Shown here in pieces: positions 1 through 64,000 of a stretch of DNA of 64,000 nucleotides. Location of the stretch: contig JBFKFZ010000001.1 of NCBI GenBank assembly GCA_041633555.1, positions 20,259-84,258 of the forward strand, given 5' to 3'. A model generated the notes under the pieces. The model made no database searches. It saw only the letters and a list, made by a program, of their open reading frames with translations, and was not told the origin of the DNA. The translations under genes and the position numbers were made by a program. This DNA is from Paracoccaceae bacterium (GTDB lineage: Bacteria > Pseudomonadota > Alphaproteobacteria > Rhodobacterales > Rhodobacteraceae). How positions within the stretch are numbered: the first letter of the stretch is position 1; each line of letters opens with the position of its first letter.

Positions 1-1943
1 AGGACATCCGAGATGTCCGGCACGACGCGATCGTGCGCTATTATGACAATCAGCGGATGCCAGACGGGCAGGTCTATCTGGTGATGGACTATGTCGACGG
101 GCCGGGCCTGGACAAGAAGCTGCTGGCTGGCGGCATGCCTGCCGACGACCTGTTGGTGATAGGCGCCCGCGTTGCCGAGGGGCTGATCGCTGCGCACAAG
201 CGCAACATCGTGCACCGCGACCTTTCGCCCGACAACATCATCTTGCGCAACGACGATCCTGCCGATCCGGTGATCATCGATTTCGGCATTGCCAAGGATA
301 CCAATCCCGGCGCCGAAACAATCGTGGGCAACGAGTTTGCCGGAAAATACGCCTATGCCGCGCCGGAACAGCTGAGCGGCAATACCGATGCCCGCTCGGA
401 CATCTATTCGCTCGGCGCACTGCTGCTGGCGGCGTTTCGCGGCACAAAGCCGGAGATCGGCACGAACCCGATGGAAGTGGTGCGGAAGAAATCTGAACCC
501 GTCGATACCGAGGGCGTCCCGGAGCCGCTGAAATCGCTGATCGCGCGCATGTGCGAACCCGACCCCGCCAAGCGCTTTCAGACGGCAGATGCGGTTCTTG
601 CGGCGATGAAGTCGACCGGTCGGGTGGCCGTCAGCGAAACCGAAGACGCGACCGTCGTGGTCAATCCGAAGGCCGGCGCCAAAGGAGGAGCGCAGCCCAC
701 CGCCAAGGAGGCGAAGGCATCTGACAAGAAGAAATCCGGACTATTCGTGCCGCTGCTTGCTGTCGTACTTCTCGCGGCAATTGGCGCGGGGGGGTATTTC
801 GGCGGGTTCTTCGATGCCGTTCTGGGGCCGAAATTGCCGGTTGCAGACCCCTATGCGCTGGTCGTGGTGAAAACGGCCGACCAGCCTCCGCGCGCCGCCG
901 GGAATGTTCCGTCCGCCGACACCCTTGCCGCGCTGACCGGATTGATTGAGGCCGAGGGCGGCGCGGCGGAACTTGTCCTGGCAAGCGGCGAAATCAGCGA
1001 AAGCTGGGGTGAGTCGATGCTGGAGCTGGCTCGCATGGTCACCGAACTTGACGAATACCGCATGGTGATCGAGGGCGATCAGGTGCTGGTAACAGGCACG
1101 ACGACGAATAAGGTTCTTCAATCAACGATGACAGAGACGCTCGACGTCGCATTCCCCGGCGATCTGGTCGGGGCGGTCGATATCACCCTCGGGCCGCTGG
1201 TGCTGCCGCCGGGCCAGATCACGCCGCTGCTGGACAGGTTTGCGAATTGCGGCCCGCTGGAACTGGTGGCGCCGCCGCGAATTGGCTACGCGATCTCGGA
1301 TGCCATTGTGGTCAGCGGCAAGCTCGCCGATGCCAAGTCGCGGCTCGATCTTGCCAATGCGATCATCGACATTGCCGGCGATCGGCAAGTCGCTGTCGAG
1401 GCCGAGATCCTGAGCCCTGACCTCTGCCAGATCGAGGCGGCACTTCCCAAGGCACCTCTCGGCGGGTTCGAGGTGCGGTTCGGCTTTGGCGACCGGCCCG
1501 ACCGAAACACGACGGGCCGCTACTTCGTCGGCGAGAACCCGGTGATAGACGTGGTCGTGCCGGGCCGGGTCACCGACGGGTTCATCTGGGTATCCGTGCT
1601 GGACGTGTCGGGCAATGTCTTCCACCTGCTTCCCAATCTCAGTCGTCAGGACAACAGCATCACCTCGCTCCGCAATGGCCAGACCGGAGATTTCCGGCTG
1701 CGCGTCGCCTTCAGCCAGGCCGAAGCGACGGACAGCTCAAAGATCGCCTTTCTGGTCGATGACACGACGCTTGGCAAAAGCAAGATCATCGTGCTGCATT
1801 CCGACCGCGACATGTTCAACGGCGTGCGCCCGACGACAGAATCCGCCGCAAGTTACGCACAGGCACTACGGGACGCACTCGCAACAGGTGGCTTCAATGT
1901 CCGCTCGCTCGACACCGCCATCCTGACGACGGCGGAGAAATAG
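1..1943 (+). CDS. ppkA: Ser/Thr protein kinase, PpkA-like T6SS kinase, 5' end cut by the window edge; one TM segment then a ~370-aa periplasmic region
   Basis: Frame is open from nt 3. Hanks kinase motifs HRDLSPDNIIL, DFGIAKD, YAAPE. TM segment LFVPLLAVVLLAAIGAGGYFGGFF. Convergent with pppA (stops 2 nt apart), next to tagF/tssM. Confidence 0.85.
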   Translation, partial: DIRDVRHDAIVRYYDNQRMPDGQVYLVMDYVDGPGLDKKLLAGGMPADDLLVIGARVAEGLIAAHKRNIVHRDLSPDNIILRNDDPADPVIIDFGIAKDTNPGAETIVGNEFAGKYAYAAPEQLSGNTDARSDIYSLGALLLAAFRGTKPEIGTNPMEVVRKKSEPVDTEGVPEPLKSLIARMCEPDPAKRFQTADAVLAAMKSTGRVAVSETEDATVVVNPKAGAKGGAQPTAKEAKASDKKKSGLFVPLLAVVLLAAIGAGGYFGGFFDAVLGPKLPVADPYALVVVKTADQPPRAAGNVPSADTLAALTGLIEAEGGAAELVLASGEISESWGESMLELARMVTELDEYRMVIEGDQVLVTGTTTNKVLQSTMTETLDVAFPGDLVGAVDITLGPLVLPPGQITPLLDRFANCGPLELVAPPRIGYAISDAIVVSGKLADAKSRLDLANAIIDIAGDRQVAVEAEILSPDLCQIEAALPKAPLGGFEVRFGFGDRPDRNTTGRYFVGENPVIDVVVPGRVTDGFIWVSVLDVSGNVFHLLPNLSRQDNSITSLRNGQTGDFRLRVAFSQAEATDSSKIAFLVDDTTLGKSKIIVLHSDRDMFNGVRPTTESAASYAQALRDALATGGFNVRSLDTAILTTAEK

Positions 1944-1945
1944 GA

Positions 1946-2668
1946 TCAGATCACGTCGACAACGATGATCGAGATGTTGTCGGCGCCGCCGCCATCCAGC
2001 GCGATCTGCAAGAGCTTATCCACGACCGTCTCGATCGCCGACTCGGCCATCGCCCGACGCAGCACGTCGAAAGTGGCGTATTTCGTAAGCCCGTCGGAAC
2101 AGAGCAGAAAGCGATCTCCGGGCATCGCATCGCCTCTGATCTTTTCGAGTTCCAGGTCCGTTCCCACGCCGACCGCGCGGGTGATGGCGTTGGATTGCGG
2201 GTGAAGCTCTGCCTCGTCCCAGCTCATCTGGCCGGCCACCACCAGTTCGGCGACCACCGAGTGATCGGTCGTCAGCATCTCGATCGCGCCGTTGCGCAGC
2301 CGGTAAAGGCGGCTGTCGCCGGCCCAGAAAGCTGCGAAATGCCCGTCGGTTAGGATCAGCGTCACGACCGTCGCCCCGATCGTCCCGCCGCCGCGTTCCG
2401 CGGCCTCATCGACGATCACCTCATGGGCGCGCTGGATCGCGGCGCGCAATGCCCGCATCATTTCCCGAGGTTCAAGGTCCGGTTCGATCATCGCGATCGC
2501 ATCGACCACGGCGCGGGAGGCAAAGTCGCCCGCCTCGTGACCGCCCATTCCGTCAGACACGACCCAGACCGCATGTTCCGGCATGGTCAGAATGCTGTCC
2601 TCGTTGACCTTGCGGACCTTGCCGACATGGGTAGTTGCCGAGAACCTGAATTGCTGCAAGACGCTCAT
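1946..2668 (-). CDS. pppA: PP2C-family Ser/Thr phosphatase (PppA-like)
   Basis: MSVLQQFRFSATTHVGKVRKVNEDS and DGMGGHEAGDFAS are PP2C motifs. The ATG at 2668 overlaps the tagF stop (ATGA). The longer track ORF to 2923 is an Arg-rich extension. Confidence 0.9.
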   Translation of the reverse strand: MSVLQQFRFSATTHVGKVRKVNEDSILTMPEHAVWVVSDGMGGHEAGDFASRAVVDAIAMIEPDLEPREMMRALRAAIQRAHEVIVDEAAERGGGTIGATVVTLILTDGHFAAFWAGDSRLYRLRNGAIEMLTTDHSVVAELVVAGQMSWDEAELHPQSNAITRAVGVGTDLELEKIRGDAMPGDRFLLCSDGLTKYATFDVLRRAMAESAIETVVDKLLQIALDGGGADNISIIVVDVI

Positions 2669-3342
2669 CTTGAGACCTCGGCGGCGAGCAGCGTCCAGAT
2701 AGCCGCGTCGAGATCGAATAGACCGGCCATCTGGCCCGCGTTCGGCAGTCCGTGGCAGAGCATCAGACGGTGATCGGACTCCACCGAGGTGCTCCAGAAG
2801 CCGCAGGCATGGGCCTGTTCGGCGATCTTCTGCGCCGCGAGGGTCGGACCGATCGGCGCGTCGGACTGCCAAGTTGTTCCGCCGGGGTGAAACGAGGTCG
2901 CAACCGGGCTGGCCGGAGTCCATGCGACTTCGTCGAGTCGCGCCCGAAGACCCTCGCGGGTCATGCCATCGTCGAGCGCCTCCAACGCGATCAGTTCCAG
3001 CGCCTCGAAGACGGACACATTACGGAAATGCGCGGCGGCCAGATCTTCCGCACCGTGGGTCGCCGCCAGCGTCAGGGGATATTGCCGCCCGACTCGATCA
3101 ACCGACGCCATCAACACACCGGAAATCGCCTGCGGACCGGCCTGCCCTGCCGGCAGCGAGAAGCGCCAGATCGGTGCCGACATGTAGCGCCCGTTCCATG
3201 CCTCGCCCAAACTCTCCCGCGCCCGCAATAACGCAGCTTGCAGCCAAGCGTCCCAGGGTTCGACAAAGCCGCGCGGCAGGTCGAGCCGAAAGAAATCTCC
3301 CAGAGACGGTATCTTGCCGAATGCCCCGAACGCCTCTGCCAT
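2665..3342 (-). CDS. tagF: T6SS-associated protein TagF (ImpM family)
   Basis: N-terminus MAEAFGAFGKIPSLGDFFRLDLP is typical of TagF. ATGA overlap with the tssM stop at 3342 and with the pppA start at 2665-2668. Confidence 0.85.
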   Translation of the reverse strand: MAEAFGAFGKIPSLGDFFRLDLPRGFVEPWDAWLQAALLRARESLGEAWNGRYMSAPIWRFSLPAGQAGPQAISGVLMASVDRVGRQYPLTLAATHGAEDLAAAHFRNVSVFEALELIALEALDDGMTREGLRARLDEVAWTPASPVATSFHPGGTTWQSDAPIGPTLAAQKIAEQAHACGFWSTSVESDHRLMLCHGLPNAGQMAGLFDLDAAIWTLLAAEVSR

Positions 3343-6300
3343 CAGAAAGACGTCGGGCAGCTGAATTTCGACAGGGCAGGCAGATTGAACGGGTTCAACA
3401 CCGAGCCCGATTGCAGCTGGAAGATTGCGATACGACCGCCGATATTGAAGATCACCCGGCTGCGGTCCGAGACATTGGTGCGCCTGATTTCGGCGGCGTC
3501 GAGCAGTCGGTACCAGCCCCACGGTCCGTCCCGGGTCAGCGCATTGCCGATATTGTCGACCGGCGGCTGGAACACGACGCGCGCCATCCCGACCGACCCC
3601 GGCCACTTTATCGCCACTGGCTTCGGTGCGCCCTGGCTGTGCTGGAACTGCACGGCCTGACCGTCAATTTCGAGCGTAACCTGCTGTGCCTTTGGATCCA
3701 GCGCCTCAGGCGTCAGCTGGAAGCTGACATTGGGAACCGCATTGCCGTTGAAGAACGCGTCGCGGATCTCGGCGGCGTTCTGCAATTGCGCCAGCACGGC
3801 CGTAGAAATCCCTAGGTCGGTATCGTTGATCCGCTTCCAGGCCCAGGGACGCGCCCGAGTATCGACATGTTTCAGCAGCGTTTCGTTAAAGAAACTGTCG
3901 ATCAGCCCGCCCGGCGCAAAAAGCTTGGTGAAGTCCTGGATGGCGACATCGGCCTTCGAGGTCTTGCTGAACGGATAGCGGTTCGCCAGCGCCTGCTCGC
4001 AGAACGGCAGGACCTGGCTTTGCCAGCGCGCATTGATCGAGGCCCTTGTGCCATCCGCTGTGATCCCCGAGGAGCCGGTCGTGATCTGTGCCGCCCAACG
4101 CGGCATCGGCCCGTCGATCCGCTTGGCGGCCTCCTGGAACCGCAGGATCGCACTCGCCTCACCGTCGGCCGAACCGAGCCCGCCGGAGAACGAGAGCTTG
4201 TTCAACTCCTGGTAGACGGCCGTGAGCGACCCCATCAGCTGATCAAGCTGCGACGGCTGACCCTCGTCGCGCCGCACCAGGCTGTGAAGCCAGGCGAACC
4301 GCTCCTCGACATATTCCCCCGGCGCTTTCGGCACTTCCTGAGAGGCATTGGCTGTGGCCGAAGAGCGCAGCGCCTCGAGGAAGAGTTGCGAGCGCGAGGA
4401 CAGCGTTGATTGCAGTTCCAGTTCGGCGATAGCGCCCGCCCCCTCGGCAAGCCCCTCGACCGGGATCACCGAGCGGTCCTCGGTCAGCTTGGTTTCCTGC
4501 GCCACGGCATTCAGGATATTGACGAGTGGCGATGTCGGACCCGACAGAACATTGGTAACCTCGACCGCATGGCTGAGGCTCTCCATCGGGATGATGTCGA
4601 TATCGCCGAGCATCTGATCGTACCGGGCGATGAAGTCGTTGTAGTAAAGATCCAGAACGTCGCGGCTCATGCTGACAAGCGCCAGTTCGCTCTGTTCGCT
4701 TTCGCCGCGTGGCCCAAGGACCCAGCTCTCGCTCTGGATCCGCTTCGCCACCCCCAGAGCCTCGCTCAGGAAGACCTTGTTGAAGCCGTCATAGGTGAAG
4801 ATGCCGTCGATCCCGTCGGTCAGCGCCTTGCCCGAAGACCGCACCAGAACGCGGCTGACGGCGGGGCCTCCGACATCGGTGATCCGCCAGTCCGGCAGAG
4901 CCGTGGAGGCCGGCGAATTGATGATACCGTTATAGACCCGCTGCGCCAGCGGCATTTCCGACAATAGCCCCTGGATCTGCTCGACCAGTGGACCGTTCAA
5001 GGCGATTTTCTCCATCGGCTGAGACAGCATCGCGTCGAGATGCGCCGCCAGATCGGCGCGCAAATCGTCGCGGCCGGGTCCAGGGAATGCGATGCCCCAG
5101 TCAAGGTTCATCCACTCCTTGACGATGTCCTTGCTCATCGGCCCCTGCAGGCCCAGCATCAGGTAGATCTTCAAGGCCTCGTAAAGCAGGTCGGCATTGT
5201 TCATGTTGGCCTGCATCTGCTCTTCCAGACGCAGCAGCAGGCGCGGCAGGAAATGCTGGTTCAGCGCGGCGCGATAGGTCTGCTGGGCCTGCGTGCCGAT
5301 TACGTCGCCCTGATAGAGCCCGTAGGTCAGCGCCGGGTCATGTTCCAGATCGCCAAGCGCCGGATTTCCGGGCATCGAACGCAGGATGTTCAATGCCGGA
5401 ACCACCGACGGAAGATCGCTGTCGCCAACCGGGCTGCCCGGGATATGCGCCGAGGCCGTCCGGTATTCGGCAACCTTCTCTGCGGCCCGTGCCAGCAAGT
5501 CCTTGTTGCCCAGATAGCTCCGTACCCAGAGCGCCGAGACACCGACCGCAACCAGGATCGCGGCGGCGATTGCGATACGCTTGGTCCAACGGTAGCGGCG
5601 CTCGACCTTGTCGTCGGCGCTGACCAGCCCCGCCTCTCCGAAGATGACGTTCTCAAACAGCCGGGTCAGGAAATAGGACCGCCCGAGGCCGCGCCCGGTG
5701 CCGATTGCCTGACGTCCAATACCGAAAGTCCGCGCCATGCCCATCATCAGCCGGTCAATCGGCGTGCCTTCCTGCGTTCCGGAAGTGAAATAGACACCGC
5801 GCAGAAGGTGGCGATGCTCGTAGCGATTGTCCTGAAACACCTCATTCAGGAAATCGCGTGCCACCTGCCTGACGGCGGCAAGCTGCATCGGGAAGCTGCC
5901 AATGAGCGAGCGGCGCTGATGGTCGGTCTCGGACTGCAGCCGGTCAAGGGACTGCGCATTGACCTGCTCCAGCAGCAGCGCGAATTCTTCGTCGAATCCG
6001 GCGATTGGCGACAGCTCGGACTTGGTCGCCTTGGGCAGCGGGAAAGTGAAGCCCCAGACCTGCTCGCGATCCTCCTTGCCCAGATGGTCGTAGAACTCGG
6101 TAAAGCCGGCGATCAGGTCGGCCTTGGTGAAAAGCACATAGACCGGGAAGCGCACGCCCAGCCTTTCGCGCAATTCGTGGAGTCGGCGCCGGATCGCGGC
6201 AGCGTGGCTCTTCTGCGTCAGCTCATCCTGGTTCGACAGGTCCGAGAGCGAGATGGCGATGATCGCGCCGTTGATCGGCTGCCGCTTCCGATGCTTCTTC

Positions 6301-6926
6301 AGAAGCGCCAGAAAGCCCAGCCAGGCCGCGTTGTCGGCCTCGGCATCGCTTTCCTGCGTAGTGTAGCGCCCGGCGGTGTCGATCAGCACCGCGTTGTTTG
6401 TGAACCACCAGTCGCAGTTCCGCGTGCCCCCGACGCCGCCGATTGCGGCCTTGCCCAGCTCGTCGGCAAGCGGGAACTGCAGCCCGGAATTGACAATCGC
6501 CGTGGTCTTGCCCGCCCCGGGCGGCCCGATCATCACGTACCACGGCAGTTCGTAGAGGTGCCGCCGCCCCATCTTCGACTTGCGCAGCTTGACCATCGCG
6601 CCTTTCAGCTTGTCGCGCATGTCACCGAGTTCGGCCTTGACCACCTCGTCGCCGGGATCAGCCTCGAGGGCTGCGGTCTCAACAATCTCTTCGGCCATGT
6701 CCTGATCGCGTTTGCTGCGGCGGATCAGGATGATCAGGATGATCGTCAGCGCCAGAAGCCAGGTCACGACAATCGCGAGAATCCGGGCCAGCGCTCCGTC
6801 GAGCGGGCGGAATGCGCCGAAGCCCATGAAAGGCCCGAAGAACCAGATCAAGAGACTCAGACCCAGCGCCAGGAATATGGCGACAGCGATGCCGGACCGA
6901 AGCTTGCGCAGGAACCGAATGATCAT
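3342..6926 (-). CDS. tssM: T6SS membrane complex protein TssM (IcmF)
   Basis: 1194 aa with N-terminal TM helices, Walker A GPPGAGKTT, IcmF-like length and position after tssL. 4-nt overlap with the tssL stop. Confidence 0.95.
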   Translation of the reverse strand: MIIRFLRKLRSGIAVAIFLALGLSLLIWFFGPFMGFGAFRPLDGALARILAIVVTWLLALTIILIILIRRSKRDQDMAEEIVETAALEADPGDEVVKAELGDMRDKLKGAMVKLRKSKMGRRHLYELPWYVMIGPPGAGKTTAIVNSGLQFPLADELGKAAIGGVGGTRNCDWWFTNNAVLIDTAGRYTTQESDAEADNAAWLGFLALLKKHRKRQPINGAIIAISLSDLSNQDELTQKSHAAAIRRRLHELRERLGVRFPVYVLFTKADLIAGFTEFYDHLGKEDREQVWGFTFPLPKATKSELSPIAGFDEEFALLLEQVNAQSLDRLQSETDHQRRSLIGSFPMQLAAVRQVARDFLNEVFQDNRYEHRHLLRGVYFTSGTQEGTPIDRLMMGMARTFGIGRQAIGTGRGLGRSYFLTRLFENVIFGEAGLVSADDKVERRYRWTKRIAIAAAILVAVGVSALWVRSYLGNKDLLARAAEKVAEYRTASAHIPGSPVGDSDLPSVVPALNILRSMPGNPALGDLEHDPALTYGLYQGDVIGTQAQQTYRAALNQHFLPRLLLRLEEQMQANMNNADLLYEALKIYLMLGLQGPMSKDIVKEWMNLDWGIAFPGPGRDDLRADLAAHLDAMLSQPMEKIALNGPLVEQIQGLLSEMPLAQRVYNGIINSPASTALPDWRITDVGGPAVSRVLVRSSGKALTDGIDGIFTYDGFNKVFLSEALGVAKRIQSESWVLGPRGESEQSELALVSMSRDVLDLYYNDFIARYDQMLGDIDIIPMESLSHAVEVTNVLSGPTSPLVNILNAVAQETKLTEDRSVIPVEGLAEGAGAIAELELQSTLSSRSQLFLEALRSSATANASQEVPKAPGEYVEERFAWLHSLVRRDEGQPSQLDQLMGSLTAVYQELNKLSFSGGLGSADGEASAILRFQEAAKRIDGPMPRWAAQITTGSSGITADGTRASINARWQSQVLPFCEQALANRYPFSKTSKADVAIQDFTKLFAPGGLIDSFFNETLLKHVDTRARPWAWKRINDTDLGISTAVLAQLQNAAEIRDAFFNGNAVPNVSFQLTPEALDPKAQQVTLEIDGQAVQFQHSQGAPKPVAIKWPGSVGMARVVFQPPVDNIGNALTRDGPWGWYRLLDAAEIRRTNVSDRSRVIFNIGGRIAIFQLQSGSVLNPFNLPALSKFSCPTSF

Positions 6927-8314
6927 CCCGCATCCTCCCGTACCAGCACGATTTCGATCCGGCGGTTGAGCGCCCGGCCTTCGGCCGTGGTGTTGGGCGC
7001 GATCGGGTTCTTGTCGGCCCGACCCTCGGCCGACATCCGGCTGGGATCGTCGATCTCGCTCGCGAGCGATTTCATGACGGAAGTTGCCCGCGCCAGTGAC
7101 AGGTGCATGTTGGAGGGAAAGCGCGACGAACGGATCGGCACATTATCGGAATGTCCGACGATGATCACCGGACCTTTTTCCCCGTTCAGCGCCGAGGCGA
7201 CGCGCGACAGCGGAGTCGAAAAGGCAGTCTGCAACTGATCTGATCCCGAGGCGAACATGCCGGTGCCGACAATCCGCATGGTGATCGTATTGGCGTCCTG
7301 AAAGACCGAGACGATGCCCTCCTCAATCTCGTCCTTGAGGAACCCCTTGACCTGTTCCAGCTGCGTATCGGTCCGGACCGGTGGCTGCGGCGGTGGCGGC
7401 GCGCGGCGCAACAGCTCGGCGACCTTGCCGGTATCGAGAACCGAGAGCTGGCCCAGAACCCTCTCGGTCGCGCCCGACAGCAGATAGGACAGGGTCAGGA
7501 AACTGGCGGTTAGAAAGATCGCCACCGTCGCGGTCGTGATCCAGACCGGCTTCCACGCCGAGAGAGGCTGCAATGGCTTGTCGACGCCTTCCCAATGCGG
7601 TGACAGATCGCGTTCGACCACACTTCGTTGGGCGGCAATGATCCGGGCGAGGCCGGCACGGATCTGCATATGCTTGTCGCCGCCGCCCTGCTCTACCCTC
7701 AAGCGGCCCTGAAATCCTAGTGACAGGCACATGTAGAGAAATTCCAACAGGTCGATATTCCTGCCCGGTTCGGTTTCGAGCCGCGCCAGAAGATCGTAGA
7801 AGCGGTCGCCGCCAACGGTCTCGCGGTGGAAGGTGCCGACCATGGATTGCTGGGTCCAGACCGACTGTCCGCCCCACGGCGTGTTCAGAACGACGTCATC
7901 AAGCGTGGCGCAGATCGCGTAGCGGGCGACCTTGACATCCTGCGCGTCGATCCCGGCCTGCAGCGCGCGGTTCTCGAACCCGCGGACCTCTGCAACGACC
8001 GAGCGGCGCAACTTCTCGGGATCCATGTGCTGGGCACGGTTGCGGATGCGGCTGACGAGGGAAAACAGCGTAGCAGCGCAGGCATTGAGCCGGTTCATCC
8101 CCGTCATCGCCTGCTCGACATCGGGCGCAGCGGCGGTGTCCCGCGTGCGACCGCCGGACGGAACTCCTACTGCGTCATCCCTGGGGGCGATATCGGGCTC
8201 TGGCTCGGGCTTCGGCGTGGCGACTGGCGCGGGCGTGCGACGACCGCCGGGATTCGGCCTGATCACAGTCCGTTCGGAATCGTCCGGTTCCGCGAATGGA
8301 TCCTCGTCAGCCAT
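6923..8314 (-). CDS. tssL: T6SS TssL (DotU) with C-terminal OmpA/MotB peptidoglycan-binding domain
   Basis: DotU core ARYAICATLDDVVLNTPWGG...LEFLYMCLSLGFQGRLR, a TM helix, then an OmpA-like end HSDNVP...NRRIEIVLV. Confidence 0.9.
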   Translation of the reverse strand: MADEDPFAEPDDSERTVIRPNPGGRRTPAPVATPKPEPEPDIAPRDDAVGVPSGGRTRDTAAAPDVEQAMTGMNRLNACAATLFSLVSRIRNRAQHMDPEKLRRSVVAEVRGFENRALQAGIDAQDVKVARYAICATLDDVVLNTPWGGQSVWTQQSMVGTFHRETVGGDRFYDLLARLETEPGRNIDLLEFLYMCLSLGFQGRLRVEQGGGDKHMQIRAGLARIIAAQRSVVERDLSPHWEGVDKPLQPLSAWKPVWITTATVAIFLTASFLTLSYLLSGATERVLGQLSVLDTGKVAELLRRAPPPPQPPVRTDTQLEQVKGFLKDEIEEGIVSVFQDANTITMRIVGTGMFASGSDQLQTAFSTPLSRVASALNGEKGPVIIVGHSDNVPIRSSRFPSNMHLSLARATSVMKSLASEIDDPSRMSAEGRADKNPIAPNTTAEGRALNRRIEIVLVREDAG

Positions 8315-8350
8315 CGTCCAAAGTCCTTGCCAGTCCGTTCTCCGTGATCC

Positions 8351-9691
8351 TCAACCCTGCCGGATCGCCCACAACTCCATCTTCAGTCCCGGATAGTCGC
8401 CCGAAACATGCACCGCGATGCCGCCCGAAGTCGTCAGTTTGCCCCAGTACTTGCTGTCTCCATCCAGCTCAAAATAGACGACGCCCGCATGATAGGGGAT
8501 CTGCCTCGGCGCCACCGGCAATGGCCGCAGAGTTATCCCCGGCAGGGCCGAATTGACCAGTTGCCGGATTTCCTCAACCGGGCCGATCTTGGCCTGACCG
8601 GCGAAGTGCCGGCGCACGTTCTCTGCAGGGACATCGGCCGAGACCGCCAGCACGAAGCCCGCGGTCGAGATCAGCTTGCGATCCGCGATCACGCCGACGC
8701 TGATGCCGTATTTGCGTGGATCGAGCGGGATCGAGATCGCGGTCTGTTCCAGTACCGACGACAGATATTGCCGCAAGAGCTTGATCACCGGGTTGAAGGT
8801 CGCGGTCAGATCGTCGTGCTTGTAGGGTGGGAAATCGGGCGGATGTTTCTCATTCGTCATGAAACTGGCAAGCTCGCCCGCCAGCGCCAGGCACTCGGTG
8901 AAAAGCTGCACCGGGTGCAAGTTCTCGATCTGGTTGTAGTGATGGATCTTCGGCATCATGCGATTGACGCACATTAGAAGCAGGAAATCCGAGATCTCGG
9001 CCACGCCCTTGGTCGATCCGCCTTCCGACAGCCGCCCGGCAAGGGCTGTCATGCGGTGGCCGAGCAAACCGTCAAGCTCACGCAGAAAACCCTTGAGCGG
9101 CGGCGCGGCACTGACATCGAGGCAGGAGGGCATGAAGGATTTGTCGAGGATGATCTCCTGATCCGGGCGCATCTCGATGATCCGGGCGATCGGAATGACA
9201 AGCCGGTCCGACAGGTCATCGACCGCCAGCGCGAACTGCAGGCGCAACTTGCCGACGCCGACAGTGACCGCCTTCTTGCCGGTGCTCGTGACATCGGTGA
9301 TCTCAAGCTCCGCCGGCCGGAGCCGGGCGGCGGAAAGCTCCGCGCCCGTCATGTCGACCTCGAGTGCACCCTGCCGGCGCTGCGGCACCGACAGGTAGAC
9401 AACGCAGTCCTTGATCCCCTCGGGAACATCGAGCGCCGGGGGATGATCCTCTGCGGCCGGAACGCGGAATACCGTCCCGTCCTGCATCAGGCCCGAGCAG
9501 GATTTCAGGGCGAACTGCCCGACTTTCAGCACATCCTCGTCGATCTCGAGTGAACTGACGCCCCAGCCATAGGGCGAAATCCGTCGCGCCAGTCCCGAAA
9601 CGAGGCTTTCGGTGTAGCGGTCAGCCTGCTGAAAATGATGCGGCTGCAGAAACAACCCTTCCCGCCACAGCACCTTGCTGTCCCACGACAT
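8351..9691 (-). CDS. tssK: T6SS baseplate protein TssK (ImpJ)
   Basis: N-terminus MSWDSKVLWREGLFLQPHHFQQADRY is the characteristic TssK start; 446 aa. Confidence 0.95.
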   Translation of the reverse strand: MSWDSKVLWREGLFLQPHHFQQADRYTESLVSGLARRISPYGWGVSSLEIDEDVLKVGQFALKSCSGLMQDGTVFRVPAAEDHPPALDVPEGIKDCVVYLSVPQRRQGALEVDMTGAELSAARLRPAELEITDVTSTGKKAVTVGVGKLRLQFALAVDDLSDRLVIPIARIIEMRPDQEIILDKSFMPSCLDVSAAPPLKGFLRELDGLLGHRMTALAGRLSEGGSTKGVAEISDFLLLMCVNRMMPKIHHYNQIENLHPVQLFTECLALAGELASFMTNEKHPPDFPPYKHDDLTATFNPVIKLLRQYLSSVLEQTAISIPLDPRKYGISVGVIADRKLISTAGFVLAVSADVPAENVRRHFAGQAKIGPVEEIRQLVNSALPGITLRPLPVAPRQIPYHAGVVYFELDGDSKYWGKLTTSGGIAVHVSGDYPGLKMELWAIRQG

Positions 9692-9716
9692 CAGCGCTTT
9701 CCTTCCATCGTAGAAC

Positions 9717-11201
9717 TCATTTTAGCCTGTCCAGTTGTTCTTTGTAAGCACGCGCAAATTCCCGGGAAAACAGCTCTTGAAAGTCATTCTCGGCCTGATC
9801 GGAAATCTGCGCAAACATTTCTTTGTAAATATCCCAGTAGCGGGCCTTTTTCGACTTCAGCAGGTTGGCCAGACTGCTGTCGGAAGAAATTCTCTCTTCG
9901 AGAATTTCGGGATCGAGCCGGGCCAGCACGCCGCGCAGCGCTGCCTCCATCCCGGTCACCATTGCAACCTCATGCGCCTTGATGTCGGAAAGCGCCTGTT
10001 CGGCCGCATCGGTCGGATCGAGATAGCCCTTCGACCTCGGCCGGACCAGCGCCTCGACGGCCTGTTCCGGGCTGATCGAGAATTTCAGCGGGTTGTTGGC
10101 GCCCGAACTGATCTGGGTCTGTTCGATCCGGAATTCCGACTTGATCGAAGTGCGCGTCATCAGGATCTCTCGCAGGCCGTGGATCATGACGCGCAGGACA
10201 TGGCCCATGCGCTCCATTGTCGGCACGAGCGCCTCGTTCTCGAGCCGAAGGTCCTCCATTCCCAACGACTTGAGAAAGGCGCGCACCGCTGCATCATCTG
10301 CTCCGGTGGGTTCCCTTTGCTGCGGGACGGTGGGCTTCGGCGTTGGCGGCGCTGGTTTGGCAGGAGGCACTTCCGGTGTTGGGCCCAGTCCGGGGTCACC
10401 CAGTTCCTCGTCCTCCGGGATGAAGGCCGCGCCACCGGCGCCGGTCTGGGGGGTCGCCAGTCCTGGTTTGGCAAAGGGATCGTCGGATCGGGCCTCATTG
10501 CCTCCGACTTCCAGATCCCAGTCATCGGGAATCAGATTTGCGCCCCCGCCCCTGCCACGGGTGGCAAAATGGTCCTGCGACGCCGGCGAATGCGCCGACT
10601 GCGACGCGCCCTGCCGGGTCTCGGGATCATCCTCGAGCGGTGGCAGCAGATCGTCAGACTCACCCAGCGGCGGCAGTAGGCCGTCATCGCCAAGTTCCTC
10701 GCGCTTGACGCCCTTGGGACCGGCGGGAAGGTCGGAACCGCCCAGAAGCTCGTCAAGGAAGTCACCCTTTTCGGAGCCGCTGTCCAGCAGGTCCAATGCA
10801 TCGGGCGAAGTGCTGGCGTCGCCCGGCGAAACCCGGTCCTCAGCCAAAGGATCGGCGATATCGGCCATCGGATCGCGCGACTTGTCCGTCGTGATCTCGA
10901 CCAGAAGCTCGTAGGGTCCGAGGCTCAGGATATCGCCGTCGTTCAGCGGCGTCGGCGTGCTGCCGAGTGCGACCTTGCCATAATTCAGAAATGTGCCGTT
11001 CGTCGAGATGTCGACCACGACGACGTTGCCATTGTGGTCCTCGACGACGCAGTGCCGCTTTGAGAGCATGCGGTCCGGGTCCGGCAGGACCAGATCGTTT
11101 TCGTCACCCCGCCCGATCGTCAGGCTCGGCCCCCGCATCGGCACCGGCTCGCCTTTGCCGGGAATGGCGCCTGTGGATTGGAATCGCAATATGACGGCCA
11201 T
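9717..11201 (-). CDS. tagH: FHA-domain protein TagH/Fha (ImpI), target of the PpkA/PppA pathway
   Basis: N-terminal FHA domain (LTIGRGDENDLVLPDPDRMLSKRHCVV...STNGTFLN), a long Pro/Asp-rich linker and a conserved C-terminal TagH-type domain. Confidence 0.9.
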   Translation of the reverse strand: MAVILRFQSTGAIPGKGEPVPMRGPSLTIGRGDENDLVLPDPDRMLSKRHCVVEDHNGNVVVVDISTNGTFLNYGKVALGSTPTPLNDGDILSLGPYELLVEITTDKSRDPMADIADPLAEDRVSPGDASTSPDALDLLDSGSEKGDFLDELLGGSDLPAGPKGVKREELGDDGLLPPLGESDDLLPPLEDDPETRQGASQSAHSPASQDHFATRGRGGGANLIPDDWDLEVGGNEARSDDPFAKPGLATPQTGAGGAAFIPEDEELGDPGLGPTPEVPPAKPAPPTPKPTVPQQREPTGADDAAVRAFLKSLGMEDLRLENEALVPTMERMGHVLRVMIHGLREILMTRTSIKSEFRIEQTQISSGANNPLKFSISPEQAVEALVRPRSKGYLDPTDAAEQALSDIKAHEVAMVTGMEAALRGVLARLDPEILEERISSDSSLANLLKSKKARYWDIYKEMFAQISDQAENDFQELFSREFARAYKEQLDRLK

Positions 11202-11210
11202 ACGTCTCCT

Positions 11211-11513
11211 CTATCCGCCCGTCAGCACCGTGAACTCGCCCTTTACGATCGGGCCACCCAGCATGCACATGTCCTTCATCCGCAGCGCCGGCATCTTGTT
11301 GATCAGGACGGTGAACGAGCCGACCGGGAACATGTGCGGCGCGGGCGGAACCGGCGGTGAGCCGGTCAGCGCCATATCCATCAGCGCGCGGGCCGCAGGC
11401 AGCTTGCCGACCAGCACGGTTATCGCGCAAGGCGGCAGAATCGGCGAAGGGAACGGCGGTATCGGCACCGTGCAGGTGTGAATGTCCGTCATGCGGGCTT
11501 GTGGAAATCCCAT
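11211..11513 (-). CDS. PAAR-domain spike-tip protein (100 aa, no toxin extension)
   Basis: PAAR-like repeats (VLVGKLPAARALMD, VLINKMPALRMKDM). ATGA overlap with the upstream ORF. Located downstream of vgrG. Confidence 0.85.
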   Translation of the reverse strand: MGFPQARMTDIHTCTVPIPPFPSPILPPCAITVLVGKLPAARALMDMALTGSPPVPPAPHMFPVGSFTVLINKMPALRMKDMCMLGGPIVKGEFTVLTGG

Positions 11514-12124
11514 CAGACCTTTCCCTTGTCGCCGGCTGCTATCGCAGCCGCAAGCTGACCGTTCCCACCACGCGCGATATCGATGGCACGGTCAATAAGT
11601 AATTGCAAATGTGCATCAAAATCAGCGGCGGCAGACAAGGATATCATGTTCATGCCGAAAGCGCAGGAAGACACCGCGCCCACAGGAGCCGGATATTCCG
11701 CAAGATCGCCGGACCCCATATTGCCGGGGGCATACATCGCTGCGGTCGCGCAAAGCTCGGTATCGTCGTCGATATAGACATTGTCGAGCGACACCCGCGC
11801 GGCCTCGCGGTTCTTTTCGGTCGGATCGAACACCCAGGCCTCGCTGGCCTTGAGGCAGGGCGTGGCGTCCTTCTTGTCCGGACCGACCACGTCGCGGGCG
11901 GCGATGCAGGCCCACCAAACCGCCTCTCGCGCCGGCAGCGCGATGGCCAGCAGCCTCAGGATATCGACCCAGGCCGCCTTCTCGGCCAGTTCCCCAAGCA
12001 CCACTTCAACCGGTGCGCTGACAGGAGCTGAGACCGGCACCGACAGTTTCGTATGTACCCGCGCCAGCATCCGGGCGGCGGGCTCCTTGGGGATCTTCTT
12101 GAGGTCTACAAAGCGTTCCGACAT
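11513..12124 (-). CDS. Hypothetical 203-aa protein between vgrG and PAAR (possible adaptor or accessory protein)
   Basis: ATG at 12124 preceded by GAGG. Its stop overlaps the PAAR start (ATGA). No TM segment or signal peptide, and no family I can name with confidence. Confidence 0.6.
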   Translation of the reverse strand: MSERFVDLKKIPKEPAARMLARVHTKLSVPVSAPVSAPVEVVLGELAEKAAWVDILRLLAIALPAREAVWWACIAARDVVGPDKKDATPCLKASEAWVFDPTEKNREAARVSLDNVYIDDDTELCATAAMYAPGNMGSGDLAEYPAPVGAVSSCAFGMNMISLSAAADFDAHLQLLIDRAIDIARGGNGQLAAAIAAGDKGKV

Positions 12125-12132
12125 GTCCAGCC

Positions 12133-14274
12133 TCAATTGATCAGGGTCAGGCCGCCCTTGAGGGTCAGTATCGCGTCCCCCTTGACGGTGCTCATCGGCG
12201 CTTTGGCGGTCAGCATGGCGGAGCCTTCGACATTGATCATCGGCCCCTTGATCGTCACGCCCTGATTGTTGATCAGGATCGAGGACGGCCCGACCTTGAG
12301 TTCGATCGACTGCGCGGCAGTAACCTCGACCTTGCCCGCCGACGTGTCCAGAGTGAAATTGCCGAGGCTGATGGTGACCGCCTCATTGCCCCGCGAGACG
12401 TTCCGCGTGACGTTGCCCTCCTTGACGGTCTGGGCGTAGTTGCCGGTGATCTCCACCGTCGACGTGCCTTCGACAGTCTCGGCATGGTCGGTCTTGACGA
12501 AGACCGTCTGGTTGCCCTCCTCGACGGTGAAGATGTGATCACCGGTTTTGATCGTCTCGGTCTTGGTGTGATATATCGTCTGGGTCAGGTCGCCCGGATC
12601 CATCTTTTCCATGCCGATGGTGATCTCGGCATTGTTCTTGATGGTTTCCTTGTAATCCTTCTCGGACTGCAGGCGCACAAACTCCTCGTCGATCTTATCC
12701 TCGAATATGAGCTCGTTGAACGTGTCGGCGCTTCCGCCTTTCGTACTTCGCGTGACGATCCCGGTCTGGGTCATGTTGTCGGGCAGCTTGTAGGGAGGCA
12801 TCGTGTCGGCATTATAGACCATGCCGGTACAGACCGGCCGGTCGGGGTTGCCTTCCTCAAAGAGAATGACCACTTCCTGGCCGATGCGCGGGATCCAGAT
12901 CATGCCCCAGTTCTTGCCGGTCCAGGGCATCACGCAACGCACCCAGCAGGTCGTGTTTTCGTTGTTCTCGCCGTCCCTGTCCCAGTGGAACTGAACCTTT
13001 ATGCGACCGTATTCGTCGGTGTAGATCTCTTCCCCCGAGGGTCCCGTCACGATCGCGGTGTGGATGCCCGGGATTTCTGGCCAATGGGTGGTGAAGGGCG
13101 CCCGGAAAGGTTCGTTCTTCGGAATGACCTCGAAGAGGCAGCGATAGGCGTCCTTGTTCGACTCGTCGGCTTCCAGCCGCTCGTCGAGCATCTGGTTCGT
13201 CGTCTCTTCATCTTCATAGTCGGATTCGACCTGCAGCTGGTGCGTTGCTGCGATGATCAGAAACTCGGTCTCATCCCGGATTCTCGGATGATCCTTCAGC
13301 TTGAAGGTCTGGCCGTTGGCCATGTTGCGCACGTTGCCCGCTCCACGCCAGCGCTGGTGCTGGACCGCCTGGGCCTCCATCCGGACCCGCGTCTTGCGTT
13401 CCGCCGCCTCGTCGATCTTGGACATGTCGTGATCCTGCGGACTGTCCATGCCGTTTTGCCGAAGATGGCCGGGATAGTCGTAGATCTCATGACTCCTATG
13501 CGAATGAGTGCCCCTCTCGATCGACTTGGACTGTTTCAGATCCGCGTTCGGCCGGGAGAAATCGAAGTCGTCGATCGTGACCTTGCCGGGCGTCTGCCCC
13601 TCGACGGCATTCCAGTCGAAGATGTGATCGTCGGCACGCCGATAACCCCCGGTTTCGCGGAACTTGAAGGGAAAAACCGGGCCGCCCGGGGTCTGTTTGT
13701 GCGCGCCGATGCCATCGGCCAGCACCAACTTCTCTTTCTTGTCGACCTCGATGAAAAAGAAATAGATGCCCTCCTCCTGCATCAGGCGGCATAGAAAGTC
13801 GTAATCGCTTTCGCGATACTGCACGCAGTAGGTACGTGCGGGGTAGGTCTCGGTCAGCTTGTCCTCGAGGTCCGATCCGAAACCGTAAACTCCGAGTATC
13901 TCCTTGATGATCTCGGGCGTCGACTTCTCTTGAAATATCCGGCTGTTCTGACCGCGAGTCAGAAACCAGAAGAATGGCCGGACCTGCGCGATGAAATGCC
14001 CCATCCCCTGGGATAGGCCGATATATTCCGCCGAGACACAACGCCCGGTAAAGGTGCGCTCTTCATCATCAGGCGTGTCGAGACAGAGCGTTATCCGCGC
14101 CCCCACGACCTTCTTCAGCTCCAGCGTCTTGTCCTTGCAGACGAACTCGATCTTCGTCTCGGTCAGCTTGCTGAGCCCCTCCACGACCTCGGCACTTTTG
14201 ACAAAGAGGTTCTCTGCCGAGTAATCACCTTCCATCCGGAGATTTCGGTTCTCAAGCTCCAAGTCCGCAACCAC
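12133..14274 (-). CDS. vgrG: T6SS spike protein VgrG (TssI); start uncertain (GTG 14274 or 14283, or ATG 14235)
   Basis: gp27/gp5-like sequence (FFWFLTRGQNSRIFQEKS, WVRCVMPWTGKNWGMIWIPRIGQEVVILFEEGNPDRP) and C-terminal beta-helix repeats. GGAAAGG lies 9 nt upstream of the GTG at 14274. Confidence 0.9.
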   Translation of the reverse strand: MVADLELENRNLRMEGDYSAENLFVKSAEVVEGLSKLTETKIEFVCKDKTLELKKVVGARITLCLDTPDDEERTFTGRCVSAEYIGLSQGMGHFIAQVRPFFWFLTRGQNSRIFQEKSTPEIIKEILGVYGFGSDLEDKLTETYPARTYCVQYRESDYDFLCRLMQEEGIYFFFIEVDKKEKLVLADGIGAHKQTPGGPVFPFKFRETGGYRRADDHIFDWNAVEGQTPGKVTIDDFDFSRPNADLKQSKSIERGTHSHRSHEIYDYPGHLRQNGMDSPQDHDMSKIDEAAERKTRVRMEAQAVQHQRWRGAGNVRNMANGQTFKLKDHPRIRDETEFLIIAATHQLQVESDYEDEETTNQMLDERLEADESNKDAYRCLFEVIPKNEPFRAPFTTHWPEIPGIHTAIVTGPSGEEIYTDEYGRIKVQFHWDRDGENNENTTCWVRCVMPWTGKNWGMIWIPRIGQEVVILFEEGNPDRPVCTGMVYNADTMPPYKLPDNMTQTGIVTRSTKGGSADTFNELIFEDKIDEEFVRLQSEKDYKETIKNNAEITIGMEKMDPGDLTQTIYHTKTETIKTGDHIFTVEEGNQTVFVKTDHAETVEGTSTVEITGNYAQTVKEGNVTRNVSRGNEAVTISLGNFTLDTSAGKVEVTAAQSIELKVGPSSILINNQGVTIKGPMINVEGSAMLTAKAPMSTVKGDAILTLKGGLTLIN

Positions 14275-14305
14275 GATGACCACCCTTTCCGACGCTTCGC
14301 TCCAA

Positions 14306-14602
14306 TCAGTTGAGCGGTGCGTCAAATTCCAACAAATGATCGTCCCGGCGCAGCCGCTCGACGATCTCGGGATTGATGCCCCATAACGCAGCGAGATTGA
14401 CATCCTCGCCAAGGAACTGCTTCTGCTCGACTACCGTTGCGAAGTGCACGCAACGCACCGGCCGCGGAAAATTCCCGTCGCTCAGTAAGAGTTCATTGAG
14501 AAAGGCCTCTCCTTCGTACAGGTAGTAATGCGTCCGTTCCACAGAGATAAGCGTAATACGGTGGCCACCGCCGCCGCCGGGAAGGCCTTCAAAAGCATTC
14601 AT
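14306..14602 (-). CDS. Hypothetical 98-aa protein, translationally coupled to the sheath-like gene
   Basis: The ATG shares one nt with the upstream TGA (TGATG). Compositionally normal, no TM segment. Ends 22-31 nt before the probable vgrG start. Confidence 0.55.
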   Translation of the reverse strand: MNAFEGLPGGGGGHRITLISVERTHYYLYEGEAFLNELLLSDGNFPRPVRCVHFATVVEQKQFLGEDVNLAALWGINPEIVERLRRDDHLLEFDAPLN

Positions 14603-16383
14603 CACAGATCCTCTAGCAAAGCCGCCAACTCGGCATCCATGATATCATCATCATCGTCGTCGCCATTGGCGTCGTCCTCGTCGTCATCCTCGCCGAAGCT
14701 CGCCAGAAGTTCATCAAGCGAGCTGTCGGTCTCGTCATCCGCCTGGGATTCATCTTCTTCTGGCTCCGGTTCCGGCTCGGGCTCTCGCGGGGCGGGAATT
14801 TCTTCTTCAATCGTGATCACCGGCTGCAGCGGCTTGTGACGCTTGGGCTCGGGCGTCGCCCGCACCGCCTCGAGCGCGTCGGGAAGGACCGGCCTGCCCC
14901 AGGGCCCGGCAATCGGCACGCCGCTCAGCGCGTAGAAAGATCCGAGGCGGATCTCGTCGCGACCCTTGATCGACAGGACAGGCATTACGCCGCGCCGGGC
15001 GACAACCTCGATCTTGGAGGTGGTCAGGTTACGCTCGGTGCAAGGCAGCGCCACCTGATCGCCGTACCGGTCATTTATGTAGTGAAACGGAATGTCCCCC
15101 AGCGACATCACGCTGCCAGGCGACATCTCCGCGCCATCGTTGGTGTAAGTCCGCGCCAGAAGGATCGCGATCAGGACCACCGGGTTTGCCCAGAGCATGC
15201 CTGACAAGCCTTCCTGGTTGCTGAACTCCTCGAACTTGAAGGCGTAGATCGGGTCGGACTTCGCGCCATAGGGCCGGCGCAACATGAAGCGCGGCGTCGC
15301 AACCCCGAGATAGGCCGCCTCTGGCAGGGCCTGCAGCCGCTCCCATGCCCGCGAAACCAGCGGATGGCGCTTGCCCTCGGCAAGGTCCAGAAACCCCGGC
15401 GAGATCGCGGTGAAGAACGGCGAATCGACGTGAGCGGCCACCTTGGCGACCCGGCCGAGCAGTTCGGCATGCGGTGGCGTCTCCTCGAAGGTATAAAGCC
15501 CGAAGAGGGCAGAGAACCCGCCGGTGCCGGAGCCCGATCCTTCGCCGGTCGCGACCGCGTCGCGCAAGAGCGCGAAGAGCCCGCTCTCCGACAGATCGTC
15601 GCTCGCCGCCAGATCAATTGCGATTTCTTCGGCAGAGACATCGAACAGCACGACCTCCAGCGTCTCGTCGGTCTCGATGCTGCGGGCCAGCAGGTCGAGC
15701 GAGCGCCATTGCGACTCGACGGCCTGAAATTCCGGATGGTGCAGGATCAGCCGCATCGCCGAACCGAGCGCCTCATCGACCGCCGCCTTCATCGCCTCGG
15801 CGCCGGGATCGGGGGCAGCCACGATATGCGGCCCCACGACGCGCGCGATCAGATCGTCCGCGGGGCTCGCCTGCCGCAGCCGGGCCTTCGTGTCGCCGAT
15901 CAGCGCCTGAAAGTCGCTTAGCCTGCGATCGGCCGGCACTGCGGTGGCACCGGAGCGTTTCGGCAGCTTCAAGGTTCGGCCGAATGTCTCGCCCCAGCGC
16001 CGCAGTTCCTCTGACGCCTTTTCGACCATCGAGCCCGTGCCAAGCCGCTGCCGGAGCGCTGATAGCGCCTGGAACATCTCGACATTGTCGTAAATCTCAT
16101 CCGGGTGCAGATCGTCGAGACCGCCAAGCTTCACCTCGATCCCGGACCCGTCCTTGCCGGTCGGCAGGATCAGCGTGGTCGCGAAATCCTCGATGACAGC
16201 CTCGATCGTATCGACGTCCAACTGGACCGGCCGGCGATTGGCCAGCGCCTCACCAGTCTCGATCACGCCATTTGCCGACCGGCCGGTGAAATCGCCGAAG
16301 ACCCCGATGCGAAACCGCGTGCGAACCGGCGGATCGGGCCGCGCGAATGGTATCCTGCCGAAAGCGGGGATCCGGTCGCTCAT
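14602..16383 (-). CDS. Fused TssB-like/TssC-like sheath paralog lacking the TssC C-terminal domain, with a Pro-rich then poly-acidic tail
   Basis: N-terminus (VRTRFRIGVFGDFTGRS...VQLDVDTIEAVIEDF) parallels TssB (RVQIEYDVELYG...FMEIDVDNFDERM). The middle (LILHHPEFQAVESQWRSLDLL; LYTFEETPPHAELLGRVAKVAAHV; ATPRFMLRRPYGAKSDP) parallels TssC of this same locus. Tail is EPEPEPEPEEDE...DDDDDD. Confidence 0.8.
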   Translation of the reverse strand: MSDRIPAFGRIPFARPDPPVRTRFRIGVFGDFTGRSANGVIETGEALANRRPVQLDVDTIEAVIEDFATTLILPTGKDGSGIEVKLGGLDDLHPDEIYDNVEMFQALSALRQRLGTGSMVEKASEELRRWGETFGRTLKLPKRSGATAVPADRRLSDFQALIGDTKARLRQASPADDLIARVVGPHIVAAPDPGAEAMKAAVDEALGSAMRLILHHPEFQAVESQWRSLDLLARSIETDETLEVVLFDVSAEEIAIDLAASDDLSESGLFALLRDAVATGEGSGSGTGGFSALFGLYTFEETPPHAELLGRVAKVAAHVDSPFFTAISPGFLDLAEGKRHPLVSRAWERLQALPEAAYLGVATPRFMLRRPYGAKSDPIYAFKFEEFSNQEGLSGMLWANPVVLIAILLARTYTNDGAEMSPGSVMSLGDIPFHYINDRYGDQVALPCTERNLTTSKIEVVARRGVMPVLSIKGRDEIRLGSFYALSGVPIAGPWGRPVLPDALEAVRATPEPKRHKPLQPVITIEEEIPAPREPEPEPEPEEDESQADDETDSSLDELLASFGEDDDEDDANGDDDDDDIMDAELAALLEDL

Positions 16384-17249
16384 GCCTTGTCACCGCGCAT
16401 TTCGGCCAGTTCAGCGCGCAGGGCGCGTATCTCGTCGTGCAATTCCATCACATGGGCATCGACCTGATCGGTCTCCGACTTGACCAACTCCCGCAGTTTC
16501 CCGAACTCCTGTTCGGCCTCTTCCTCGACCGCCGCCTGCATCGTGTTAACAAGGAGGCCGATGAAGAGGTTCAGCACCGAGAATGCGGTGACAATGATGA
16601 AGGGTACGAAGAACGCCCAGGCATTCGGAAACTCCTGCATCACCGGCCGCACGATCCCCATCGACCAGCTTTCGAGCGTCATGATCTGGAACAGCGAATA
16701 GAGCGACCGGCCGAGCGTGCCGAACCAGGCGTCGAACGCATTGCCGTACATGATCGTCGCCATCACGCCAAAGACGTAATAGACGATCGAGAGCATCACG
16801 ATGACAGCACCCATGCCGGGCAGCGCGTCGAGAAGGGCCTGCACCACGGCACGCATCTGCGGCACGACCGAAAGCAGGCGCATGGCCCGGATGACGCGCA
16901 GACCGCGTAGTGCCGAAAGGCTGTCGGTTTGCGGCAAGAGGCCAACGCTGACCACGAACAGATCGAAGATGTTCCATGCGTTGCGGAAGAAGCCAAGCCC
17001 ATAGGCATAGAACTTGAGCAAGAGCTCGATCACAAAGATCGTCAAAACGGTCTTGTCGATGACGTAGAGCGCCCCGCCAAAATTTGCCTGAATTCGGTCT
17101 GATGTGCCCAGACCCAGCGTGATTGCGTTGAATATGATCACGCCGAGAATGCCGGTCTGCACCGCATTTGTTTCCAGCCAGGCGCGCAGCCGCGCCCTGT
17201 GATGGGTTTCTGGCGCTTGCTCCATTTCTTGTTCCATCGATCTGTCCAT
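16380..17249 (-). CDS. Bacterial voltage-gated sodium channel (BacNaV, NaChBac/NavAb family)
   Basis: S4 with Arg at every third residue (LRGLRVIRAMRLLSVVPQMR), selectivity filter FQIMTLESWSMGIVRPV, S6 and a C-terminal coiled coil. ATGA overlap with the next gene; start 21 nt after the clpV stop. Confidence 0.9.
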   Translation of the reverse strand: MDRSMEQEMEQAPETHHRARLRAWLETNAVQTGILGVIIFNAITLGLGTSDRIQANFGGALYVIDKTVLTIFVIELLLKFYAYGLGFFRNAWNIFDLFVVSVGLLPQTDSLSALRGLRVIRAMRLLSVVPQMRAVVQALLDALPGMGAVIVMLSIVYYVFGVMATIMYGNAFDAWFGTLGRSLYSLFQIMTLESWSMGIVRPVMQEFPNAWAFFVPFIIVTAFSVLNLFIGLLVNTMQAAVEEEAEQEFGKLRELVKSETDQVDAHVMELHDEIRALRAELAEMRGDKA

Positions 17250-17270
17250 GCCTTTCTCAGGCCCCTCTAA

Positions 17271-19982
17271 TTACTCGAAACTATAGGAAAACTCATTATC
17301 AGTCACATCTATCGCCACTTTCGTGACCTCGCCTCCCTCCAGCATCCGTTTCAGGAATTCCGCCGAGATTTCAGGCAGCATCGTGTTGGTGACGATCGCG
17401 TCGATCATCCGGCCGCCGCTTTCCAGCTCTTGGCAGCGGTCGACGATCGTCTGCACCACCGCGTCGCTATATTCGAACGGCACCTTGTGGCTTTGCATCA
17501 CGCGCTTGCGGATCCGCTCAAGCTGCAACACCGTAATCTTGCCGATCATCTCGGGGCTAAGCGGGTAATAGGGGATCGTCACCAGCCGCCCCAGCAGGGC
17601 CGCCGGGAAAATTTTCAGCAGCGGCTCGCGCAGCGCCTTGGCGATGCCCTCAGGCTCGGGCAGAAGGTCGGGATCGGCGCAGAGATCCATGATCAGGTCG
17701 CTGCCCGCGTTCGAGGTCAACAGGATCAGCGTGTTCTTGAAGTCGATCGTTCGGCCTTCGCCATCCTCCATCACGCCCTTGTCGAAGACCTGAAAAAAGA
17801 TCTCGTGCACATCGGGATGCGCCTTCTCGACCTCGTCGAGCAGCACCACCGAATAGGGCTTGCGCCGCACTGCCTCGGTCAGCACGCCGCCCTCGCCATA
17901 GCCGACATAACCCGGCGGCGCGCCCTTCAGGCTGCTGACGGTATGGGCTTCCTGATACTCGCTCATGTTGATGGTGATGACATTCTGTTCGCCGCCGTAA
18001 AGTACCTCCGCCAACGCCAGCGCCGTCTCGGTCTTGCCGACACCGGACGTGCCCGCCAAGAGGAAGACGCCAATCGGCTTCGAGGGGTTGTCGAGCCCGG
18101 CGCGGCTGGTCTGGATCCGCTTGGCGATCATCTTCATCGCGTGATCCTGACCGATGACGCGCTGGGCGAGACGATCTTCCAGTTTCAGAATCGTCTCGAT
18201 CTCGTCCTTCACGATGCGCCCGACGGGGATTCCGGTCCAGTCGCCGACGACGCTTGCAATTGCTTGCGCATCGACGATCGGCAGGATCAGCGGGTCCTCG
18301 CCCTGCAGTCTTTCCAGTTCGGCATTCTTGGCTTTCAACTCATCCAACAGCCTGGCGCGCGCCTTGGCATCCATCGGGCTGGCCTCTGCAGCGGCTTCGC
18401 TGTCCGCCTCGGGCGCATCGACCGGCGCGCCTCCGGCACGCAGTTGCGCGCGCAGATCGAGGATCGCCTCGACAACGGCTTTCTCGGCCTCCCAGCGACT
18501 GTTCAGCCCTTCCAGCCGCTTTTCCTCGGCCTCTTTCAGACTGGTGATCGTGCTCCGCCGCTCCTCGACCTCATAGCCCGCGGTTTCGTCACGCTCTATG
18601 ATCTCCAGTTCGGTCGTCAGGGCGTCGATCCGCTTGCGGGCATCGTCGACTTCCGCTGGCACGGCGTGCTGTGAAACCGCTACCCGCGCACAGGCGGTAT
18701 CGAGGACAGAAACCGATTTGTCGGGCAATTGCCGCGCCGGGATATAGCGCGCCGAGAGAGTGACCGCCGCTTCGATTCCCTCATCGAGAACCTGCACCTT
18801 GTGGTGCTTCTCCAGCATCGTCGCGATGCCGCGCATCATTAGCTTGGCCTTCGGAATGTCGGGTTCATCGACCGCGATCACCTGGAACCGGCGGGTCAGG
18901 GCCGGGTCCTTCTCGATATGCTTCTTGTATTCGGCCCACGTCGTCGCGCCGACGGTGCGCAGGGTCCCGCGCGCCAGCGCGGGTTTCAGCAAGTTCGCGG
19001 CATCGCCGGTGCCCGCTGCACCGCCGGCGCCCACCAAAGTATGGGTCTCGTCGATGAACATGATGATCGGTGTGGGCGAGGCCTGAACCTCGTCGATGAC
19101 GGCGCGCAGGCGCTTCTCGAACTCTCCCTTCATCGACGCGCCGGCCTGCAGCAGACCGACATCGAGCGCCAAAAGACGCGCATCATGCAAAGCGGGTGGG
19201 ACATCGCCGCGGGCGATCCGCAGCGCAAACCCCTCGACCACGGCGGTCTTGCCGACCCCCGCCTCTCCGGTCAGGATCGGGTTGTTCTGGCGCCGCCGCA
19301 TCAGCACATCTACGATCTGGCGGATCTCTTCGTCGCGTCCGACGATCGGGTCGATCTCGCCCTTCCGCGCCTGTTCGGTCAGGTCGGTACAGAACTGCGA
19401 CAGCGCCTCTTCCTTGCCCATCACCGCGGGTGCGGGCTCGCCTCCATCCGCGCGCGCCTTCGCAGCACTCCCGGTGGCTGACTTGTCCTGCGGCGTCATC
19501 CGGTCTTCGGGTGAGCCATCCGTGATCTTGTGAAAGTCGTCGGCCAGATCGTCGGCCTTGATCCGGGCGAGTTCGGGCGACATCGAGGACAGGATGTTGC
19601 GCAGGTTCGGGGTCTTCAGCATGCCGAGGATCAGATGGCCGGTGCGCACCTGGTTTGAAGAATAGAGCAGCGACCCCCAGACCCAGGCCCGCTCCATCGC
19701 ATCCTCGAGATGGCCCGACAGATCGCTGACCGCCGTCGCCCCGCGTGGCAGCGCGTCCAGAGCGGCGGTCATCTGCGTTGCGATCTTCGATGGGTCCAGA
19801 TCATATTGCCGAATGATCCGATGGATGTCGCTGTCCTGGCCGTTCAGGATCTGGTGGATCCAGTGCACGATCTCGACATAGGGATTGCCGCGCATCTTGC
19901 AGAATACGGTCGCGCTCTCAATCGCCTGATACCCCAGCGAATTCAGCTTCCCGAATAGCGCGACACGGCTGATCTCTGTCAT
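17271..19982 (-). CDS. clpV: T6SS AAA+ ATPase ClpV (TssH)
   Basis: 903 aa with two AAA+ modules ([18 protein letters not shown]) and the ClpV-type N-domain start [24 protein letters not shown]. Confidence 0.95.
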
Positions 19983-19998
19983 CTTCGTCGTCCTTCCT

Positions 19999-21060
19999 TC
20001 ATCCCTGTCCCGCAGCGGCGCGCGGGACCTCGACCGGTGCGAGTTCCATCATGCCCGCTTCAAGATACAATTCGTCCGCATCACCGGTGCGCTCGCCGCG
20101 ATCCATCCAGCTGACATGACCCAGCTGCGTGTTTTCGCCGACAACCGATGGCGGCACCTCGTCTGCCTTCAGGATCAGGTTAACATCCCAGTCAAGCGCC
20201 GGGCCGACATAGGAACGCACGATCGCCGCCAGCCGGCGCTGCGATGGCGTGCCCGGCAGCAGGCGCTTGTATTCCTCGAGACTGAGCGGCCCGATCCGCA
20301 GGCGGAACTTGACATTGCGGCTCCAGACCTGATTGCCGATCGAGGTCTCCTGCCCCAGCCCGCTCTGGCTGCCAAGCTCCCAGCGGTCTTCGGGCTCTAG
20401 CTCCAGCCATGTTCCGACGAACTCCACGACTTCCACCCTGGCATCGAAGAAAGCCGAAAGGATCGAGACGAGGCCTTCCGCATTCTTCGGCCCCTGCGCC
20501 AGAAGGCCCGCGAAATGCCGCTTGGCGACATCCGGAAACTCGTCGCGCTGGCGCAGGTTGCTGCCATGATAGCCGGCGATAGCGGCAACCTTCCGTTCAA
20601 AGAGGTCATTGTCGCCTCGATCAAAGCTCGGCGCGGGCTGGCCCGACGACCAGGCCCTGTAGAATAGCGACATCAGCCGGTGCGTCAGCATGTTGGCAAA
20701 AGCCACGAACGTGTTGTCGCGGTGGTTGCGTTGTCGGTCTCGCGCATATTCGGTCAGATGCAGCGGCAGCGGGCCGTGCGGGCCGAAAAGGCCAAAGAAG
20801 CGGTTGATCAGCCGCGAGGGTGCGCCGTTCCTGCCTTCTTCAAAGCTACGAATCGTCGAGGGCGGAAAGGACAGCTCCGCCTCCTGCCCCAGCCGCACCT
20901 TGTCCTGTCGCGGCCGGCGGCTTTCACCAAGTCGCGGCGTGTCCTTGTATGTTGCCTCGATGATGCGAAGCGCGTGAAAGATGTGATGCTTCTCGGGAGT
21001 GCGGGCAAGCTGCGCGAAATGCGTCAGATGACCCGGCCGAGACCGACTTTCGGACGCCAT
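19999..21060 (-). CDS. tssG: T6SS baseplate protein TssG (ImpH)
   Basis: FHALRIIEATYKDTPRLGESRRPRQDKVRLGQEAELSFPPSTI is typical of TssG. Overlaps the tssF 3' end by 37 nt. Confidence 0.9.
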   Translation of the reverse strand: MASESRSRPGHLTHFAQLARTPEKHHIFHALRIIEATYKDTPRLGESRRPRQDKVRLGQEAELSFPPSTIRSFEEGRNGAPSRLINRFFGLFGPHGPLPLHLTEYARDRQRNHRDNTFVAFANMLTHRLMSLFYRAWSSGQPAPSFDRGDNDLFERKVAAIAGYHGSNLRQRDEFPDVAKRHFAGLLAQGPKNAEGLVSILSAFFDARVEVVEFVGTWLELEPEDRWELGSQSGLGQETSIGNQVWSRNVKFRLRIGPLSLEEYKRLLPGTPSQRRLAAIVRSYVGPALDWDVNLILKADEVPPSVVGENTQLGHVSWMDRGERTGDADELYLEAGMMELAPVEVPRAAAGQG

Positions 21061-22898
21061 CTTGCGATTTCTCCGCGCTGTTGGGTGACAAGCACCGTTT
21101 CGGTGAAACTGTTGATCGACACGTATTTGCGGAAGAACTGCTCCAGCACGGATCCCAGCAGGTAGACGCTGGTGCCTTCGAAGAAGCTCTCGTCGAATGT
21201 CAGCTTGATCTCGAGCCCACGCACCGCCGTCGACAGGACCTCGTCTGCCATGCGCCGGACGATCGGGCGGCTCGAGACACCGACCATCCCTTCCATCTGC
21301 TTTTCGATCACCCGGTCGCCCGCCGGGGCGTAGATGCCGATCAGTTCTCGCAGCGCCTCCGCACCTCCTTTTTCGGTTTGCACGACCGACAGGTAGTTGA
21401 GGCTCAAATGGCTGATAAGGCGCCAGGCCGTGTCGCCCTGCGACAGCGTCGGGCGCGGTCGCGTCGGACTGATCGGGGTGCTAATATGTGCTACCGGACC
21501 GCCATCGGGCAGGTGAAACACATCCTTGGCCCCGGTCGCCAGCAGAAGCGGCAGATCGCGGTTGGTAACCATTGCCGAGATCGCCAACTGCCCCAGATCG
21601 GTGCCGTAAGGGGCCTGCATCGGATCGACCAGTGACACGTAAAGTTCGGAGCCGAGATATGAGGTCCGCACACCCTTCAGCCGCTCTTTCTCGGTACGTT
21701 GCCGCATCGTGCGATGCTGCGTGTAATAAGCGGGATGGCGTTCGCCGGCTGCCGTGAAATCGGTCGCGGAATAGAATGCCCTGAAGGGCACGTCATCCTC
21801 GCCCTCGGCGCTGATCCCGGTCACGGATTCGATCGAGTATATCTCGAAATCGAGTGGCGCCGTGCGGTCGGCCACGACATGCTGCTCGATATCGCTGGTC
21901 GAGATATGCACCCGGTCACAGCGCTTCGGGAAGAGGTTCACGGCCGGCGTCGCGTTCAGCGTGAAGGCATCGGGCGTGATGCCCTGCGCGATATCGGACC
22001 GCCCGTCCCTCAGGAGGATGTAGATATCGACATCCGCCCCCTTCGCGCGCCCCAACGCCAGCGACAGGCCGCGCAGATCGACGAAGTGGAACCGTTCCGG
22101 CATCGCGAAATATTCCTGCAGCAGCCGATAGCCGTCGAAGGACCGGCGCGGCGTCGGCAGCAACGCCTCCTCGCGTGAGAAACCGCGTGGAACGACGGCG
22201 CCTTTCGGCAGATGCACTGACCAGTCGGCCCGGCGATCCGTCGACCGTCCGACGAGCCCCGTCACCTCGGTGCAGAGCATTTCGTGCAGCGCCCAGTTCT
22301 GGCCCTCCTGGGCATCGAGAAACAGCGTCAGATCGTCGAGCGCCAGATCCGCGATGGGCTGCCCGCCATGCCGCTGCAACCGCAGACGGATCCCGGCCCG
22401 CGCCTCGACATCGCGGCTGATACCAGCAGCGGTCAGCGCGCCGCGGCCGTCGATATATTCGGCTTCAGTGATCTTGATCGGCCACATCGTCACCGTATGG
22501 GCGGTGCGAAACGTGCAAGGGGTCTTGTCGTCATCGGCCAGCTTGCTGCGCAGCACGGTGTTGCGCGGCACCACATATCCGTCGACCAGCGCGGCATTCT
22601 GCATGTCGGGCTCGAACTCCGCGACCATCATCGACGGGGTCGGTGCGAGGTAATGCGGATAGACGATTTCCAGAAGGTGGCTGGTCAGAGCAGGGAACTG
22701 CATTTCCAGTTCCAGCTGGACGCGGGCCGAGAGAAAGGCGACACCCTCAAGAAGGCGCTCTATATAGGGATCGTGAACCTCGACCCCATCCATCCCGAGG
22801 CGAGATGCGATCTTGGGATAGGCTTCGGCGAATTCGCTCCCCATGTCGCGCAGGAATGCCAGTTCGCCCTCGTAATGTTTCAGCAGCCTGGTATCCAT
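21024..22898 (-). CDS. tssF: T6SS baseplate protein TssF (ImpG)
   Basis: MDTRLLKHYEGELAFLRDMGSEFAEAYPKIASRLG is the canonical TssF N-terminus; 624 aa. Confidence 0.95.
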   Translation of the reverse strand: MDTRLLKHYEGELAFLRDMGSEFAEAYPKIASRLGMDGVEVHDPYIERLLEGVAFLSARVQLELEMQFPALTSHLLEIVYPHYLAPTPSMMVAEFEPDMQNAALVDGYVVPRNTVLRSKLADDDKTPCTFRTAHTVTMWPIKITEAEYIDGRGALTAAGISRDVEARAGIRLRLQRHGGQPIADLALDDLTLFLDAQEGQNWALHEMLCTEVTGLVGRSTDRRADWSVHLPKGAVVPRGFSREEALLPTPRRSFDGYRLLQEYFAMPERFHFVDLRGLSLALGRAKGADVDIYILLRDGRSDIAQGITPDAFTLNATPAVNLFPKRCDRVHISTSDIEQHVVADRTAPLDFEIYSIESVTGISAEGEDDVPFRAFYSATDFTAAGERHPAYYTQHRTMRQRTEKERLKGVRTSYLGSELYVSLVDPMQAPYGTDLGQLAISAMVTNRDLPLLLATGAKDVFHLPDGGPVAHISTPISPTRPRPTLSQGDTAWRLISHLSLNYLSVVQTEKGGAEALRELIGIYAPAGDRVIEKQMEGMVGVSSRPIVRRMADEVLSTAVRGLEIKLTFDESFFEGTSVYLLGSVLEQFFRKYVSINSFTETVLVTQQRGEIARWRPKVGLGRVI

Positions 22899-22904
22899 GA
22901 TGCC

Positions 22905-23405
22905 TCAGAGCACCCTTTCCAGTTTCAACTCGCCGGTGGTGATATCCACCTCGGAGCGCAGATAAAGCTCGAGCGGCAGGGGCTGCGCCCACATGTCGGC
23001 GCGAATGTCGAACGTGATGATTGTTTCGCGGTTGTTATCCATACCCGCGCGCAACTCGACATCTATCGAGCCCTTGCGAATCCGCGGCTCAAACCTGTCG
23101 ATCGCGCGGTGGATCGATTTACGGATCAGTTCGGCCCGCTCCAGCGTCGAATAGTCGCCGGCAACCTCGCGCACGCCGAAATTCAGCACCGATTCATGCA
23201 CATGTGGGTACCGGTCCGCGTCGATCAGCGTGGCATTGTTGCTGGTGTTCAATAGCCACGAGAGATCCCGCTCGATGATCTGGCGCAGTTCGCGCAAGTC
23301 GATGACCCGCGCCTCCCGCGCCTCGGACTTGGTCTGCGGATCGGTATCGGTGAGCCGATCCAGCAACGACGGCTGCAACCGTTCAGAGACTGCAACGTCA
23401 GACAT
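22905..23405 (-). CDS. tssE: T6SS baseplate protein TssE (gp25-like)
   Basis: LQPSLLDRLTD motif, 166 aa. 8-nt overlap with the tagJ 3' end. Confidence 0.9.
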   Translation of the reverse strand: MSDVAVSERLQPSLLDRLTDTDPQTKSEAREARVIDLRELRQIIERDLSWLLNTSNNATLIDADRYPHVHESVLNFGVREVAGDYSTLERAELIRKSIHRAIDRFEPRIRKGSIDVELRAGMDNNRETIITFDIRADMWAQPLPLELYLRSEVDITTGELKLERVL

Positions 23406-24195
23406 TTTGCGGACCCAACCTCAGCGAGCGAACGTCCATCAATGCCGTGTCGCCCTGGTCGGTAGTGAACAGCCGCTGCCCCGAACCGACAAAGGTTTCA
23501 TATCCCACATCGGACCAGGTTGTAGATCGGGCGAGCAGTTCTGTCGCGACGCCGCCCGCTGTCGTGCCGGCATAGCGCGTCGGGATCAGCACCACGACCT
23601 CGCCGCCATTTGCAAGCTTCAGAGTCCCCGGGGTCCAGACGAGATCGCGCAGGTCAGACGGATCTTCGAATGTAAGTGAGGAGATGGCATCGAACGGCAT
23701 CCAGAAATATCGACCGTTCACCACCACTTCCAGCAGCGGGCCGAGCCGCATGTCGGCATCGGCGATCCACTCGAACGGTTCGCCGTTCAGCGTTCCCGAG
23801 ACACCCGGCGCGGTATCGAAAGCACGTGCGCGCAGGTCTGCCGCCTTATCGGCCTTGCCCGCCGCCAGGGCCTTCATGGCCTCGATCATCAGCGCGATCC
23901 ATTCCTTCGGCTCCCCGAAGATCAGCGGTTCCTTTTCTCCCGCGAAAACCCTTTCGCGATAGACCTCGCAGACGATGCCTTCCCGATAGGTCTGGGCCAT
24001 CGGAACCGCTTGCGGATCCATTTCGCCGCAGAGCTTCAGCTGCGTGATCGCGCGTTTCCAGTCGCCCTTCACGCAGAGCAGCTGGAACAGGAAGATCCGC
24101 AGCTTTGGATTGGCTGCATCGGCGCGCACCGCGTCCTGCAGGGACGACAGAACACCATCCAGATCGCCGGATTGAAGGAGTTCTTCCGCCTGCAT
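23398..24195 (-). CDS. tagJ: T6SS accessory protein TagJ (ImpE)
   Basis: TPR-like N-terminus (AEELLQSGDLDGVLSSLQDAVRADAANPKLRIFLFQLLCVKGDWKRA) and ImpE C-terminal motifs (RYFWMPF...LRDLVWTP...PTRYAGT). Confidence 0.85.
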   Translation of the reverse strand: MQAEELLQSGDLDGVLSSLQDAVRADAANPKLRIFLFQLLCVKGDWKRAITQLKLCGEMDPQAVPMAQTYREGIVCEVYRERVFAGEKEPLIFGEPKEWIALMIEAMKALAAGKADKAADLRARAFDTAPGVSGTLNGEPFEWIADADMRLGPLLEVVVNGRYFWMPFDAISSLTFEDPSDLRDLVWTPGTLKLANGGEVVVLIPTRYAGTTAGGVATELLARSTTWSDVGYETFVGSGQRLFTTDQGDTALMDVRSLRLGPQNV

Positions 24196-24221
24196 CTAAC
24201 GCCTCCGCACAATTGCAGGAG

Positions 24222-24252
24222 CCTGTGCTGGGGTTTCAAAACCCACCACAGG
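24222..24252 (-). promoter_or_regulatory. Stem-loop in the hcp-tagJ intergenic spacer (possible partial terminator or mRNA stabiliser)
   Basis: CCTGTGGTGGGTT-TTGA-AACCCCAGCACAGG on the coding strand, 27 nt after the hcp stop. No U-tract. Confidence 0.4.
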
Positions 24253-24278
24253 CGATCTTTGAGAAAGCAACAGGCTGT

Positions 24279-24797
24279 TCAGACGGCCAGGTTCGCCTGG
24301 TTCTTGACGCGGCTCCATTCTGCGGTCTTGGGCTGCTCCATCGAACCGTCCTGCTTTTGCTTGCGGTAGCTGACCTTCATCGCCCCGTACTGGATCACGA
24401 TGGTCTCTTCGCAAACATCGTCACCGTCCGCGCCGGACCAGCTGATGTCCTGCAGCATCACCAGTTTGAACTCCCATTTCAGGAACCCATCCCCGGACTT
24501 GCCGGCCATGCCGCCAGAGCGCCGCAGCTCGATGACCATGTCATCGAAATGCTTGCCCTCGCAGAGCTTGGCGAAAAGCTCGGCCGACGAAGTGTCGGTC
24601 TTCTTGGTGATCGTCAGTTCCTTGAAGGTCGCCTTACCGGCACCACCACCACCGGAGATGGATCCGATATTGATGTTGTTCTCTGCGCCGATCTCGAAGC
24701 TGAGGATCTCGAGGGCCTTCTCGGCCTTCATTATCTCGTCCTGCGTTTCCCCTTCAATCTTTGATCCGGGAAAGTACATGAATGCGTCAAATGCCAT
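24279..24797 (-). CDS. hcp: T6SS tube protein Hcp (TssD)
   Basis: 172 aa starting MAFDAFMYFPGSKIEGETQDE, a typical Hcp1-family size and start. Lies between tssC and tagJ. Confidence 0.95.
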   Translation of the reverse strand: MAFDAFMYFPGSKIEGETQDEIMKAEKALEILSFEIGAENNINIGSISGGGGAGKATFKELTITKKTDTSSAELFAKLCEGKHFDDMVIELRRSGGMAGKSGDGFLKWEFKLVMLQDISWSGADGDDVCEETIVIQYGAMKVSYRKQKQDGSMEQPKTAEWSRVKNQANLAV

Positions 24798-24859
24798 TTG
24801 GGTCGCTCCTTTTCATAATTCTCGCTGTTGGTGCGTGTCAGATCAATTTCACACGCGGT

Positions 24860-26353
24860 TCAGCCCTTCTCTGCGGGCAGTTTTGATACCAGCCTCAAGG
24901 ACACTGATAGCCCTTCAAGCTGATAATGAGGTCGAAGGAAAAACTTCGACGAGTAGTATCCTGGATTTCCTTCCACATCCTCCACGACAACTTCGGCAGC
25001 AGCCAGCGGCTGACGCGCCTTTACCGCTTCGGGCGATGTTTCGGAGTTGAAATCGACGTAGTTGTTAATCCATTCCTGCAGCCAAATCTGCATTTCTTCG
25101 CGGCTCTTGTAAGACCCCACTTTATCACGAACGATGCATTTCAGGTAGTGGGCGAAACGGCAGGTCGCGAATAGGTATGGCAGCCGCGCCGCCAGATTGG
25201 CGTTGGAGGTCGCGTCCGGATCGGAATATTCAGCCGGCTTGTGCAGGGACTGCGCGCCGATAAAGGCCGCGAGGTCCGAGTTCTTGCGATGAATGAGAGG
25301 CATCATGCCGTTCTTTGCCAATTCGGCCTCGCGCCGGTCCGAGATCGCGATCTCGGTCGGGCATTTCTGGTCGATGCCGCCATCGTCGGTCGGGAAGGTA
25401 TGCGATGGCAGGTTTTCCAGCGCTCCGCCAGACTCGACCCCACGAATGCGCGAACACCAGCCGTATTCCTTGAACGAACGGTTGATGTTGACGGCCATGC
25501 CATAGGCCGCGTTCACCCAACTGTACTTGTTAGCGTCCGATCCGTCGGTATCCTCCTCGAAGGCGAAGGCCTCAACCGGGTCGGTTTTCGATCCGTAAGG
25601 CAGACGCCCCAGAAAGCGCGGCATCGCAAGGCCGACATACTTGCTGTCTTCGCTGTCGCGCAGCGAGCGCCAGCTTGCATATTCCGGCGTCTGGAATATC
25701 TTGGTCAGATCGCGCGGGTTTGCCAGTTCCGACCAACTGTCCATCTGAAAGAGCGCCGGGTCGGCACCGGCAATCAGCGGCGCATGGGCCGCGGCGGCGA
25801 TCTTGGCCATTTCGCCGAGAAGTTCCACGTCGGGCGGCGAATGGTCGAAATGATAATCCGCCACTAGCGTGCCATAGGGCTCGCCGCCGAACTGGCCGAA
25901 TTCCTCTTCATAGATCTTTTTGAAGATCGGCGACTGGTCCCAGGCGGTGCCTTTGAACTTGCGCAGGGTCTTATGCATATCCTTTTTCGAGATATTCATG
26001 ACCCGGACCTTCAGCATCTCGTCCGATTCAGTGTTGTTCACCAGATAATGCAGCCCGCGCCAGGCGCTTTCCATCTGCTGGAAATCGGCGTGGTGCAGGA
26101 TCAGGTTAACCTGTTCGGTCAGCTTCTTGTCGATTTCGGCGATGATCCCCTCGATCGAGCGAAGCGCGTCGTCCGAAATAAGCCCCGTATTTTCCAGCGC
26201 CTGCTGCGCCAGCGTCTTGACCGCCTGTTCGACGGCTGTTCGGGCCTGTTCGGATTTCGGTCGGAACTCTTTCTGCAGCAGCGCCTCGAAATCAGAGGCC
26301 TCTGCTACGGTTTCGCCAGCCTCGCCTGCGGCTTGTTTTTCTGTCTCGGCCAT
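24860..26353 (-). CDS. tssC: T6SS contractile sheath large subunit TssC (VipB/ImpC)
   Basis: 497 aa with conserved blocks HHADFQQMESAWRGLHYLV, AMPRFLGRLPYG, LPYLFATCRFAHYLK. Confidence 0.95.
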   Translation of the reverse strand: MAETEKQAAGEAGETVAEASDFEALLQKEFRPKSEQARTAVEQAVKTLAQQALENTGLISDDALRSIEGIIAEIDKKLTEQVNLILHHADFQQMESAWRGLHYLVNNTESDEMLKVRVMNISKKDMHKTLRKFKGTAWDQSPIFKKIYEEEFGQFGGEPYGTLVADYHFDHSPPDVELLGEMAKIAAAAHAPLIAGADPALFQMDSWSELANPRDLTKIFQTPEYASWRSLRDSEDSKYVGLAMPRFLGRLPYGSKTDPVEAFAFEEDTDGSDANKYSWVNAAYGMAVNINRSFKEYGWCSRIRGVESGGALENLPSHTFPTDDGGIDQKCPTEIAISDRREAELAKNGMMPLIHRKNSDLAAFIGAQSLHKPAEYSDPDATSNANLAARLPYLFATCRFAHYLKCIVRDKVGSYKSREEMQIWLQEWINNYVDFNSETSPEAVKARQPLAAAEVVVEDVEGNPGYYSSKFFLRPHYQLEGLSVSLRLVSKLPAEKG

Positions 26354-26356
26354 GCC

Positions 26357-26884
26357 TTACTCCGTCTCTTTTTGTTCTGACTTCTCGTCGGCCGTTTCCG
26401 CGGGCTTCTCGGCCAGGGTCGCAAGCAAAGCCGGATCCTGGATCACCTTGCGGATCAGTTCCTCTGCGCCGGTCTTGCCATCCATGTAGGTCATCAAGTT
26501 CGACAACTGGGTGCGCGCATCCAGCAGTTTCTTCAGCGGCTCCACCTTCGCGGCAATGGCTGCGGGACTGAAATCATCCATCGACTCGAAGGTGATATCG
26601 ACCGCCATGTTGCCTTCACCGGTCAGCGTGTTGGGCACAGAAAACGCAGCCCGGGGCTTCATCGACTTCATCCGCTCGTCGAAATTGTCGACGTCGATCT
26701 CCATGAACTTGCGGTCGGCAACCGAAGGCTGCGGCGCTTCCGACTTGCCCGCCAGGTCGGACATGACACCCATCACGAAGGGCAACTGGATCTTCTTTTC
26801 GGCCCCGTACAATTCCACATCATATTCGATCTGGACCCGTGGCGCACGGTTTCGCGCGATGAACTTCTGCGAACTTCTTGCCAT
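26357..26884 (-). CDS. tssB: T6SS contractile sheath small subunit TssB (VipA/ImpB)
   Basis: RVQIEYDVELYGAEKKIQLPFVMGVMSDLAG is the TssB signature. 3 nt upstream of tssC. Confidence 0.95.
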   Translation of the reverse strand: MARSSQKFIARNRAPRVQIEYDVELYGAEKKIQLPFVMGVMSDLAGKSEAPQPSVADRKFMEIDVDNFDERMKSMKPRAAFSVPNTLTGEGNMAVDITFESMDDFSPAAIAAKVEPLKKLLDARTQLSNLMTYMDGKTGAEELIRKVIQDPALLATLAEKPAETADEKSEQKETE

Positions 26885-26945
26885 CTCTTGCTACTCCTCA
26901 GCGATTGTCTTCAGGGCATTGCGGTCACGCGATGCAGGAATTCTC

Positions 26946-27974
26946 TTACTCATCGACCAGGCCTCCGATCAAATTGACATTCTCGATGCCGTTCGGGGCC
27001 ATATCCTTGACGATCGTCAGAAAATCAGCGCTGACCAGCCGTTTCGCCCGCGTCAAAAGGATCGGCACCGGGCTGGAGGGTTCTGCCCGCTTGTAATAGG
27101 CGATGATCCTGTCGAGCGCATTCTGCACATCATTGGGAGAGTTGATGGCCCCGACGCCACCGCCGGCCGCCTTCGCGCCGGCAGGGGCGGCTGCCGGTTC
27201 ACCGGCTTCGGCCCCGGCCTCGACCCCTTCGACTTCAACGGCATCACCGGCCACCGGCTCCAGCCGGGCGATGACCTGTCCCAGCAGCTTCATCAACGGG
27301 TCCAGTTCCGGCCCGCGCCCGGGAAGCATTTCGTCGAATTTGGCGTTGATCGCGCGTACGTTCTCGAGCGATTGACGGGCTCCGGTCAGTGCGGACTGCA
27401 GAAACTCCTGGGCCGTGTCCTGAAAGGCCGCCGCGATCGAGGAGGAGTCCGGAACTTCCTCGTCATCCTCTCCTGCGGTCGCCTCGCCCTCGGCGATGGC
27501 GATGTCGCGCAGGCTCATCCGCCCGAAGGTGCGGCTGTCGGTCAGCGGCGTGATCCTGATGCCGCGCAATATCGTATCGGGTGCGGCGAGCGACAGAATC
27601 ACGTTGATCCGCTGTGTCGGATCATCGTCATCATCGGCATCGAGCTGCGGGTGGCAGGTGTCCCAGTAGCGCTCCAGGCAGCCCCTGACATAGGCGGTTC
27701 CGTCGGCAAAGCCGGGAAAGCCCCGAAGACGCAATTCCGACATCGACAGAAACACGCCGGCCCGCAGGTCGTGGCTCTGTTCCAGCACCGCCAGAGCGGC
27801 CCCTGTCACTTCCTTGAAATCGGGATCTTCCGCGGCGATGATCTTGTCCCCGGCCTGACGCTCTTCGCCCGGCTGCGCCGCCAGTTCCAGGGTCATGAAG
27901 GCAAGATCGTAGACCATGTCCTCGCCACTTGGGTTTTCGTCGCCGTGGCTCTGAAGAAGTGCCTCTAGATCCAT
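26946..27974 (-). CDS. tssA: T6SS protein TssA (ImpA N-terminal domain family)
   Basis: ImpA_N-type start MDLEALLQSHGDENPSGEDMVYDLAFMTLELAAQ. First gene of the operon. Confidence 0.9.
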   Translation of the reverse strand: MDLEALLQSHGDENPSGEDMVYDLAFMTLELAAQPGEERQAGDKIIAAEDPDFKEVTGAALAVLEQSHDLRAGVFLSMSELRLRGFPGFADGTAYVRGCLERYWDTCHPQLDADDDDDPTQRINVILSLAAPDTILRGIRITPLTDSRTFGRMSLRDIAIAEGEATAGEDDEEVPDSSSIAAAFQDTAQEFLQSALTGARQSLENVRAINAKFDEMLPGRGPELDPLMKLLGQVIARLEPVAGDAVEVEGVEAGAEAGEPAAAPAGAKAAGGGVGAINSPNDVQNALDRIIAYYKRAEPSSPVPILLTRAKRLVSADFLTIVKDMAPNGIENVNLIGGLVDE

Positions 27975-28171
27975 TCACCCCCCATCGGGAATTAATCCAC
28001 CAGTTTCCGGTGCTTGACATTACTCAGCGGCAGCCTAGCACAAAAAAACGCGATGGCCAGTATGACAATCCAGACCTTCACCAAATCGCCCGAACCTGAA
28101 ACAAGTCTTGACCGATCCAGTGCCTTGACATTTCATTGCAGCCTGTGAGGAACGATCGTGGGGGGCGACAG

Positions 28172-28588
28172 ATGGGGTTCTCAAGGGCGGTATTGTGTGC
28201 CGCTGCGATCTGTGCCGGCCCGGCGTTCGCGCAGGACGGAAACCTGACGATCGAGCTCAACAAGTTCGAAGATACCGATGGCGGCAACTGCCAGGCGTTC
28301 TTTCTTTACCGCAATGGCACGGGCAAATCCTTCGAGGAATTCGAGATGTCGCTGGCGATCCTCGACACCTCCGGCGTGATCGACAGGCTCTTGACCGTCG
28401 ATGCGGCCCCCCTGCCCGTGGCCCGGACGACGTTGAAACTGTTCGAGATCCCGTCCATCGAATGTGCCGCGATATCGGAGCTTCTGCTGCATGCCATAGA
28501 TGCCTGTCGCCCGCAGAACGAGGATCGGATGGATTGCTTTCCCATCATCGATCTGGTCAGCCGCACCCCGGCTGCCTTGGTCAAATAG
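28172..28588 (+). CDS. Secreted hypothetical protein (138 aa, 4 Cys in the mature part)
   Basis: Signal peptide MGFSRAVLCAAAICAGPAFA/QDG. Stop lies 3 nt before the exbB start. The track start at 28136 is TTG; ATG 28172 is preferred. Confidence 0.6.
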   Translation: MGFSRAVLCAAAICAGPAFAQDGNLTIELNKFEDTDGGNCQAFFLYRNGTGKSFEEFEMSLAILDTSGVIDRLLTVDAAPLPVARTTLKLFEIPSIECAAISELLLHAIDACRPQNEDRMDCFPIIDLVSRTPAALVK

Positions 28589-28591
28589 GTC

Positions 28592-29215
28592 ATGCTCGAA
28601 GGCCTGTTTGACTCGCTCGGCACCGGCGGGCCGATCATCATCATACTGCTGTGCATTTCCTTGCTGTCGGTGGTCCTGATCATCGCCAAGACCCTGCAAC
28701 TGCTGCCCGTGCGTGGCGGCGCCAAGCTGCGCGATGCCGCATTTGCCAAATGGAGAGAGGGCGAGCGCGACGCCGCCCGATCCCTGCTTGCCGGTGGCAG
28801 ATCCCCGGCGGACCGGGTCACGACCTTCGCGATGGACGGAACTCTCCGCGGCCTGCCCCGCGCCCCGCTGGAGGCGGAGGTCGAGCGCCAGGGCAATGCC
28901 GAGGTCGAGGCAATGTCGCGGCATATCCGGCTGCTCGAACTTGTCGCGATGATCTCGCCGCTGCTGGGGCTTCTGGGAACCGTCTTGGGCATGATCCAGT
29001 CGTTTCAGGAACTGGAACTGGCGCAAGGCGCGGCCAACGCCTCGGTCTTGGCAGGCGGTATTTGGCAAGCGCTTCTGACCACCGCCGCTGGCCTGATCGT
29101 CGCGATCCCGGCGGCGATTGCGGCCAGTCTGCTGAGCGCAAGGATCGACGCCGCCGCGCATCTCATCGAGGGCGCTGTCGGCCGGTTCTTCCTGGAGCTG
29201 GACACCAAGAGCTGA
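28592..29215 (+). CDS. MotA/TolQ/ExbB-family proton channel protein
   Basis: Three TM helices; conserved LELVAMISPLLGLLGTVLGMIQSF and GIWQALLTTAAGLIVAIPA. Confidence 0.9.
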   Translation: MLEGLFDSLGTGGPIIIILLCISLLSVVLIIAKTLQLLPVRGGAKLRDAAFAKWREGERDAARSLLAGGRSPADRVTTFAMDGTLRGLPRAPLEAEVERQGNAEVEAMSRHIRLLELVAMISPLLGLLGTVLGMIQSFQELELAQGAANASVLAGGIWQALLTTAAGLIVAIPAAIAASLLSARIDAAAHLIEGAVGRFFLELDTKS

Positions 29216-29228
29216 AGTCCGAAAGGGA

Positions 29229-29648
29229 ATGGCCATGGAGCTACGCCGAGCAAGACCCGCCAAGACCCTGATCTCGCTCGTGCCGATGATCGACGTCATG
29301 CTGATCCTGCTGGTTTTCTTCATGGTCACGTCGAGCTATCTGAACCTCGACATGATGCCGATGGTCGAAAGCGCCGAAGATGCGCCGGCGGCCGGGGCAA
29401 GGGACTCTGCCGCGCCGCTGCTGATCCGCATCGCTGCCGATGGCCGCCCGCACATCCGGGGCCAGCCGCTCGACGCCAGCCAACTGACGTCGTTGATCCG
29501 TTCGCGGCTGACCGAGAGCCCGCTGTCCAGCGTGATTGTCCTTCCATCTGGTGCGGCCACAACGCAGCACCTGGTTTCATTGATGGACACGGCCACACAG
29601 GCGGGGGCGACCCGATTGCGCCTGATCCGGCTGGAGCCGCGGCCATGA
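29229..29648 (+). CDS. ExbD/TolR-family protein (copy 1)
   Basis: N-terminal TM helix with ISLVPMIDVMLILLVFFMV. 139 aa. Confidence 0.85.
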   Translation: MAMELRRARPAKTLISLVPMIDVMLILLVFFMVTSSYLNLDMMPMVESAEDAPAAGARDSAAPLLIRIAADGRPHIRGQPLDASQLTSLIRSRLTESPLSSVIVLPSGAATTQHLVSLMDTATQAGATRLRLIRLEPRP

Positions 29649-30049
29649 AGCTGTGCCGGGTCCGATCGCAACAAAGATCCGAGACGATCATTGCGCTGAT
29701 CGACGTGGTTTTCTTTCTTCTCGTGTTCTTCATGCTGATCGGGCGGATGGACGCCACCGCTCCGTTCGAAGTACACCCCGCTACCGCGGTGACAGGCGCC
29801 GACCTGCCCGCAGGGGGCGCCACGCTCTCGATCAGTGCGGCGGGGGCGCTTGCGCTTGACGGCACGGCCATCGCCGCGCCCGACCTGATGCCAACGCTAG
29901 CAGTCATGCTTGCCGAAAGCCCCGACTTATTGATCCGGGTCAATGCCCACAGGGATGCGCAGCTGCACGGGATCCTGCCGCTGATCGCCGAGATCGAGCG
30001 CGCGGGCGCGCGCGACGTGGTGCTTGTCGTGACGCCGGAGAGATCCTGA
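29645..30049 (+). CDS. ExbD/TolR-family protein (copy 2)
   Basis: IIALIDVVFFLLVFFML. 134 aa. ATGA overlap with copy 1. Confidence 0.85.
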   Translation: MKLCRVRSQQRSETIIALIDVVFFLLVFFMLIGRMDATAPFEVHPATAVTGADLPAGGATLSISAAGALALDGTAIAAPDLMPTLAVMLAESPDLLIRVNAHRDAQLHGILPLIAEIERAGARDVVLVVTPERS

Positions 30050-31503
30050 TGCGCGGCGCGGCGATCTGGGCAATGGCGGGGCTCGGTTCTCTCCTGGCCC
30101 ATCTTGCCTTCTTCGCATTCCTGGACCTTGCGGTATCCCCCGACCCCCTGACCCCGCAGCAGCCGCCTGAAACCCGCATGTCGCTGGATGCCTATCAGGT
30201 CGACAAGCAGGATGCGGTAGCACAATCGACGGCGGGCGAGACGGCGGCCGAGCAGGACAATGCGGGCACAGCGCTAAGTCCCAGCGCCGTCCTACAGTCA
30301 AGGGCGAGGGGCCAGCCGGTCTTTGGCGAGACGATCACCGATGCCGCGCCTCAGGTCGCCGCCATCGCCCCGTCCCGTCCGACGGGCCAGATCGTTTCGG
30401 CTGCCCGCCCGTCCGAGCCCGTCATCCCGGCCGCAAGCCCCGTCGCAACCGCCCTCGCGTCAAGCCCGCCACCTGCGGCCCCGATCCAGGCCGCCGCCCT
30501 GCCCGCGCCGTCAACCAAGGCCGCCACCCAGCCGCTGCCGGCGGTCGCAGTCGATGCGGCGCAGGCCCTTGCCTCGGCGGTCGCTGGACTCCCGCTACCC
30601 GCGATCGCCGCCGAAACCCCACCGCCCGAGGCGCAGGCGATTGTCGGTGTGCCACCGCCCTCGGAAGCGACCACCGCTACATTGGCCTGGAATTTCGGCG
30701 AACGCATCGTCACCGACCCGGCTTCGCTGGCGGTGATCCAGGCCTTCATGGCGCCGGTTGACCTGGCGAGTTCCAACACCAATGCCGGCGATGTCAGGGA
30801 TGGGCTGGCGGCGATCCTCACCGGCGTCGACTGCGCCCGGTTGACCGCCACATTCGTTCCCGAGACCGGCGAACTGGAGCTGCGCGGCCATGTGCCGGAC
30901 CCGGCCATGCAGGCGCCGATCCTGAAGGCGCTGCGCGAGCAGATCGGTGACGGCATCCCGGTGACGGGCAATCTGCTGCACCTGCCGCACCCGCAATGCG
31001 GCGCGCTGAGCGGCATCGCTGAGGCCGGACTGCCGCAATCGACCGACCAGCTGACCAACGCCCTGCTGATCGGCAACAATGCGCAAGCCCGCGAATATGG
31101 CTTCACCGAGGGTCAGCGTCTGGCCTTCGACCTGACCGCGCCTGACTACGATGCGGTGGTCTACGTCGACTATTTTGATGCGGGTGGTCAGGTGATCCAC
31201 CTGATCCCGAACGAGACCGTGCCACTGACGCGGCATCCGGCGAAATCGGGTTTCGGAGTCGGCACCGACAGTGCCGGCGGCCCGAGCCTGAACATCACCA
31301 TCGGGCCGCCCTTCGGGCAGGAAATCGCGGTGGCCTTCGCGGCGTCAACGCCACTTTTCGAGGACCTGCGGCCACTAATCGAACCTGCCGAAACATACCT
31401 GGCGGAACTGAAGCAACGCGTGGCCGAAGCCCGCGCCGCCGATCCCGGCTTCAAGGGCGAATGGGTCTATTTCTTCATCACGACGTCGCCCGCGACCCAG
31501 TAG
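30049..31503 (+). CDS. TonB/TolA-like anchored protein: His-containing N-terminal TM helix, Ala/Pro-rich linker, non-TonB C-terminal periplasmic module
   Basis: TM helix GLGSLLAHLAFFAFL (TonB-like His), ~190 aa of Ala/Pro-rich spacer, C-terminal ~235 aa resembling the periplasmic end of the ppkA product. Start overlaps the exbD2 stop. Confidence 0.7.
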   Translation: MRGAAIWAMAGLGSLLAHLAFFAFLDLAVSPDPLTPQQPPETRMSLDAYQVDKQDAVAQSTAGETAAEQDNAGTALSPSAVLQSRARGQPVFGETITDAAPQVAAIAPSRPTGQIVSAARPSEPVIPAASPVATALASSPPPAAPIQAAALPAPSTKAATQPLPAVAVDAAQALASAVAGLPLPAIAAETPPPEAQAIVGVPPPSEATTATLAWNFGERIVTDPASLAVIQAFMAPVDLASSNTNAGDVRDGLAAILTGVDCARLTATFVPETGELELRGHVPDPAMQAPILKALREQIGDGIPVTGNLLHLPHPQCGALSGIAEAGLPQSTDQLTNALLIGNNAQAREYGFTEGQRLAFDLTAPDYDAVVYVDYFDAGGQVIHLIPNETVPLTRHPAKSGFGVGTDSAGGPSLNITIGPPFGQEIAVAFAASTPLFEDLRPLIEPAETYLAELKQRVAEARAADPGFKGEWVYFFITTSPATQ

Positions 31504-31505
31504 GA

Positions 31506-33056
31506 TTATTCGCAGCCGCCCTCAGCCCAACGCATGAGGCTATGCTTGAAACTGGCGCCATAGGGATGCGGCTTTTCCAAAGAACGGCTGGCCGAGGCTG
31601 ACAGATAAGTCGTGGCCTGCGTGCAGAGATCCTCGCGGGTCCATTCGTGGCAGTTCGCGCAGGTCTGGCCCTTCCAGAGTTCGTCCGGAATGCCCTCGAT
31701 CGGCGGGAAGATCGGCGATCCGGCGACCAGTTCCTCGATGCTCTTGCCGACAATCTCGGACGTGCCAGACTGAAGTGGTTGGGAAAACAGCACCGGTACG
31801 CCGTGCGGAGGGATCGCAACGGGTTCAATCTCTGGCTCCGGCGTGACGGGCGGTGCCGCAGCTTTGGTGGCCGCCGCTTCGGCCTGAGCCTGCAGGGTAC
31901 GGATCTCGAACCTTGCAAGTTCCGAAAAGACGCCTTCGGGGAATTCTGCCAGATAGTCCTCGTAATCGGCCAGTTGTCCCGTGCGGCGCGCCTGTTCGAT
32001 CAAGTCGGCCTCGCGGTCCGCAGGTGCGGTCGCCTCGGGCGAAGGCTCGGGTGCTGCCGCCACATCCGGCTCGGCAACCGGTTCCTGACCGGACTTCAGT
32101 TCTTCCTTCAGGACGTCGCTGAGCAGTGCTTGGGCGTCTTCTCTGTGCAGCCCATCGGGATAGGATCGCAGGAACAGGAGGATCTGAACCGGATCCCGCG
32201 ATAGCTCGACCGAACGCCAAAGCTGCTGCTCGGCGACTTCCTCCGGGGTCATTTGCCGGCCAGCCTTGAAGACGAAGTCGCTGGTCAACGACGATGTATC
32301 CCACGGCGTCTGCGCGCCGCCGGTTTCCGCGATCACCTTGACCCGCACGTTCTTGAACAGCTGCTCGATGGACAGGTCTTCGCTCATCATCTCGGCGGCC
32401 AATGCACTGGTGAAGGGGCTGTTGCCCTGCACACCGTCCAGCGCGACCGAGCCGGGCGCGGTGGCATAAGCAAGGTAGGTGCCGGTCGGGGCCTTCATCT
32501 CGGCCAGACCATTGTCGTTGAGCGACGGGATCGCTTCGAACGGATTGTTGCGGCAGGCATCGAGGATCACGATGTTGGTGCGGTTCCGCGCCGAGGCCAT
32601 CTGGCGCAGCACGGCCGAGGCTTCCAATGCTACAAGGTCCAGATCGGCGGCGTTGGTCAGGCGCGTGTCGACCGGCAAGAGGTAGTTCGCTCCAAACGAC
32701 TGCACCCCGTGGCCGGCATAATAGAAAAGCCCCACCGTATCGGATCCGCCTGCGCGAAGTTCACTGCCGAAGCCAGAGATCGCCCGCTTCAGTTCAACCT
32801 GCGGCGCATCCGTCAGCAACATGACCCGGAAACCCACATTTTCTAGGCTTTCAGCCATCAGCCTTGCATCATTCACCGGGTTGTCGAGCGGCTCAACCGC
32901 AGTATAGCCGCCATTGCCGATGACAAGTGCAATCCGCTCTTCTGCAACCGCCGGAAGCGTGAGCCACAGCAGTGCTGCAAGCCCGGTGGTTATGCGAAAG
33001 AACAAACTCACGCAGCCACTCTCGCCCGGCATGATGTCAGGATCGGGGCCGTCCAC
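31506..33056 (-). CDS. Exported caspase-family (peptidase C14) protein with a C-terminal CxxCH motif
   Basis: Signal/anchor LAALLWLTLPAVA. Caspase His/Cys dyad contexts FYYAGHG and VILDACRNNPF. Two ...FLRSYPDG.../...YLAEFPEG... helical motifs. CANCH encoded at 31647-31661. Confidence 0.85.
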   Translation of the reverse strand: MDGPDPDIMPGESGCVSLFFRITTGLAALLWLTLPAVAEERIALVIGNGGYTAVEPLDNPVNDARLMAESLENVGFRVMLLTDAPQVELKRAISGFGSELRAGGSDTVGLFYYAGHGVQSFGANYLLPVDTRLTNAADLDLVALEASAVLRQMASARNRTNIVILDACRNNPFEAIPSLNDNGLAEMKAPTGTYLAYATAPGSVALDGVQGNSPFTSALAAEMMSEDLSIEQLFKNVRVKVIAETGGAQTPWDTSSLTSDFVFKAGRQMTPEEVAEQQLWRSVELSRDPVQILLFLRSYPDGLHREDAQALLSDVLKEELKSGQEPVAEPDVAAAPEPSPEATAPADREADLIEQARRTGQLADYEDYLAEFPEGVFSELARFEIRTLQAQAEAAATKAAAPPVTPEPEIEPVAIPPHGVPVLFSQPLQSGTSEIVGKSIEELVAGSPIFPPIEGIPDELWKGQTCANCHEWTREDLCTQATTYLSASASRSLEKPHPYGASFKHSLMRWAEGGCE

Positions 33057-33149
33057 AGCAATTGCATGTCATTCCTCGCGCGCGACCGGCGACCCGGCCC
33101 TGTTGCATGTGATCATTGCTATTGACCTCCTTGGGCGCAATAGTTCCTC

Positions 33150-34232
33150 ATGTCTTTTTTTGGCCTTGGGAAGTTCATGATGCATTTCGTTCGCCTGTTC
33201 GCGTGTTTGTTCATCTGGTCGCTCGCGACCATGGCACCGGCTCAGGACAATCCGTTCGCCCCCGGCTGGGTGCTGCAGCCAGAGGCCTCATCGCTTCGCT
33301 TTCAGTCGGTGAAGAACCAGTCGAAGATCGAATCTTCCTCTTTCGCCACGATCTCTGGGGAGATCAATCCTTCGGGCAAGGCTGGCGTGAAGATCCTGCT
33401 GGATAGCGTCGACACGAAGATCGATCTGCGCAACGTCCGGATGCGCTTCCTGTTCTTCGAGACGTTCAAGTTCCCCGAAGCCACCATCAGCGTTCAACTC
33501 GATGCAGCCGATATCGCGGATCTGGCGCAAGTCAGGCGCAAGACGATGGTTCTGCCTTACACGATCACCCTGCACGGCATCACCAAGGCGCTGGAAGCCA
33601 ATCTTGCCCTGACCCTGATCGACGATGATCTGGTGGCGGTCTCGACCAACGAACCGATCACACTTGCGGTTGCCGACTTTGCCCTGACCGATGGTCTAGA
33701 GAAGCTCGAAGATGCCGCCAGCGTCGAGATCGTACCCTCGACTACTGTCACATTCGACTTCATTTTCAATCGTTTGCCTGGCGAAGCTGATGCAACTATT
33801 ACGGCGGCCACGACTCCTGAAAAGCCCGCCAGCGTCGCGCTTGAAGCCCAGGGTGATTTCTCGCTGGAAGCCTGCGTCGGTCGGTTCGAGATCCTGTCAC
33901 GTACCGGAAACATCTATTTCGGGCCCGGCTCTGCCCGGCTCACCGCCGATAGCTGGCCACTTCTTGATACGGTCGCCGACATCGTGCAGCGGTGCCCCGG
34001 CCTTGTCATTCAAGTGGGCGGCCATACCGACAGCCTTGGGCCTGACGATGCGAACCAGACCCTGTCCGAACGGCGTGCCGGCTCGGTCGTCACTTATCTC
34101 GCCGGGAAGGGCATCGCCGCTGACCGCGTGATTCCGGTCGGGTTCGGAGAGAAGTACCCTGTCGCCACGAATGATACTCCGAAGGGTCGCGGCCAGAACC
34201 GGCGGATCGAGTTTTCCGTCGGCAACAACTGA
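33150..34232 (+). CDS. Exported YceI-like domain fused to an OmpA/MotB peptidoglycan-binding domain
   Basis: Signal peptide (M)MHFVRLFACLFIWSLATMAPAQ. YceI-like LRFQSVKN...FATISGEI...LDSVDT. OmpA-like IYFGPGSARL...VGGHTDSLG...NRRIEFSV. The start could also be 33177/33180. Confidence 0.8.
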   Translation: MSFFGLGKFMMHFVRLFACLFIWSLATMAPAQDNPFAPGWVLQPEASSLRFQSVKNQSKIESSSFATISGEINPSGKAGVKILLDSVDTKIDLRNVRMRFLFFETFKFPEATISVQLDAADIADLAQVRRKTMVLPYTITLHGITKALEANLALTLIDDDLVAVSTNEPITLAVADFALTDGLEKLEDAASVEIVPSTTVTFDFIFNRLPGEADATITAATTPEKPASVALEAQGDFSLEACVGRFEILSRTGNIYFGPGSARLTADSWPLLDTVADIVQRCPGLVIQVGGHTDSLGPDDANQTLSERRAGSVVTYLAGKGIAADRVIPVGFGEKYPVATNDTPKGRGQNRRIEFSVGNN

Positions 34233-34300
34233 CGGCGATGATCGGATTGGCTCTCTGCAGTTACTCCGCCGCGTGGACCCGAAGGGGTTCGTGACCGGCA

Positions 34301-37186
34301 ATGAATAGGAGCGAGGAAGAAACCGACGAGCTGAAAAGCATGCTGGCCGTGGCGCGCAAGCGGGTGATCAATTTCGCGGTCTGCCTTGGTCAGAACCACG
34401 AAACCACGGTCTTTGCGATGCATCGGCGCAAATCGCCGGACGTTCTTGGCCGTCAGGTCAAACGCGAGGGCGAGACCACCAAGATCACGACGGGGCAGGT
34501 CCGGCTGAAGGCAAAAACACTGGCCCTGACCTGCATCGAACCGCCTCCGCCCGGCGCGGCGCGCCAGCTGCGGTTGTATTTTCGCGACTTCGGGCTGCCC
34601 TTGAAGATTGACCTCCTCGAGGCCGACGGCGCGGCACTGGAAAGCGACGGCGATGACGATGGCGTCGATGCCAAGGAGATGTTACGGCCCTCGGCCCCGA
34701 AGCCCGGCAAGAGGGCGGCGAAATGGAATGCCTTGCTGCCGGCCTTCGAGCAGGCCGTCGGCAGGGTCGTGGCCGCAAACGGCCCCAAGGCCGGGGCAAT
34801 CCAGTCGGCTTGGGAGGGTGCCAAAGCCGCAGCCGATAAGGGCAAGTACAAATCCGCTCTCGCGGCGGTCAAGAAGATCAAGCCACTGCTTAATGCAAGA
34901 CCCAAGCCAGAGAATGACGGTGCCGACGCAGATGATGGTGGATGGGCCCGAATCGAAGCCCGTCTGCAACAACGGCTGCAAACGGCGCTCGCCGCCTTCC
35001 CCGAGAAGGCGGACAAATGGTCGACCGCACTTGATATGGCCCGGCAGAAGGCCGCGGATGGCGACCTGAAGACCGCCGCGCTGATTGCCAGGAAGCTCTC
35101 TGACGCACTCGAAAAGGCGGGTCGGAACGGCGCAGACACTGCTCCTGCAGATACGCCTGACCTGTCCGCGTGGCATGTCGCGCACGATGCGCTGACAGAG
35201 CGGCTGCGCGGCATCGGTCGGGCCTTCGACACGACACGGCTTGCCAAGCTGCTGATCGCGGCGCGAATCGATCTCGAACGCTCGCCGGAAGAGCTGCCCA
35301 AGGCGCTCGCGATCGCCCAGGAGCTCGACACTGCACTGACCGCCGAGGGCATGGCCTATCTCAGATCTGCCAAGGCCGAGGCCACGTCCGCCCTCGCCAC
35401 CATCCAGACTTACCGGGGGGTTGACGATCATGCCAGTCGCCTCAAGGGCCGACTTTCGACGATGGACAAGGCTGCCAGCCGCACGCCGCCGGATTTCGAG
35501 GATATTCACGCAACTCATGCCGCGATCATGGCCGCCCGTGCCGACCTTCGACCGCTGTCGGACCGGTTCGAGGCCGACTACAACGAATGGATGACAAGGA
35601 AGGCCAACTGGTGCGACAAGCCACTGGCAAAGCTGAAGGATACGGTCGTCAGTGAGAGGAAAGGCAAGATCCAGGGCAACCTCGTCGAAGCTGAACGGTC
35701 GTTGGACCGGGGCGACCTGACCAGGGCGAAGCGGCTGATCACGGATGCGTACTGGGATATCAAAGCGGCGGAGGACATTGTCGAGTCGAAGACCAAGCTT
35801 GTCACAATGAAAAGCCAAGCCGAAGCCGCAATCGGCCAGATCACGGCGGCCTTGTTGGCAGACTACCCTTCCGAATGCGCGGCCCTGAAGGCTGATATCG
35901 ACCTGGCAGCGGCCAAGGAGGTCGCGGGCGATTACTATACCGCATCCCTCATTCTGGCGCCGCTGCCGGCCGCCATCGCGGAGCTATTGGCCCGCCCTCG
36001 CCGCGGAACGTTCTCCGAGCGGCTTGAGACCCTGCAGACTAAGGTCGGCGATGATGCCGAGTTGCAGGCCTTGATGGATCGGGCAAGGTCGGATGACCCG
36101 GTCAGGGCGCCCATGGCCCTTGATGAAGCCGAAGCCCATATTGCAGCTGCCGAGATCCGTGCCGCAATCGCGACAGGCAAAGCGCCGCCGCACGACCAAC
36201 TGAAAGATCTGGCAAGAAGCCTAGAAGGGCGGCGCCTTCTCGACGCGCTGATCTCCGAAGCTTCCGACGAAGCCGTGCCCGGGATCGCCGCTGCCCGGTT
36301 CGGCTTCGACACAAGCCCGGTCGAGCCGGACGGATCAGCACCGCCTGCCCGGGCCGCGGACATGCGAAAGCTCTGCCGGTTGCTTGCCGACGCGCCCGGC
36401 GAAACTGCGGTCCAGACCCGCGACATGCTGACGTTCAAACCAATCGATACGTCGCGAGATAAGGACGAAGGCCATTCGACGAGCCCCGGCCCGGTATTCC
36501 ATTCCGGTATCAGCGGTGCGGTCTACACGTCCGCCTACAATCCGCTGGACAAAGATCTGACCGCCTTTGGCGAAGCGGGCGGAACTGGCCATCTCGACCC
36601 CGATGATCTCGGCACGACGACGAGCAGCGGCGACAACCCGTCCTACGGGCGGTGGGCGGCGATGCACCAGCTTGGGCAGGCGATCAACCGCCGCAAGAAG
36701 TTCATGCAAACCAATGGCCACAAACAAGAATTCTCCGGCTGGCAGGATCATGGCAGGGATCTGTCCGACCTCGCCCGAACTGTCGCAGCGCATTTCGGGA
36801 TCGAGCGGGCCTTCGTCGAACGCGCCATGACAGGGATCAAGACCGAACTGCCCACGAAAGCCAGCCAGTACGATGCCGTGGAACAGACCGCCGAGCAATT
36901 ACAGGCTGGTCATGCCGACTTCCTCGACTGGCTCGGAATGGTGGGTCATGCCGGGCGGATCTGGACTTCTTCCAGCCGGACGGCCACTGCCAGAATCGGC
37001 GCGCGCGTGATCCAGGAAACGTCTCCGGGCCATTGGGTTTCATATGATCATGCGGCACGTGCTAAGGTCGTTTCGGCGGTACAGTTCCGGTCGCCCGGCG
37101 ATTGGTTCGCCGAGCTATACGCGGCCTATTTCACCAATGTCCTGCACCCGTCGCATCCGGCCCGGGACTGGTTGAGCAAGCTGTGA
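34301..37186 (+). CDS. Large hypothetical cytoplasmic protein (961 aa): N-terminal ~100-aa domain shared with the 42088 ORF, Ala-rich ~73-aa helical repeats, C-terminal globular region
   Basis: Long uninterrupted ORF with no TM segment or signal peptide. Recurring xGD(Y/L)xxAxxL motifs. C-terminus contains MHQLGQ and DWFAELYAAYF. Confidence 0.7.
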   Translation: MNRSEEETDELKSMLAVARKRVINFAVCLGQNHETTVFAMHRRKSPDVLGRQVKREGETTKITTGQVRLKAKTLALTCIEPPPPGAARQLRLYFRDFGLPLKIDLLEADGAALESDGDDDGVDAKEMLRPSAPKPGKRAAKWNALLPAFEQAVGRVVAANGPKAGAIQSAWEGAKAAADKGKYKSALAAVKKIKPLLNARPKPENDGADADDGGWARIEARLQQRLQTALAAFPEKADKWSTALDMARQKAADGDLKTAALIARKLSDALEKAGRNGADTAPADTPDLSAWHVAHDALTERLRGIGRAFDTTRLAKLLIAARIDLERSPEELPKALAIAQELDTALTAEGMAYLRSAKAEATSALATIQTYRGVDDHASRLKGRLSTMDKAASRTPPDFEDIHATHAAIMAARADLRPLSDRFEADYNEWMTRKANWCDKPLAKLKDTVVSERKGKIQGNLVEAERSLDRGDLTRAKRLITDAYWDIKAAEDIVESKTKLVTMKSQAEAAIGQITAALLADYPSECAALKADIDLAAAKEVAGDYYTASLILAPLPAAIAELLARPRRGTFSERLETLQTKVGDDAELQALMDRARSDDPVRAPMALDEAEAHIAAAEIRAAIATGKAPPHDQLKDLARSLEGRRLLDALISEASDEAVPGIAAARFGFDTSPVEPDGSAPPARAADMRKLCRLLADAPGETAVQTRDMLTFKPIDTSRDKDEGHSTSPGPVFHSGISGAVYTSAYNPLDKDLTAFGEAGGTGHLDPDDLGTTTSSGDNPSYGRWAAMHQLGQAINRRKKFMQTNGHKQEFSGWQDHGRDLSDLARTVAAHFGIERAFVERAMTGIKTELPTKASQYDAVEQTAEQLQAGHADFLDWLGMVGHAGRIWTSSSRTATARIGARVIQETSPGHWVSYDHAARAKVVSAVQFRSPGDWFAELYAAYFTNVLHPSHPARDWLSKL

Positions 37187-37207
37187 CCCCGACAAAAGGC
37201 GTTGCCG

Positions 37208-37888
37208 ATGTCCCTTTCTGACGCGCAGGATTGTCCCTGCCCTGCTTGCGGAGCCAGTGTACCGGTGGCGTACTATGCCAGCCTGGGTCCCGAGGCGCAG
37301 GAAGAGATTCTCATCGACCGGCTGCAATGCACGACCTGCCCGGATTGCGGGCAGGACTTTCGCACCGAACCTGCATTCACCTATCTCGACCCCGAGGCCG
37401 GCCTCTGGATTGCCGCCCGCCCCGCCGAGGCGCTGGCCGACTGGCAACAGGAAGAAGCCGGCGCACTCGCCGCCTTCGAAGAAATCTACGGCGCCGGCGC
37501 GCCCAAGGACGTGCAAGAAATTGGCGCAGACCTTGCCTCCCGGCTGACCTTCGGCTGGCCAGCATTACGTGAGAAGCTGATGATCGCGGAGCATAGCCTG
37601 AGCGACGTGGCGATTGAGTTGACCAAGCTCGCTATCCTGCGCAACCGGCCCGGCAATCCCATCGCAGAAGGCGTCGAGCTTCGGCTGCTTGATGTTCGTG
37701 GACCCAATCTGGAATTCGGGTGGCTCACCCGCCGTGGGGGGAAACAGCTCGATGTTTTCGAAGCACAGAGAAGGCTTTACGAGTCGATCTTGAAAGATCC
37801 GGCCTGGCAGGAAGCGGCAACCCGGTTGCCCGAGAGAGGGCTGGTCGATCTGCAGCGGCTGTTCATTGCACCTGCAGGACCAACCTGA
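37208..37888 (+). CDS. CpXC-domain (zinc-ribbon) protein
   Basis: Two Cys pairs, CPCPACG and CTTCPDCG, spaced as in CpXC domains. ATG at 37208 (the track start at 37202 is TTG). Confidence 0.7.
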   Translation: MSLSDAQDCPCPACGASVPVAYYASLGPEAQEEILIDRLQCTTCPDCGQDFRTEPAFTYLDPEAGLWIAARPAEALADWQQEEAGALAAFEEIYGAGAPKDVQEIGADLASRLTFGWPALREKLMIAEHSLSDVAIELTKLAILRNRPGNPIAEGVELRLLDVRGPNLEFGWLTRRGGKQLDVFEAQRRLYESILKDPAWQEAATRLPERGLVDLQRLFIAPAGPT

Positions 37889-37930
37889 CGATCGGCCCAG
37901 CCGGACGATCTCTTGCAAGACCAGCTGGCG

Positions 37931-40900
37931 TCAGTCGTCGTCGCCCAGGATCGCGTCTGCCGCATCAAGCGCTTCGTCAGCCAGATCGATCGCCTCCTCG
38001 ACGGCATCGGTCAACGGATGCGATTTCGCGACACCTTTCGCCAGTTCAACGGCCGCATCCAGCGGATCGCCGTCAAGCAACTCCTCACCGACATTGATCG
38101 CCGTTTCGACGGCGTTGCCCGCCTTCTTGGCGACATAATCCTTGGCCTTCTCGTAGGCCTTGTCCTTGACGAAATCGATGACCTTGTCACTCAGGTCGTC
38201 AGCCTTATCGCCGGTCCGCTCCAGAATGCCATCATCGGTTTCGTCGGCCTTCTCGTCCTCGATCTTCTCTTCCTCAGCCAGAATCGCTTCGACATCGGTG
38301 CGCAGCTTCGCCAGGCCGTCCAACGCCTTCTCGTAGTTCTTGGCGTCCGCGGCTTCCTGTGCGTCGGCCAGCATTTCGGGCAGCTTCTTGACCCGCTCAT
38401 CGAGTGACTTCTCCTTCACCTCGCAGGCCTGCTTGTACTGGGTCTCCAGCCCGTTCCAGCGCTCGTCATAGCGGACCTTCGCCTGTTCCAGCTTGTCCTC
38501 GGCCCGGTCGAATTCGGTCAGCGCCTTCTCGACCTTCTCAGCCTTGTGGACAGCGCCCTCGTAATCCTCGTTCCCAGCCGTGTCCCTCATCGCGCCATAA
38601 GCATCGATCACCTCCTCCAACTCGTCCGTCAGGACCGAGGCGAATTCGGAATCGTTGGCCTTTTCGACCCGCGGTGTCAGCGACCCGACAAGACCTTCAT
38701 ATTCGGCCTTGTGCTCGCCGGTCGTCATCAGCGCGTCTTCGAGGTCTTCGAGCGCATCGAGAAGATCCTGCACCGTCTCTTCGATCTCGTCGATATCGTT
38801 GCCCTTGATCGCATCCTCGACCTTGTCCTTGGCGGACTTCGCGTCGTCATACTCATCCTCAGCACGATCCTCGGCGTCGCCGGGCTGGCTGTTGAACCGG
38901 TCGATGGCGGCCTTGGCTGCGGCTTTGGCCGAGGACTCGCGCTTGGTCAGCTCGACCCACTTGCCGTCGAACTTCTTGATCTCGGCCAGAAGCGCCTTCG
39001 CCTTGACCGAAGCATCGCCATACCTTTCTTCCCCGGCGAGCGACTCCATGGCGTCCTTGAGCTTGGTCAGATCCTCGAACGGATCCTCCAGATCCTCATA
39101 CTCGGTCGACTTCTGCCGCGCCGCGCCATAGGCCTCAAGCGCCATGTCGCGCTGGATCTCGTAAGCCTCTTTCTGGTCGCCGAATTCATCGACCTTCTTC
39201 ATGTAAGTGTCGATCAGTTCCTTGACCCCGTCGGCAGCTTTCACGGCCTTGACGAATTCATGCTCGTCGCCAAGATTGACCATCGCGTCATATGCGGTGA
39301 TCACCTTGTCCGCGGCAGCCTGAGCCTCTTCGATGTCATTCTTCTTGATGATCTCGATCTTGCCCAGCATGTCCTTGTGGAGCTTCTCGTAGACGGGCTC
39401 GTTCTTGGCCAGCTCGGCGTTCAGGGCAATTGCATCCGTGACCATCTTCTCAAGCTTGGTCATCTTGGCGAGCGCCTCTTTAAGCCACGCCTTGTTCGCC
39501 TCTTCGGTCATCTTGCCGTAGAGCTCCTCGATCGCTTCTCGATCGTCCTTCAACGACAGGTAGGTAAAGGCCCGCACCTGTTCGAGCCGCGGTTTGATTA
39601 CGTCGTGGCGCCGGGTGTAGTCCTTGAGCATCGCCTCGAGCTGCGCGAACTCATCGAGCGGTCCGACGAGTGCTGTCGCCTTCTGCAACGCGGTGGCGAA
39701 GTCGGTCTCGTTGGCGGCGGAAAGCATCTCGTCGCGCAACTCTATGATTGGCGTCTTTTTCGACTCGAGTTCCGCATGGCTGCAGCTCTCAACATCCGCG
39801 ATCTTGTCCTTGATCTTCTCGTAAAGCGCTTCGTACTGGTTCTGCAGGTTGATCAGATTACCAAGCTGTGCGTCGAGATCGTTGAGCATCCGCTCGATCG
39901 CGTTTATGTGGGTCAACGCAAGACGGAAGTCGGTGGCCGTCGCGGCGGCCTCCATCTCGTCGCGAAGCCCTGTCAGGGCCGCCCGTTCATCCTCCAGTTC
40001 CGCGTAATCGCTTTGCATCGAGCCATCGAACCGCGAGATAACGGCAGGCAGTCGCGTTTCGTACTCAGTCCGCGCGGCATCCAGTTCCGTCAGCGTGGTC
40101 TCGATGATCGTGATCTTTTTCTCGATCTCTTCCAGAAGCGTTAGCGCGGCGGGGTAGTCGCCGTTCCCGGCCGCTGTCTCCATCTCAGTACGCATCGCGA
40201 TGATGGCTTCGTGCTCGGCGTCGAGTTCCGCATATTCGCACTGTGCCACAGCGTCGAATCGGACCAGCACGCCTGCCAGCATCGCGTCGTAATCCAGCTT
40301 CGCCTGCTCGATTTCCGCAAACCGCGCCTCGTATTCATCGAGTTTGCCCGCAGCCCGGTTCAGCATGTCGATGGCCGCGGCATAGTCGCCCGCCGCGCCA
40401 GCATCGGCAGCCGCCTGCTGATCACCGGCAATCTCCAGCGAAAGGGCTTCGACCGGCAGGTAGTTGCAGACTGCGGCATCGCCGAAGCGCGGTTCCATTT
40501 CGGCAGAAAGACGTTCGAATTCCTGCCCCAGACGGGCCGTTTCGTAGGCTATCTTGTAGGCATCCAGAAGTGGCACCAGCTTGTCCATCTCTGTCAGGGC
40601 AGCCTCGAAGTCCGCGCCGGCAGCGGCCGCCTCCATTGCGGTCTTGACGCTGTCGAGCTCGGCTTGCTGAGGCTCCAGCGCCGGGAACTCGCTGACCAAC
40701 GCCTCGGCCAGTTCGGACTGGATGGCGGGCAGCCGCGACTCGTAGAGGGCGCGCGCGTCGGCGGACTTGGCGAACTCGGCCAGAAAGATGTCGATCTTGC
40801 CCGAGATATCCGCGATCAGCGGAATCGCCGTTTCGTAGTCGAAGGCAGCGGCAGCAGCTTCGGCCTGGTCCTGCAACGCCAGGATCTCTTCCTGCATCGG

Positions 40901-41638
40901 TGTGAGATCGGGGAACTCGCATTGCGCGCATTGCTGCAGCCGCGGGGCGAGCGCCGCCCACTGCGCATCGAAGTCCGCTTTCTGCTGTTCGACCGTGGCG
41001 ATCATCTGTTCGGCGCTGTCAAGTTCGCCGACGGCCACGCGCAGAGTGGCAAGAGCGGTCACATAGTCGAGCGCCGTGACAGAGGCGTCGATCGCGTCGA
41101 TATTAGTGGTGATCTGGTTCAACTGTCCGGCGATGGCCTCGGTCTGAGTGGGGGCTGCTCTGGCCGTCTGCAGCCGCGTCTCGAATGTCGCCCGAAGCAG
41201 ATCATACTCGACCTTGGCCGCAACCTGGGTCAAATAGACGGCATAGACCGGCTCCATGCTGACCTGCGCCTGGTCCAGCAGCGCCGTGGCGTCGGGCCAA
41301 CGCTGGTCGGCCACCGCATCGTCGATCTGAACCACCTCTCCTTCAAGGATCGCCGCATCGGCATGGCCCCAGGCGCGCAGGTCATCGAGCTGGAACTTCA
41401 GCGTCGCGAAGTCGCGCCCGCGCCCTTGCCAGATCCGCTTGTTCTCCTCGATTTCCTTGCGCAGCTTCGCAATGACGTCTTTCAGCTGGGTTATCTTGCT
41501 GCCAATCTGGTCCAGCTGCTTCTGCTCGCTCGCGTCAATCCCATCCGCCGCAAACTCGCGACGCATGGATTTTTCCTTTGCGACCAGTTTCAGGTTCTCT
41601 TTCTCGGCTGTTTCGATTTTCTCAAGTTTGACGTTCAC
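37931..41638 (-). CDS. Giant acidic helical-repeat protein (1235 aa, about 14 repeats of ~76 aa)
   Basis: GTG start with a GGGAGG Shine-Dalgarno 7 nt upstream. Periodic anchor motif every ~76 residues. No TM segment or signal peptide. Confidence 0.8.
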   Translation of the reverse strand: MNVKLEKIETAEKENLKLVAKEKSMRREFAADGIDASEQKQLDQIGSKITQLKDVIAKLRKEIEENKRIWQGRGRDFATLKFQLDDLRAWGHADAAILEGEVVQIDDAVADQRWPDATALLDQAQVSMEPVYAVYLTQVAAKVEYDLLRATFETRLQTARAAPTQTEAIAGQLNQITTNIDAIDASVTALDYVTALATLRVAVGELDSAEQMIATVEQQKADFDAQWAALAPRLQQCAQCEFPDLTPMQEEILALQDQAEAAAAAFDYETAIPLIADISGKIDIFLAEFAKSADARALYESRLPAIQSELAEALVSEFPALEPQQAELDSVKTAMEAAAAGADFEAALTEMDKLVPLLDAYKIAYETARLGQEFERLSAEMEPRFGDAAVCNYLPVEALSLEIAGDQQAAADAGAAGDYAAAIDMLNRAAGKLDEYEARFAEIEQAKLDYDAMLAGVLVRFDAVAQCEYAELDAEHEAIIAMRTEMETAAGNGDYPAALTLLEEIEKKITIIETTLTELDAARTEYETRLPAVISRFDGSMQSDYAELEDERAALTGLRDEMEAAATATDFRLALTHINAIERMLNDLDAQLGNLINLQNQYEALYEKIKDKIADVESCSHAELESKKTPIIELRDEMLSAANETDFATALQKATALVGPLDEFAQLEAMLKDYTRRHDVIKPRLEQVRAFTYLSLKDDREAIEELYGKMTEEANKAWLKEALAKMTKLEKMVTDAIALNAELAKNEPVYEKLHKDMLGKIEIIKKNDIEEAQAAADKVITAYDAMVNLGDEHEFVKAVKAADGVKELIDTYMKKVDEFGDQKEAYEIQRDMALEAYGAARQKSTEYEDLEDPFEDLTKLKDAMESLAGEERYGDASVKAKALLAEIKKFDGKWVELTKRESSAKAAAKAAIDRFNSQPGDAEDRAEDEYDDAKSAKDKVEDAIKGNDIDEIEETVQDLLDALEDLEDALMTTGEHKAEYEGLVGSLTPRVEKANDSEFASVLTDELEEVIDAYGAMRDTAGNEDYEGAVHKAEKVEKALTEFDRAEDKLEQAKVRYDERWNGLETQYKQACEVKEKSLDERVKKLPEMLADAQEAADAKNYEKALDGLAKLRTDVEAILAEEEKIEDEKADETDDGILERTGDKADDLSDKVIDFVKDKAYEKAKDYVAKKAGNAVETAINVGEELLDGDPLDAAVELAKGVAKSHPLTDAVEEAIDLADEALDAADAILGDDD
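38266..41341 (-). repeat. Protein-level tandem repeat array (~228-nt period, degenerate at DNA level) inside the 1235-aa ORF
   Basis: Anchors at residues ~115,191,267,343,418,494,570,646,718,795,873,949,1026,1102 (e.g. AFDYETAI, GADFEAAL, AGDYAAAI, NGDYPAAL, ATDFRLAL, ETDFATAL, NEDYEGAV, AKNYEKAL). Confidence 0.65.
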
Positions 41639-42087
41639 AATTGGTCCTCCCGTCGGGTTCTTCAGGCCGGCGCCGAACTCCTGATTGGCAAAGCGCCGAT
41701 GCTAATGGCTGTTGGCTCCGCGCAAGGCGGGATTCTCTATTTCCTCAGGTCTGTCATCTTCGCCGCGCCCGGAAATTGGGCCTGATCAGCAGCGTGCAAC
41801 ATCGGCATTCGGCGCCAGGGAAATTGGTCTTCGCGCCCGCTGTGAGCGGTGCCACCCGAACTTTTCAATCCGGTCAATATGCCTCAAAACCGCTGTTCAT
41901 TCAATGCAGGGATACCCGACCTTGGTCGAAACCGGGTTTGAGAATAGGCTGGTTTCGGCTATAAAGGCTGCATTGGATATTTCAGGCGCCGGGCTTTCGG
42001 CGCTTCAATCATTGAGCACTCGAAACGGCATCCGACAATCGTATCTAAGTGACATTTCGGATGTTTTTCGTCAACGAGGAGGCTGGC

Positions 42088-43029
42088 ATGGCCAAGAAGA
42101 AATCCCCGGCAGAACTGAAAGAGGAAGGCGTCGCACTGGGCGAGAAGATCGCGCAGGCGCGCAAGAAACCCTATAAGTTCGCTCTTTCGATCGGCAAGGA
42201 AGGCCTGGTTCTAGAAACCGACCTGAAGAAATCGCCCGACATTCTTTGGCGTAACGCCAAGAAGGCCGGCGGCGGCCCGAAAGGCGCGATGGGCATGATG
42301 AGCGTCAAGGGCAAGATCATCGAACTGGACTGCACGGATGACAGCGCGCCACAGAACCTGCCGAAACTCGCCAAGAAATTTTTTGCCGAGCGTGGCCAGC
42401 CCTACAAATTCGTGATCAAGACCCCGGCCGGCGAACTGTCGGATGACGACAACGAGGAGGAAGAAGAACTGCAGATGGCATCGCCGCCGGAGGAGGAAGA
42501 AGAAGAACTCCAGATGGCCGTGCCTCCACGTGGAGACGCACCGCCACCGGAAGAAACCGCCCCGCCCTCTGCCAGCGATGAGGACGCGGTCGACGAGGAA
42601 ACCCGTGAAGCCGTCGAGGAAGTCACCGGGGAAAGCCCTCAGGAGCAGACAGAGGCGTCCGAAGATAGCGGCGAAGATGCAGACGACGATACCGAGGATG
42701 CACTGCGCGAGGTGTTGCAGAAGGAATTCGAGGGTCTCTCCGGCGATATCGAGGCAGCGAGGCAGGGCACCAATCCCGGAATGGTCAAGAAAACCGACGC
42801 TTTGGTCGAGATGTTTGGCAAGCAGATCGGTGGCGATCTGAAGAAGTCGGCCTCGGTCCTGTCGCTATTGAAAGCGACCCTGAAAGAGGCTGGAGGCGGA
42901 GCTGAAGCGACCCCGGCAGCCGGCCAGGCCGAGGGCGGCGCCCCGGATCCCGCAGCTGCAGAGGCCCGCAAATCCCAGCTTGAAGAGCTGGAAAAAGGCG
43001 TTGATGCCTTGCTGGCTGAGTTCGCCTGA
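42088..43029 (+). CDS. Hypothetical acidic protein (313 aa) with an N-terminal domain paralogous to that of the 961-aa protein
   Basis: GAGGAGG Shine-Dalgarno before the ATG at 42088. ARKKPYKFALSIGKEG...KKSPDIL...GKIIELDC...FFAERGQPYKFVI aligns to ARKRVINFAVCLGQNH...RKSPDVL...AKTLALTC...YFRDFGLPLKIDL. Confidence 0.7.
   Translation: MAKKKSPAELKEEGVALGEKIAQARKKPYKFALSIGKEGLVLETDLKKSPDILWRNAKKAGGGPKGAMGMMSVKGKIIELDCTDDSAPQNLPKLAKKFFAERGQPYKFVIKTPAGELSDDDNEEEEELQMASPPEEEEEELQMAVPPRGDAPPPEETAPPSASDEDAVDEETREAVEEVTGESPQEQTEASEDSGEDADDDTEDALREVLQKEFEGLSGDIEAARQGTNPGMVKKTDALVEMFGKQIGGDLKKSASVLSLLKATLKEAGGGAEATPAAGQAEGGAPDPAAAEARKSQLEELEKGVDALLAEFA
42454..42528 (+). repeat. In-frame tandem duplication (36 + 39 nt) encoding EEEEELQMASPP / EEEEEELQMAVPP
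   Basis: Direct reading of nt 42454-42489 against 42490-42528. Confidence 0.8.
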
Positions 43030-43097
43030 TGACAGGAACTGGCAGCGGGCAATGCTCGCTGCCCCGCGTAGTATGACTTGAACTTTCGGAGGATATC

Positions 43098-43544
43098 ATG
43101 CCGGAACCGGATGCAAAGGAAGAGGGCAAAAAGATAGAGGCGGCCAAGAAGGGGATTCAGAGCGAGGTGAAGAAGCTCGCCCAGAAGACCAAGAAGAAGG
43201 CCGATGAAGCCCGCGAACTGCTCGAGGAGAAGAAGGAAAAGAAGAAGCCCAGCACGCCCGACGAGAAGAAGCGCGCCAAGGAAGTCGACAAGAAACTGAA
43301 GGATATCCAGAAGATCTATGCGAAAGAGGCAGACGCGACCTCGCAGCGGATCAGCAAGATGCTGCAGGAATATGCGCCCGACAACAAGGATGCCCTGCCC
43401 GCCTGGCAGAAGGGCATGGATCGCTGGTACATTGATATCCTGAACAAGGAACCCGGCTTCGATATCGGCGGTGGCGTCAGGGCGAACGGCGACATCTCGA
43501 TCAAGGACAAGAAGGCGAAGATCGACTTCTCCTGGAAGTTTTAG
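43098..43544 (+). CDS. Hypothetical Lys/Glu-rich protein (148 aa)
   Basis: GGAGGA Shine-Dalgarno before the ATG. Charged helical N-terminal two thirds, small C-terminal beta-like region (GFDIGGGVRANGDISIKDKKAKIDFSWKF). Confidence 0.6.
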   Translation: MPEPDAKEEGKKIEAAKKGIQSEVKKLAQKTKKKADEARELLEEKKEKKKPSTPDEKKRAKEVDKKLKDIQKIYAKEADATSQRISKMLQEYAPDNKDALPAWQKGMDRWYIDILNKEPGFDIGGGVRANGDISIKDKKAKIDFSWKF

Positions 43545-43980
43545 CCGCGGTGCTTTCCGGTCTGCAGGACGCATGGCGCACAGCCGGGCTGCGCGCGCCG
43601 CATTCGTGTGAGTTGGCTTCTATCTGGTGACGGCAGAACAACCGGCCCCGCAAGATCCGGTCGTCAACTCAGGGCATCGTCCGAGACACCCTGCGCGGCT
43701 TTAGGACACATGCCGCCTCGCGCCAGATTCTGGTGTTTCGTCACCTGCCGGGTTCGCACGATCCGGCTACCGGTCAAGGCGGGTTCTCACCTGCTCCCCC
43801 AAGCCGACCATGCTCACCACCCAACCTCTCGGGATGGCATTCGTTTCCGCTCAACCGGTTTGTTGGCATGAATTTGCCGACCACGATCTTGACTCAATGG
43901 CGAACGCAACCGGACGGCATCGGAGGCGCTTCCAAGGCATGAACGCGCTGCAATCCGGCGCCTCAGCAAAGGAGACGAAG

Positions 43981-44466
43981 ATGCATATAAGAACCATCCT
44001 GAGCACCACCGCAATCGCCGACCTGTTTTCCGGTTCGGCATTGGCCGACAACCATTCCGCGGTGACCGCCGATTCGTCGACAACCGCAACAACCGAGGGT
44101 GCGGCGGCGGAGACCGCAGCCAGCACCGGCTCGGCAGCCGATACTCCAACCCCCGAACCCACGGGCATGACCGATGCCATGATCGACGTCGATATCTGGG
44201 AAATCGCGGTCGAAACCCTGACCGGCGCCCGGGTCTGTGACCAGAACGACAAACGGATCGGCGAGATTTCCTCGATCTTCGTCGATACAGATGGCGGGAC
44301 CGGTAAGGCCGTCGTGGATGTCGCGGGCTTTCTTGGCATCGGTGAAAAACCGGTCGCCTTGCCCTTCGACGATCTGGCGATCAAGACGGGCACCGATGGC
44401 GTCTATTCCGTCCATGTCGCTATGACCGAAGCAGAGCTGGAAACCATGTCCACTCAAGAGGGCTGA
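43981..44466 (+). CDS. Exported PRC-barrel domain protein
   Basis: AAGGAG Shine-Dalgarno, signal peptide MHIRTILSTTAIADLFSGSALA, PRC-barrel-like LTGARVCDQNDKRIGEISSIFVD...VVDVAGFLGIGEKPVALPF. Confidence 0.8.
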   Translation: MHIRTILSTTAIADLFSGSALADNHSAVTADSSTTATTEGAAAETAASTGSAADTPTPEPTGMTDAMIDVDIWEIAVETLTGARVCDQNDKRIGEISSIFVDTDGGTGKAVVDVAGFLGIGEKPVALPFDDLAIKTGTDGVYSVHVAMTEAELETMSTQEG

Positions 44467-44500
44467 CGCCTGACGCACCCACCGGCAGCCGGCCCGAACG

Positions 44501-44546
44501 GGCGGGCTGTCATATTTGCGGGAACCGGGACAGCCCGCCAAGCGTT
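44501..44546 (+). promoter_or_regulatory. 11-bp perfect inverted repeat (44501-44511 / 44529-44539) overlapping a GGAAC-N17-CGTT EcfG-like motif (44521-44546)
   Basis: GGCGGGCTGTC...GACAGCCCGCC. GGAAC at 44521-25, CGTT at 44543-46, 24 nt upstream of the AI-2E transporter ATG. Confidence 0.4.
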
Positions 44547-44569
44547 GGAACTGGGCGGAGGACCTGAAC

Positions 44570-45679
44570 ATGACAACCGAATCTCAGACCAGATGGGCGC
44601 TGATCATCCTAGCGACGATCGCTGTCCTCGCAGTGCTTTGGCTGGCCAAGGCGGTCTTTGCACCGCTGACGCTGGCCTTCACGGTTGCAGTGGTCTTTGC
44701 GCCGCTGTCCGACTTCTGGCAGCGCCTCGGCATTCCCGTCATCGTCGGCAGCCTGATCAGCCTCGGCCTCGGTCTGGCCATCTGCCTGCTGCTGGTGATC
44801 GCGCTCGAACCCGTCGCAGCGAGCCTCTACCAGAAAGCACCCCTGATCAAATGGGAGCTACGGCAAGCTGTCTCGGGCCTGCAGAGCATGCTGCGGGGGC
44901 TCGATCAGGTGTCGCAGGAAGTTTCAGAGGCGATCTCGCCCGATGCCCCGGCAAACGGCAAGGAAAACAGCGAGCCTGCAATGGTCGCAGTGCCGCCATT
45001 GTCGCGCGCCCTCTTGCTGGCGCCCGCGATCATCGGGCAGCTGATGGTTTTTGCGGGCGGACTCTATTTCCTTCTTCTCTGCCGCCAGGATGTCTATCGC
45101 TGGCTAGCGCGGTTCGCCAAGGGAACGGACGCGGCGGCCATTGAGGTCTTTCGCGCGGCCGACCTTGTCGTCGCACGCTATTCCCTGGCGATCACCGTGA
45201 TCAACGCGGCCTTTGGCGCATCGGTCGGGATCGGCCTTCAGCTGGCCGGCATGCCCAATCCCATCCTTTGGGCGGTCGTCGCAGCGCTCTTCAATTTCGT
45301 GATGTATCTCGGCCCCGCCATCGTCGCGGTATCACTGTTCGTCGCGGGTGCCGTCGTCTTTGACGGGCTCTATTCGGTTGTTCCGGCACTGGTATTCATC
45401 GCCCTCAACATCATCGAGGGGCAGTTCGTAACGCCCCTGCTCATCGGCAGGCACATGCGAGTGAACCCGCTCCTCGTGTTTCTCTCGCTTTGCCTGTGGC
45501 TGTGGCTCTGGGGGCCGGTCGGAGGAATCATCGCCATTCCGGTGTTGGTCTGGCTTTTGGCTGTGGCGGAGGGGCTACGGACCCAGAATTCCCGTGGGAT
45601 GGCCGAAGATATGGCGTCCGGGGCCGCGTTGCTCACCGGTGAAGGGCGGCCCCTGACCGGGGCGGCCTCAGCAGATTGA
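44570..45679 (+). CDS. AI-2E family transporter (PerM/YhhT-like membrane protein)
   Basis: Multi-TM protein with the typical C-terminal block IEGQFVTPLLIGRHMRVNPLLVFLSL..WLWGPVGGIIAIP. Confidence 0.85.
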   Translation: MTTESQTRWALIILATIAVLAVLWLAKAVFAPLTLAFTVAVVFAPLSDFWQRLGIPVIVGSLISLGLGLAICLLLVIALEPVAASLYQKAPLIKWELRQAVSGLQSMLRGLDQVSQEVSEAISPDAPANGKENSEPAMVAVPPLSRALLLAPAIIGQLMVFAGGLYFLLLCRQDVYRWLARFAKGTDAAAIEVFRAADLVVARYSLAITVINAAFGASVGIGLQLAGMPNPILWAVVAALFNFVMYLGPAIVAVSLFVAGAVVFDGLYSVVPALVFIALNIIEGQFVTPLLIGRHMRVNPLLVFLSLCLWLWLWGPVGGIIAIPVLVWLLAVAEGLRTQNSRGMAEDMASGAALLTGEGRPLTGAASAD

Positions 45680-45735
45680 AAGCAGGCTCAAGCGCTTCCG
45701 CAGCAATTGAGAGGGCCGTCCCCCTTTCCCGCAAA

Positions 45736-47493
45736 TCAGGTCGCCGGAACGGCAGGCGACAGCGCCGGATCGGGCGTCTTGCGGTCTTTCGCGGGCAGCG
45801 GGAACTCGATCCACATCCGGTAAGCGCCATCCTCGGCCCCGAACCCCGCCTCGCCATTCAGCTGATGGGCGAATGCGTTGATCAGTTGACCACCCAAACC
45901 GCTGCCCTTCAGTTCGTCCTCGACCGCCTCTCGCTTTCCGGTCGAGTTTGCGACCTCGATCCGGGCCCTCGTCGCGTCCTCCTTGGTCAGCCGAACGGAG
46001 ATCCAGACCCTGCCATCGTCCGGCCTACCGGCATATTTCAGGGCATTGGTCACCGCCTCTGTCATTGCCAGCGTCAGCGGCACCGCCTGGTCGGGATCGA
46101 GCGTCGCCTCCTCGAACTTCAGTTCGACATCAATGTCGTCGCCGGGCGGCGATCCCGCATCGACGATCCGCCGAACAATCGTGCGCAACATCAAGTCGGC
46201 CCGCACTTCGCCAAGAACGGAGGCCTCGTAAAGGCTCTGATGCACGAGAGCGAGGCTCATCAGGCGGGCCTGAAGATCGCCAAGCACCGCCTTGGTCCCG
46301 CTGTCGGGGGTCTTCCTGATCGTCATGTTCAGGATCGAGGCGATCAGCTGCAGGTTATTCTTGACCCGGTGATGGACTTCTTTCAGCAAGACGTTCTTGT
46401 CGTGGATGACATCCTCAAGCTCGGCCTCTTCCTTGAGAACGCTGATTGCCAGCCGCTCCCAGGTCTGGTCGATCTCGCGCAGCTCGATCGGAACCGCCGC
46501 TCCGCCCTTTGGCGGGCTGATCTGCCGCGAACGCATGAATAGCAGCATTCGCGCGCGCAGGTTTCGTGTGGGCCGGATCACCATTCGCTCGACGGCTAGG
46601 AACGCGACGACGAGACAGGCCAGCCACATCAAAACGGGAAACAAGATCGACATGGCAAGGTTGAGGGCGCCCGGCGCGAAAGCCAGCCGCCTATCCTCCC
46701 AGATGCCCATCGCATAAACCAGATTTGAAACCACGGGCACCACGGCAAAGACCCGCTGCTCGCCCGCGACCGTCCTGCCGGTGAAGGCCAACTGCGGCTT
46801 TCCCACGAAGGAGCTTAGCGGCTGACCTTCCGGCAAGCGCGCTTCCGCATCCTCCATGCCGCTTTCCGAAGTCAGAACTTCGCCATCCTTATTGAAGGTG
46901 ATCAGATCAACCGGGCGTTCATCATGCAGATACTCAAGCGCGCGGCGCAGGCGGGGATGCGGCAGCGACACTGCGACATAGCCGTCAAAGACCGAGCCCC
47001 TGACGACAGGGATTCCCATGATGATCACCGAGGTGCCGCTGATCGGCGCCTCCGGGTTGACCGTGGCGAACGGCGCCGGCTGGGCCTTCATTTTCCGGTA
47101 GAGATCGCTGGAAGAGAAATCCAAACCGATGCCTCCGGACGCACAGTTCACGATACCATCGGCATCGACATACCCAGCAAAGGAATAGGCATCCGACGCC
47201 TTGAGGTAGCGCTGCAGGACTTCTTCACAGGTGGCAGGATCGTCGCGGATCAGCGGGACAAAGGCGGCAATCGCCTGCACCGCGCCAAAGGCGGCCCGGA
47301 TCAGACCCTCCTCGCCGCCCGCCGCCTTGGAGGTGAGCGCAAGCAGGTTGGCTTCGGCGCGGCGATTGGATTCCTTGATGAGCTGAAGCGTCTGGGCCAG
47401 TGCTATGATCCCGATCGGCAGCAGCGCCAATGCGAGTAGTATCGCGATCCTGAAGGCAAGGCCCCTGCTTGCCCCGCGCATGCGCGTTATCAA
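45736..47493 (-). CDS. Membrane sensor histidine kinase, HisKA_2/HWE type (PhyK-like general stress response kinase)
   Basis: Two TM helices flanking a periplasmic domain. H-box EVHHRVKNNLQLIASILNM, then an ATPase domain. Start overlaps the ecfG stop (ATGA). Confidence 0.85.
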   Translation of the reverse strand: MITRMRGASRGLAFRIAILLALALLPIGIIALAQTLQLIKESNRRAEANLLALTSKAAGGEEGLIRAAFGAVQAIAAFVPLIRDDPATCEEVLQRYLKASDAYSFAGYVDADGIVNCASGGIGLDFSSSDLYRKMKAQPAPFATVNPEAPISGTSVIIMGIPVVRGSVFDGYVAVSLPHPRLRRALEYLHDERPVDLITFNKDGEVLTSESGMEDAEARLPEGQPLSSFVGKPQLAFTGRTVAGEQRVFAVVPVVSNLVYAMGIWEDRRLAFAPGALNLAMSILFPVLMWLACLVVAFLAVERMVIRPTRNLRARMLLFMRSRQISPPKGGAAVPIELREIDQTWERLAISVLKEEAELEDVIHDKNVLLKEVHHRVKNNLQLIASILNMTIRKTPDSGTKAVLGDLQARLMSLALVHQSLYEASVLGEVRADLMLRTIVRRIVDAGSPPGDDIDVELKFEEATLDPDQAVPLTLAMTEAVTNALKYAGRPDDGRVWISVRLTKEDATRARIEVANSTGKREAVEDELKGSGLGGQLINAFAHQLNGEAGFGAEDGAYRMWIEFPLPAKDRKTPDPALSPAVPAT

Positions 47494-48074
47494 GCGATAT
47501 GCCTTTTCACGGGGAACGAGCCGTTGACCACGGCCATCGTAGACTTGTCGGTCAGTTCAAGTTCCTCATCCTCGCTGAGCCCGAGCAATTCGATCAGCCG
47601 CAAGCGCCCGCGATTGACCCGGCTCTTGATCGTCCCCACCGCGACCTCGCAAGTCTCGGCCGCCTCCTCGTAGGAAAACCCCATCGCGCCGACCAGCATC
47701 AGTGCTTCGCGCTGCTCCGACGTCAGCTTGGAGAACCCGACCTCGAAATCGCTCAGCGCCATGCGGCCGTCATGGTCCGGCTTTTGCGATAGTGTTGCGG
47801 CCATCTGGCCGTCTACATCGGCGACCTCCCGTTTGGCCTTTCGCCGATTGGAATAGAAAGTGTTGCGCAGGATCGTGAAAAGCCAGGCCCGCATGTTCGT
47901 GCCGGCATTGAACTTTTCGATGTTTTTCCAAGCCTTTACGATCGCGTCCTGAACCAGATCGTCCGCGACGCTGCCGTCACGACACAAGCTCAGCGCAAAA
48001 GCCCGCATCGCAGGAAGATGCGAAACGATCTCGTCTCGCGGATCGGCGATCTTACTGTCATCGGACGGACTCAT
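47490..48074 (-). CDS. ecfG: ECF sigma factor, EcfG (general stress response) type
   Basis: Sigma-70 region 2/4 motifs (DLVQDAIVKAWKN, EALMLVGAMGFSYEEAAETCEVAVGTIKSRVNR). Operon with nepR, divergent from phyR. Confidence 0.9.
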   Translation of the reverse strand: MSPSDDSKIADPRDEIVSHLPAMRAFALSLCRDGSVADDLVQDAIVKAWKNIEKFNAGTNMRAWLFTILRNTFYSNRRKAKREVADVDGQMAATLSQKPDHDGRMALSDFEVGFSKLTSEQREALMLVGAMGFSYEEAAETCEVAVGTIKSRVNRGRLRLIELLGLSEDEELELTDKSTMAVVNGSFPVKRHIA

Positions 48075-48217
48075 TTTGCGCCATCCTGCTCTTTGAGCTT
48101 GCGCAGCAGGTCGGCGAACCGGTCCGGCACCTCTTCTTCGACGGTCTTCTGGTAGACTTTTCTCAGGTTTTCTTCAATCTGCCGCTCAAGGCTCGATCTG
48201 GGCTGGTCCCGCTGCAT
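48071..48217 (-). CDS. nepR: NepR anti-sigma factor (start 48217 or 48229)
   Basis: Small protein with IEENLRKVYQKTVEEEVPDRFADLLRKL, the conserved NepR core. ATGA overlap with ecfG. Confidence 0.8.
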   Translation of the reverse strand: MQRDQPRSSLERQIEENLRKVYQKTVEEEVPDRFADLLRKLKEQDGAK

Positions 48218-48257
48218 CTTGCATCCCATAAGATTATTCAAAGAATTCGGATCACTT

Positions 48258-48282
48258 GGAACCAAACCACGAAACGGGAGTT
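48258..48282 (+). promoter_or_regulatory. EcfG-type promoter for phyR (GGAAC-N17-GTT)
   Basis: GGAAC at 48258-62, GTT at 48280-82, 33 nt upstream of the phyR ATG. Confidence 0.6.
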
Positions 48283-48289
48283 TTGTTCC
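48265..48289 (-). promoter_or_regulatory. EcfG-type promoter for nepR-ecfG-phyK (GGAAC-N17-GTT), interleaved with the phyR promoter
   Basis: Minus-strand GGAAC at 48289-48285 and GTT at 48267-48265. Favours the downstream nepR starts. Confidence 0.6.
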
Positions 48290-48314
48290 GGGAAAAATAA
48301 AAAAAGGGGCAAGA

Positions 48315-49127
48315 ATGACTGACCAAGCCGATGAAATGCCGATCAGCGAAATCGTTGGGACCCTGTTGCCCTACCTTCGCAGATATGCGCGCGCCTTGAC
48401 CGGAAGCCAGAAAACCGGCGACGCTTACGCCGCCGCAACGCTGGAATCGATTATCAGTGATCGCTCGGTCTTTGATGGACAGAGCTCGCCCAAGGTGGCG
48501 CTTTTCCGGGTGTTTCATGCAATCTGGAAAAGCGCCGGCGCCCCGGTCGAGGGCAAAGAGTCCGGGATAGCGGCGCGCGCACAGGCGCATCTTGAAAGGC
48601 TGACGCCGAACACGCGGGAAGCGCTGCTCTTGTCGAGTATCGAGGAATTCACTGCAACCGAGATTGGCGAGATCATGGAAGCGGGCCGGGACGAGGTTCT
48701 GCATTTCCTGGCCGTCGCCCGGCGGGAGATAGAGGAAAGTCTCAGCGGAAGGATCCTGGTCATAGAAGACGAGGCGATCATCGCGCTCGACCTGCAAAGC
48801 ATCGTCGCCGACATGGGCCATGCGATCACCGGCGTCGCCCGCACTCATGACGGGGCCGTCGCACTCGCCAAGAAGGAGCGGCCCGATCTGATCCTCTCCG
48901 ACATTCAGCTGGCCGACGGTTCCTCGGGTATCGAAGCCGTCAACGAAATCCTGAAGGCCGCCGGCGACATACCGGTAGTGTTCATCACCGCTTTCCCCGA
49001 AAGGCTGCTGACGGGCGACAGGCCGGAACCCGCCTTCGTGATCACCAAGCCCTATTCCGAGAAACAGATCCAGGTGGCTGTGAGCCAGGCGATGTTTTTC
49101 GCCAGCACAGAGACGCTGCAGGCCTGA
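48315..49127 (+). CDS. phyR: PhyR anti-anti-sigma factor (sigma-like N-domain plus receiver domain)
   Basis: N-terminus LLPYLRRYARALTGSQKTGDAY (sigma-like). C-terminal receiver RILVIEDEAIIALDL...LILSDIQLADGSSG. Divergent from nepR. Confidence 0.9.
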   Translation: MTDQADEMPISEIVGTLLPYLRRYARALTGSQKTGDAYAAATLESIISDRSVFDGQSSPKVALFRVFHAIWKSAGAPVEGKESGIAARAQAHLERLTPNTREALLLSSIEEFTATEIGEIMEAGRDEVLHFLAVARREIEESLSGRILVIEDEAIIALDLQSIVADMGHAITGVARTHDGAVALAKKERPDLILSDIQLADGSSGIEAVNEILKAAGDIPVVFITAFPERLLTGDRPEPAFVITKPYSEKQIQVAVSQAMFFASTETLQA

Positions 49128-49145
49128 TCCCGCCACATCCCAAGG

Positions 49146-49185
49146 GAACCGCATCGGCCGATTCAGCCGGTGGGGTTCTTTGATT
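49146..49185 (+). terminator. Probable intrinsic terminator after phyR
   Basis: GAACCGCATCGGC-loop-GCCGGTGGGGTTC hairpin followed by TTTGATT, 19 nt after the phyR stop. Confidence 0.55.
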
Positions 49186-49309
49186 AAGGCCGATTTCAAT
49201 GCCGCTTTTTCGAGGTGTTTTCTCTCGGATTGGGGATCGGGATGAGAGTATTCGGAATGCGTGAATGGCGGCCCAGGGACAGCCATTCGCGCAAAACCTG
49301 AAGGTCGTG

Positions 49310-49483
49310 TCAGACCGGCGGTTTACCCTTCACCGCGCGCGCGATCATCGCGATCACGAAAAGCGCGACAAAGATGAAGAACAGGAATTGCGCGATGCCT
49401 GCAGAGGCGCTGGCAATGCCGCCAAACCCGAAAATTGCGGCGATCAACGCGATCACCAGAAATGTCAGAGCCCAACCAAGCAT
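49310..49483 (-). CDS. DUF1328/UPF0391 small membrane protein (57 aa)
   Basis: [24 protein letters not shown] is the family signature start. An EcfG promoter lies upstream. Confidence 0.8.
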
Positions 49484-49551
49484 GTCTATCTCCTTTATAT
49501 TGTTTCGACCATTGTCGCGGCGAAGCGACCTTTCTTGCTCGCTGAGAACCA

Positions 49552-49576
49552 AACGCGCGTCACTCCAACTGGTTCC
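49552..49576 (-). promoter_or_regulatory. Consensus EcfG promoter (GGAAC-N16-CGTT) for the DUF1328 gene
   Basis: Minus-strand GGAAC at 49576-49572, CGTT at 49555-49552. Confidence 0.7.
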
Positions 49577-49599
49577 GCGGCTTTTTTTCGCGCCATTGC

Positions 49600-49624
49600 G
49601 GAACAAGTCGGCGTTGCCTGCGTT
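49600..49624 (+). promoter_or_regulatory. Consensus EcfG promoter (GGAAC-N16-CGTT) for the DUF883/YqjE-like pair
   Basis: GGAAC at 49600-04, CGTT at 49621-24, 42 nt before the ATG at 49666 (AAAGGAG Shine-Dalgarno). Confidence 0.7.
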
Positions 49625-49665
49625 GTTTGGCGAATGACGCATAACTCTACGAAAGGAGTTCAGAC

Positions 49666-49995
49666 ATGGCACGCGCCGCAAAGAACGGAAGCAAGTCGGA
49701 CCCGACGACCGCCGACCTTCAGGCCCAGATGGAGGCGTTGAAGTCCGACATCGCGGATCTTGGCGAGATCCTCGGAGCCTATGGGCGGTCCAAGGGCGAG
49801 GAACTGAAGGAGGCCGCCAGAAACGGCACCCGAAATCTGCGCGCTCGTGGCGAGGAAAGCATGGGTCGGGCACAAGAAAGCGCGACGACGGCTTATCATC
49901 AGGCCGAGAATTCTGTGCGTCAGAACCCGGCCGCCGCCGTTGGCTTTGCCGCGGCCGCAGGTTTCGTGGTCGGCATGCTGGCCAGCCGCCGTTAG
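49666..49995 (+). CDS. DUF883 (ElaB/YqjD-like) stress protein with a C-terminal membrane anchor
   Basis: Charged helical body and the typical tail [23 protein letters not shown]. Confidence 0.8.
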
Positions 49996-50004
49996 GCCGG
50001 ACAC

Positions 50005-50376
50005 ATGCTGGAGACGCTTCGCACCTCTGCGGCCAGAACAGCCCGGCGCTCCGCGCTCGGGCTGATCGGCATCCTGACCCTGACGGTCGGTCTCGGCTTT
50101 CTGACCGCCGCGCTGTGGATATTTCTGGTCACAATCGCAGATAGCTTAACGGCGGCGGTGGTCGTCGGATCGGCCTATGTCGGCATAGGTTTGATATTGT
50201 TGGCACTCGCAACGGCTCGAAATGCCGAGCCTCGGATGCATGTCAGACCCGAAAGACCCATGACAACCAGAATGGATGTCCTGGTTGGGATTGCCGTGGC
50301 CTTCCTCGAGGGCCTCGGGGCCGGCCTCGGTTCGCGTCCGCGACACTCCGGTAGAAAGCGGCCAGACGAGGTCTAG
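50005..50376 (+). CDS. YqjE-like (holin-X type) membrane protein
   Basis: Two TM helices. Immediately follows the DUF883 gene (9-nt gap), as in elaB/yqjD-yqjE arrangements. Confidence 0.65.
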
Positions 50377-50496
50377 ATTGCTGGTCTGGTCGAGTCGCAT
50401 ATCTTAACCTATCACCTCAGAATTCGCTGTTAGGTCACTGTGTTTTCTTGACTCGAATGGATCAACACCAGCATTAGCGGTATCGCCCTCAACGAT

Positions 50497-51246
50497 TCAG
50501 GAACTTCGGGCGAAGAGACGCCCCGGTGCCGTAGCGGATGGCGACAGACCAACCTCCTGCATCATGTGCCAGGCCAAAACCAGATTGCTGGTCAAGACCG
50601 GCCTGGCCAGCCGCCGCTCCAATTCATCGACAACATCGAGCGTTCGCAGATTGGTACAGGACAGGAACAGGGCGTCGACAGCTGCCCCGGCCATCAGCAT
50701 CTCGGCGGCGGCGATTATGGATGGCCCGTCGATACGCGCCACTGCAGCCTCTTCCGCGACATCGAAACTGCCGAAGACGGGGCTGTCAATCCCCTGATCC
50801 GCCAGCACCTCGCGAAGCTTTTCCGAAACCTCCGCAACATAAGGCGACAGGACTGCGAGCCGCCCGATCCGCATTGCTTTGCAAGCCGCGACGAGGGCCG
50901 AGACTGGCTCGGTCACAGCCCCGGTTCGCGCCGCACGCCGGATCAGCTCGCACACCTTCAAGGCGCCGATCTGCGCCGTTCCAGAGGTGCAGCCGTAGCC
51001 GATCACGCCAAAGCGCACACCGAGCGGGAAGAGCCCGGCCGCACCAGTCAGGTGGCCTTCCATTCTCGCCAAGGTTTCCGAGGTCACTTCGGGCGCGGCG
51101 GGAACGCGGGTGGTCAACCATTCCGCCGATGCCGGCATCAAGCGCCGGAAATCGGCCTCGATGGTTTCATCCGATTGCAGCACGATCAGCCCTAGCGTCG
51201 GGCTCTGCCGACCTGCAAGTCGGTGTTCGAACCTCTTCTCGGTCAT
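50497..51246 (-). CDS. Asp/Glu racemase superfamily protein (maleate isomerase / arylmalonate decarboxylase-like)
   Basis: Two catalytic-Cys contexts, IGYGCTSGT and FLSCTNLRT. ATGA overlap with the upstream M24 gene. Confidence 0.75.
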   Translation of the reverse strand: MTEKRFEHRLAGRQSPTLGLIVLQSDETIEADFRRLMPASAEWLTTRVPAAPEVTSETLARMEGHLTGAAGLFPLGVRFGVIGYGCTSGTAQIGALKVCELIRRAARTGAVTEPVSALVAACKAMRIGRLAVLSPYVAEVSEKLREVLADQGIDSPVFGSFDVAEEAAVARIDGPSIIAAAEMLMAGAAVDALFLSCTNLRTLDVVDELERRLARPVLTSNLVLAWHMMQEVGLSPSATAPGRLFARSS

Positions 51247-52406
51247 CCTTCCAGCACCTCGATCTCGGGCCCTGATGGGCTCGACAGCCATTCGGCGCCA
51301 CTTTCACGGATCACGATATCTTCTTCATGCACAAGGATTTTTCCTTCTTTCAGCTCAATCCCAGGTTCCAGTGTCAGAACCATGCCGGGAACAAGAACCG
51401 TATCATCCGCCGGGATCAGCGACGGCGGCTCAGTCAGTTGCATGCCCAATCCGTGCCCCAGCCGACCGGCATCCGACCCGCCTGCCCCGCCCGTGACGAT
51501 CCGGTCCATCGCGTGAAAGAGATCCGCGGCCGTGGCGCCGGGCCGGGCGATGTCGAACGCCGCCCCTGTCGCTTCGACCAACCGGGCATGGGCGTCGCGC
51601 ACGGCGGGAGCCGGGCTTCCGAGCGCAAAATTCCGGTCGAAGTCGCAGAAATACCCGTCATGGATCAGTCCGGTATCGAGCATCAGGACATCGCCCATTT
51701 GCAGCGGCCTGTCGGTCGCCGGAGAGATCACGTCGCCATAACCGCCAGCCGCCGCGCCGCCGGCGAGATAGGGCACCCAGTCGGCGCCTTCTTCGAGGCA
51801 GAGCATCTGGAACCGGCGGAAAACTTCGCTGAGCGGAACCCCGGCCCGGGCGACCTCGGGCACACGGGGGAAGGCGCGGCCGGCGATGGCGCAGGCAGCG
51901 GCAATCTTGGCGACCTCCGCTTCGGATTTGACCATTCTCAGGCGGCGCATGATCCGGGCATCGTCCCGAACGCATCGACCCCCGATCCGGCGCTGAAAAT
52001 GGTTCCAGTCGTTCAGCGGCATTCGAAGGAAGGACTCGGCCCCGCTCGGCACCCCGATCACCCCGCCGTCGGGCACGAGGTCGGCGATGGTCTGGGCCAG
52101 CAGCGTGACGCCGTCATCCTCATAATCGGGCGAACGCCAGCAGCGCATCTCTCGGATCCAGCTTTGACCCATGAGCGCCCTGCCGATGCTCGGGATGACC
52201 GCCACAGGTTCGCCGCTCAACGGCAGGACGAGAAACCATGGTCGTGTCGGGCTTTCCCAGAAACGCGTCAGGAACCCGGTGAAATAACGTAACTCGGGTT
52301 CGGTTGTCAGCAGGAGCGCCGAAAGCCCCGCATCGCCCATCATCACCTGCGCCCGCGTCGTTCGCTCGCGGAACTCTGCTTCGGGGAAGCCTCGCGCGGC
52401 AGTCAT
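51243..52406 (-). CDS. M24-family metallohydrolase (Xaa-Pro peptidase/creatinase/ectoine-hydrolase-like)
   Basis: Creatinase-like N-domain plus M24 motifs (DFDRNF, GHGLGMQLTEPP, VLTLEPGI, HEEDIVI). Confidence 0.85.
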   Translation of the reverse strand: MTAARGFPEAEFRERTTRAQVMMGDAGLSALLLTTEPELRYFTGFLTRFWESPTRPWFLVLPLSGEPVAVIPSIGRALMGQSWIREMRCWRSPDYEDDGVTLLAQTIADLVPDGGVIGVPSGAESFLRMPLNDWNHFQRRIGGRCVRDDARIMRRLRMVKSEAEVAKIAAACAIAGRAFPRVPEVARAGVPLSEVFRRFQMLCLEEGADWVPYLAGGAAAGGYGDVISPATDRPLQMGDVLMLDTGLIHDGYFCDFDRNFALGSPAPAVRDAHARLVEATGAAFDIARPGATAADLFHAMDRIVTGGAGGSDAGRLGHGLGMQLTEPPSLIPADDTVLVPGMVLTLEPGIELKEGKILVHEEDIVIRESGAEWLSSPSGPEIEVLEG

Positions 52407-52560
52407 TGCTGGGGGGCTACCGCTTGGGCCGCGAGCGCCCGCGGCAATGGTCCAAAGCCGAGCGCACGGATTCGCAGGCCTCTGGTCAGGACCGGTCCTT
52501 GTCTGGCACCCAAGGCCTGGTGGTTCTGACTCGGGTTGCGAAAGGGGCTCTCAGGGATCT

Positions 52561-52788
52561 TCATCGGCCCATTGCACAGCGCGCCGGTGCGCAGGTCAAC
52601 AGGAATGGTCGAAAGAGCAGAACGATCTGGCCAATGGCCCCCTGGCAACCGGCGACCTTGCGCGCTGGAGTAGTCGCCGACCCGGCCAACAGGCCACTGT
52701 CGATCGTCAATTCCGCACCGGTCATGCAGGTCGCCTCGTCCGAGGCGCGCATGACGACCACCGCCGCGACCTCTTCAGTCCAGGCCAG
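52561..52788 (-). pseudogene. Remnant of the 3' end of a short-chain dehydrogenase/reductase gene
   Basis: WTEEVAAVVVMRASDEATCMTGAELTIDSGLLAG matches only the last ~35 residues of SDRs. An in-frame stop lies immediately upstream at 52789-91, with no N-terminal Rossmann part. Confidence 0.5.
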
Positions 52789-52929
52789 CTAGCGTCGGGC
52801 TCTGCTGATAAGGCAAGCCGCATCCGGCACAGCCATCGCCAATGCGAAGAAAAGATGGCGTACAGATTGCTCTGCACGCCATTCCTTCAGTCGGTTCCTG
52901 CCGCGAACGTGGTCGCGGAAAGGTTTGCC

Positions 52930-53196
52930 TCAGTTGTTCGAGCCCTGGTTCGACCCGTCGCCGAAGACGAAAGTCGGACCCGCAGCGATACGCGAGACAG
53001 CCGGAGCACCGGCGCCTGCAAGAAGCTTCTTCAGGCGTTCGGCTTCAGTTTCGTCTTCCGCCAGAACGATCTGGGAGATCTCGTTGTGAGTATACTCGCC
53101 GGCTTCGACACCAGCCGACATCTCGAGCTGAGAGGCGGCGAAGGCGGGGGAAGCAATGACGAAGGCCAGTGTTGCCAGTGTAGTCTTGGTGATCAT
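52930..53196 (-). CDS. Small secreted hypothetical protein (88 aa)
   Basis: AAAGGA Shine-Dalgarno, signal peptide MITKTTLATLAFVIASPAFA, Glu-rich mature part. Confidence 0.5.
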   Translation of the reverse strand: MITKTTLATLAFVIASPAFAASQLEMSAGVEAGEYTHNEISQIVLAEDETEAERLKKLLAGAGAPAVSRIAAGPTFVFGDGSNQGSNN

Positions 53197-53540
53197 GTTC
53201 AAGTCCTTTGTTTGGTGCGGACGAGGCCGCAGATGATTTTGGCCCGGGAGAAAGGCCAGTTATTCGGGCGTCGCTCCGGCGGCTTTGCCTGCCGATCTCG
53301 GCACCGACCCAAAGAAAGTTAGCGATTGCCATTTCTGTATAAAACTATCAGGATTGGCTATGTATCGTTCGTAATCGCACATAAGTATTTCGACGGAAGC
53401 CGCCGCCCATGCTTTCCCGCAGGAGTGGGGGATGTGCATCATGGATCACTGGCAATCGGGGACGGACCGCAAAAGGCCTACACCTGCGGCAAGGTTCGAA
53501 GTCTTGCGCGGGGTTTGCTGTCGTAAATCGTGGTCGCGCT

Positions 53541-54965
53541 TTAGTGTTTCACCATGACATGACGCACCGCCGTGTAATCCTCCAACGCGTAGAGCGACAT
53601 GTCCTTACCGTAGCCGGATCGTTTCAAGCCGCCATGCGGCATCTCGTTGACCAGCATGAAATGCGTATTGATCCAGGTGCAGCCATAGCGCAGTCGCGCC
53701 GCCGTGGACATCGCACGCCCGACATCCTTGGTCCAGATCGACGAGGCGAGGCCGTAATCACTGTCATTCGCCCAGGCGACCGCCTGATCGACTTCGCGGA
53801 AAGGCGTGACCGAAACGACCGGGCCAAAGACCTCGCGTTGCACGATCTCGTCTTCCTGCCGGGCACCGGCGATCACCGTCGGTGTGTAGTAGAACCCGTT
53901 ATCGCCGTGGGTTTTGCCGCCGGTCGTGATCTCGATATGGCTGAGGTCTCGGGCCCGTTCGACAAAGCTCGCCACCCGGTCGCGCTGACGCGCCGAGATC
54001 AGCGGGCCGATCTCGTTTTCGGTATCGTCTTCACGGGCGAAAGCAATCTGGTCCACTGCCGAAGTCAGTTCCGCGACCAGCGTCTCATAGCGTTTTTCCG
54101 ACGCATAGATCCGGCAGGCGGCAGTGCAGTCCTGACCGGCATTGTAATAGCCGAAAGCCCGCAGTCCCTCCACGACGTCGGAAATGTCGGCATCGTCGAA
54201 GATAATCACGGGCGCCTTGCCACCCAGTTCAAGATGCGTGCGCTTGACCGATTTCGATGCGGCCTGCAGCATCTTCTTGCCGGTGGCGACGTCGCCGGTC
54301 AGCGAGATCATGTCGATGCCCGGGTGATTGACCAGCAAGTCGCCAACGGTCTCTCCGCGACCGGTGACGATATTGACAACGCCTTTCGGCAGTTCTTCGG
54401 CAAGGATCCTTGCGAATTTTAACGCGGTCAACGGGGTCTGTTCCGAGGGTTTGAAGATGACGGTATTGCCGGCCGCCAGCGCCGGCGCCAGTTTCCAGGC
54501 CATCATCATCAGCGGATAGTTCCAAGGCGCGACCGAGGCGATGACGCCAACCGGATCGCGCCGGATCATCGAGGTATGACCCTCCAGATATTCCCCTGCC
54601 AGCGGCCCCGTCATGTTGCGCACGGCGCCCGCGAAATAGCGATAGGTATCGACGATTGCCGGAATCTCGTCATTGATCGCGGCGTTCACGGGCTTGCCGC
54701 AATTCAGTGCCTCGAGCCTGCCGAAGTCATCCCCTTGCGCCTCTATCCGTTCGGCGAGGCGCAGCAGGGCGGCGGAACGCTCCGACGGCGTGGTGCGCGA
54801 CCAGCCCTCAAAGGCGTCCGACGCCGCCGCGACCGCCGCCGCGACCTGCTCGACCGAGGCCTCGGGCAATTCCAGGATCGTCTCGCCGGTGCGTGGATTG
54901 AGGATCGGTTCCGCACGTTCGGTCCCGTCGGTGAACTCGCCGTTGATCAGCTGCTTGGTGTCCAT
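53541..54965 (-). CDS. NAD-dependent aldehyde dehydrogenase (gamma-aminobutyraldehyde/betaine-aldehyde dehydrogenase-like)
   Basis: [11 protein letters not shown]..., LELGGKAP and GQDCTAACR catalytic motifs. GGGAGA Shine-Dalgarno before the ATG at 54965. The 709-aa track ORF is an upstream read-through. Confidence 0.9.
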
Positions 54966-54985
54966 TGCATTTCTCCCTGAGAGTG

Positions 54986-55792
54986 TCATTTGACGCCGCC
55001 CGCGGTCTCGGAACCGCCGCGGGTGAGATAATAGGCTGCGAGGATCGGCAGGAAGGTGACGATCACCACGACCATGGCGACCACGTTCGTCACCGGGCGC
55101 TGGCGCGGGCGCACCAGTTCTTCCAGCATCCAGATCGGCAGAGTCTGCTGCTGGCCGGCGGTGAAAGTCGTCACGATCACTTCGTCGAAGCTCAGCGCGA
55201 AGGCCAGCATGCCGCCCGCCAGCAGCGCCGTGGCGATGTTCGGCAGAACGATGTAGCGAAAGGTCTGAAAGCCGTTCGCGCCGAGGTCGGCGGAAGCTTC
55301 GAGCATCGACCCCGACAGTCTGCGGAACCGCGCCACAGCGTTGTTGTAGACCACGACGATGCAGAAGGTCGCATGGCCCAAGACGATCGTGATCGTTGAG
55401 AACGGGACCTCCCCGAGATTGAAGGCAGAGCGCAGGGCGATGCCGGTGATGATCCCCGGCAAGGCGATCGGCAGGATCACCAGAAGCGACACGGCCTCTC
55501 GCCCGAAGAACTGTGCGCGGCTTACCGCGGCGGCGCAGAGCGAACCCAGCACCAGCGCGACCAGCGTCGAGACCGTCGCGACGCGGACTGAAAGCCCCAG
55601 CGCCTGCCAGACGTCGGGCCGCTTCCAGGTGACACCGAACCACTCGAGCGTCAGGCCGGGGGGCGGCCACTGATAGGTGCGATCCTCGGTCGTGAACGCG
55701 TAGACGAAGATCAGCAGGATCGGCAGGTGCAGGAATGCCAGCCCGGCAAAGGCGGCGATCTTCAGTCCCAGGGGCGCACGATCAGAGCGCAT
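54986..55792 (-). CDS. ABC transporter permease (PotC/PotI-like)
   Basis: Six-TM permease with an EAA-type loop ([22 protein letters not shown]). Confidence 0.85.
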
Positions 55793-56705
55793 CGAAGGCC
55801 CCCTGCCGCTTGGCGGCCCAAAGGTACAGACCCATGATCGCGATCGGCACCACGGCAAAGGCCGCCGCCAGCGGGATGTTGCCCGCCGTGCCCTGATGCG
55901 CGAAAACCGCCTGCCCGATGAACAGCCGCGACGAGCCGATAATCTGCGGAATGATGTAATCGCCGAGCGTCAGCGAAAAGGTGAAGATCGACCCCGCTAT
56001 GATACCGGGCAGCGCTAAAGGCAGGATAACATGGCGCAATGTCTGGCCCGGTCGTCCGCCAAGATCGCTAGAGGCTTCAAGCAGGTTCTCCGGCACACGC
56101 TCAAGCGCGGCCTGCATCGGCAGGATCATGAACGGCAGCCAGACGTAGAGGAAGACGAGGAAGGTACCAATGTAGCTGACCGACAGTGAATTGCCGCCAA
56201 TCACCGGCAGCGAAAGGACGGCGGTCAACATGGCGGAAGCCCCAAGTCCATCGACGACCCAGTTCAGAATGCCTTCCTTGGCTAGAATGAGTTTCCAGGC
56301 ATAGACCTTGACCAGATAGCTGGACCAGAGGGGCAGCATGACACCGAGGTAGAAGAACGCCTTCATCCGGCCCCTGGCATAACGCGCGGCATAATAGGCA
56401 AGCGGAAAGGCGATGATCGCAGCGGCGACCGTAACGCAGGCTGCCATCAGCGTCGTGCGCAGGATGATGTCGAAATTCGAGGGGCGCAGCAATTCGGCAT
56501 AGGTCTTCAGCGTGAATTCATAGCTGATCAGGCCCGAGAACTCGTCGATCGAGAAAAAGCTCTGCACCAGAAGCGCAAGCAGCGAGCCGATATAGATCAG
56601 CCCCAGCCAGATCAGTGGAGGCGTCAGCAGCACCGCCAGCAGCAGGCGCGGTCTGCGCCAGAACGCATCGGACATCCGCGCGGTCAGGAAGGCACGACCG
56701 GTCAT
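55782..56705 (-). CDS. ABC transporter permease (PotB/PotH-like)
   Basis: EAA loop [26 protein letters not shown] overlap with the ATPase gene. Confidence 0.85.
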
Positions 56706-57694
56706 CCCTCCTCCATCGCGTGGAGCGCGCCGTCGGGCCATGTCAGGCCGACCTTTGCGCCGTTCTCCGGCACCGGCTGAGCGGCTGGCAAGGCGGCAGT
56801 CAGAAGCGTGCCGCCCACGTCCACCGCAAGCCGGTTGACCGCGCCAAGATAGCGGGTTCCGGTCAAGGTGCCGGTCAGCCGCGCCGCGTCGGTCGCGGTC
56901 AGCGTGATCGCTTCCGGCCGCAGGCTGGCCCAATGCCGGGGGCCGCCCGCGCGCACTGCAAGATCCGGCGATAACACGTTGGCGGAACCGACAAAATCGG
57001 CGACGAACCGGCTGCCGGGCCGCTCGTAGATATCCTGTGGGCTGCCAACCTGAACAATCCGCCCCTCGTTGAACACCGCGACACGGTCGGCCATCGACAG
57101 CGCCTCGCCCTGATCGTGGGTGACGAAGATGAAGGTGATGCCGAGCGCCCGCTGCAGCGACTTCAGTTCTTCCTGCATCGCCTCGCGCAGTTTGAGGTCG
57201 AGCGCGCCCAGAGGCTCGTCGAGCAACAGCACGCGGGGCTTGTTGACAAGTGCCCGGGCAAGCGCGACGCGCTGGCGCTGACCGCCCGACAGTTCCGCGG
57301 GTTTGCGCGCGCCGTAGCCATCAAGCTTGACAAGCCCCAGCATATCGTCGGCAGCAGCGTGCCTGTTGCGCCGGTTGGCGCCCTTGACCATCAGCCCGTA
57401 GGCGACATTGTCGCGCACGTTCAGATGCGGGAAGAGGGCATAATCCTGAAACACCGTGTTCACCGGACGCCGGTTTGGCGGCACGTTCTCCGAATTCTCC
57501 CCGAAGATGCGGACGTGGCCCATGCTGGGCCGCTCAAATCCCGAAATCAGCCGCAGGCAGGTGGTCTTGCCCGATCCGGACGGGCCGAGCATGGCGAAAA
57601 AGCCGCCCTCCTCAATGGCGACCGACACGTCGTTAACGGCCCGGACAGCCCCGAAATGACGCGAGACATGATCGAATTCAACTGCTGTGGACAT
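56702..57694 (-). CDS. ABC transporter ATP-binding protein (PotA/PotG-like)
   Basis: Walker A GPSGSGKTT, signature LSGGQRQRVALARA, Walker B LLLDEP. Confidence 0.9.
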   Translation of the reverse strand: MSTAVEFDHVSRHFGAVRAVNDVSVAIEEGGFFAMLGPSGSGKTTCLRLISGFERPSMGHVRIFGENSENVPPNRRPVNTVFQDYALFPHLNVRDNVAYGLMVKGANRRNRHAAADDMLGLVKLDGYGARKPAELSGGQRQRVALARALVNKPRVLLLDEPLGALDLKLREAMQEELKSLQRALGITFIFVTHDQGEALSMADRVAVFNEGRIVQVGSPQDIYERPGSRFVADFVGSANVLSPDLAVRAGGPRHWASLRPEAITLTATDAARLTGTLTGTRYLGAVNRLAVDVGGTLLTAALPAAQPVPENGAKVGLTWPDGALHAMEEG

Positions 57695-57758
57695 GTAGCT
57701 TCCGCATCGTTGGCCCGGCGGTCAGCGCTGCCGGGCCGGATTTCGGGTCGGGGACTGA

Positions 57759-58916
57759 TCAGCGGCCGCCGATCACGCCGATATAGTCGGATACCCAGCG
57801 ATAATAAGGCACGCATTCGCCCTGGCTTTGGCATTTGCTGACCGGGGTGGTCCAGAACTTGATCTTCTCGAAATCGTCGAGACCGTTCTTGGTGCAGCCA
57901 TCTGCGGTCTGCATTCCGCGCCCGTCGGTGCAGGCGGCCGGCACCGCCGGGTTGGCGCCGAACCAGACCGACAGGTCGGACTGCAGGTTCGAGGCCAGCG
58001 AATGTTCCATCCACATGTAGGCGCAGTTGGGATGTGCCGCATCGACATGCATCATCGTGGTATCCGCCCAGCCCGTCGCCCCCTCTACCGGGATGACCGA
58101 GCCGATCGGCTCGCTTTCGCTCTGAAGGATGTTCACCTGGAAGGGCCAAGACCCCGAGGCCACGACGCCTTCGTTCTTGAAATCATCCATCTGGATGAAG
58201 GCATCGTGCCAGTAGCGGTTGACCAGGGTGCGCTGCGTCCGCAGTAGATCGAGAGCTGCGGCATATTGATCCGCGTTCAACTCGTAAGGCGAGGTGATGC
58301 CAAGCTCGGGCTTGTGATGCATCAGGTAATTGGCGGCGTCCGCGACGTGGATCGGCCCGTCATAGGCTTGCACCCTCCCCTCGTTCGATTGGCCGTCCGG
58401 CAATGTCGTCGGCTCGAACACCACGCTCCACGAAGTCGGCGGCGCGTCGCCGAAAACCTCGCTATTGTACATCAGTACGTTCGGACCCCACATGTAGGGT
58501 GTCCCGTAATGGATGCCGTCGACGGTGTGCCAAGGCGCGTCCTTCAGCCGGTCATCGACCGTCGGCCAGGACGGGATGAGGTCGACGTTGATCGGCTGAA
58601 CCCGCTTGCCGGCGATCAGCCGAAGCGAGGCATCGCCGGAAGCAGTCACCAGATCGAAGCCGCCCTCGTTCATCAAGGCCACCATTTCATCCGACGTGTT
58701 GGCGGTCTTGACGTTGACCCTGCAGCCCGAGGCCTCTTCGAACTTCGTGACCCAGTCGAAATCGGCCGAGGTTTCGCCGCGCTCGATGTAGCCGGGCCAG
58801 GCCACGATATCGACCTGACCTTCGCCGGGGCCGACCTCGGTCTTCATCTCTGCCAGAACCGGCTGTGCGGCCGCGAGCGCTGCGACGGCGGCGGATATCA
58901 GAAAGCGTGCAGTCAT
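57759..58916 (-). CDS. Periplasmic substrate-binding protein (spermidine/putrescine PotD/PotF-like)
   Basis: Signal peptide MTARFLISAAVAALAAAQPVLA. First gene of the ABC operon. Confidence 0.8.
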   Translation of the reverse strand: MTARFLISAAVAALAAAQPVLAEMKTEVGPGEGQVDIVAWPGYIERGETSADFDWVTKFEEASGCRVNVKTANTSDEMVALMNEGGFDLVTASGDASLRLIAGKRVQPINVDLIPSWPTVDDRLKDAPWHTVDGIHYGTPYMWGPNVLMYNSEVFGDAPPTSWSVVFEPTTLPDGQSNEGRVQAYDGPIHVADAANYLMHHKPELGITSPYELNADQYAAALDLLRTQRTLVNRYWHDAFIQMDDFKNEGVVASGSWPFQVNILQSESEPIGSVIPVEGATGWADTTMMHVDAAHPNCAYMWMEHSLASNLQSDLSVWFGANPAVPAACTDGRGMQTADGCTKNGLDDFEKIKFWTTPVSKCQSQGECVPYYRWVSDYIGVIGGR

Positions 58917-59054
58917 TTCGAATTCTCCCTTGTTTTTGCAAACCGCAAACCCGGCGGGTCCTGTGCCCGCACCTATGCCGGTGTCAAGTCTGCCGCCAAT
59001 CCTGAAATTCGCAAATACAAAATTCAGAACGGCTTTATCGGTTTTTCCGATATC

Positions 59055-59960
59055 TCAGGGATGCATCCGAAACGAGTTCTGCGCCAGCCGAACGAAATCG
59101 CGGGCCAGATCCGGCAATGGCGCGCCGCGCCGCCAGGCCATGCCGACCTGTACGGTCGGCAGATCACCCGAGACATCGCGGATCTCGATCCGGTCGCCCT
59201 CGAGCGACCAGGGACGGTAGATCAGATCCGGCAGGATCGCGACGCCCATGCCGGTTGCGACAAGGCTGCGTACGGCTTCGACCGACCTTGTGCGGAAGGC
59301 GACATGGGGCCGCGCCCCTAACGATGCGAGCAGGCGGGACGTGCTTTCCTCGATCTCCTCGACCGACAGCATGATCATCGGTTCCTGCGCAACTTCGTCG
59401 AGGCCGATTGCCTCCTTGGCGGCCAGCGGATGTCCCAGTGGCAACCACAGCCTCATGGCAGAAGCGGCAATGCTCTCGACCTGAAAGGCGTTGCGGTTAT
59501 GCAGGTTCGAGACCATCAGGAAGGCGACATCGATCTCGCCCCCGACCAGCAGATGTTCCAAATATTCGCCGGTATCCTCGATGGCCGAGACCCGCACGGC
59601 TGGAAAGGCACGCCGGAACCGCGATAGCGCCTCGGCAAGGCCGTAGCCCGCGACCAGCGAGGTCACGCCCAGCCGTATTTCACCCTCGCGCTGATCCGCG
59701 CCGACCATGAAGGATCGGCGCGCGTCCGAGACATCGTCGCGGATCTTTCGGGCATGCCGCAGGAACTGCTGGCCGGCATTCGTGATCTCGATCCCCCGCG
59801 CCCTGCGTTCGCACAGTGCAATGCCGAGATCCGCCTCGAGCGCCTTGATCGCTTCTGTGACGGACGATTGCGAGATCGAAAGCGACTTCGCAGCACCCGA
59901 CACGCTGCCCTGTTCTGCCGCCGCGACGAAAAGCTGAAGCTGTCTGAGGGTGAAGGCCAT
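59055..59960 (-). CDS. LysR-family transcriptional regulator
   Basis: HTH region LRQLQLFVAAAEQGSVSGAAKSLSISQSSVTEAIKALE. Confidence 0.9.
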   Translation of the reverse strand: MAFTLRQLQLFVAAAEQGSVSGAAKSLSISQSSVTEAIKALEADLGIALCERRARGIEITNAGQQFLRHARKIRDDVSDARRSFMVGADQREGEIRLGVTSLVAGYGLAEALSRFRRAFPAVRVSAIEDTGEYLEHLLVGGEIDVAFLMVSNLHNRNAFQVESIAASAMRLWLPLGHPLAAKEAIGLDEVAQEPMIMLSVEEIEESTSRLLASLGARPHVAFRTRSVEAVRSLVATGMGVAILPDLIYRPWSLEGDRIEIRDVSGDLPTVQVGMAWRRGAPLPDLARDFVRLAQNSFRMHP

Positions 59961-60153
59961 GGCCGAAAGAGATCCGCGCGAATACGTCAGTCGCATTAAT
60001 GCGCCAAACGCGTGCCATTACCAGTCGGCATCTCGGCGGGGATGAGCCGAGACGGGTTGCAGGCAATCGCGATGGCAGGGCGGCTCGGACCGCCAACCTT
60101 CATGGACGCCTCGACCAACCGCCATTGCCAAAGGCGCTCCCGGGCCTGCTCGA

Positions 60154-61065
60154 CTAGGCCACGCAACCGGCGACCGCCTTGAGGTGAACCTCGAATTCCG
60201 GTGAGGCCATCAGCGCCCGGCACCGCGCGAAACGCCCGTCGGAATAGGCCCGGAAGTCGTCGGCGGGGTTTTCATTGGCCAGCTGTATCAGCCCCCAAAG
60301 GGTCCAGAGCAGGTCGCACATCGCCTTGTAGATCACCATCCTGCCGTGATCCTGCAGCGAGGGCGGGCCATCGAAATAGGCCAACAACATCTCTTCGTCC
60401 TGCGCCGGCTCGAACCCGGCCTCGACCGACAGGTCACCCAAATCCCACATCGGGTCATTCATGCCCGAATATTCCCAGTCGACAATCCACATAAGGTCGC
60501 CGGTGTCGAGGAAGTTCTCGCAGAGCGGATCACAATGGCACGGGGCGAGAGGCACCGGGTGTCTGGCGAGCGCGGCACGGACGGTTTCCGCTTCCGCCAG
60601 AATCCCGTGGTAGCCGTCGGGCAGCGCCACGTCCTTGCCGGAAAGAATACTCAGATAGTCGTCGATCATCGCGAAAAGCTCGAACCGAAACGGGAAGACC
60701 GCGTCCGAGGAATGCAGCTTGCGAAAGGCCCACGCGGCCCGTGAAGGGGCGCCCTTGCGGGACCGAAATGACGAAGGCGTCATGGTCACCGCCCCTTCGA
60801 CATAGCGCGTGACCATCAGTCCGGTCGCGGCATCGGCATGGATTAGGGCCGGACTCACCCCCGCCTTCGCGGCAGCTTCGGCAGCAACGGCCTCGTTCTT
60901 GCGGTCGATATAGTCGTCGGTGCCCGCGCCGGGCAGTCGCAGCACGTGATCGCCGGCCCGATAGACCCGGTTGGTCAGCCCGCCCATCCGTTCCAGCGGA
61001 CCGTCATAGGCCGCCAGGGCGGGGATCGTCGCCAAGGCGCTGCGGGCGTCGGTGTCGTCGGACAT
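60154..61065 (-). CDS. Choline/ethanolamine kinase-like phosphotransferase (APH family)
   Basis: Brenner and kinase motifs PCHCDPLCENFL and IVDWEYSGMNDPMWDLG. Confidence 0.8.
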   Translation of the reverse strand: MSDDTDARSALATIPALAAYDGPLERMGGLTNRVYRAGDHVLRLPGAGTDDYIDRKNEAVAAEAAAKAGVSPALIHADAATGLMVTRYVEGAVTMTPSSFRSRKGAPSRAAWAFRKLHSSDAVFPFRFELFAMIDDYLSILSGKDVALPDGYHGILAEAETVRAALARHPVPLAPCHCDPLCENFLDTGDLMWIVDWEYSGMNDPMWDLGDLSVEAGFEPAQDEEMLLAYFDGPPSLQDHGRMVIYKAMCDLLWTLWGLIQLANENPADDFRAYSDGRFARCRALMASPEFEVHLKAVAGCVA

Positions 61066-61147
61066 GGGATGGCCTTCTCGAAATGGTTTCGTGGTTGTCG
61101 ATGCCACGCTACTGTGGTGCATCTTTTTGGGCAAACCGAGATCCCGC

Positions 61148-61783
61148 ATGACAACCGAACCTGGCCACAAGGGACATCTGGGGGCCGTCTATGAGGCCGC
61201 GGAGCCCCTGGACGTGGCGCGTATTTATGATGATTGGGCGACCACCTATGACGCCGAGATGGCCGAGGCGGGCTACCGGCATCCGTCGATCTGCCTCGCG
61301 CTCCTGGCCCGGCATTTGCCGCGAGGGGCTGCCCCCCTGCTCGATGCCGGTGCCGGAACCGGACTCGTCGGGGCGTGGCTCGGCATCATCGGCTATCCGC
61401 AGGTGGAGGCGCTGGACATCTCGCCGGGGATGCTTGCGGTCGCCGCGCGGAAAGGCAATTACCAGGCATTTCACAACCTCGCATTGGGCGGCGCGCTCCC
61501 CTTCGCAGATGTCGAGTTCGCGGGCATCGTCTCTGCAGGGGTCTTCACCACCGGTCATGTCGGGGCCGAGGCGCTGGAAGAGCTGATCCGCATCTGCCGT
61601 CCCGGAGGTGTGCTGGTCCTGACGGTCAAGACGACGCTTTGGGATGGCGGATTTGCCAGCCGCGTCGAGGAGCTTGTGGCGGCGGGCAGCATTACCCTCG
61701 CCGAACAGACCGACCCCTATCTCTCCATGCCGAACGAGCCCGGCACGGTTCCGAGCCTCGCCGTCGTGCTGGCTGTGCGCTGA
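61148..61783 (+). CDS. Class I SAM-dependent methyltransferase
   Basis: Motif I LLDAGAGTGLVG. 211 aa. Confidence 0.8.
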   Translation: MTTEPGHKGHLGAVYEAAEPLDVARIYDDWATTYDAEMAEAGYRHPSICLALLARHLPRGAAPLLDAGAGTGLVGAWLGIIGYPQVEALDISPGMLAVAARKGNYQAFHNLALGGALPFADVEFAGIVSAGVFTTGHVGAEALEELIRICRPGGVLVLTVKTTLWDGGFASRVEELVAAGSITLAEQTDPYLSMPNEPGTVPSLAVVLAVR

Positions 61784-61789
61784 TCAGGA

Positions 61790-64000
61790 TCAGGCTTTGA
61801 CGCGGGAATTCGCCGGGTCGTAGAAGGGCTTCAGCCCGATCTCGGCGGGATAGACCTCACTAGCCACGACCAGTTCATACTTACCGGACCTGAAGAAATC
61901 GTCGGTCACACCGTCGGGATGTCGCACATAGCCGTATCCGATGCTTTTCCCGATCGTGTAGCCGTACCCCCCCGAGGTCAGATACCCAACCGGCTCGCCA
62001 TTCCGCAAGATGGTCTCGCGCCCGACCAGAACGGCGTCGGAATCCGCCAGAGTGAAACCTGCAAAACGCTTGGTCAGCGGTTTCGCCCGCGCCGCCGTCA
62101 AGGCATCGCGACCGATGAACGGTTCGTTGCACCCCATCTTGATTGCCCAGCCGAGCCCCGCCTCGAACGGCGTGTCGTTCGGCGTGATATCCGACGACCA
62201 TGCACGATAGCCCTTCTCGAGCCGCAGCGATTCGAGTGCCCGGTAGCCGACCGGGCGGATGCTTTCGGCGTTGCCTGCCTCCATCAAGGCATCGAAGACC
62301 GCCCCGATGCGGTCGAGCGGGACGTGCAGCTCCCACCCCAACTCGCCGACATAAGTGATGCGTAGGGCGCGACACTGCGTATCCGCGAGCGTCAAGTCGC
62401 GAACATGGCCAAAGGGGAAGCCCGAGTTCGACACATCCGCTGACTGGGCCTTCGTGAGTACTTCCCGCGCCTTCGGGCCCATCAGCGAGAGGGTTCCCCA
62501 TTCCTCGGTCACATCGCTCAGGACCGCGTCGCCCTTCAGATGTTCGGCGATCCACGCGCGGTCATGAGTGCGAAACCCGGTGCCGGTGACGATGTAGAAC
62601 CGATCGTCGGCCAGACGCGCTACGGTCAGGTCGGCCTCTATCCCGCCGCGGCTGTTGAGCAGTTGCGTATAGGTCAAGCGCCCTACCGGCCCGGTCACAT
62701 CACCCGCGCAGATCCAGTCGAGCGCCGAGGCCGCATCGGTGCCGGAAAGCTCGAACTTGGCGAAAGAGGACTGATCGAAGATACCAGCGTGCGCGCGGAC
62801 ATGTGCATGTTCCTCGCCGACACTGGCAAACCAGTTCTGCCGCCCCATCGAATAGCGGTCCTGCGGCTCGACCCCGGCCGGCGCGAACCAGTTGGGCCGC
62901 TCCCACCCCAGTTTCGAGCCGAAGACTGCGCCATGGCCCTTCAGCCGGTCGTAGAGCGGCGAGGTGATGCGGGGGCGGCCCGACAGGTATTCCTCGTGCG
63001 GATAACCGATCGTGTAATGTTTGCCATAGGCCTCGCAGGTCCGGTTGCAGACCCATTGCCGGTCACGGTGCAGGTCCGAGAAGCGGCGGATATCCACGGC
63101 CCAAAGGTCCAGCGGCGCTTCGCCCCGCATGGCCCATTCGGCCAGGGCCCAGCCCGCGCCGCCGCCACTGGCGATGCCGAAGGCGTTGAATCCGGCCCCG
63201 ATATACATGTTGGCGCATTCCAGCGCCGCACCCAGGATGAAGTTTCCGTCCGGCGTGAAACTCTCGGACCCGTTGATCATCCGCTTGACCCCGACCGTTT
63301 CGAGCGCCGGGACACGGGCGATGGCCTGTTCCATATGCTGCTCGAAATGGTTGTAGTCGTCGGGAAACAGGCCGAACTGCCAATCGTTCGGCACGTCATC
63401 CATGGTCCAGGGCTGCGGGTTCGGCTCGTAGCCGCCCATGACCAGCCCGCCGACCTCTTCCTTGAAGTAAGTACGGCGGTCGGGGTCGCGCAGAGTCGGT
63501 GCGTCCCGCGCCAGCCCCTTGATTCGCTCGGTGATTATATATTGGTGCTTGACCGGCTGCAGCGGCACGTTGATCCCGGCCATGCGGCCGACCTGCCGCG
63601 CCCATTGCCCGGCGCTGTTTACGACTGTATCGCAAATAATCCGGCCCTTGTCCGTCAAGATACCGGTGATCCGGTTCCCCTCCATCTCGAACCCCGTTAC
63701 CCGGACCCCCTCGACGATCTTCGCGCCGTGCATCCGCGCGCCCTTGGCCAGGCTCTGCGTGATATCCGAAGGGCTGGCCTGCCCGTCGGTCGGCAGCCAG
63801 CTGGCCCCGACCAGATCACCGACATCCATCAGCGGCCACATCCGCTTCACCTCGGCAGGCGAGATCAGCTGCATTTCCATCCCGAAGCTGCGGGCCGTGG
63901 TGGCGAGGCGCTTATACTCTGTCCAGCGGTCTTCATTGGTCGCCAGCCGCAGGCAGCCGGTCATCTTCCAGCCGGTCTCAAGCCCCGTCTCTGCCGCCAG
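61790..64000 (-). CDS. Dimethylglycine/sarcosine dehydrogenase-family protein (FAD oxidoreductase plus GcvT-like folate domain), 5' end beyond the window
   Basis: Frame is open to nt 64000. C-terminal aminomethyltransferase-like region (LRLEKGYRAWSSDITP...). The size fits the DMGDH family. Confidence 0.9.
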   Translation of the reverse strand: MAAETGLETGWKMTGCLRLATNEDRWTEYKRLATTARSFGMEMQLISPAEVKRMWPLMDVGDLVGASWLPTDGQASPSDITQSLAKGARMHGAKIVEGVRVTGFEMEGNRITGILTDKGRIICDTVVNSAGQWARQVGRMAGINVPLQPVKHQYIITERIKGLARDAPTLRDPDRRTYFKEEVGGLVMGGYEPNPQPWTMDDVPNDWQFGLFPDDYNHFEQHMEQAIARVPALETVGVKRMINGSESFTPDGNFILGAALECANMYIGAGFNAFGIASGGGAGWALAEWAMRGEAPLDLWAVDIRRFSDLHRDRQWVCNRTCEAYGKHYTIGYPHEEYLSGRPRITSPLYDRLKGHGAVFGSKLGWERPNWFAPAGVEPQDRYSMGRQNWFASVGEEHAHVRAHAGIFDQSSFAKFELSGTDAASALDWICAGDVTGPVGRLTYTQLLNSRGGIEADLTVARLADDRFYIVTGTGFRTHDRAWIAEHLKGDAVLSDVTEEWGTLSLMGPKAREVLTKAQSADVSNSGFPFGHVRDLTLADTQCRALRITYVGELGWELHVPLDRIGAVFDALMEAGNAESIRPVGYRALESLRLEKGYRAWSSDITPNDTPFEAGLGWAIKMGCNEPFIGRDALTAARAKPLTKRFAGFTLADSDAVLVGRETILRNGEPVGYLTSGGYGYTIGKSIGYGYVRHPDGVTDDFFRSGKYELVVASEVYPAEIGLKPFYDPANSRVKA

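What the first reader, a model, noticed from the sequence alone, without database searches (positions are those of the whole stretch)
14602..16383. Second, fused TssB-TssC-like sheath paralog that lacks the TssC C-terminal domain and ends in a poly-acidic tail
This is in addition to canonical tssB/tssC (24860-26884). The 593-aa protein begins like TssB (VRTRFRIGVFGDFTGRS / VQLDVDTIEAVIEDF against RVQIEYDVELYG / FMEIDVDNFDERM). It continues like the middle of TssC: LILHHPEFQAVESQWRSLDLLARSIETDETLEVVLFDVS against LILHHADFQQMESAWRGLHYLVNNTESDEMLKVRVMNIS. Further matches are LYTFEETPPHAELLGRVAKVAAHV against DYHFDHSPPDVELLGEMAKIAAAAHA, and ATPRFMLRRPYGAKSDPIYAFKFEE against AMPRFLGRLPYGSKTDPVEAFAFEE. 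The helical C-terminal TssC domain is replaced by a Pro-rich spacer and ~60 residues of Asp/Glu. A single-chain sheath protomer mimic without that C-terminal domain could cap, nucleate or poison sheath polymerisation, or recruit ClpV/TagJ. Its function is unknown to me.
Basis: seen in the sequence. Interest (0 to 1): 0.7.

Follow-up and report, generated by a model that had tools for sequence, protein, structure and literature searches.

The report
Single-chain sheath mimic (short TssCL)
This gene encodes a one-piece copy of the two type VI secretion sheath proteins that has lost the part needed to build the sheath; it belongs to a widespread family named once (TssCL) but never tested, and probably regulates the sheath rather than forming it.

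Summary
Window 14602-16383 (minus strand) encodes a 593-aa protein inside a complete H1-type T6SS cluster that also has canonical tssB/tssC. It is a true fusion: residues 20-120 match TssB 32-133, and residues 156-480 match TssC from residue 20 to the end of its N-domain. The TssC C-terminal gp25-like domain is absent. It is replaced by a Pro-rich spacer and a 58-residue tail that is 52% Asp/Glu.

The family is not new. Suria et al. 2022 named it TssCL from roseobacter genomes, in silico only.

What I add:
- The core keeps sheath domains 2 and 3 but not the inner handshake layer, so it should not polymerise.
- This is a rare short form. 58 of 63 roseobacter relatives carry a full extra TssB plus long acidic repeats in front.
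- The tail holds two conserved motifs, LDxLLxxF and a near-invariant C-terminal DxELAALLxxL. These recur as tandem repeats across the superfamily.
- The superfamily reaches Planctomycetes, Acidobacteria and other Alphaproteobacteria. In Planctomycetia it is fused to TssA.
- In roseobacters it follows a BacNaV sodium-channel gene.

The function is untested. My best guess is a non-extendable protomer mimic acting with TssA at a sheath end.

The parts
14602..16383 (-). tssCL (short form): 593-aa single-chain TssB-TssC-like protein, stop codon included
16327..16383 (-). Residues 1-19: conserved N-terminal arm (F8-G9 ... R15-P16). Possible remnant of the TssB b1 donor strand, but homology was not detected here.
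   Evidence: Alignment A1 consensus. N-termini of the superfamily share a PhixFGxPhi motif. hhalign starts only at residue 20. Pfam VipA reaches profile position 9-10 in some distant members.
16024..16326 (-). Residues 20-120: TssB-like segment (TssB 32-133: strands b2/b3 of sheath domain 2 and the domain-3 helix)
   Evidence: domain definitions from PMC5807055
15919..16023 (-). Residues 121-155: connector between the TssB-like and TssC-like parts
14944..15918 (-). Residues 156-480: TssC-like part, i.e. the N-terminal helices (from the SDFQALIGD motif) plus the VipB N-domain. It stops where VipB_2 would begin.
14779..14943 (-). Residues 481-535: end of the fold and the Pro-rich disordered spacer
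   Evidence: pLDDT <50 from 496; composition
14605..14778 (-). Residues 536-593: acidic tail (52% D/E, no K/R)
14695..14718 (-). Tail motif A: LDELLASF (556-563), family consensus LDxLLAxF
   Evidence: predicted short helix 555-561
14605..14637 (-). Tail motif B at the extreme C-terminus: DAELAALLEDL (583-593). (M/I)Dx(E/D)LAALLxxL is found in 80 of 81 relatives.
16380..17249 (-). BacNaV-type voltage-gated sodium channel gene. Its stop overlaps the tssCL start. It lies directly upstream of tssCL in 61 of 62 roseobacter loci.
14306..14602 (-). 98-aa ORF whose start overlaps the tssCL stop. No family hit. Conserved between tssCL and vgrG in 38 of 80 loci.
24860..26884 (-). Canonical tssB (26357-26884) and tssC (24860-26353), the real sheath genes of the same cluster
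26946..27974 (-). Short-type tssA (TIGR03363, ImpA_N 12-129), the proposed partner
17271..19982 (-). clpV, ClpV1 class (R6 and D87-equivalent present)
   Evidence: PMC4239648

Best explanation
The gene is the short form of TssCL. It is a single polypeptide that reproduces the middle and outer layers of one TssB-TssC sheath protomer (sheath domains 2 and 3, in the numbering of Salih et al. 2018). It lacks the inner layer (domain 1: the TssC gp25-like C-domain with strands b11-b13, and a recognisable TssB b1 strand).

That inner layer makes the 'handshake' mesh between protomers. The protein therefore should not be able to extend a sheath (inferred). It is an accessory T6SS subunit, not a building block.

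The most likely mode of action (inferred) is that it occupies the place of a free TssBC protomer on the machinery that handles protomers. That means the ImpA_N/Nt1 arms of the short TssA, and/or the exposed end of the sheath. Because it cannot be extended, it would act as a stopper, stabiliser or timer of sheath growth. This would make it a 'firing coordinator', comparable in role to TagA/TsmA, TsmB or TagJ.

The disordered acidic tail carries two conserved amphipathic motifs, LDxLLAxF and C-terminal DxELAALLxxL. These look like docking peptides for a further, still unknown, conserved T6SS partner.
For: SHOWN
- Fusion anatomy and absence of VipB_2. Confident sheath-like fold with a disordered tail.
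- Strong conservation: 236 species-level genomes, and invariant columns through the core and both tail motifs.
- Always inside T6SS clusters next to canonical tssB/tssC.
- Rosetta-stone fusions. At least 22 Planctomycetia clusters have core + repeats of LDPELAALLG + a full short TssA. 58 of 63 roseobacter relatives have a full TssB + acidic LD-motif repeats + core.
- The core-only form lies beside tssK-tssL-tssM in three unrelated genomes.

FROM THE LITERATURE
- The handshake is built from TssC b11-13 and TssB b1 (PMC5807055).
- TssA Nt1 binds only the TssB+TssC complex, is cognate-specific, and is proposed to hand protomers to the sheath tip (PMC11106082).
- The composition of the sheath distal end is unresolved and may be sheath subunits in an unusual conformation (PMC5813253).
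Against: - No experiment exists for any member.
- AF2 of a natural core-TssA fusion gave pTM 0.50, and the linker motifs had pLDDT <50. This means no predicted packing of core on ImpA_N and no cis-docking of the motifs.
- The fusion to TssA may reflect only shared location, not direct binding.
- A conserved N-terminal FG arm might still be a donor strand, so the claim 'cannot join the mesh at all' is not proven.
- Two Planctomycete copies are orphan genes away from any T6SS gene within 10 kb.
- The partner of the tail motifs is unknown.
Confidence: 0.4

Rival explanations
1. ClpV/TagJ platform or decoy. As a monomer, the core permanently exposes the outer sheath layer (domain 3, TssC N-terminal helices) that marks a contracted sheath. 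It would therefore bind ClpV (and, in long forms, TagJ through the TssB N-terminal peptide), to recruit, titrate or time sheath recycling.
For: - The gene lies directly after clpV in Aliidongia, and after clpV plus the channel gene in roseobacters.
- The TssC N-terminal region is retained from residue 20.
- Tail motif LDELLAS resembles the V. cholerae VipB ClpV-binding motif LLDEIM (PMC4239648).
- Long forms carry the TagJ-binding TssB peptide QKFIARNRAPRVQIEYDVELYG.
Against: - This ClpV has R6 and the D87 equivalent. That is the ClpV1 class, whose N-domain groove is blocked and does not bind the TssC helix.
- HsiC1 lacking residues 1-33 still binds ClpV1.
- The window protein has no TssB N-terminal peptide.
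- The family also occurs beside tssKLM and fused to TssA.
Confidence: 0.2
2. A true alternative sheath subunit that co-polymerises with TssB/TssC inside the sheath wall. This is the possibility raised by Suria et al.
For: - Long forms begin with a complete TssB that could pair with TssC and enter the sheath.
Against: - The window protein has no TssB module and no TssC C-domain.
- NCBIfam scores are far below the equivalog cutoffs: 130.5 vs 271.5, and 27 vs 97.25.
- Polymerisation needs the TssC C-terminus (PMC3597794).
- The rough NJ tree suggests the TssB module was lost three times while the core and tail were kept.
Confidence: 0.1
3. Spike or cargo helper: an adaptor or chaperone for the VgrG-DUF6931-PAAR module encoded just downstream.
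For: - It lies immediately upstream of vgrG in 80 of 81 loci.
- In Planctomycetia the core-TssA fusion is divergent from vgrG and a DUF6931 fusion.
- Acidic tails are common in chaperones (general knowledge).
Against: - It has no similarity to known adaptor families.
- It has a sheath fold.
- In other phyla it lies beside tssKLM or after clpV without an adjacent vgrG.
Confidence: 0.08
4. Ion-coupled regulator. TssCL works together with the BacNaV channel encoded just upstream. The polyanionic tail (hundreds of acidic residues in long forms) responds to Na+ entry, or binds the channel, and links membrane depolarisation to T6SS assembly or firing.
For: - The channel gene is directly upstream in 61 of 62 roseobacter loci, and its stop overlaps the tssCL start here.
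- The channel has a TLESWSM filter and matches NavMs/NavAb at E 1e-77 to 1e-68.
- N-terminal extensions of 500-1480 aa are 25-44% D/E.
Against: - Relatives with the same core and tail exist without a channel (Aliidongia; L075).
- The evidence is gene adjacency only.
- No known mechanism links BacNaV channels to T6SS.
Confidence: 0.07
5. A decaying duplicate with no function.
For: It is truncated relative to TssC and diverged (23-29% identity to TssB/TssC).
Against: - Intact ORF with a confident fold.
- 54% mean column identity over 45 homologues, with many invariant residues.
- Present in 236 species genomes with conserved synteny.
- A superfamily across several phyla.
Confidence: 0.02

Closest known systems
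TssCL ('long TssC') of roseobacter T6SS1 clusters, Suria et al. 2022, Front Microbiol 13:988044 (PMC9515649)
   Same: - VipA-like plus VipB domains in one polypeptide.
- Same H1-like, tssJ-less cluster alongside canonical tssB and tssC.
- 57-63% identical to the copies in Leisingera, Ruegeria ANG-S4 and Tateyamaria ANG-S1.
   Different: - The described TssCL is 1,684 aa with two VipA domains. This one is 593 aa with one, and has no TssB module or repeat region.
- The paper did not note the missing VipB_2 domain, the acidic tails and motifs, the channel neighbour, or relatives outside roseobacters.
Canonical TssB-TssC (VipA-VipB, HsiB1-HsiC1) sheath protomer; closest solved structure P. aeruginosa TssB1C1, 5N8N
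   Same: Same fold for the domain 2 sheet and the domain 3 helices, and the same order of elements.
   Different: - One chain instead of two.
- No TssC C-terminal gp25-like domain.
- No detectable TssB b1 strand or TssB C-terminus.
- An added acidic tail.
- Below both NCBIfam equivalog cutoffs.
TssC40 / ImpD, the second TssC of Agrobacterium and Rhizobium (PMC3702570)
   Same: It is a second, non-redundant TssC paralog inside a T6SS cluster.
   Different: The Rhizobium johnstonii copy has VipB + VipB_2, no VipA part, and lacks only the N-terminal ~55 residues. That is the opposite truncation.
Firing coordinators TagA/TsmA, TsmB (TagB) and TagJ, which work with TssA (PMC6745524, PMC7896307, PMC13584744)
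   Same: - The proposed role is the same: control of sheath growth or stability at a sheath end together with TssA.
- Relatives are physically fused to TssA.
   Different: - No sequence or fold relation.
- The window protein has no ImpA_N domain.
- The role is inferred, not shown.
Specialised terminal sheath paralogs of extracellular contractile injection systems (Afp4/Pvc4 type; from my own knowledge)
   Same: This is a sheath paralog with a special, non-repeating position in the tail.
   Different: Those paralogs keep the handshake domain and are part of the sheath wall.

Membership tests
TssC, contractile sheath large subunit (TIGR03355; Pfam VipB + VipB_2) | VipB N-terminal domain | tested here: met
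   PF05943, residues 198-480, E 2.8e-41
TssC, contractile sheath large subunit (TIGR03355; Pfam VipB + VipB_2) | C-terminal gpW/gp25-like domain (VipB_2) carrying the handshake strands needed for polymerisation | tested here: not met
   There is no PF18945 hit, whereas the canonical TssC scores E 1.4e-42. The fold ends near residue 490 and the rest is disordered.
TssC, contractile sheath large subunit (TIGR03355; Pfam VipB + VipB_2) | Score at or above the NCBIfam equivalog cutoff | tested here: not met
   130.5 bits against a cutoff of 271.5
TssC, contractile sheath large subunit (TIGR03355; Pfam VipB + VipB_2) | Forms tubules with TssB | not testable with these tools
   This needs purification and electron microscopy.
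TssB, contractile sheath small subunit (TIGR03358; Pfam VipA) | Full-length VipA domain including the N-terminal b1 strand and the C-terminal region | tested here: not met
   Only profile positions 28-120 of 155 match. hhalign covers TssB 32-133 only. NCBIfam gives 27 bits against a cutoff of 97.25.
TssCL (Suria et al. 2022) | VipA and VipB domains in one polypeptide | tested here: met
TssCL (Suria et al. 2022) | Encoded in a roseobacter H1-like T6SS cluster that keeps separate tssB and tssC | tested here: met
   Cluster map. The closest relatives are Rhodobacterales.
TssCL (Suria et al. 2022) | Sequence homology to TssCL of the squid ANG isolates | tested here: met
   61% to Ruegeria sp. ANG-S4 (L033), 63% to Tateyamaria sp. 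ANG-S1 (L069), and 57% to a Leisingera plasmid copy
TssCL (Suria et al. 2022) | Large size with a second, TssB-identical VipA domain at the N-terminus | tested here: not met
   The protein is 593 aa with one VipA-like stretch, and only 2 open codons lie upstream. 58 of 63 relatives have the TssB module.
TssC40 / ImpD type second TssC | VipB + VipB_2 without a VipA part | tested here: not met
   The Rhizobium copy L085:10357-11745 has VipB + VipB_2, while the window protein has VipA + VipB only.
TssA / TagA family | ImpA_N (Nt1) domain | tested here: not met
   There is no ImpA_N in the window protein. It is present only in the Planctomycetia fusions.

The most novel reading that the evidence does not exclude
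TssCL and the BacNaV channel encoded immediately upstream form an electrically gated control of the T6SS. Depolarisation (for example on attack or contact) opens the channel. The strongly polyanionic TssCL tail, or in long forms a 500-1,500-residue polyanion tethered to the sheath through a built-in TssB, then responds to the local Na+ burst or to the channel's cytoplasmic domain. That response starts, stops or fires the sheath.
Probability: 0.07. Interest if true: 0.9.

Novelty: new member of a known kind. Interest (0 to 1): 0.55.

Why it matters
[quoted passage not shown] This is especially unclear for systems with a short TssA and no TagA.

This family could bear on both questions:
- It is a natural single-chain TssBC protomer that has shed exactly the polymerisation layer.
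- It is conserved in hundreds of genomes across several phyla.
- It is repeatedly fused to TssA or TssB.

That makes it a ready-made probe. It could show what TssA's Nt1 domain recognises on a protomer, and it is a candidate cap or terminator.

The family is missing from current lists of T6SS accessory genes. Automatic annotation usually labels it 'sheath large subunit', which can distort T6SS gene counts and TssBC-based phylogenies.

Its constant pairing with a bacterial voltage-gated sodium channel in roseobacters is a separate, unexplained lead.

Tried and rejected
1. Identity with Agrobacterium/Rhizobium TssC40 (ImpD). Rejected: that paralog keeps VipB_2 and lacks VipA.

2. Tail motifs as LLDEII-type helices for the ClpV N-domain groove. 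Weakened: this ClpV has the R6/D87 pair that blocks the groove.

3. The invariant C-terminal LAALLxxL as a free-carboxylate ligand, for example for the TagJ TPR domain. Weakened: the same motif occurs internally, as up to ~8 tandem repeats, in the Planctomycetia TssA fusions and in P0197.

4. AF2 of a natural core-TssA fusion, to see whether the motifs or ImpA_N dock on the core. Uninformative or negative: linker pLDDT 28-48, pTM 0.50. No coordinates or PAE are available.

5. Search for the tail motifs elsewhere in the window. Only the two copies in TssCL itself were found.

6. Homology of the N-terminal arm to TssB b1. Not detected by hhalign. It is suggested only by Pfam matches starting at profile position 9-10 in a few distant members.

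7. Literature search for a characterised family. Only Suria et al. 2022 uses the name TssCL. Searches for fused, TssC-like or sheath-like proteins gave nothing else.

8. NCBIfam and Pfam searches on the 98-aa neighbour gave no hit.
Full report
**1. What is there**

The finding's coordinates hold one ORF on the minus strand (14602-16383, ATG, 593 aa). It lies in a complete, co-directional T6SS cluster with the gene order of the P. aeruginosa H1 system:

- tssA 26946-27974
- tssB 26357-26884
- tssC 24860-26353
- hcp
- tagJ
- tssE, tssF, tssG
- clpV 17271-19982
- an Ion_trans channel gene 16380-17249
- the ORF itself
- a 98-aa ORF
- vgrG
- a DUF6931 gene
- PAAR
- tagH
- tssK
- tssL-OmpA
- tssM
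- tagF
- PP2C, followed by a divergent Ser/Thr kinase

There is no tssJ. The ORF's ATG overlaps the channel stop (ATGA), and its stop overlaps the start of the 98-aa ORF. Only two open codons lie upstream, and an independent assembly has the same arrangement. The short length is therefore real.

**2.

- Pfam finds a VipB N-domain (198-480, E 2.8e-41) and a partial VipA (24-114, profile 28-120 of 155, above the gathering score). It finds no VipB_2.
- NCBIfam sees both sheath families, but far below the equivalog cutoffs.
- BLASTP against the window's own TssC and TssB gives 29% identity (E 2e-30) and 23% identity (E 3e-5).
- Profile-profile comparison sharpens the borders. Residues 20-120 equal TssB 32-133 (E 1e-17). 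From S156 the protein equals TssC from residue 20 (E 4e-18). The TssC N-terminal helices are therefore retained too (SDFQALIGD ~ SDFEALLQKE).
- AF2 gives a confident model of residues 1-495 (pTM 0.78) and a disordered tail with short helices at 555-561 and 584-592.
- The best PDB fold matches are TssC chains of T6SS sheaths. The best sequence match is P. aeruginosa TssC1 (5n8n_B, E 3.7e-33).
- The tail is a Pro-rich spacer followed by 58 residues with 30 D/E and no K/R.
The rest is right.

**3. Anatomy in terms of the sheath**

I use the domain numbering given for the closest solved sheath (PMC5807055).

- The inner layer (domain 1) is the handshake sheet. It is made of TssC b11-b13 (the C-domain) and TssB b1.
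- The middle layer (domain 2) is TssB b2/b3 interlaced with TssC b1-4 and b8.
- The outer layer (domain 3) is a three-helix bundle from TssB 117-133 and TssC 39-54 and 66-86.

The protein keeps the segments that build domains 2 and 3. It lacks the whole TssC C-domain, and no TssB b1 equivalent is detectable.

A conserved N-terminal PhixFGxPhi arm (F8-G9 here) is shared by the superfamily. It might be a remnant of the donor strand, but hhalign does not support this. Lossi et al. showed that HsiB1C1 polymerises through the C-terminus of HsiC (PMC3597794). The inference is a protomer mimic that cannot extend a sheath.

**4. The family**

More than 100 close homologues (53-87% identity) are all from Rhodobacterales. 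They are named 'sheath large subunit', 'sheath domain-containing protein' or even 'FimV'. A scan of one genome per species found 236 relatives, and the best 80 are nearly all Rhodobacterales.

The synteny clpV-(hyp)-channel-tssCL-(98-aa)-vgrG-DUF6931-PAAR is conserved. The channel is present in 61 of 62 loci, vgrG in 80 of 81, and the 98-aa ORF in 38 of 80.

In most loci the reading frame stays open from the channel stop to the core. This gives N-terminal extensions of 500-1,480 residues that are 25-44% D/E. These start with a complete TssB copy (63-86% identical to the window's TssB), followed by tandem acidic repeats carrying the motif D-L-D-x-L-L-x-x-L.

- 58 of 63 bounded frames have this long form.
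- Five, including the window, are short.
- A rough NJ tree places the short forms in three places inside long-form clades. This suggests secondary loss of the TssB module and repeats while the core and tail were kept (no support values).

**5. Tail motifs**

The tail is not plain poly-acid. The alignment shows near-invariant L556, L559, L560, A561, F563 (LDxLLAxF). It also shows D583, L586, A587, A588, L589, L590, L593.

The extreme C-terminus (M/I)Dx(E/D)LAALLxxL is present in 80 of 81 relatives. The same motif occurs in three further places:

- at the end of ~600-aa relatives in Acetobacteraceae, Aliidongia and Planctomycetes;
- three times in P0197;
- up to about eight times in tandem in the linkers of Planctomycetia fusion proteins.

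It is therefore an old short linear motif of this superfamily. Because it also occurs internally, it does not need a free carboxylate.

**6. The superfamily is much wider than reported**

An exhaustive phmmer search gave 4,117 hits. The best 150 all have E < 1e-64. Many are 490-530-aa proteins covering residues ~14-496, with VipA + VipB, no VipB_2 and no tail. They come from Planctomycetes, Acidobacteria and Deltaproteobacteria/Thermodesulfobacteriota.

Gene contexts vary:

- beside tssK-tssL-tssM in three genomes, one of which also shows canonical tssB/tssC, hcp and a long tssA;
- orphan in two Planctomycetes;
- directly after clpV in an H1-like Aliidongia cluster without a channel.

At least 22 Planctomycetia clusters encode core + motif repeats + a full short-type TssA in one protein of 1,008-1,332 aa. 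One of these lies next to vgrG and a DUF6931 fusion.

**7. Literature**

Suria et al. 2022 (PMC9515649) described 'TssCL' in the roseobacter symbionts of the squid accessory nidamental gland. They saw it as an apparent TssB-TssC fusion found only in roseobacters, with no experiment. It is the only paper in the library using the name. A 2026 review of T6SS accessory factors does not mention it.

The second TssC of Agrobacterium/Rhizobium (TssC40/ImpD, PMC3702570) is a different truncation. It has VipB + VipB_2 and no VipA.

**8. How it probably works**

Shown: it is a conserved, cluster-encoded, folded mimic of the TssBC protomer without the polymerisation layer. Its disordered tail bears conserved docking-type motifs. 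It has been fused repeatedly to TssA and to TssB.

From the literature:

- TssA Nt1 (ImpA_N) binds only the TssB+TssC complex, in a cognate-specific way, and is proposed to deliver protomers to the sheath tip (PMC11106082).
- Short TssA proteins work with partners such as TsmB or TagJ.
- The make-up of the distal end is unresolved (PMC5813253).

Inferred: TssCL takes the place of a protomer on TssA and/or at a sheath end. Being non-extendable, it stops, stabilises or times sheath growth. In long forms the built-in TssB would anchor it in the sheath, with the rest hanging from the TssB C-terminus. That terminus tolerates fusions such as sfGFP (my own knowledge). I put this model at about 0.4.

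The ClpV/TagJ platform idea is the main rival (0.2). It is weakened because this ClpV is the ClpV1 class with a blocked groove. AF2 on a natural TssA fusion did not show any docking. The link to TssA therefore rests on gene fusion and on the literature alone.

**9. Verdict**

The feature is real and correctly described, but it is already named in the literature, so it is not a discovery of a new kind. What remains valuable is the following:

- the domain-level reading (domains 2+3 only);
- the motif-bearing tail;
- the TssB- and TssA-fusion relatives;
- the breadth of the superfamily;
- the constant BacNaV neighbour.

None of these is in the published description, and together they make a testable case for a new class of sheath regulator.

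Noticed in passing
window 16380-17249 (-): A BacNaV-type voltage-gated sodium channel gene sits inside the T6SS cluster. It has a TLESWSM selectivity filter and a C-terminal coiled-coil-like tail, and it matches NavMs 5hvx at E 6e-77 and NavAb. It is translationally coupled to tssCL. It lies directly upstream of tssCL in 61 of 62 roseobacter loci, but is absent from the related Aliidongia cluster.
   Followed up: partly
window 14306-14602 (-): There is a 98-aa ORF (MNAFEGLPGGGGGHRITLISV...) between tssCL and vgrG. Its start overlaps the tssCL stop. It has no Pfam or NCBIfam hit. It is conserved at this position in 38 of 80 related loci, in both long- and short-form lineages.
   Followed up: partly
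window 11513-12136 (-); L089:5552-6916: A DUF6931 gene follows vgrG in 78 of 80 loci. In a Planctomycetia contig, DUF6931 is fused to a Chlor_dismutase domain next to vgrG and the core-TssA fusion. This suggests DUF6931 belongs to the same functional neighbourhood.
   Followed up: no
L016, L067, L008 and 55 other loci (open frames from the channel stop to the core): Long-form TssCL proteins are 1,000-2,050 aa. They consist of a complete TssB, then 3-22 copies of an acidic LDxLLxxL-type repeat (the same consensus as eukaryotic paxillin LD motifs, presumably by convergence), then the core. Public annotation often starts these genes too late and misses the TssB module. An example is the 1,136-aa CDS in Ruegeria conchae L001, against a 1,386-codon open frame.
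   Followed up: partly
L083:10001-11473 and L086:10001-11500: Two Planctomycete genomes carry the core-only gene as an orphan, with no T6SS gene within 10 kb on either side.
   Followed up: no
window 3342-30225: The cluster has no tssJ, and TssL carries an OmpA peptidoglycan-binding domain. TagF, PP2C and a divergent Ser/Thr kinase flank tssM, as in threonine-phosphorylation-controlled H1-type systems.
   Followed up: no
window 28181-34232: Upstream of tssA lie two ORFs without any family hit (28181-29329, 29326-30225). Next come a DUF4384 protein (30049-31503, +), a caspase-like Peptidase_C14 protein (31506-33056, -) and a YceI-OmpA protein (33150-34232, +). A DUF4384 domain is also fused to the T6SS kinase in the Aliidongia locus L090.
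   Followed up: no
L064: One relative (59% identity, long form, same synteny) sits in a MAG labelled Granulosicoccus (Gammaproteobacteria). This is either a binning error or a horizontal transfer of the whole module.
   Followed up: no

Follow-up and report, generated by a model that had tools for sequence, protein, structure and literature searches.

What could a voltage-gated Na+ channel be doing inside a T6SS cluster, and has it come to form part of that system or does it only lie there? In the window, that is, the whole stretch of 64,000 nucleotides of Paracoccaceae bacterium DNA that was analysed, a gene for a channel of the BacNaV type is found among the core T6SS genes. BacNaV channels, first represented by NaChBac, are among the major structural models for the sodium channels of eukaryotes; except in alkaliphilic Bacillus, little is known, as far as we are aware, of what they do in bacteria. 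The reading that we propose, and to which we would give a probability of about one half, is that this gene encodes a functional Na+ channel, from a BacNaV subfamily of its own, inherited with the T6SS and coupled to a protein of sheath fold, and that it would tune the T6SS to the state of the membrane; if so, a whole BacNaV subfamily would be tied to one cellular machine. The timing of T6SS firing is an active topic, and the combination of an ion channel with a protein of sheath fold would suggest that firing also responds to voltage or ions, an input hitherto not taken into account. The preliminary description of this DNA knew of no described T6SS that counts an ion channel among its members, and none was found in the published literature; a review of the accessory factors of the T6SS, from 2026, does not mention ion channels, and the accessory sensors that it treats act via kinases, lipoproteins or TssA partners (PMC13584744).

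The channel gene occupies positions 16380..17249 of the minus strand and encodes 289 aa, as established from the ORF and its translation, Pfam, homology with NavMs and NavAb, and the orthologues. The coordinates first given for it were exact, and the strand, which had been left unstated, is the minus one; read on the plus strand, the same interval is interrupted by stops. Its identification as a one-domain BacNaV is likewise borne out: a single Ion_trans domain (Pfam PF00520, residues 32-243, E=3e-38), six transmembrane helices and a length of 289 aa agree with the size and architecture of BacNaV channels, and a search of solved structures returned NavMs (5hvx, E=6.2e-77, residues 16-257) and NavAb (3rvy, E=2.1e-68, residues 16-278). 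At the level of sequence, these matches with Ion_trans, NavMs and NavAb are far above chance, and the fold of the channel may be regarded as settled by homology; an NCBIfam scan of the channel returned no family match. The N-terminus is not kept among the orthologues, and a public gene call (P0001) begins at Met5, giving a protein of 285 aa and a start that would widen the spacer between clpV and the channel to 33 nt.

The likeness to NavMs and NavAb extends to the plan of the molecule, with one six-helix subunit of ~280 aa, an S4 with four Arg, and an S6 followed by a long C-terminal helix. The voltage-sensor domain S1-S4 corresponds to 16872..17168 of the minus strand (about residues 28-126), and the Arg at every third position that had been noticed in S4 are indeed four, within LRGLRVIRAMRLL (residues 114-126, nt 16872-16910); all four are present in 70 of 70 complete orthologues. 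In the alignment D65, F72, E75, K79 and D96 are invariant across the orthologues, and, from what is known of NavAb and NavMs, D65, F72, E75 and D96 are presumably the S2/S3 sensor residues that pair with the S4 charges. The pore loop FQIMTLESWSMGIVRPV, read from the translation (residues 187-203; 16641..16691, minus strand), is one residue apart from the aligned stretch of NavMs, FQVMTLESWSMGIVRPV, and contains the TLESW filter previously attributed to it (TLESWS, residues 191-196, nt 16662-16679). The pattern FQ[IVL]MTLESWS is found in 73 of the 74 channel sequences extracted, the sole exception ending at a contig end, and T191-P202 does not vary in any of 69 channel sequences. Column conservation reaches 99% in the S4-S5 linker and 91% in the pore, and is 0.80 in the neck and 0.63 in the C-terminal domain, the filter, the gating charges and the S4-S5 linker being the best-kept parts of the channel in the alignment. 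The linker of the T6SS-linked clade is an invariant PQMRAVVQ with a single Arg, and the window channel has MRAVVQ in it where NavMs has MRRVVQ.

The cytoplasmic neck and the C-terminal helix (16383..16541, minus strand, residues 237-289) carry the motif LRxLVxxETDxVD, which is kept within the channel clade, with E259, T260 and D261 invariant in 43 sequences. This clade-conserved motif sets the channel apart from the solved BacNaVs, the main difference from them being its fixed place in a T6SS cluster. The C-terminal coiled coil is a predicted feature: the AF2 model of the channel monomer has a continuous helix over residues 211-286, with a pLDDT of 85-92 over 251-280 and an overall pTM of only 0.44, and the hydrophobic residues 263/267/270/274/277/281 are conserved with a heptad-like spacing of 4-3-4-3-4.

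The whole T6SS cluster, delimited by Pfam assignments and ORF coordinates, extends over 3342..27974 of the minus strand, in the order tssA, tssB, tssC, hcp, tagJ, tssE, tssF, tssG, tssH, channel, sheath-like gene, vgrG, DUF6931, PAAR, tagH, tssK, tssL, tssM; the claim that the genes share one strand holds for all of them, from tssA (27974) to tssM (3342). Directly upstream of the channel is tssH/clpV, the gene for the sheath-recycling AAA+ ATPase (17271..19982, minus strand; Pfam AAA_2, AAA_lid_9 and ClpB_D2-small), and between the clpV stop (17271-17273) and the channel ATG (17247-17249) lies the spacer of 21 nt already described (17250..17270, minus strand), which contains GAGAAAGG. At the other end, the channel stop (16380-16382) and the ATG with which the following ORF begins (16381-16383) share the ATGA reported before (16380..16383, minus strand), an overlap that suggests translational coupling. 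Beyond the sheath-like gene follow, on the minus strand, the vgrG spike gene (12133..14412; Pfam Phage_GPD, 2.5e-80, and Gp5_trimer_C), the DUF6931 gene (11513-12136; Pfam DUF6931) and the PAAR gene (11211-11513; Pfam PAAR_motif). It had been foreseen that a promoter and a terminator of its own might isolate the channel from the operon; no such consensus signal was found on the minus strand from clpV to vgrG, and the channel would most likely be transcribed together with clpV.

The gene that overlaps the channel stop is present in the window in a short form of 593 aa (14602..16383, minus strand; Pfam VipA 1e-07, VipB 2.8e-41). Its product combines a TssB-like N-terminal part, a TssC-like fold and an acidic disordered tail (...LDELLASFG...AELAALLEDL); the VipB_2 domain is absent from it in the Pfam scan, and NCBIfam returned sheath models only, with scores below their cut-offs. 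It is 29% identical to the window's own TssC, and its AF2 model (pLDDT 75.7, pTM 0.78) led through Foldseek to TssC1 (5n8n_B, 3.5e-16). Of 68 related loci, 59 show an overlap of 4-32 nt between the channel stop and the start of the gene that follows (-4 in 33 loci and -8 in 16). This gene usually encodes a protein of 1000-1700 aa, whose parts are a TssB copy, a disordered region of acidic character and a module resembling TssB/TssC. The long forms begin with a full TssB copy, which in one locus (L002) is 81% identical to the resident TssB; no tandem repeats were found in the DNA of the acidic region of this same locus, where the repetition is at the level of protein motifs only. The unit that appears to be conserved is, by this comparison, the pair of channel and sheath-like gene, which the preliminary description overlooked and which would be translationally coupled in most genomes.

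In the sheath-like protein, the acidic LDxLL motifs bear a loose resemblance to the ClpV-binding helix of TssC and might mimic it. It is the N-terminal helix of TssC that binds ClpV (PMC5048182), and the recruitment of ClpV in TagJ-class systems may run via TagJ and TssB (PMC4239648). The two members of the pair are not strictly interdependent, since in Eleftheria terrae a sheath-like homologue is found inside a T6SS without the channel; in one locus of the survey (L061) the channel is present and the sheath-like gene absent.

To what extent this arrangement is shared was seen in a survey of species-representative genomes anchored on TssF, in which the best 80 of 260 TssF relatives provided 69 assessable Rhodobacterales T6SS loci; it reached down to about 69% TssF identity, remoter T6SS lineages being sampled on plasmids only. 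Absence of the channel from closely related loci had been named as the observation that would speak against a link with the T6SS, and among these loci, taken from the best 80 of 260 TssF relatives, 67 out of the 69 have the channel where the window has it. These 67 loci span 25 named genera, with the channel downstream of tssH and always upstream of vgrG, and with an identity to the window copy of 66-88%; the same arrangement is found on plasmids of Qingshengfaniella, Leisingera and Ruegeria, and also, with the 4-nt overlap included, in two further look-ups that were anchored on the channel (L088 and L089). Since the surveyed loci share ancestry, the 67 of 69 are not 67 independent events. The two loci without the channel (L072 and L076) are also without the sheath-like gene and still have the core genes from tssC through vgrG, so that the channel module would be accessory and not core. 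One channel is pseudogenised, and it adjoins fragmented gene calls for the sheath-like protein, VgrG and PAAR. In Peteryoungia and Skermanella, channel homologues of <=49% identity are found away from T6SS loci, and the plasmids from other orders that have TssC matches (Rhizobium, Sinorhizobium, E. coli, Rahnella and Burkholderia) gave no channel match.

The channel has also diverged at the pace of its neighbors, with a mean pairwise identity of 72%, compared with 73% for TssF and 66% for TssG, and its distance matrix is correlated with those of TssF, TssH, TssG and TssC (r=0.57-0.62, Mantel p<=0.001, n=62). Purifying selection acts on the channel (dN/dS 0.03-0.13 in close pairs; median 0.215). 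When sequences were clustered at 50%, the channel clade was reduced to two representatives, with 429 and 416 bits, the next best being at 281 bits. Judging from these sequence comparisons, the T6SS-linked channels can be considered a discrete BacNaV subfamily, and the channel a conserved accessory gene of Rhodobacterales T6SS that has been inherited with the cluster.

Two channels of the same family are known from the same bacterial order, NaVSp1 of Ruegeria pomeroyi and NavSulP of Sulfitobacter pontiacus. An inward current of the typical kind has been recorded from NavSulP, which is half-activated at -31 mV (PMC3337986); no recorded current was found in the literature for any member of the T6SS-linked clade. 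The S4-S5 linker of NaVSp1 carries R114, R116 and R117 (PMC7125111), in contrast to the single Arg in the PQMRAVVQ of the clade, and a T6SS-linked channel of Sulfitobacter showed no match between its C-terminal region and the C-terminus of NavSulP (3VOU), even at E<=10. Given these differences in linker and C-terminus, NaVSp1 and NavSulP are apparently different paralogues; that they are not orthologues of the window channel is judged on the linker arginines and the C-terminal region only. They would belong to other BacNaV groups, so that a separate, general-purpose channel may exist in roseobacters.

The alternative that best survives these observations, although we consider it rather unlikely, is that the channel has a general role, unrelated to secretion, and that after a single entry it has been kept as a passenger while the operon moved in block. 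Roles in the Na+ cycle, motility and pH homeostasis have been reported for NaChBac-type channels in Bacillus. Every positive locus belongs to one T6SS lineage of a single bacterial order, a pattern for which a single insertion could suffice, and one ancient insertion retained by operon inertia would yield the same synteny; the T6SS cluster travels on plasmids, the channel is a standard BacNaV without an extra domain, and the core genes have been retained where the channel is missing. However, simple inertia would have had to preserve position, strand and stop-start overlap over about 25 genera, while the identity of the channel fell to 66%. Nor would such an origin lead us to expect that the channel co-diverges with the core T6SS genes, that channel and sheath-like gene have been lost jointly in L072 and L076, or that the sole pseudogenised channel adjoins fragmented T6SS gene calls; moreover, if NaVSp1 and NavSulP are of other groups, the general-purpose channel may be a separate one.

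If we accept, on the contrary, that the channel works for the T6SS, it would most likely make the dynamics of the sheath depend on membrane voltage or Na+ entry, via the sheath-like partner. The preliminary description had suggested, in a similar sense, that depolarisation or an influx of Na+ may be coupled to the assembly, the firing or the self-protection of this T6SS. The channel would form a tetramer in the inner membrane; depolarisation of the cell, caused for example by envelope damage or by an incoming pore-forming toxin, would open it, and the open channel would admit Na+ from the Na+-rich surroundings. The sheath-like protein, made together with it, would relay the voltage or Na+ signal to the T6SS tail, and if this protein is able to enter the TssB/TssC sheath or to cap it, then assembly, firing or ClpV-driven recycling could be adjusted to the membrane's electrical state. 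In this proposal we infer the effect of the channel on T6SS activity, the direction of the signalling and the contact between channel and sheath-like protein. A more specific form, which we hold to be unlikely, makes of the channel a trigger or gate, in such a way that depolarisation induced by an attack would open it and a tethered sheath-like protein would start or license firing, as an electrical tit-for-tat; were this true, a BacNaV subfamily would acquire a defined physiological role. Two considerations weigh against the proposed coupling: we know of no read-out of Na+ influx in any T6SS, and for its regulation the cluster already has the PpkA/PppA/Fha phosphorylation pathway.

Known accessories of the T6SS offer partial parallels to this coupling. 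In the H1-T6SS of Pseudomonas, threonine phosphorylation by TagQRST-PpkA-Fha steers assembly to the sites of membrane damage or attack (PMC13584744). Its components are also accessory genes of a T6SS cluster, and the window shares with it a PpkA-like kinase, a PP2C phosphatase and an Fha protein (Pfam/NCBIfam scans), no TagQRST genes being seen among the cluster proteins scanned; the folds are unrelated to that of the channel, whose signal would be electrical or ionic, and not phosphorylation. TsmA/TagA and TsmB/TagB, for their part, act as membrane links for the sheath or for TssA, and set the time for which the extended sheath is held (PMC13584744), and the channel together with the sheath-like protein could act in a comparable manner. 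An anchor of the TagA type in the strict sense is defined by an N-terminal ImpA_N, which Pfam finds in neither of the two proteins.

This last comparison leads to an improbable alternative, according to which the channel tetramer would be a structural anchor, docking a sheath-like protein that stops, holds or caps the sheath as TagA/TsmA do, with conduction being secondary or irrelevant. The translational coupling of the channel to a protein of TssC fold would suit such a function, as would the complete TssB copy of the long-form partners, which could insert into the sheath, the conserved motif of the clade in the cytoplasmic neck, and the result that among the cluster proteins scanned ImpA_N is found in TssA alone, with no second protein of this domain (TagA/TsmA type). 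Nevertheless, a pure anchor needs no intact filter, gating charges or S4-S5 linker, yet these are what is best conserved, and L061 keeps the channel with no sheath-like partner to dock.

T6SS biology is also linked to ion flux and membrane depolarisation through ion-selective pore-forming toxins, such as Ssp6 and VasX. Tse4 is another toxin of this kind (PMC12169545). These toxins are secreted, act in the prey, are paired with immunity proteins and are variable, whereas the channel is a conserved six-helix protein that resides in the producer; its conservation, its topology and the loci without a candidate toxin gene exclude that it is itself a secreted pore-forming effector or an immunity protein, and the gene that follows it is the sheath-like gene and not a small immunity gene. 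Many loci have one or two extra genes in a variable slot between tssH and the channel (families F0-F3), and two of these families, F0 and F2, consist of helical proteins rich in K and A that have a hydrophobic hairpin at their centre, comparable to membrane-inserting toxins. That the channel acts with, or protects against, membrane-active effectors from this slot, for which the existence of ion-selective toxins such as Tse4 offers a precedent, is very improbable, given that the window and about 20 other loci keep the channel without any slot gene, that the channel is conserved while effector-immunity pairs are strain-variable, that a Na+ channel activated by depolarisation would aggravate, and not ease, the damage of a depolarising toxin, that a 6-TM channel is implausible as secreted cargo, and that F0-F3 have no known-family match in Pfam at a relaxed threshold (nothing above noise).

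The hosts of the channel are culturable marine roseobacters (Ruegeria, Leisingera, Phaeobacter and Sulfitobacter), and their T6SS is often plasmid-borne, so that experiments are feasible. Among the best 80 of the 260 relatives, the TssF closest to that of the window is from a Brevirhabdus sp. MAG, with 96% identity.

The open reading frame at positions 16380-17249, which the preliminary description took for a BacNaV-type voltage-gated sodium channel with an arginine at every third position of S4, is borne out by translation and lies on the minus strand. Its product of 289 amino acids matches the Pfam family Ion_trans over residues 32-243 (E=3e-38) and, among solved structures, aligns with NavMs (5hvx, 6.2e-77, residues 16-257) and NavAb (3rvy, 2.1e-68, residues 16-278). 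The S4 helix LRGLRVIRAMRLL, with four arginines, one per third position, occupies residues 114-126, and the pore loop FQIMTLESWSMGIVRPV (residues 187-203) is, but for one residue, identical to the stretch of NavMs aligned with it. The public gene call begins at Met5, which gives 285 amino acids, and the exact start is uncertain because the N-terminus is not conserved. It can be taken as established that the gene encodes an intact predicted channel, voltage-gated and with a Na+ filter. The protein is a new member of BacNaV, and every feature that defines the family at the level of sequence is present.

The gene is found within a complete T6SS cluster on the minus strand, comprising tssA (27974-26946), tssB (26884-26357), tssC (26353-24860), hcp (24797-24279), tagJ (24195-23398), tssE (23405-22905), tssF (22898-21024), tssG (21060-19999), tssH/clpV (19982-17271), the channel (17249-16380), a sheath-like gene (593 aa, 16383-14602), vgrG (14412-12133), a DUF6931 gene (12136-11513), PAAR (11513-11211), tagH with its FHA domain (11201-9717), tssK (9691-8351), tssL-OmpA (8314-6923) and tssM (6926-3342). 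Both junctions are as first described: 21 nt separate the clpV stop (17271-17273) from the channel ATG (17247-17249), and the ATGA at 16380-16383 is shared by the channel stop and the start codon that follows. Consensus scans of the coding strand of the clpV-vgrG interval revealed no terminator-like or promoter-like site.

The synteny survey of related loci was anchored on TssF, not on the channel, with one genome per species (GTDB), and took the best 80 of 260 TssF relatives; all 80 belong to the Rhodobacterales, and their TssF shares 69-96% identity with that of the window, the closest being a Brevirhabdus sp. MAG. The loci were probed by tblastn with the window's proteins, and those with a complete tssH and enough sequence after it were considered assessable (69 loci from the best 80 of 260). 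The arrangement claimed from the window recurs in 67 of these 69, where a same-strand orthologue of the channel, 66-88% identical to the window's copy, lies downstream of tssH; 25 named genera are represented among the positive loci from the best 80 of 260. The two assessable loci without the channel, a Pseudosulfitobacter plasmid (L072) and an Actibacterium MAG (L076), have vgrG directly after tssH and also lack the sheath-like gene; TssC diverges furthest in these two (76-78% identity, versus 83-98% in the other survey loci), and they may therefore form a sister lineage. The survey agrees with the annotation of plasmids from Qingshengfaniella, Leisingera and Ruegeria, in which a gene labelled "ion transporter" has tssH on one side and a gene resembling a "sheath large subunit" on the other, and with two look-ups anchored on channel homologues, where the gene order is the same (the chromosome of Pukyongiella and a metagenome contig from JGI).

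The downstream gene, or partner, has a start codon that overlaps the channel stop in 59 of 68 loci (by 4 nt in 33 and by 8 nt in 16). In most genomes (L001, L002 at 12827-17791, L003 and most of L008-L086) it is an ORF of 1000-1700 amino acids, made up of: (i) an N-terminal, complete copy of TssB, which in L002 shares 81% identity with the resident TssB; (ii) an extended acidic stretch (20-37% Asp+Glu overall) containing 7-23 L[DE]xLL motifs; (iii) a TssB-like plus TssC-like module; (iv) and finally, an acidic tail. RefSeq annotation misses the TssB copy because the start is placed well downstream (in L002, at 13679 instead of 12827). Some members of this family carry the label 'FimV' at JGI. 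A short form of 573-632 amino acids, without the TssB copy or the acidic repeats, is found in the window and in five other loci (L007, L011, L039, L044, L059); it retains the C-terminal tail SSLDELLASFG...AELAALLEDL, which may loosely resemble the N-terminal TssC helix that binds ClpV in other systems. The Pfam scan found no VipB_2 domain in the window's partner, and its AF2 model (pLDDT 75.7, pTM 0.78, residues 498-582 disordered) matches TssC1/VipB chains from solved sheath structures (5n8n_B, 3.5e-16; TM 0.5-0.58 by target). That the channel is made together with a protein of predicted sheath fold can, on gene overlap and modelling, be considered established. A plasmid of Eleftheria terrae (Burkholderiales; L087), whose betaproteobacterial T6SS has four tandem hcp genes, carries a 38%-identical sheath-like homologue after tssK (14001-15779), with neither an ion channel nor tssH within the 29.5 kb viewed, and in L061 the channel is present and the partner absent; thus, the two genes are usually coupled, not strictly interdependent.

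With a probability of about one in two, we infer that this pair couples the sheath to the electrical condition of the inner membrane: the channel would sense or convert that condition (depolarisation, Na+ entry), and the sheath-like protein would relay the signal and so alter how the sheath is assembled, held, fired or recycled. The main weakness of this reading is the shared ancestry of all the channel-positive loci. A passenger gene, whose role would be unrelated to the T6SS, is a rather unlikely alternative. The dN/dS of the channel in close pairs is 0.03-0.13 (window versus L007: dN 0.087, dS 0.848); its mean pairwise identity of 72% falls between those of TssG (66%) and TssF (73%); and the comparison of distance matrices gives correlations of r=0.57-0.62 between the channel and TssF, TssH, TssG and TssC (n=62, Mantel p<=0.001), versus 0.69-0.85 among the core T6SS genes themselves. 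The sole broken copy found, frameshifted in Parasedimentitalea marina W43 (L004, plasmid pW43D, 1344-8987), lies beside a sheath-like ORF in pieces and annotated vgrG and PAAR genes truncated relative to the tblastn matches, and in this locus the channel seems to be degenerating along with the T6SS genes around it. The channel is embedded in the T6SS cluster and is inherited with it.

That the channel would mainly be a structural element, anchoring the sheath-like protein to the membrane, is improbable. Mean column conservation over 69 orthologues is 0.99 in the S4-S5 linker, 0.91 in the pore, 0.80 in the neck, 0.75 in the voltage sensor, 0.63 in the C-terminal domain and 0.27 in the N-terminus; D65, F72, E75 and D96 in the sensor do not vary, and 73 of 74 extracted sequences have the filter motif, the exception ending at a contig end.

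Between tssH and the channel there is a variable slot (4 to 3293 nt across loci), which in L001-L003 and L008-L086 holds one or two extra genes (for example, L002:10624-11910) of four families without significant Pfam match: F0 (about 411 aa, 27 loci), F1 (about 335 aa, 23 loci), F2 (about 360 aa, 7 loci) and F3 (402 aa, 3 loci). The F0 and F2 proteins, helical and rich in Lys/Ala, have a hydrophobic hairpin at their centre and may be effectors that act on membranes; a channel role tied to such effectors is very improbable, as the window's slot is empty of any F0-F3 gene and the channel is therefore not dependent on them.

In all, 1.84 billion cluster representatives were searched exhaustively, with 15,378 relatives as the outcome; the T6SS type of channel accounts for two of them (429 and 416 bits) before the score drops to 281 bits (49-53% identity), and it is therefore, by sequence, a discrete subfamily. 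Plasmid homologues in Peteryoungia and Skermanella (48-49% identity) have unrelated genes as neighbours, and none of the genera whose plasmids gave TssC matches, Rhizobium (40 plasmids), E. coli (16), Rahnella (11), Sinorhizobium (5) and Burkholderia (5), has a plasmid among the 41 records with a channel match.

The characterised roseobacter channels seem, by linker and C-terminus, to be different paralogues: the S4-S5 linker of NaVSp1 has three arginines (PMC7125111), versus one in the T6SS-channel clade, and the C-terminal region of a T6SS-linked Sulfitobacter channel has no match to the NavSulP C-terminus solved in PDB 3VOU (PMC3337986). The preliminary description knew of no T6SS with an ion channel, and likewise no open-access or bioRxiv paper was found that connects an ion channel, voltage-gated or of another kind, with a T6SS cluster, a report in a subscription journal being possible; a 2026 review of T6SS accessory factors leaves "ion channel", "sodium", "voltage", "membrane potential", "TssC-like" and "TssB-like" unmentioned (PMC13584744). 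As a T6SS component the channel is thus apparently without described counterpart in the open-access and bioRxiv literature, and the finding, real, non-trivial and apparently undescribed, is of a T6SS lineage with a conserved module of predicted voltage-gated channel and sheath-like protein.

At the left edge of the window, beside tssM, lie a plus-strand gene for a Ser/Thr kinase (33-1943) and a minus-strand one for a PP2C phosphatase (1946-2923), which, with the FHA protein TagH, suggest a phosphorylation switch of the PpkA/PppA type. Upstream of tssA, two minus-strand ORFs (28181-29329 and 29326-30225) match no family; they are followed by genes for a caspase-like protein (minus strand, 31506-33056) and an OmpA-like one (plus strand, 33150-34232), and there are also two large ORFs without Pfam match, of 961 aa (34301-37186, plus strand) and 1235 aa (37931-41638, minus strand). 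The Qingshengfaniella cluster (L001) is likewise bordered by a caspase family gene.

Two variants were observed in the representative library. P0241 (425 aa), a relative of the T6SS-type channel, has an extra N-terminal S1-S4 voltage sensor before a complete channel, and in P0242, the cluster representative with 72% identity, the filter reads TLEGWSD, versus TLESWSM, which could alter ion selectivity.

What the first reader, a model, noticed from the sequence alone, without database searches (positions are those of the whole stretch)
28172..31503. ExbB-ExbD-ExbD motor operon with a non-TonB output protein and a secreted 4-Cys protein, divergent from tssA
Five tightly coupled genes lie 197 nt from tssA on the opposite strand (gaps of 3 and 13 nt, then two stop/start overlaps). 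They encode a signal-peptide protein with four cysteines, one ExbB, two ExbD paralogs, and a protein with a TonB-like His-containing TM anchor (SLLAHLAFFAF) and a long Ala/Pro spacer. That last protein lacks the TonB C-terminal domain. No TonB-dependent receptor or siderophore genes are nearby. The architecture looks like a proton-motive-force-driven stator energising a novel periplasmic effector domain. Its position next to the T6SS suggests an envelope-sensing or T6SS-triggering role, possibly replacing TagQRST.
Basis: partly seen in the sequence, partly recalled or inferred. Interest (0 to 1): 0.7.

Follow-up and report, generated by a model that had tools for sequence, protein, structure and literature searches.

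The report
Proton-driven motor module beside T6SS
Next to a bacterial type VI secretion "nano-weapon" lies a conserved five-gene proton-powered motor whose TonB-like arm ends in a copy of the sensor domain of the kinase that switches the weapon on, instead of the usual TonB domain. This points to an undescribed, energy-coupled control module, but its function is inferred and not tested.

Summary
The genes are g1 (28172-28588), ExbB (28592-29215), ExbD1 (29229-29648), ExbD2 (29645-30049) and a 484-aa anchor (30049-31503). They lie 197 nt from tssA on the opposite strand, with gaps of 3 and 13 nt and two stop/start overlaps.

The anchor has the N-terminal marks of TonB and TolA: an S14-x3-H18-x6-L25 membrane helix and a motor-box-like strand. 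A 180-residue disordered Ala/Pro linker follows. There is no TonB_C domain. Its folded head is a BON-like subdomain plus a DUF4384 beta-sandwich.

The new result is that this head is homologous to the periplasmic head of the T6SS kinase PpkA. hhalign gives 94.5% probability (E 8e-8) against the window's own PpkA. BLASTP gives E 4e-18 against an Azospirillum T6SS PpkA.

The unit occurs in 238 species genomes, and every named one is Rhodobacterales. It is divergent from tssA-tssB-tssC in 67 of 71 informative loci. A periplasmic caspase lies within the flank in 52 of 71.

T6SS reviews and surveys do not mention the unit. The closest published precedent is the vWA-headed force transducers.

Best reading: a PMF-driven TonB/TolA-type force transducer dedicated to post-translational control of a tssJ-less T6SS. 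Function is inferred. It is a new variant of a known kind.

The parts
27975..28171 (.). Divergent intergenic region (197 nt) between tssA and g1. It contains a -35-like CTTGACCG at 28108-28115 upstream of g1.
   Evidence: Sequence read. CTTGACCG is present in 22 of 43 tssA-g1 intergenic regions. The consensus sigma-70 scan found no full promoter.
28172..28588 (+). g1: a 138-aa secreted periplasmic protein with an all-beta (Ig/FnIII-like) sandwich and four invariant Cys. It is the most conserved gene of the unit.
   Evidence: No Pfam or NCBIfam family. 1037 homologues, all unnamed. C40, C98, C112 and C122 are invariant. AlphaFold pLDDT is 78. The best PDB match is IrmA 5ek5, E 1e-4, TM 0.57/0.66.
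28592..29215 (+). ExbB/TolQ-like proton-channel subunit (207 aa, three TM helices).
   Evidence: PF01618 at 100 bits. Scores are far below both the TolQ and ExbB equivalog cut-offs (72.8 vs 221; 52.7 vs 206). The TM2 motif SPLLGLLGTVLGM and the TM3 motif ALLTTAAGLIVAIPA align with E. coli ExbB and TolQ and are conserved in 78 orthologues.
29229..29648 (+). ExbD1 (139 aa) with the TM aspartate D22 (codon 29292-29294).
   Evidence: PF02472 at 68 bits. D22 aligns with E. coli ExbD D25 and TolR D23 and is conserved in at least 97% of 78 orthologues.
29645..30049 (+). ExbD2 (134 aa), a paralogue 29% identical to ExbD1, with the TM aspartate D20 (codon 29702-29704).
   Evidence: PF02472 at 55 bits. 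D20 is conserved in at least 97% of 78 orthologues.
30049..31503 (+). Anchor / force-transducer protein (484 aa): TM helix, disordered linker and folded periplasmic head.
30052..30132 (+). Anchor TM helix (residues 2-28) with S14-x3-H18-x6-L25, the same spacing as TonB S16/H20/L27 and TolA S18/H22/L29.
   Evidence: S14 and H18 are invariant in 81 sequences. Compared with the E. coli TonB and TolA sequences. Helix pLDDT is 85-96.
30178..30207 (+). Motor-box-like segment MSLDAYQVDK (residues 44-53). It resembles TolA SSIDAVMVD and TonB PISVTMVTP at the same distance from the TM helix.
   Evidence: Sequences. Partial conservation (ESRxxLDTYxV). The motor-box concept comes from PMC12204202. This is a resemblance, not a test.
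30133..30678 (+). Ala/Pro-rich disordered linker (residues 29-210), variable in length between orthologues.
   Evidence: pLDDT mostly below 50-55. Ala 24.7% and Pro 16.5%. Length variation in alignment A1.
30688..31500 (+). Periplasmic head (residues 214-484). It consists of a BON-like beta-alpha subdomain bounded by invariant C262 and C317, followed by a DUF4384 beta-sandwich (Pfam residues 352-435). It is homologous to the PpkA head.
   Evidence: pLDDT 85-97. DUF4384 scores 26.1-26.9 bits against a gathering score of 27, and BON_like scores E 0.02. hhalign against the PpkA head gives 94.5%, E 8e-8, over 216 columns. BLASTP against the Azospirillum PpkA head gives 33% identity over 239 aa, E 4e-18.
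31506..33056 (-). Periplasmic caspase-family protease (Peptidase_C14; His in YAGHG, Cys in LDACR) with a conserved C-terminal CxxCH domain. It is convergent with the anchor, and the two stop codons are 2 nt apart. It is a frequent partner of the unit. The true start codon is uncertain.
   Evidence: PF00656 at 131 bits. Junction read. The gene is within 400 nt and convergent in 40 of 71 loci, and within the flank in 52 of 71. Motifs.
33150..34232 (+). Secreted YceI-like + OmpA-like (peptidoglycan-binding) protein, a frequent neighbour of the caspase.
   Evidence: PF04264 and PF00691. Present in 50 of 80 loci.
26946..27974 (-). tssA, the first gene of the divergent T6SS operon (tssA-tssB-tssC-hcp-tagJ-tssE-F-G-clpV...).
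   Evidence: ImpA_N at 89 bits. Rest of the cluster.
33..1943 (+). T6SS Ser/Thr kinase PpkA, with its N-terminus cut by the window edge. It has a kinase domain, a TM segment (nt 738-812) and a periplasmic head (about nt 1101-1886) homologous to the anchor head. Its Cys pair lies in NCGPLEL and DLCQIEA, and it carries the motif DGFIWVSVLDVSGNVFHLLPN.
   Evidence: Pkinase. Translation. Homology. NCBI names some fragments of orthologues 'DUF4384 domain-containing protein'. Coordinates.

Best explanation
The five genes encode a dedicated proton-motive-force motor of the 5:2 ExbB/ExbD type, probably ExbB5 with an ExbD1/ExbD2 heterodimer. The motor drives a TonB/TolA-type periplasmic force transducer, the anchor. 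The anchor docks to the stator through its S-x3-H-x6-L transmembrane helix and probably through a motor-box strand. It crosses the periplasm with a long disordered Ala/Pro linker. In place of a TonB or TolA C-terminal domain it presents a BON-like + DUF4384 head.

This head is a paralogue of the periplasmic sensor head of the T6SS kinase PpkA. I therefore propose that the head binds the same kind of envelope partner as PpkA, or binds the PpkA head itself. That would make the threonine-phosphorylation switch (PpkA/PppA/Fha/TagF) of this tssJ-less, H1-like T6SS depend on membrane energisation or envelope state. In position this input module is analogous to TagQRST, but it is not homologous to it. 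g1, the adjacent periplasmic caspase and the YceI-OmpA protein are candidate partners.

Shown by computation: gene content, motifs, fold, homology of the heads, and synteny. Inferred: motor stoichiometry, force transduction, the binding partner, and any effect on T6SS activity.
For: (1) The stator parts are intact and under constraint. PF01618 and two copies of PF02472 are present. ExbD1 D22, ExbD2 D20 and the ExbB TM2/TM3 motifs are conserved in 78 orthologues and align with E. coli ExbB/ExbD/TolQ/TolR.

(2) The anchor has TonB/TolA N-terminal hallmarks. S14 and H18 are invariant in 81 sequences, L25 is at +7, and a motor-box-like strand is present. A disordered linker and a confidently folded head follow.

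(3) The head is homologous to the PpkA periplasmic head. BLASTP gives E 2e-4 against the window's own PpkA. hhalign gives 94.5%, E 8e-8, over 216 columns, including both invariant Cys. BLASTP gives E 4e-18 against the PpkA in the Azospirillum lipoferum T6SS cluster. PpkA heads of this type sit in T6SS clusters of Rhizobium, Paracoccus, Sulfitobacter and Leisingera.

(4) Synteny. TssA/TssB lies divergently upstream in 67 of 71 loci that have at least 4 kb of upstream sequence. This holds across genera in which anchor identity falls to 38-45%.

(5) On PLSDB plasmids, every roseobacter-type PpkA record has a matching anchor record in the same strain set. In Qingshengfaniella the unit is on another replicon of a T6SS-positive genome.

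(6) The roseobacter T6SS has PpkA, PppA, TagF and Fha, but no TagQRST homologue was seen. It also lacks tssJ (PMC9515649).

(7) There is a precedent for non-TonB heads on SHLS-type transducers next to tolQ plus two tolR genes (PMC12204202).
Against: There are no expression, interaction or phenotype data. The link to PpkA rests on domain homology, which does not prove a shared ligand or heterodimerisation. The cognate PpkA head is only about 23% identical to the anchor head.

Four informative loci (L016, L044, L050, L053) carry the unit with no T6SS gene within 7-8 kb. I could not test whether those genomes have a T6SS elsewhere.

All named occurrences are in one order, Rhodobacterales. Part of the conserved synteny may therefore reflect inheritance of one island.

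Other T6SSs with this type of PpkA head (Rhizobium, Azospirillum, Paracoccus) work without the unit, so it is not a general requirement of such kinases. The caspase association (52 of 71 loci, and kept in the T6SS-less locus L044) could point to a primary function with the protease rather than with the T6SS.
Confidence: 0.5

Rival explanations
1. Structural or assembly helper. The motor-anchor acts like Tol-Pal for the T6SS. It would use PMF to pull on, or remodel, the outer membrane or peptidoglycan where the tssJ-less TssLM membrane complex must be inserted or anchored. This would compensate for the missing TssJ lipoprotein rather than signal to PpkA.
For: Roseobacter T6SS1 clusters lack tssJ. 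No such gene fits in the window cluster, none is annotated in Leisingera or Qingshengfaniella, and PMC9515649 says so. The R. etli cluster has tssJ and lacks the unit. Peptidoglycan-binding OmpA domains occur on TssL and on the YceI-OmpA neighbour. The BON-like subdomain weakly resembles ring-building and BON domains (YscD, DolP).
Against: The tssJ correlation rests on very few independent lineages. To my knowledge, Agrobacterium T6SS also lacks tssJ and has no such unit. This reading does not explain why the head is a paralogue of the kinase sensor domain. No interaction with TssM or TssL has been tested.
Confidence: 0.2
2. T6SS-independent envelope module. The motor, the anchor and the periplasmic caspase (with YceI-OmpA) form their own PMF-dependent periplasmic proteolysis or envelope-surveillance system. 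The system merely travels on the same island as the T6SS.
For: The caspase is convergent with the anchor and within 400 nt in 40 of 71 loci, and lies within the flank in 52 of 71. It stays with the unit in L044, which has no T6SS nearby. DUF4384 is a known fusion partner of bacterial caspases (PMC7475262). The unit stands among unrelated metabolic genes in L016 and L050, and on a housekeeping replicon in Qingshengfaniella.
Against: 94% of informative loci are next to tssA, despite rearrangements downstream of the anchor. The head is homologous to T6SS kinase heads. Caspase-family genes themselves recur inside or beside T6SS clusters next to PpkA in Paracoccus, Sulfitobacter S223, Leisingera, Azospirillum and Qingshengfaniella, so the caspase link does not separate the unit from the T6SS.
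Confidence: 0.2
3. An ordinary, merely divergent TonB-ExbB-ExbD uptake system serving TonB-dependent receptors encoded elsewhere, for example for T6SS-linked metal acquisition.
For: The gene order ExbB-ExbD-ExbD-TonB-like is common in Ton systems (my knowledge). A TonB-dependent receptor lies about 11 kb downstream in one Leisingera plasmid.
Against: No TonB_C match appears at E<=10. No TonB or TolA chain appears among the listed top 50 Foldseek matches, and a profile search of PDB sequences returns nothing. The head is BON-like plus an Ig-like sandwich. No TonB-dependent receptor was found in the window. The Leisingera receptor is separated from the unit by unrelated mercury-resistance genes, and its position is not conserved.
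Confidence: 0.03

Closest known systems
TonB-ExbB-ExbD (Ton system)
   Same: An ExbB-family channel and ExbD-family subunits with the TM Asp. The partner protein has an N-terminal TM helix carrying S-x3-H-x6-L, a motor-box-like strand and a proline-containing disordered periplasmic spacer. The genes are translationally coupled in one operon.
   Different: There is no TonB_C domain and no Ton-box client nearby. The head is BON-like + DUF4384. There are two ExbD paralogues. ExbB scores far below the ExbB equivalog cut-off. The genomic partner is a T6SS.
TolQ-TolR-TolA (Tol-Pal)
   Same: ExbB scores best against TolQ and ExbD1 against TolR, although both are sub-threshold. The motor-box-like strand SLDAYQVD is closest to TolA SIDAVMVD. 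Peptidoglycan-binding OmpA-like proteins are in the neighbourhood.
   Different: There is no TolA domain III and no tolB or pal. The unit is accessory, often plasmid-borne and restricted to a minority of Rhodobacterales, whereas Tol-Pal is a housekeeping system.
vWA-headed motor-driven force transducers (Williams-Jones et al. 2025, PMC12204202)
   Same: [quoted passage not shown] An extra upstream gene is present too (TPR there, g1 here).
   Different: The head fold is BON-like + DUF4384, not vWA. The taxonomic range and genomic client differ (T6SS). That paper mentions neither T6SS nor DUF4384.
TagQRST-PpkA-PppA-Fha threonine phosphorylation pathway of the P. aeruginosa H1-T6SS
   Same: The roseobacter T6SS belongs to the same subtype (group 3, H1-like; PMC9515649) and carries PpkA, PppA, TagF, Fha and TagJ. 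An envelope-located accessory gene set sits at the edge of the cluster. A periplasmic protein related to a kinase ectodomain type exists in both. TagR is COG1262 (FGE-type), according to PMC13584744. FGE-sulfatase and DUF4384 are alternative C-terminal domains of one bacterial kinase family (bioRxiv 10.1101/2025.01.12.632604).
   Different: No sequence homology to TagQ, TagR, TagS or TagT. The unit has a PMF motor instead of an ABC-like TagST. Any action upstream of PpkA is untested.
Other secretion-system-associated 5:2 motors (GldLM/PorLM of the T9SS; SiiAB of the SPI-4 T1SS), cited from my own knowledge
   Same: A MotAB/ExbBD-type proton channel is dedicated to a protein secretion or surface machine.
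   Different: These belong to different families and clients. No T6SS-dedicated motor is listed among accessory factors in the 2026 review PMC13584744.

Membership tests
MotA/TolQ/ExbB proton-channel family (PF01618) | Pfam domain above the gathering score | tested here: met
   100.2 bits against 22.9.
MotA/TolQ/ExbB proton-channel family (PF01618) | Conserved TM2/TM3 motifs with the channel-lining Thr residues | tested here: met
   GLLGTVLGM and ALLTTAAGLIVAIPA align with E. coli ExbB and TolQ and are conserved in 78 orthologues.
ExbB or TolQ proper (NCBIfam equivalogs TIGR02797 / TIGR02796) | Score above the curated equivalog cut-off | tested here: not met
   ExbB 52.7 against 206.2; TolQ 72.8 against 221. 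This is a separate lineage of the superfamily.
ExbD/TolR family (PF02472) | Pfam domain above the gathering score (both paralogues) | tested here: met
   68 and 55 bits against 25.4.
ExbD/TolR family (PF02472) | Protonatable Asp in the single TM helix | tested here: met
   ExbD1 D22 and ExbD2 D20 align with ExbD D25 and TolR D23 and are conserved in at least 97% of 78 orthologues.
TonB/TolA-type periplasmic force transducers | N-terminal TM helix with the SHLS motif (S-x3-H-x6-L-x3-S) | tested here: met
   S14 and H18 are invariant in 81 sequences, and L25 is the majority residue. The spacing is identical to TonB S16/H20/L27 and TolA S18/H22/L29. The last Ser is not conserved.
TonB/TolA-type periplasmic force transducers | Motor-box beta-strand in the disordered stretch after the TM helix | tested here: inconclusive
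   MSLDAYQVD (residues 44-52) resembles TolA SSIDAVMVD and TonB PISVTMVTP and is partly conserved. It is not modelled as a strand in the monomer. No complex prediction was possible.
TonB/TolA-type periplasmic force transducers | Long periplasm-spanning domain II (Pro-rich, disordered or helical) | tested here: met
   Residues 29-210 have pLDDT around or below 50, with Ala 25% and Pro 16.5%. Length varies between orthologues.
TonB family | C-terminal TonB_C domain (PF03544) that binds Ton boxes | tested here: not met
   No Pfam hit at E<=10. No TonB chain among the Foldseek matches. The profile search of PDB sequences returned nothing.
TolA / Tol-Pal | TolA domain III, and tolB-pal downstream | tested here: not met
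   No such domains in the anchor or its neighbours. The downstream genes are a caspase and YceI-OmpA.
vWA-headed force transducers (PMC12204202) | tolQ-like gene + two heterologous tolR-like genes + SHLS transducer | tested here: met
   ExbD1 and ExbD2 are 29% identical.
vWA-headed force transducers (PMC12204202) | von Willebrand factor A head | tested here: not met
   The head is a BON-like beta-alpha subdomain plus a beta-sandwich. There is no vWA Pfam hit.
DUF4384 (PF14326) | Pfam domain above the gathering score | tested here: inconclusive
   The window protein scores 26.1-26.9 bits against 27. Nearly all listed homologues carry a precomputed PF14326 hit, and NCBI names them 'DUF4384 domain-containing protein'.
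TagQRST sensor module of the H1-T6SS | Homologues of TagQ (lipoprotein), TagR (COG1262/FGE-type) and TagS/TagT (ABC-like) | tested here: not met
   None of the five proteins, and no scanned window ORF, matches such families.
TagQRST sensor module of the H1-T6SS | Acts upstream of PpkA to trigger Fha phosphorylation | not testable with these tools
   This needs genetics and phosphoproteomics.
T6SS accessory (Tag) gene set | Conserved linkage to T6SS core genes across taxa | tested here: met
   67 of 71 informative loci. Limited to Rhodobacterales.
T6SS accessory (Tag) gene set | Required for, or modulates, T6SS activity | not testable with these tools
   No function has been described for any roseobacter T6SS (PMC9515649).
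Zorya (ZorAB) anti-phage defence | ZorA/ZorB models and ZorC/D/E partners | tested here: not met
   Only generic-domain hits: ZorA2 at 13-17 bits against a cut-off of 700.

The most novel reading that the evidence does not exclude
A 5:2 proton-driven motor is a dedicated input device of a type VI secretion system. The ExbB-ExbD1-ExbD2 stator mechanically or energetically controls a tethered copy of the PpkA sensor head, which engages the PpkA ectodomain or its envelope ligand. T6SS assembly would then be gated by membrane energisation, or by outer-membrane contact or damage. This would be the first PMF-motor/T6SS coupling and a non-homologous functional replacement of TagQRST. The caspase and the in-cluster voltage-gated-type channel may belong to the same circuit.
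Probability: 0.3. Interest if true: 0.85.

Novelty: new variant of a known kind. Interest (0 to 1): 0.68.

Why it matters
How T6SSs decide when and where to fire is known in molecular detail for only a few gammaproteobacterial systems. For roseobacters, a dominant and ecologically important marine group, no T6SS function or regulation has been described (PMC9515649).

This locus offers a concrete, testable candidate. It is a conserved PMF-driven force transducer whose output domain is a paralogue of the T6SS kinase's sensor. If the link holds, it connects two fields, Ton/Tol-type 5:2 motors and T6SS post-translational control. It would also give DUF4384, a widespread orphan domain on kinases and caspases, its first functional context.

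Even if the T6SS link fails, the unit adds a second non-TonB head type to the newly recognised class of motor-driven periplasmic force transducers.

Tried and rejected
(1) Divergent TonB_C or TolA domain: rejected.

(2) Structural identification of the head by Foldseek against the PDB. Nothing reached E<=1e-3. There were only generic Ig-like, BON and ring-building resemblances.

(3) g1. Its fold gives only a weak match to IrmA. It is unrelated to the anchor head (hhalign probability 0.2%). No function could be derived.

(4) Defence-system membership (Zorya or caspase-based systems): only generic-domain hits.

(5) Shared operator in the tssA-g1 intergenic region. Only a -35-like CTTGACCG was found, in about half of the loci, and there was no consensus promoter hit. 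This says nothing about co-regulation.

(6) Extra gene between tssA and g1 in about 24 loci. The Leisingera and Qingshengfaniella examples are not homologous to each other and have no Pfam family, so the extra gene is not a constant sixth component.

(7) Literature. Eight full-text searches and targeted reads of T6SS accessory-factor, plasmid-T6SS and roseobacter-T6SS papers found no mention of ExbB, ExbD, TonB or DUF4384 in T6SS clusters. Paywalled literature was not searched.

(8) The 961-aa neighbour (34301-37186): no Pfam, NCBIfam or PDB relative.

Full report
**1. Observation**

The region holds five co-directional ORFs on the + strand:
- g1, 28172-28588
- exbB, 28592-29215
- exbD1, 29229-29648
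- exbD2, 29645-30049
- a 484-aa protein, 30049-31503, called the anchor here

I read the junctions directly. g1 and exbB are 3 nt apart. exbB and exbD1 are 13 nt apart. exbD1 and exbD2 share an ATGA overlap. exbD2 and the anchor share a TGATG overlap. tssA (26946-27974, minus strand; ImpA_N 89 bits) starts 197 nt from g1.

Pfam confirms one MotA/TolQ/ExbB protein (100 bits) and two ExbD/TolR proteins (68 and 55 bits). It finds nothing for g1 and a borderline DUF4384 for the anchor (26.1 bits against a gathering score of 27).

g1 has a signal peptide ending in AFA/QD. Its four mature cysteines are invariant in 46 homologues.

**2. Surroundings**

The minus strand from about 1.9 kb to 28 kb is a complete T6SS cluster. 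In order from 28 kb it reads: tssA, tssB, tssC, hcp, tagJ (ImpE), tssE, tssF, tssG, clpV, an Ion_trans channel, a VipA/VipB sheath fusion, vgrG, DUF6931, PAAR, fha, tssK, tssL with an OmpA extension, tssM, tagF and a PP2C phosphatase. A Ser/Thr kinase, PpkA, lies on the + strand at 33-1943 and is cut by the window edge.

There is no room for tssJ. PGAP annotates none in the equivalent Leisingera and Qingshengfaniella clusters. Suria et al. 2022 report that roseobacter T6SS1 clusters are group 3 (H1-like) and lack tssJ (PMC9515649).

Three genes follow the anchor:
- a convergent periplasmic caspase-family protein (31506-33056), whose stop codon is 2 nt from the anchor's
- a secreted YceI+OmpA protein (33150-34232)
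- a 961-aa protein with no detectable family

No TonB-dependent receptor, TonB_C protein or siderophore gene appears among the window ORFs scanned.

**3. The motor**

Aligned with the E. coli proteins, ExbD1 D22 and ExbD2 D20 occupy the position of ExbD D25 and TolR D23. The ExbB TM2 motif (SPLLGLLGTVLGM) and TM3 motif (ALLTTAAGLIVAIPA) match the channel-lining motifs of ExbB and TolQ. These positions are conserved in at least 97% of 78 orthologues extracted from related loci.

NCBIfam scores fall far below the curated cut-offs for both TolQ/TolR and ExbB/ExbD. This is therefore a separate lineage of the superfamily, not the organism's Ton or Tol system.

The two ExbD paralogues are only 29% identical. 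A heterodimeric plug is thus plausible, but it is inferred.

**4. The anchor**

In an alignment of 81 homologues, S14 and H18 are invariant and L25 is the majority residue. The spacing S-x3-H-x6-L is that of TonB (S16, H20, L27) and TolA (S18, H22, L29). About 25 residues further on lies MSLDAYQVD. It resembles the motor-box strands of TolA (SSIDAVMVD) and TonB (PISVTMVTP) (concept from PMC12204202). This is a resemblance, not a test.

AlphaFold2 with 81 sequences gives three regions:
- a confident TM helix at residues 2-28
- a disordered stretch at residues 29-210, which is 25% Ala and 16.5% Pro and varies in length between orthologues
- a confidently folded head at residues 214-484 (pLDDT 85-97)

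The head has a beta-alpha subdomain bounded by the invariant C262 and C317. Pfam BON_like matches it weakly (E 0.02; one homologue has a precomputed hit). A beta-sandwich follows, and this is the DUF4384 part.

Foldseek against the PDB finds nothing at E<=1e-3. The weak matches are Ig-like, BON and ring-building folds, with no TonB or TolA chain. Pfam at E<=10 shows no TonB_C. A profile search of PDB sequences finds nothing.

The protein is thus a TonB/TolA-type transducer at its N-terminus and something else at its C-terminus.

**5. The new link**

A pairwise BLASTP of the anchor against the window's own PpkA aligned anchor residues 368-459 with the extreme C-terminus of the kinase (E 2e-4). 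PpkA has a kinase domain, a TM segment (residues 236-260 of the partial ORF) and a periplasmic region of about 370 residues. That region contains a Cys pair and the motif DGFIWVSVLDVSGNVFHLLPN.

A profile-profile comparison of the anchor family against the PpkA periplasmic family gives 94.5% probability, E 8e-8, over 216 columns. It covers anchor residues 221-460 and superposes both invariant cysteines.

The anchor head is even closer to the head of the kinase in the T6SS cluster of Azospirillum lipoferum 4B: 33% identity over 239 residues, E 4e-18. It matches the heads of T6SS kinases from Rhizobium etli, Leisingera and Paracoccus at E 1e-4 to 1e-8. NCBI already names fragments of these kinases 'DUF4384 domain-containing protein'.

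Kinases with this head lie in T6SS clusters on 61 PLSDB plasmids, among them Rhizobium (28), Sinorhizobium, Paracoccus and roseobacters. The anchor occurs on only 24 roseobacter plasmids.

The output domain of the motor-coupled anchor is therefore a paralogue of the sensor ectodomain of the T6SS kinase. It has been grafted onto a TonB/TolA-type N-terminus in Rhodobacterales.

**6. Distribution and synteny**

A scan of one genome per GTDB species found 238 loci encoding the anchor. Every named record among the best 80 is Rhodobacterales, from the families Paracoccaceae and Roseobacteraceae. The tblastn counts are:

| Feature | Count |
|---|---|
| g1/ExbB/ExbD1/ExbD2 present among the 80 loci | 76-77 of 80 |
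| TssA/TssB divergently upstream, loci with at least 4 kb upstream | 67 of 71 |
| Caspase within the flank, loci with at least 2.5 kb downstream | 52 of 71 |
| Caspase convergent and within 400 nt of the anchor stop | 40 of 71 |
| YceI-OmpA present among the 80 loci | 50 of 80 |

The T6SS linkage holds although anchor identity falls to 38-45% and the downstream genes are rearranged.

The exceptions are L016, L050 and L053, where the unit sits among metabolic genes, and L044. L044 is a second copy in a MAG whose other copy, L069, is T6SS-linked. L044 lacks g1 but keeps the caspase.

In Qingshengfaniella alkalisoli the T6SS is on one plasmid and the unit on another replicon. The unit is therefore separable from the T6SS but co-resident with it.

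The head alone finds 1259 representative clusters at E<=1e-3 and 224 at E<=1e-30 among 1.84 billion representatives.

**7. Caspase theme**

Caspase-family genes lie next to PpkA in Paracoccus alcaliphilus and Sulfitobacter sp. S223, where they are convergent with it, as the caspase is with the anchor here. They also lie near PpkA in Leisingera, beside tssL in Azospirillum, and beside tssA in Qingshengfaniella.

DUF4384 is a known fusion partner of orthocaspases and of one family of bacterial Ser/Thr kinases (PMC7475262; bioRxiv 10.1101/2025.01.12.632604). A functional pairing of caspase and DUF4384 within alphaproteobacterial T6SS loci is therefore likely. Its nature is unknown.

**8. Mechanism proposed**

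Shown by computation:
- an intact stator under purifying selection
- a transducer with TonB/TolA-type docking motifs
- a periplasm-spanning linker
- a head homologous to the PpkA sensor
- strong linkage to a T6SS that has PpkA, PppA, Fha and TagF but no TagQRST and no TssJ

Inferred: the stator converts PMF into force or movement on the anchor. The head engages the PpkA ectodomain or the same envelope ligand, with candidates g1, the caspase and YceI-OmpA. T6SS assembly thereby becomes coupled to membrane energisation or envelope state.

I give this 0.5. The rivals are:
- a Tol-like assembly helper for the tssJ-less membrane complex (0.2)
- a T6SS-independent motor-caspase envelope module that only shares the island (0.2)
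- an ordinary divergent Ton system (0.03, essentially excluded by the domain tests)

**9. Comparison with what is known**

The unit works like Ton or Tol but fails membership of both on the C-terminal domain, and on the equivalog scores of its motor.

[quoted passage not shown] These sit next to a tolQ-like gene and two heterologous tolR-like genes (Williams-Jones et al. 2025, PMC12204202). That paper mentions neither DUF4384 nor T6SS.

The 2026 review of T6SS accessory factors lists no ExbB, ExbD, TonB, PMF or caspase component (PMC13584744). Neither do the roseobacter T6SS survey or the two plasmid-T6SS surveys. PGAP annotates the genes only generically.

I therefore class the unit as a new variant of a known kind: a force transducer with a new head and a new client system.

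**10. Verdict**

The architecture and the T6SS association are supported, and the kinase-head homology strengthens the regulatory reading. The function remains untested.

Interest is 0.68. It would rise to about 0.85 if a PMF motor is shown to gate a T6SS.

Noticed in passing
window 16380-17249 (-): A 289-aa Ion_trans protein lies inside the T6SS cluster, between clpV and the sheath fusion. It has an S4-type voltage sensor (LRGLRVIRAMRLL) and the pore motif FQIMTLESWSMGIVRPV. From my own knowledge, that motif is the signature of bacterial voltage-gated Na+ channels. An 'ion transporter' is annotated at the same position in the Leisingera and Qingshengfaniella T6SS clusters. A membrane-potential-sensitive channel and a PMF motor in one T6SS locus may be related.
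   Followed up: partly
window 31506-31810 (-), C-terminus of the caspase gene: The periplasmic caspase ends in a conserved domain of about 100 aa. It carries a CxxCH motif (CANCH; kept in 46 of 50 orthologues), two more conserved Cys and HP[YF]GG. It has no Pfam family. It could bind haem c or act as a redox or disulfide module.
   Followed up: partly
L086 22291-24195; L087 21171-23084; L085 2212-3711; L083 29367-35489; L093 17108-19129: Caspase-family genes recur next to PpkA or at the edge of T6SS clusters in Paracoccus, Sulfitobacter, Leisingera, Azospirillum and Qingshengfaniella. In three of these they sit with an MBG-domain exoprotein, and in Paracoccus and Qingshengfaniella also with a ShlB/FhaC transporter. 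This association is not listed in the 2026 review of T6SS accessory factors.
   Followed up: partly
window 14602-16383 (-): A 593-aa protein has both VipA (TssB) and VipB (TssC) domains, in addition to separate tssB and tssC genes. This corresponds to the roseobacter-specific 'TssCL' long sheath protein described by Suria et al. 2022, so it is already known.
   Followed up: yes
window 1946-27974 (-), whole T6SS cluster: There is no tssJ gene and no gap large enough to hold one. TssL carries an OmpA-like peptidoglycan-binding extension. This agrees with PMC9515649.
   Followed up: yes
window 34301-37186 (+): A 961-aa protein with no signal peptide and no Pfam, NCBIfam or PDB relative. Weak relatives (24-40% identity) occur in 20 of 80 loci, either downstream of the unit or between tssA and g1. 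It may be a T6SS cargo or adaptor. It is followed by a CpXC protein at 37202-37888.
   Followed up: partly
window 28108-28115 (+): The octamer CTTGACCG, which resembles a -35 box, lies 57 nt upstream of the g1 start. It is found in 22 of 43 tssA-g1 intergenic regions from other loci. The simple sigma-70 scan reported no full promoter.
   Followed up: partly
L091 (NZ_CP042264.1) 11531-14822 versus L092/L093 (NZ_CP042263.1): In Qingshengfaniella alkalisoli the g1-exbB-exbD-exbD-anchor unit is on a different replicon from the T6SS cluster. It sits next to lptCAB and other housekeeping genes.
   Followed up: yes
window 45736-48074 (-): An HWE/HisKA_2 histidine kinase lies next to a sigma-70-family protein that also matches the PhyR sigma2 domain. 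This looks like a general-stress-response pair typical of Alphaproteobacteria, about 14 kb from the unit. No link to the finding was examined.
   Followed up: no
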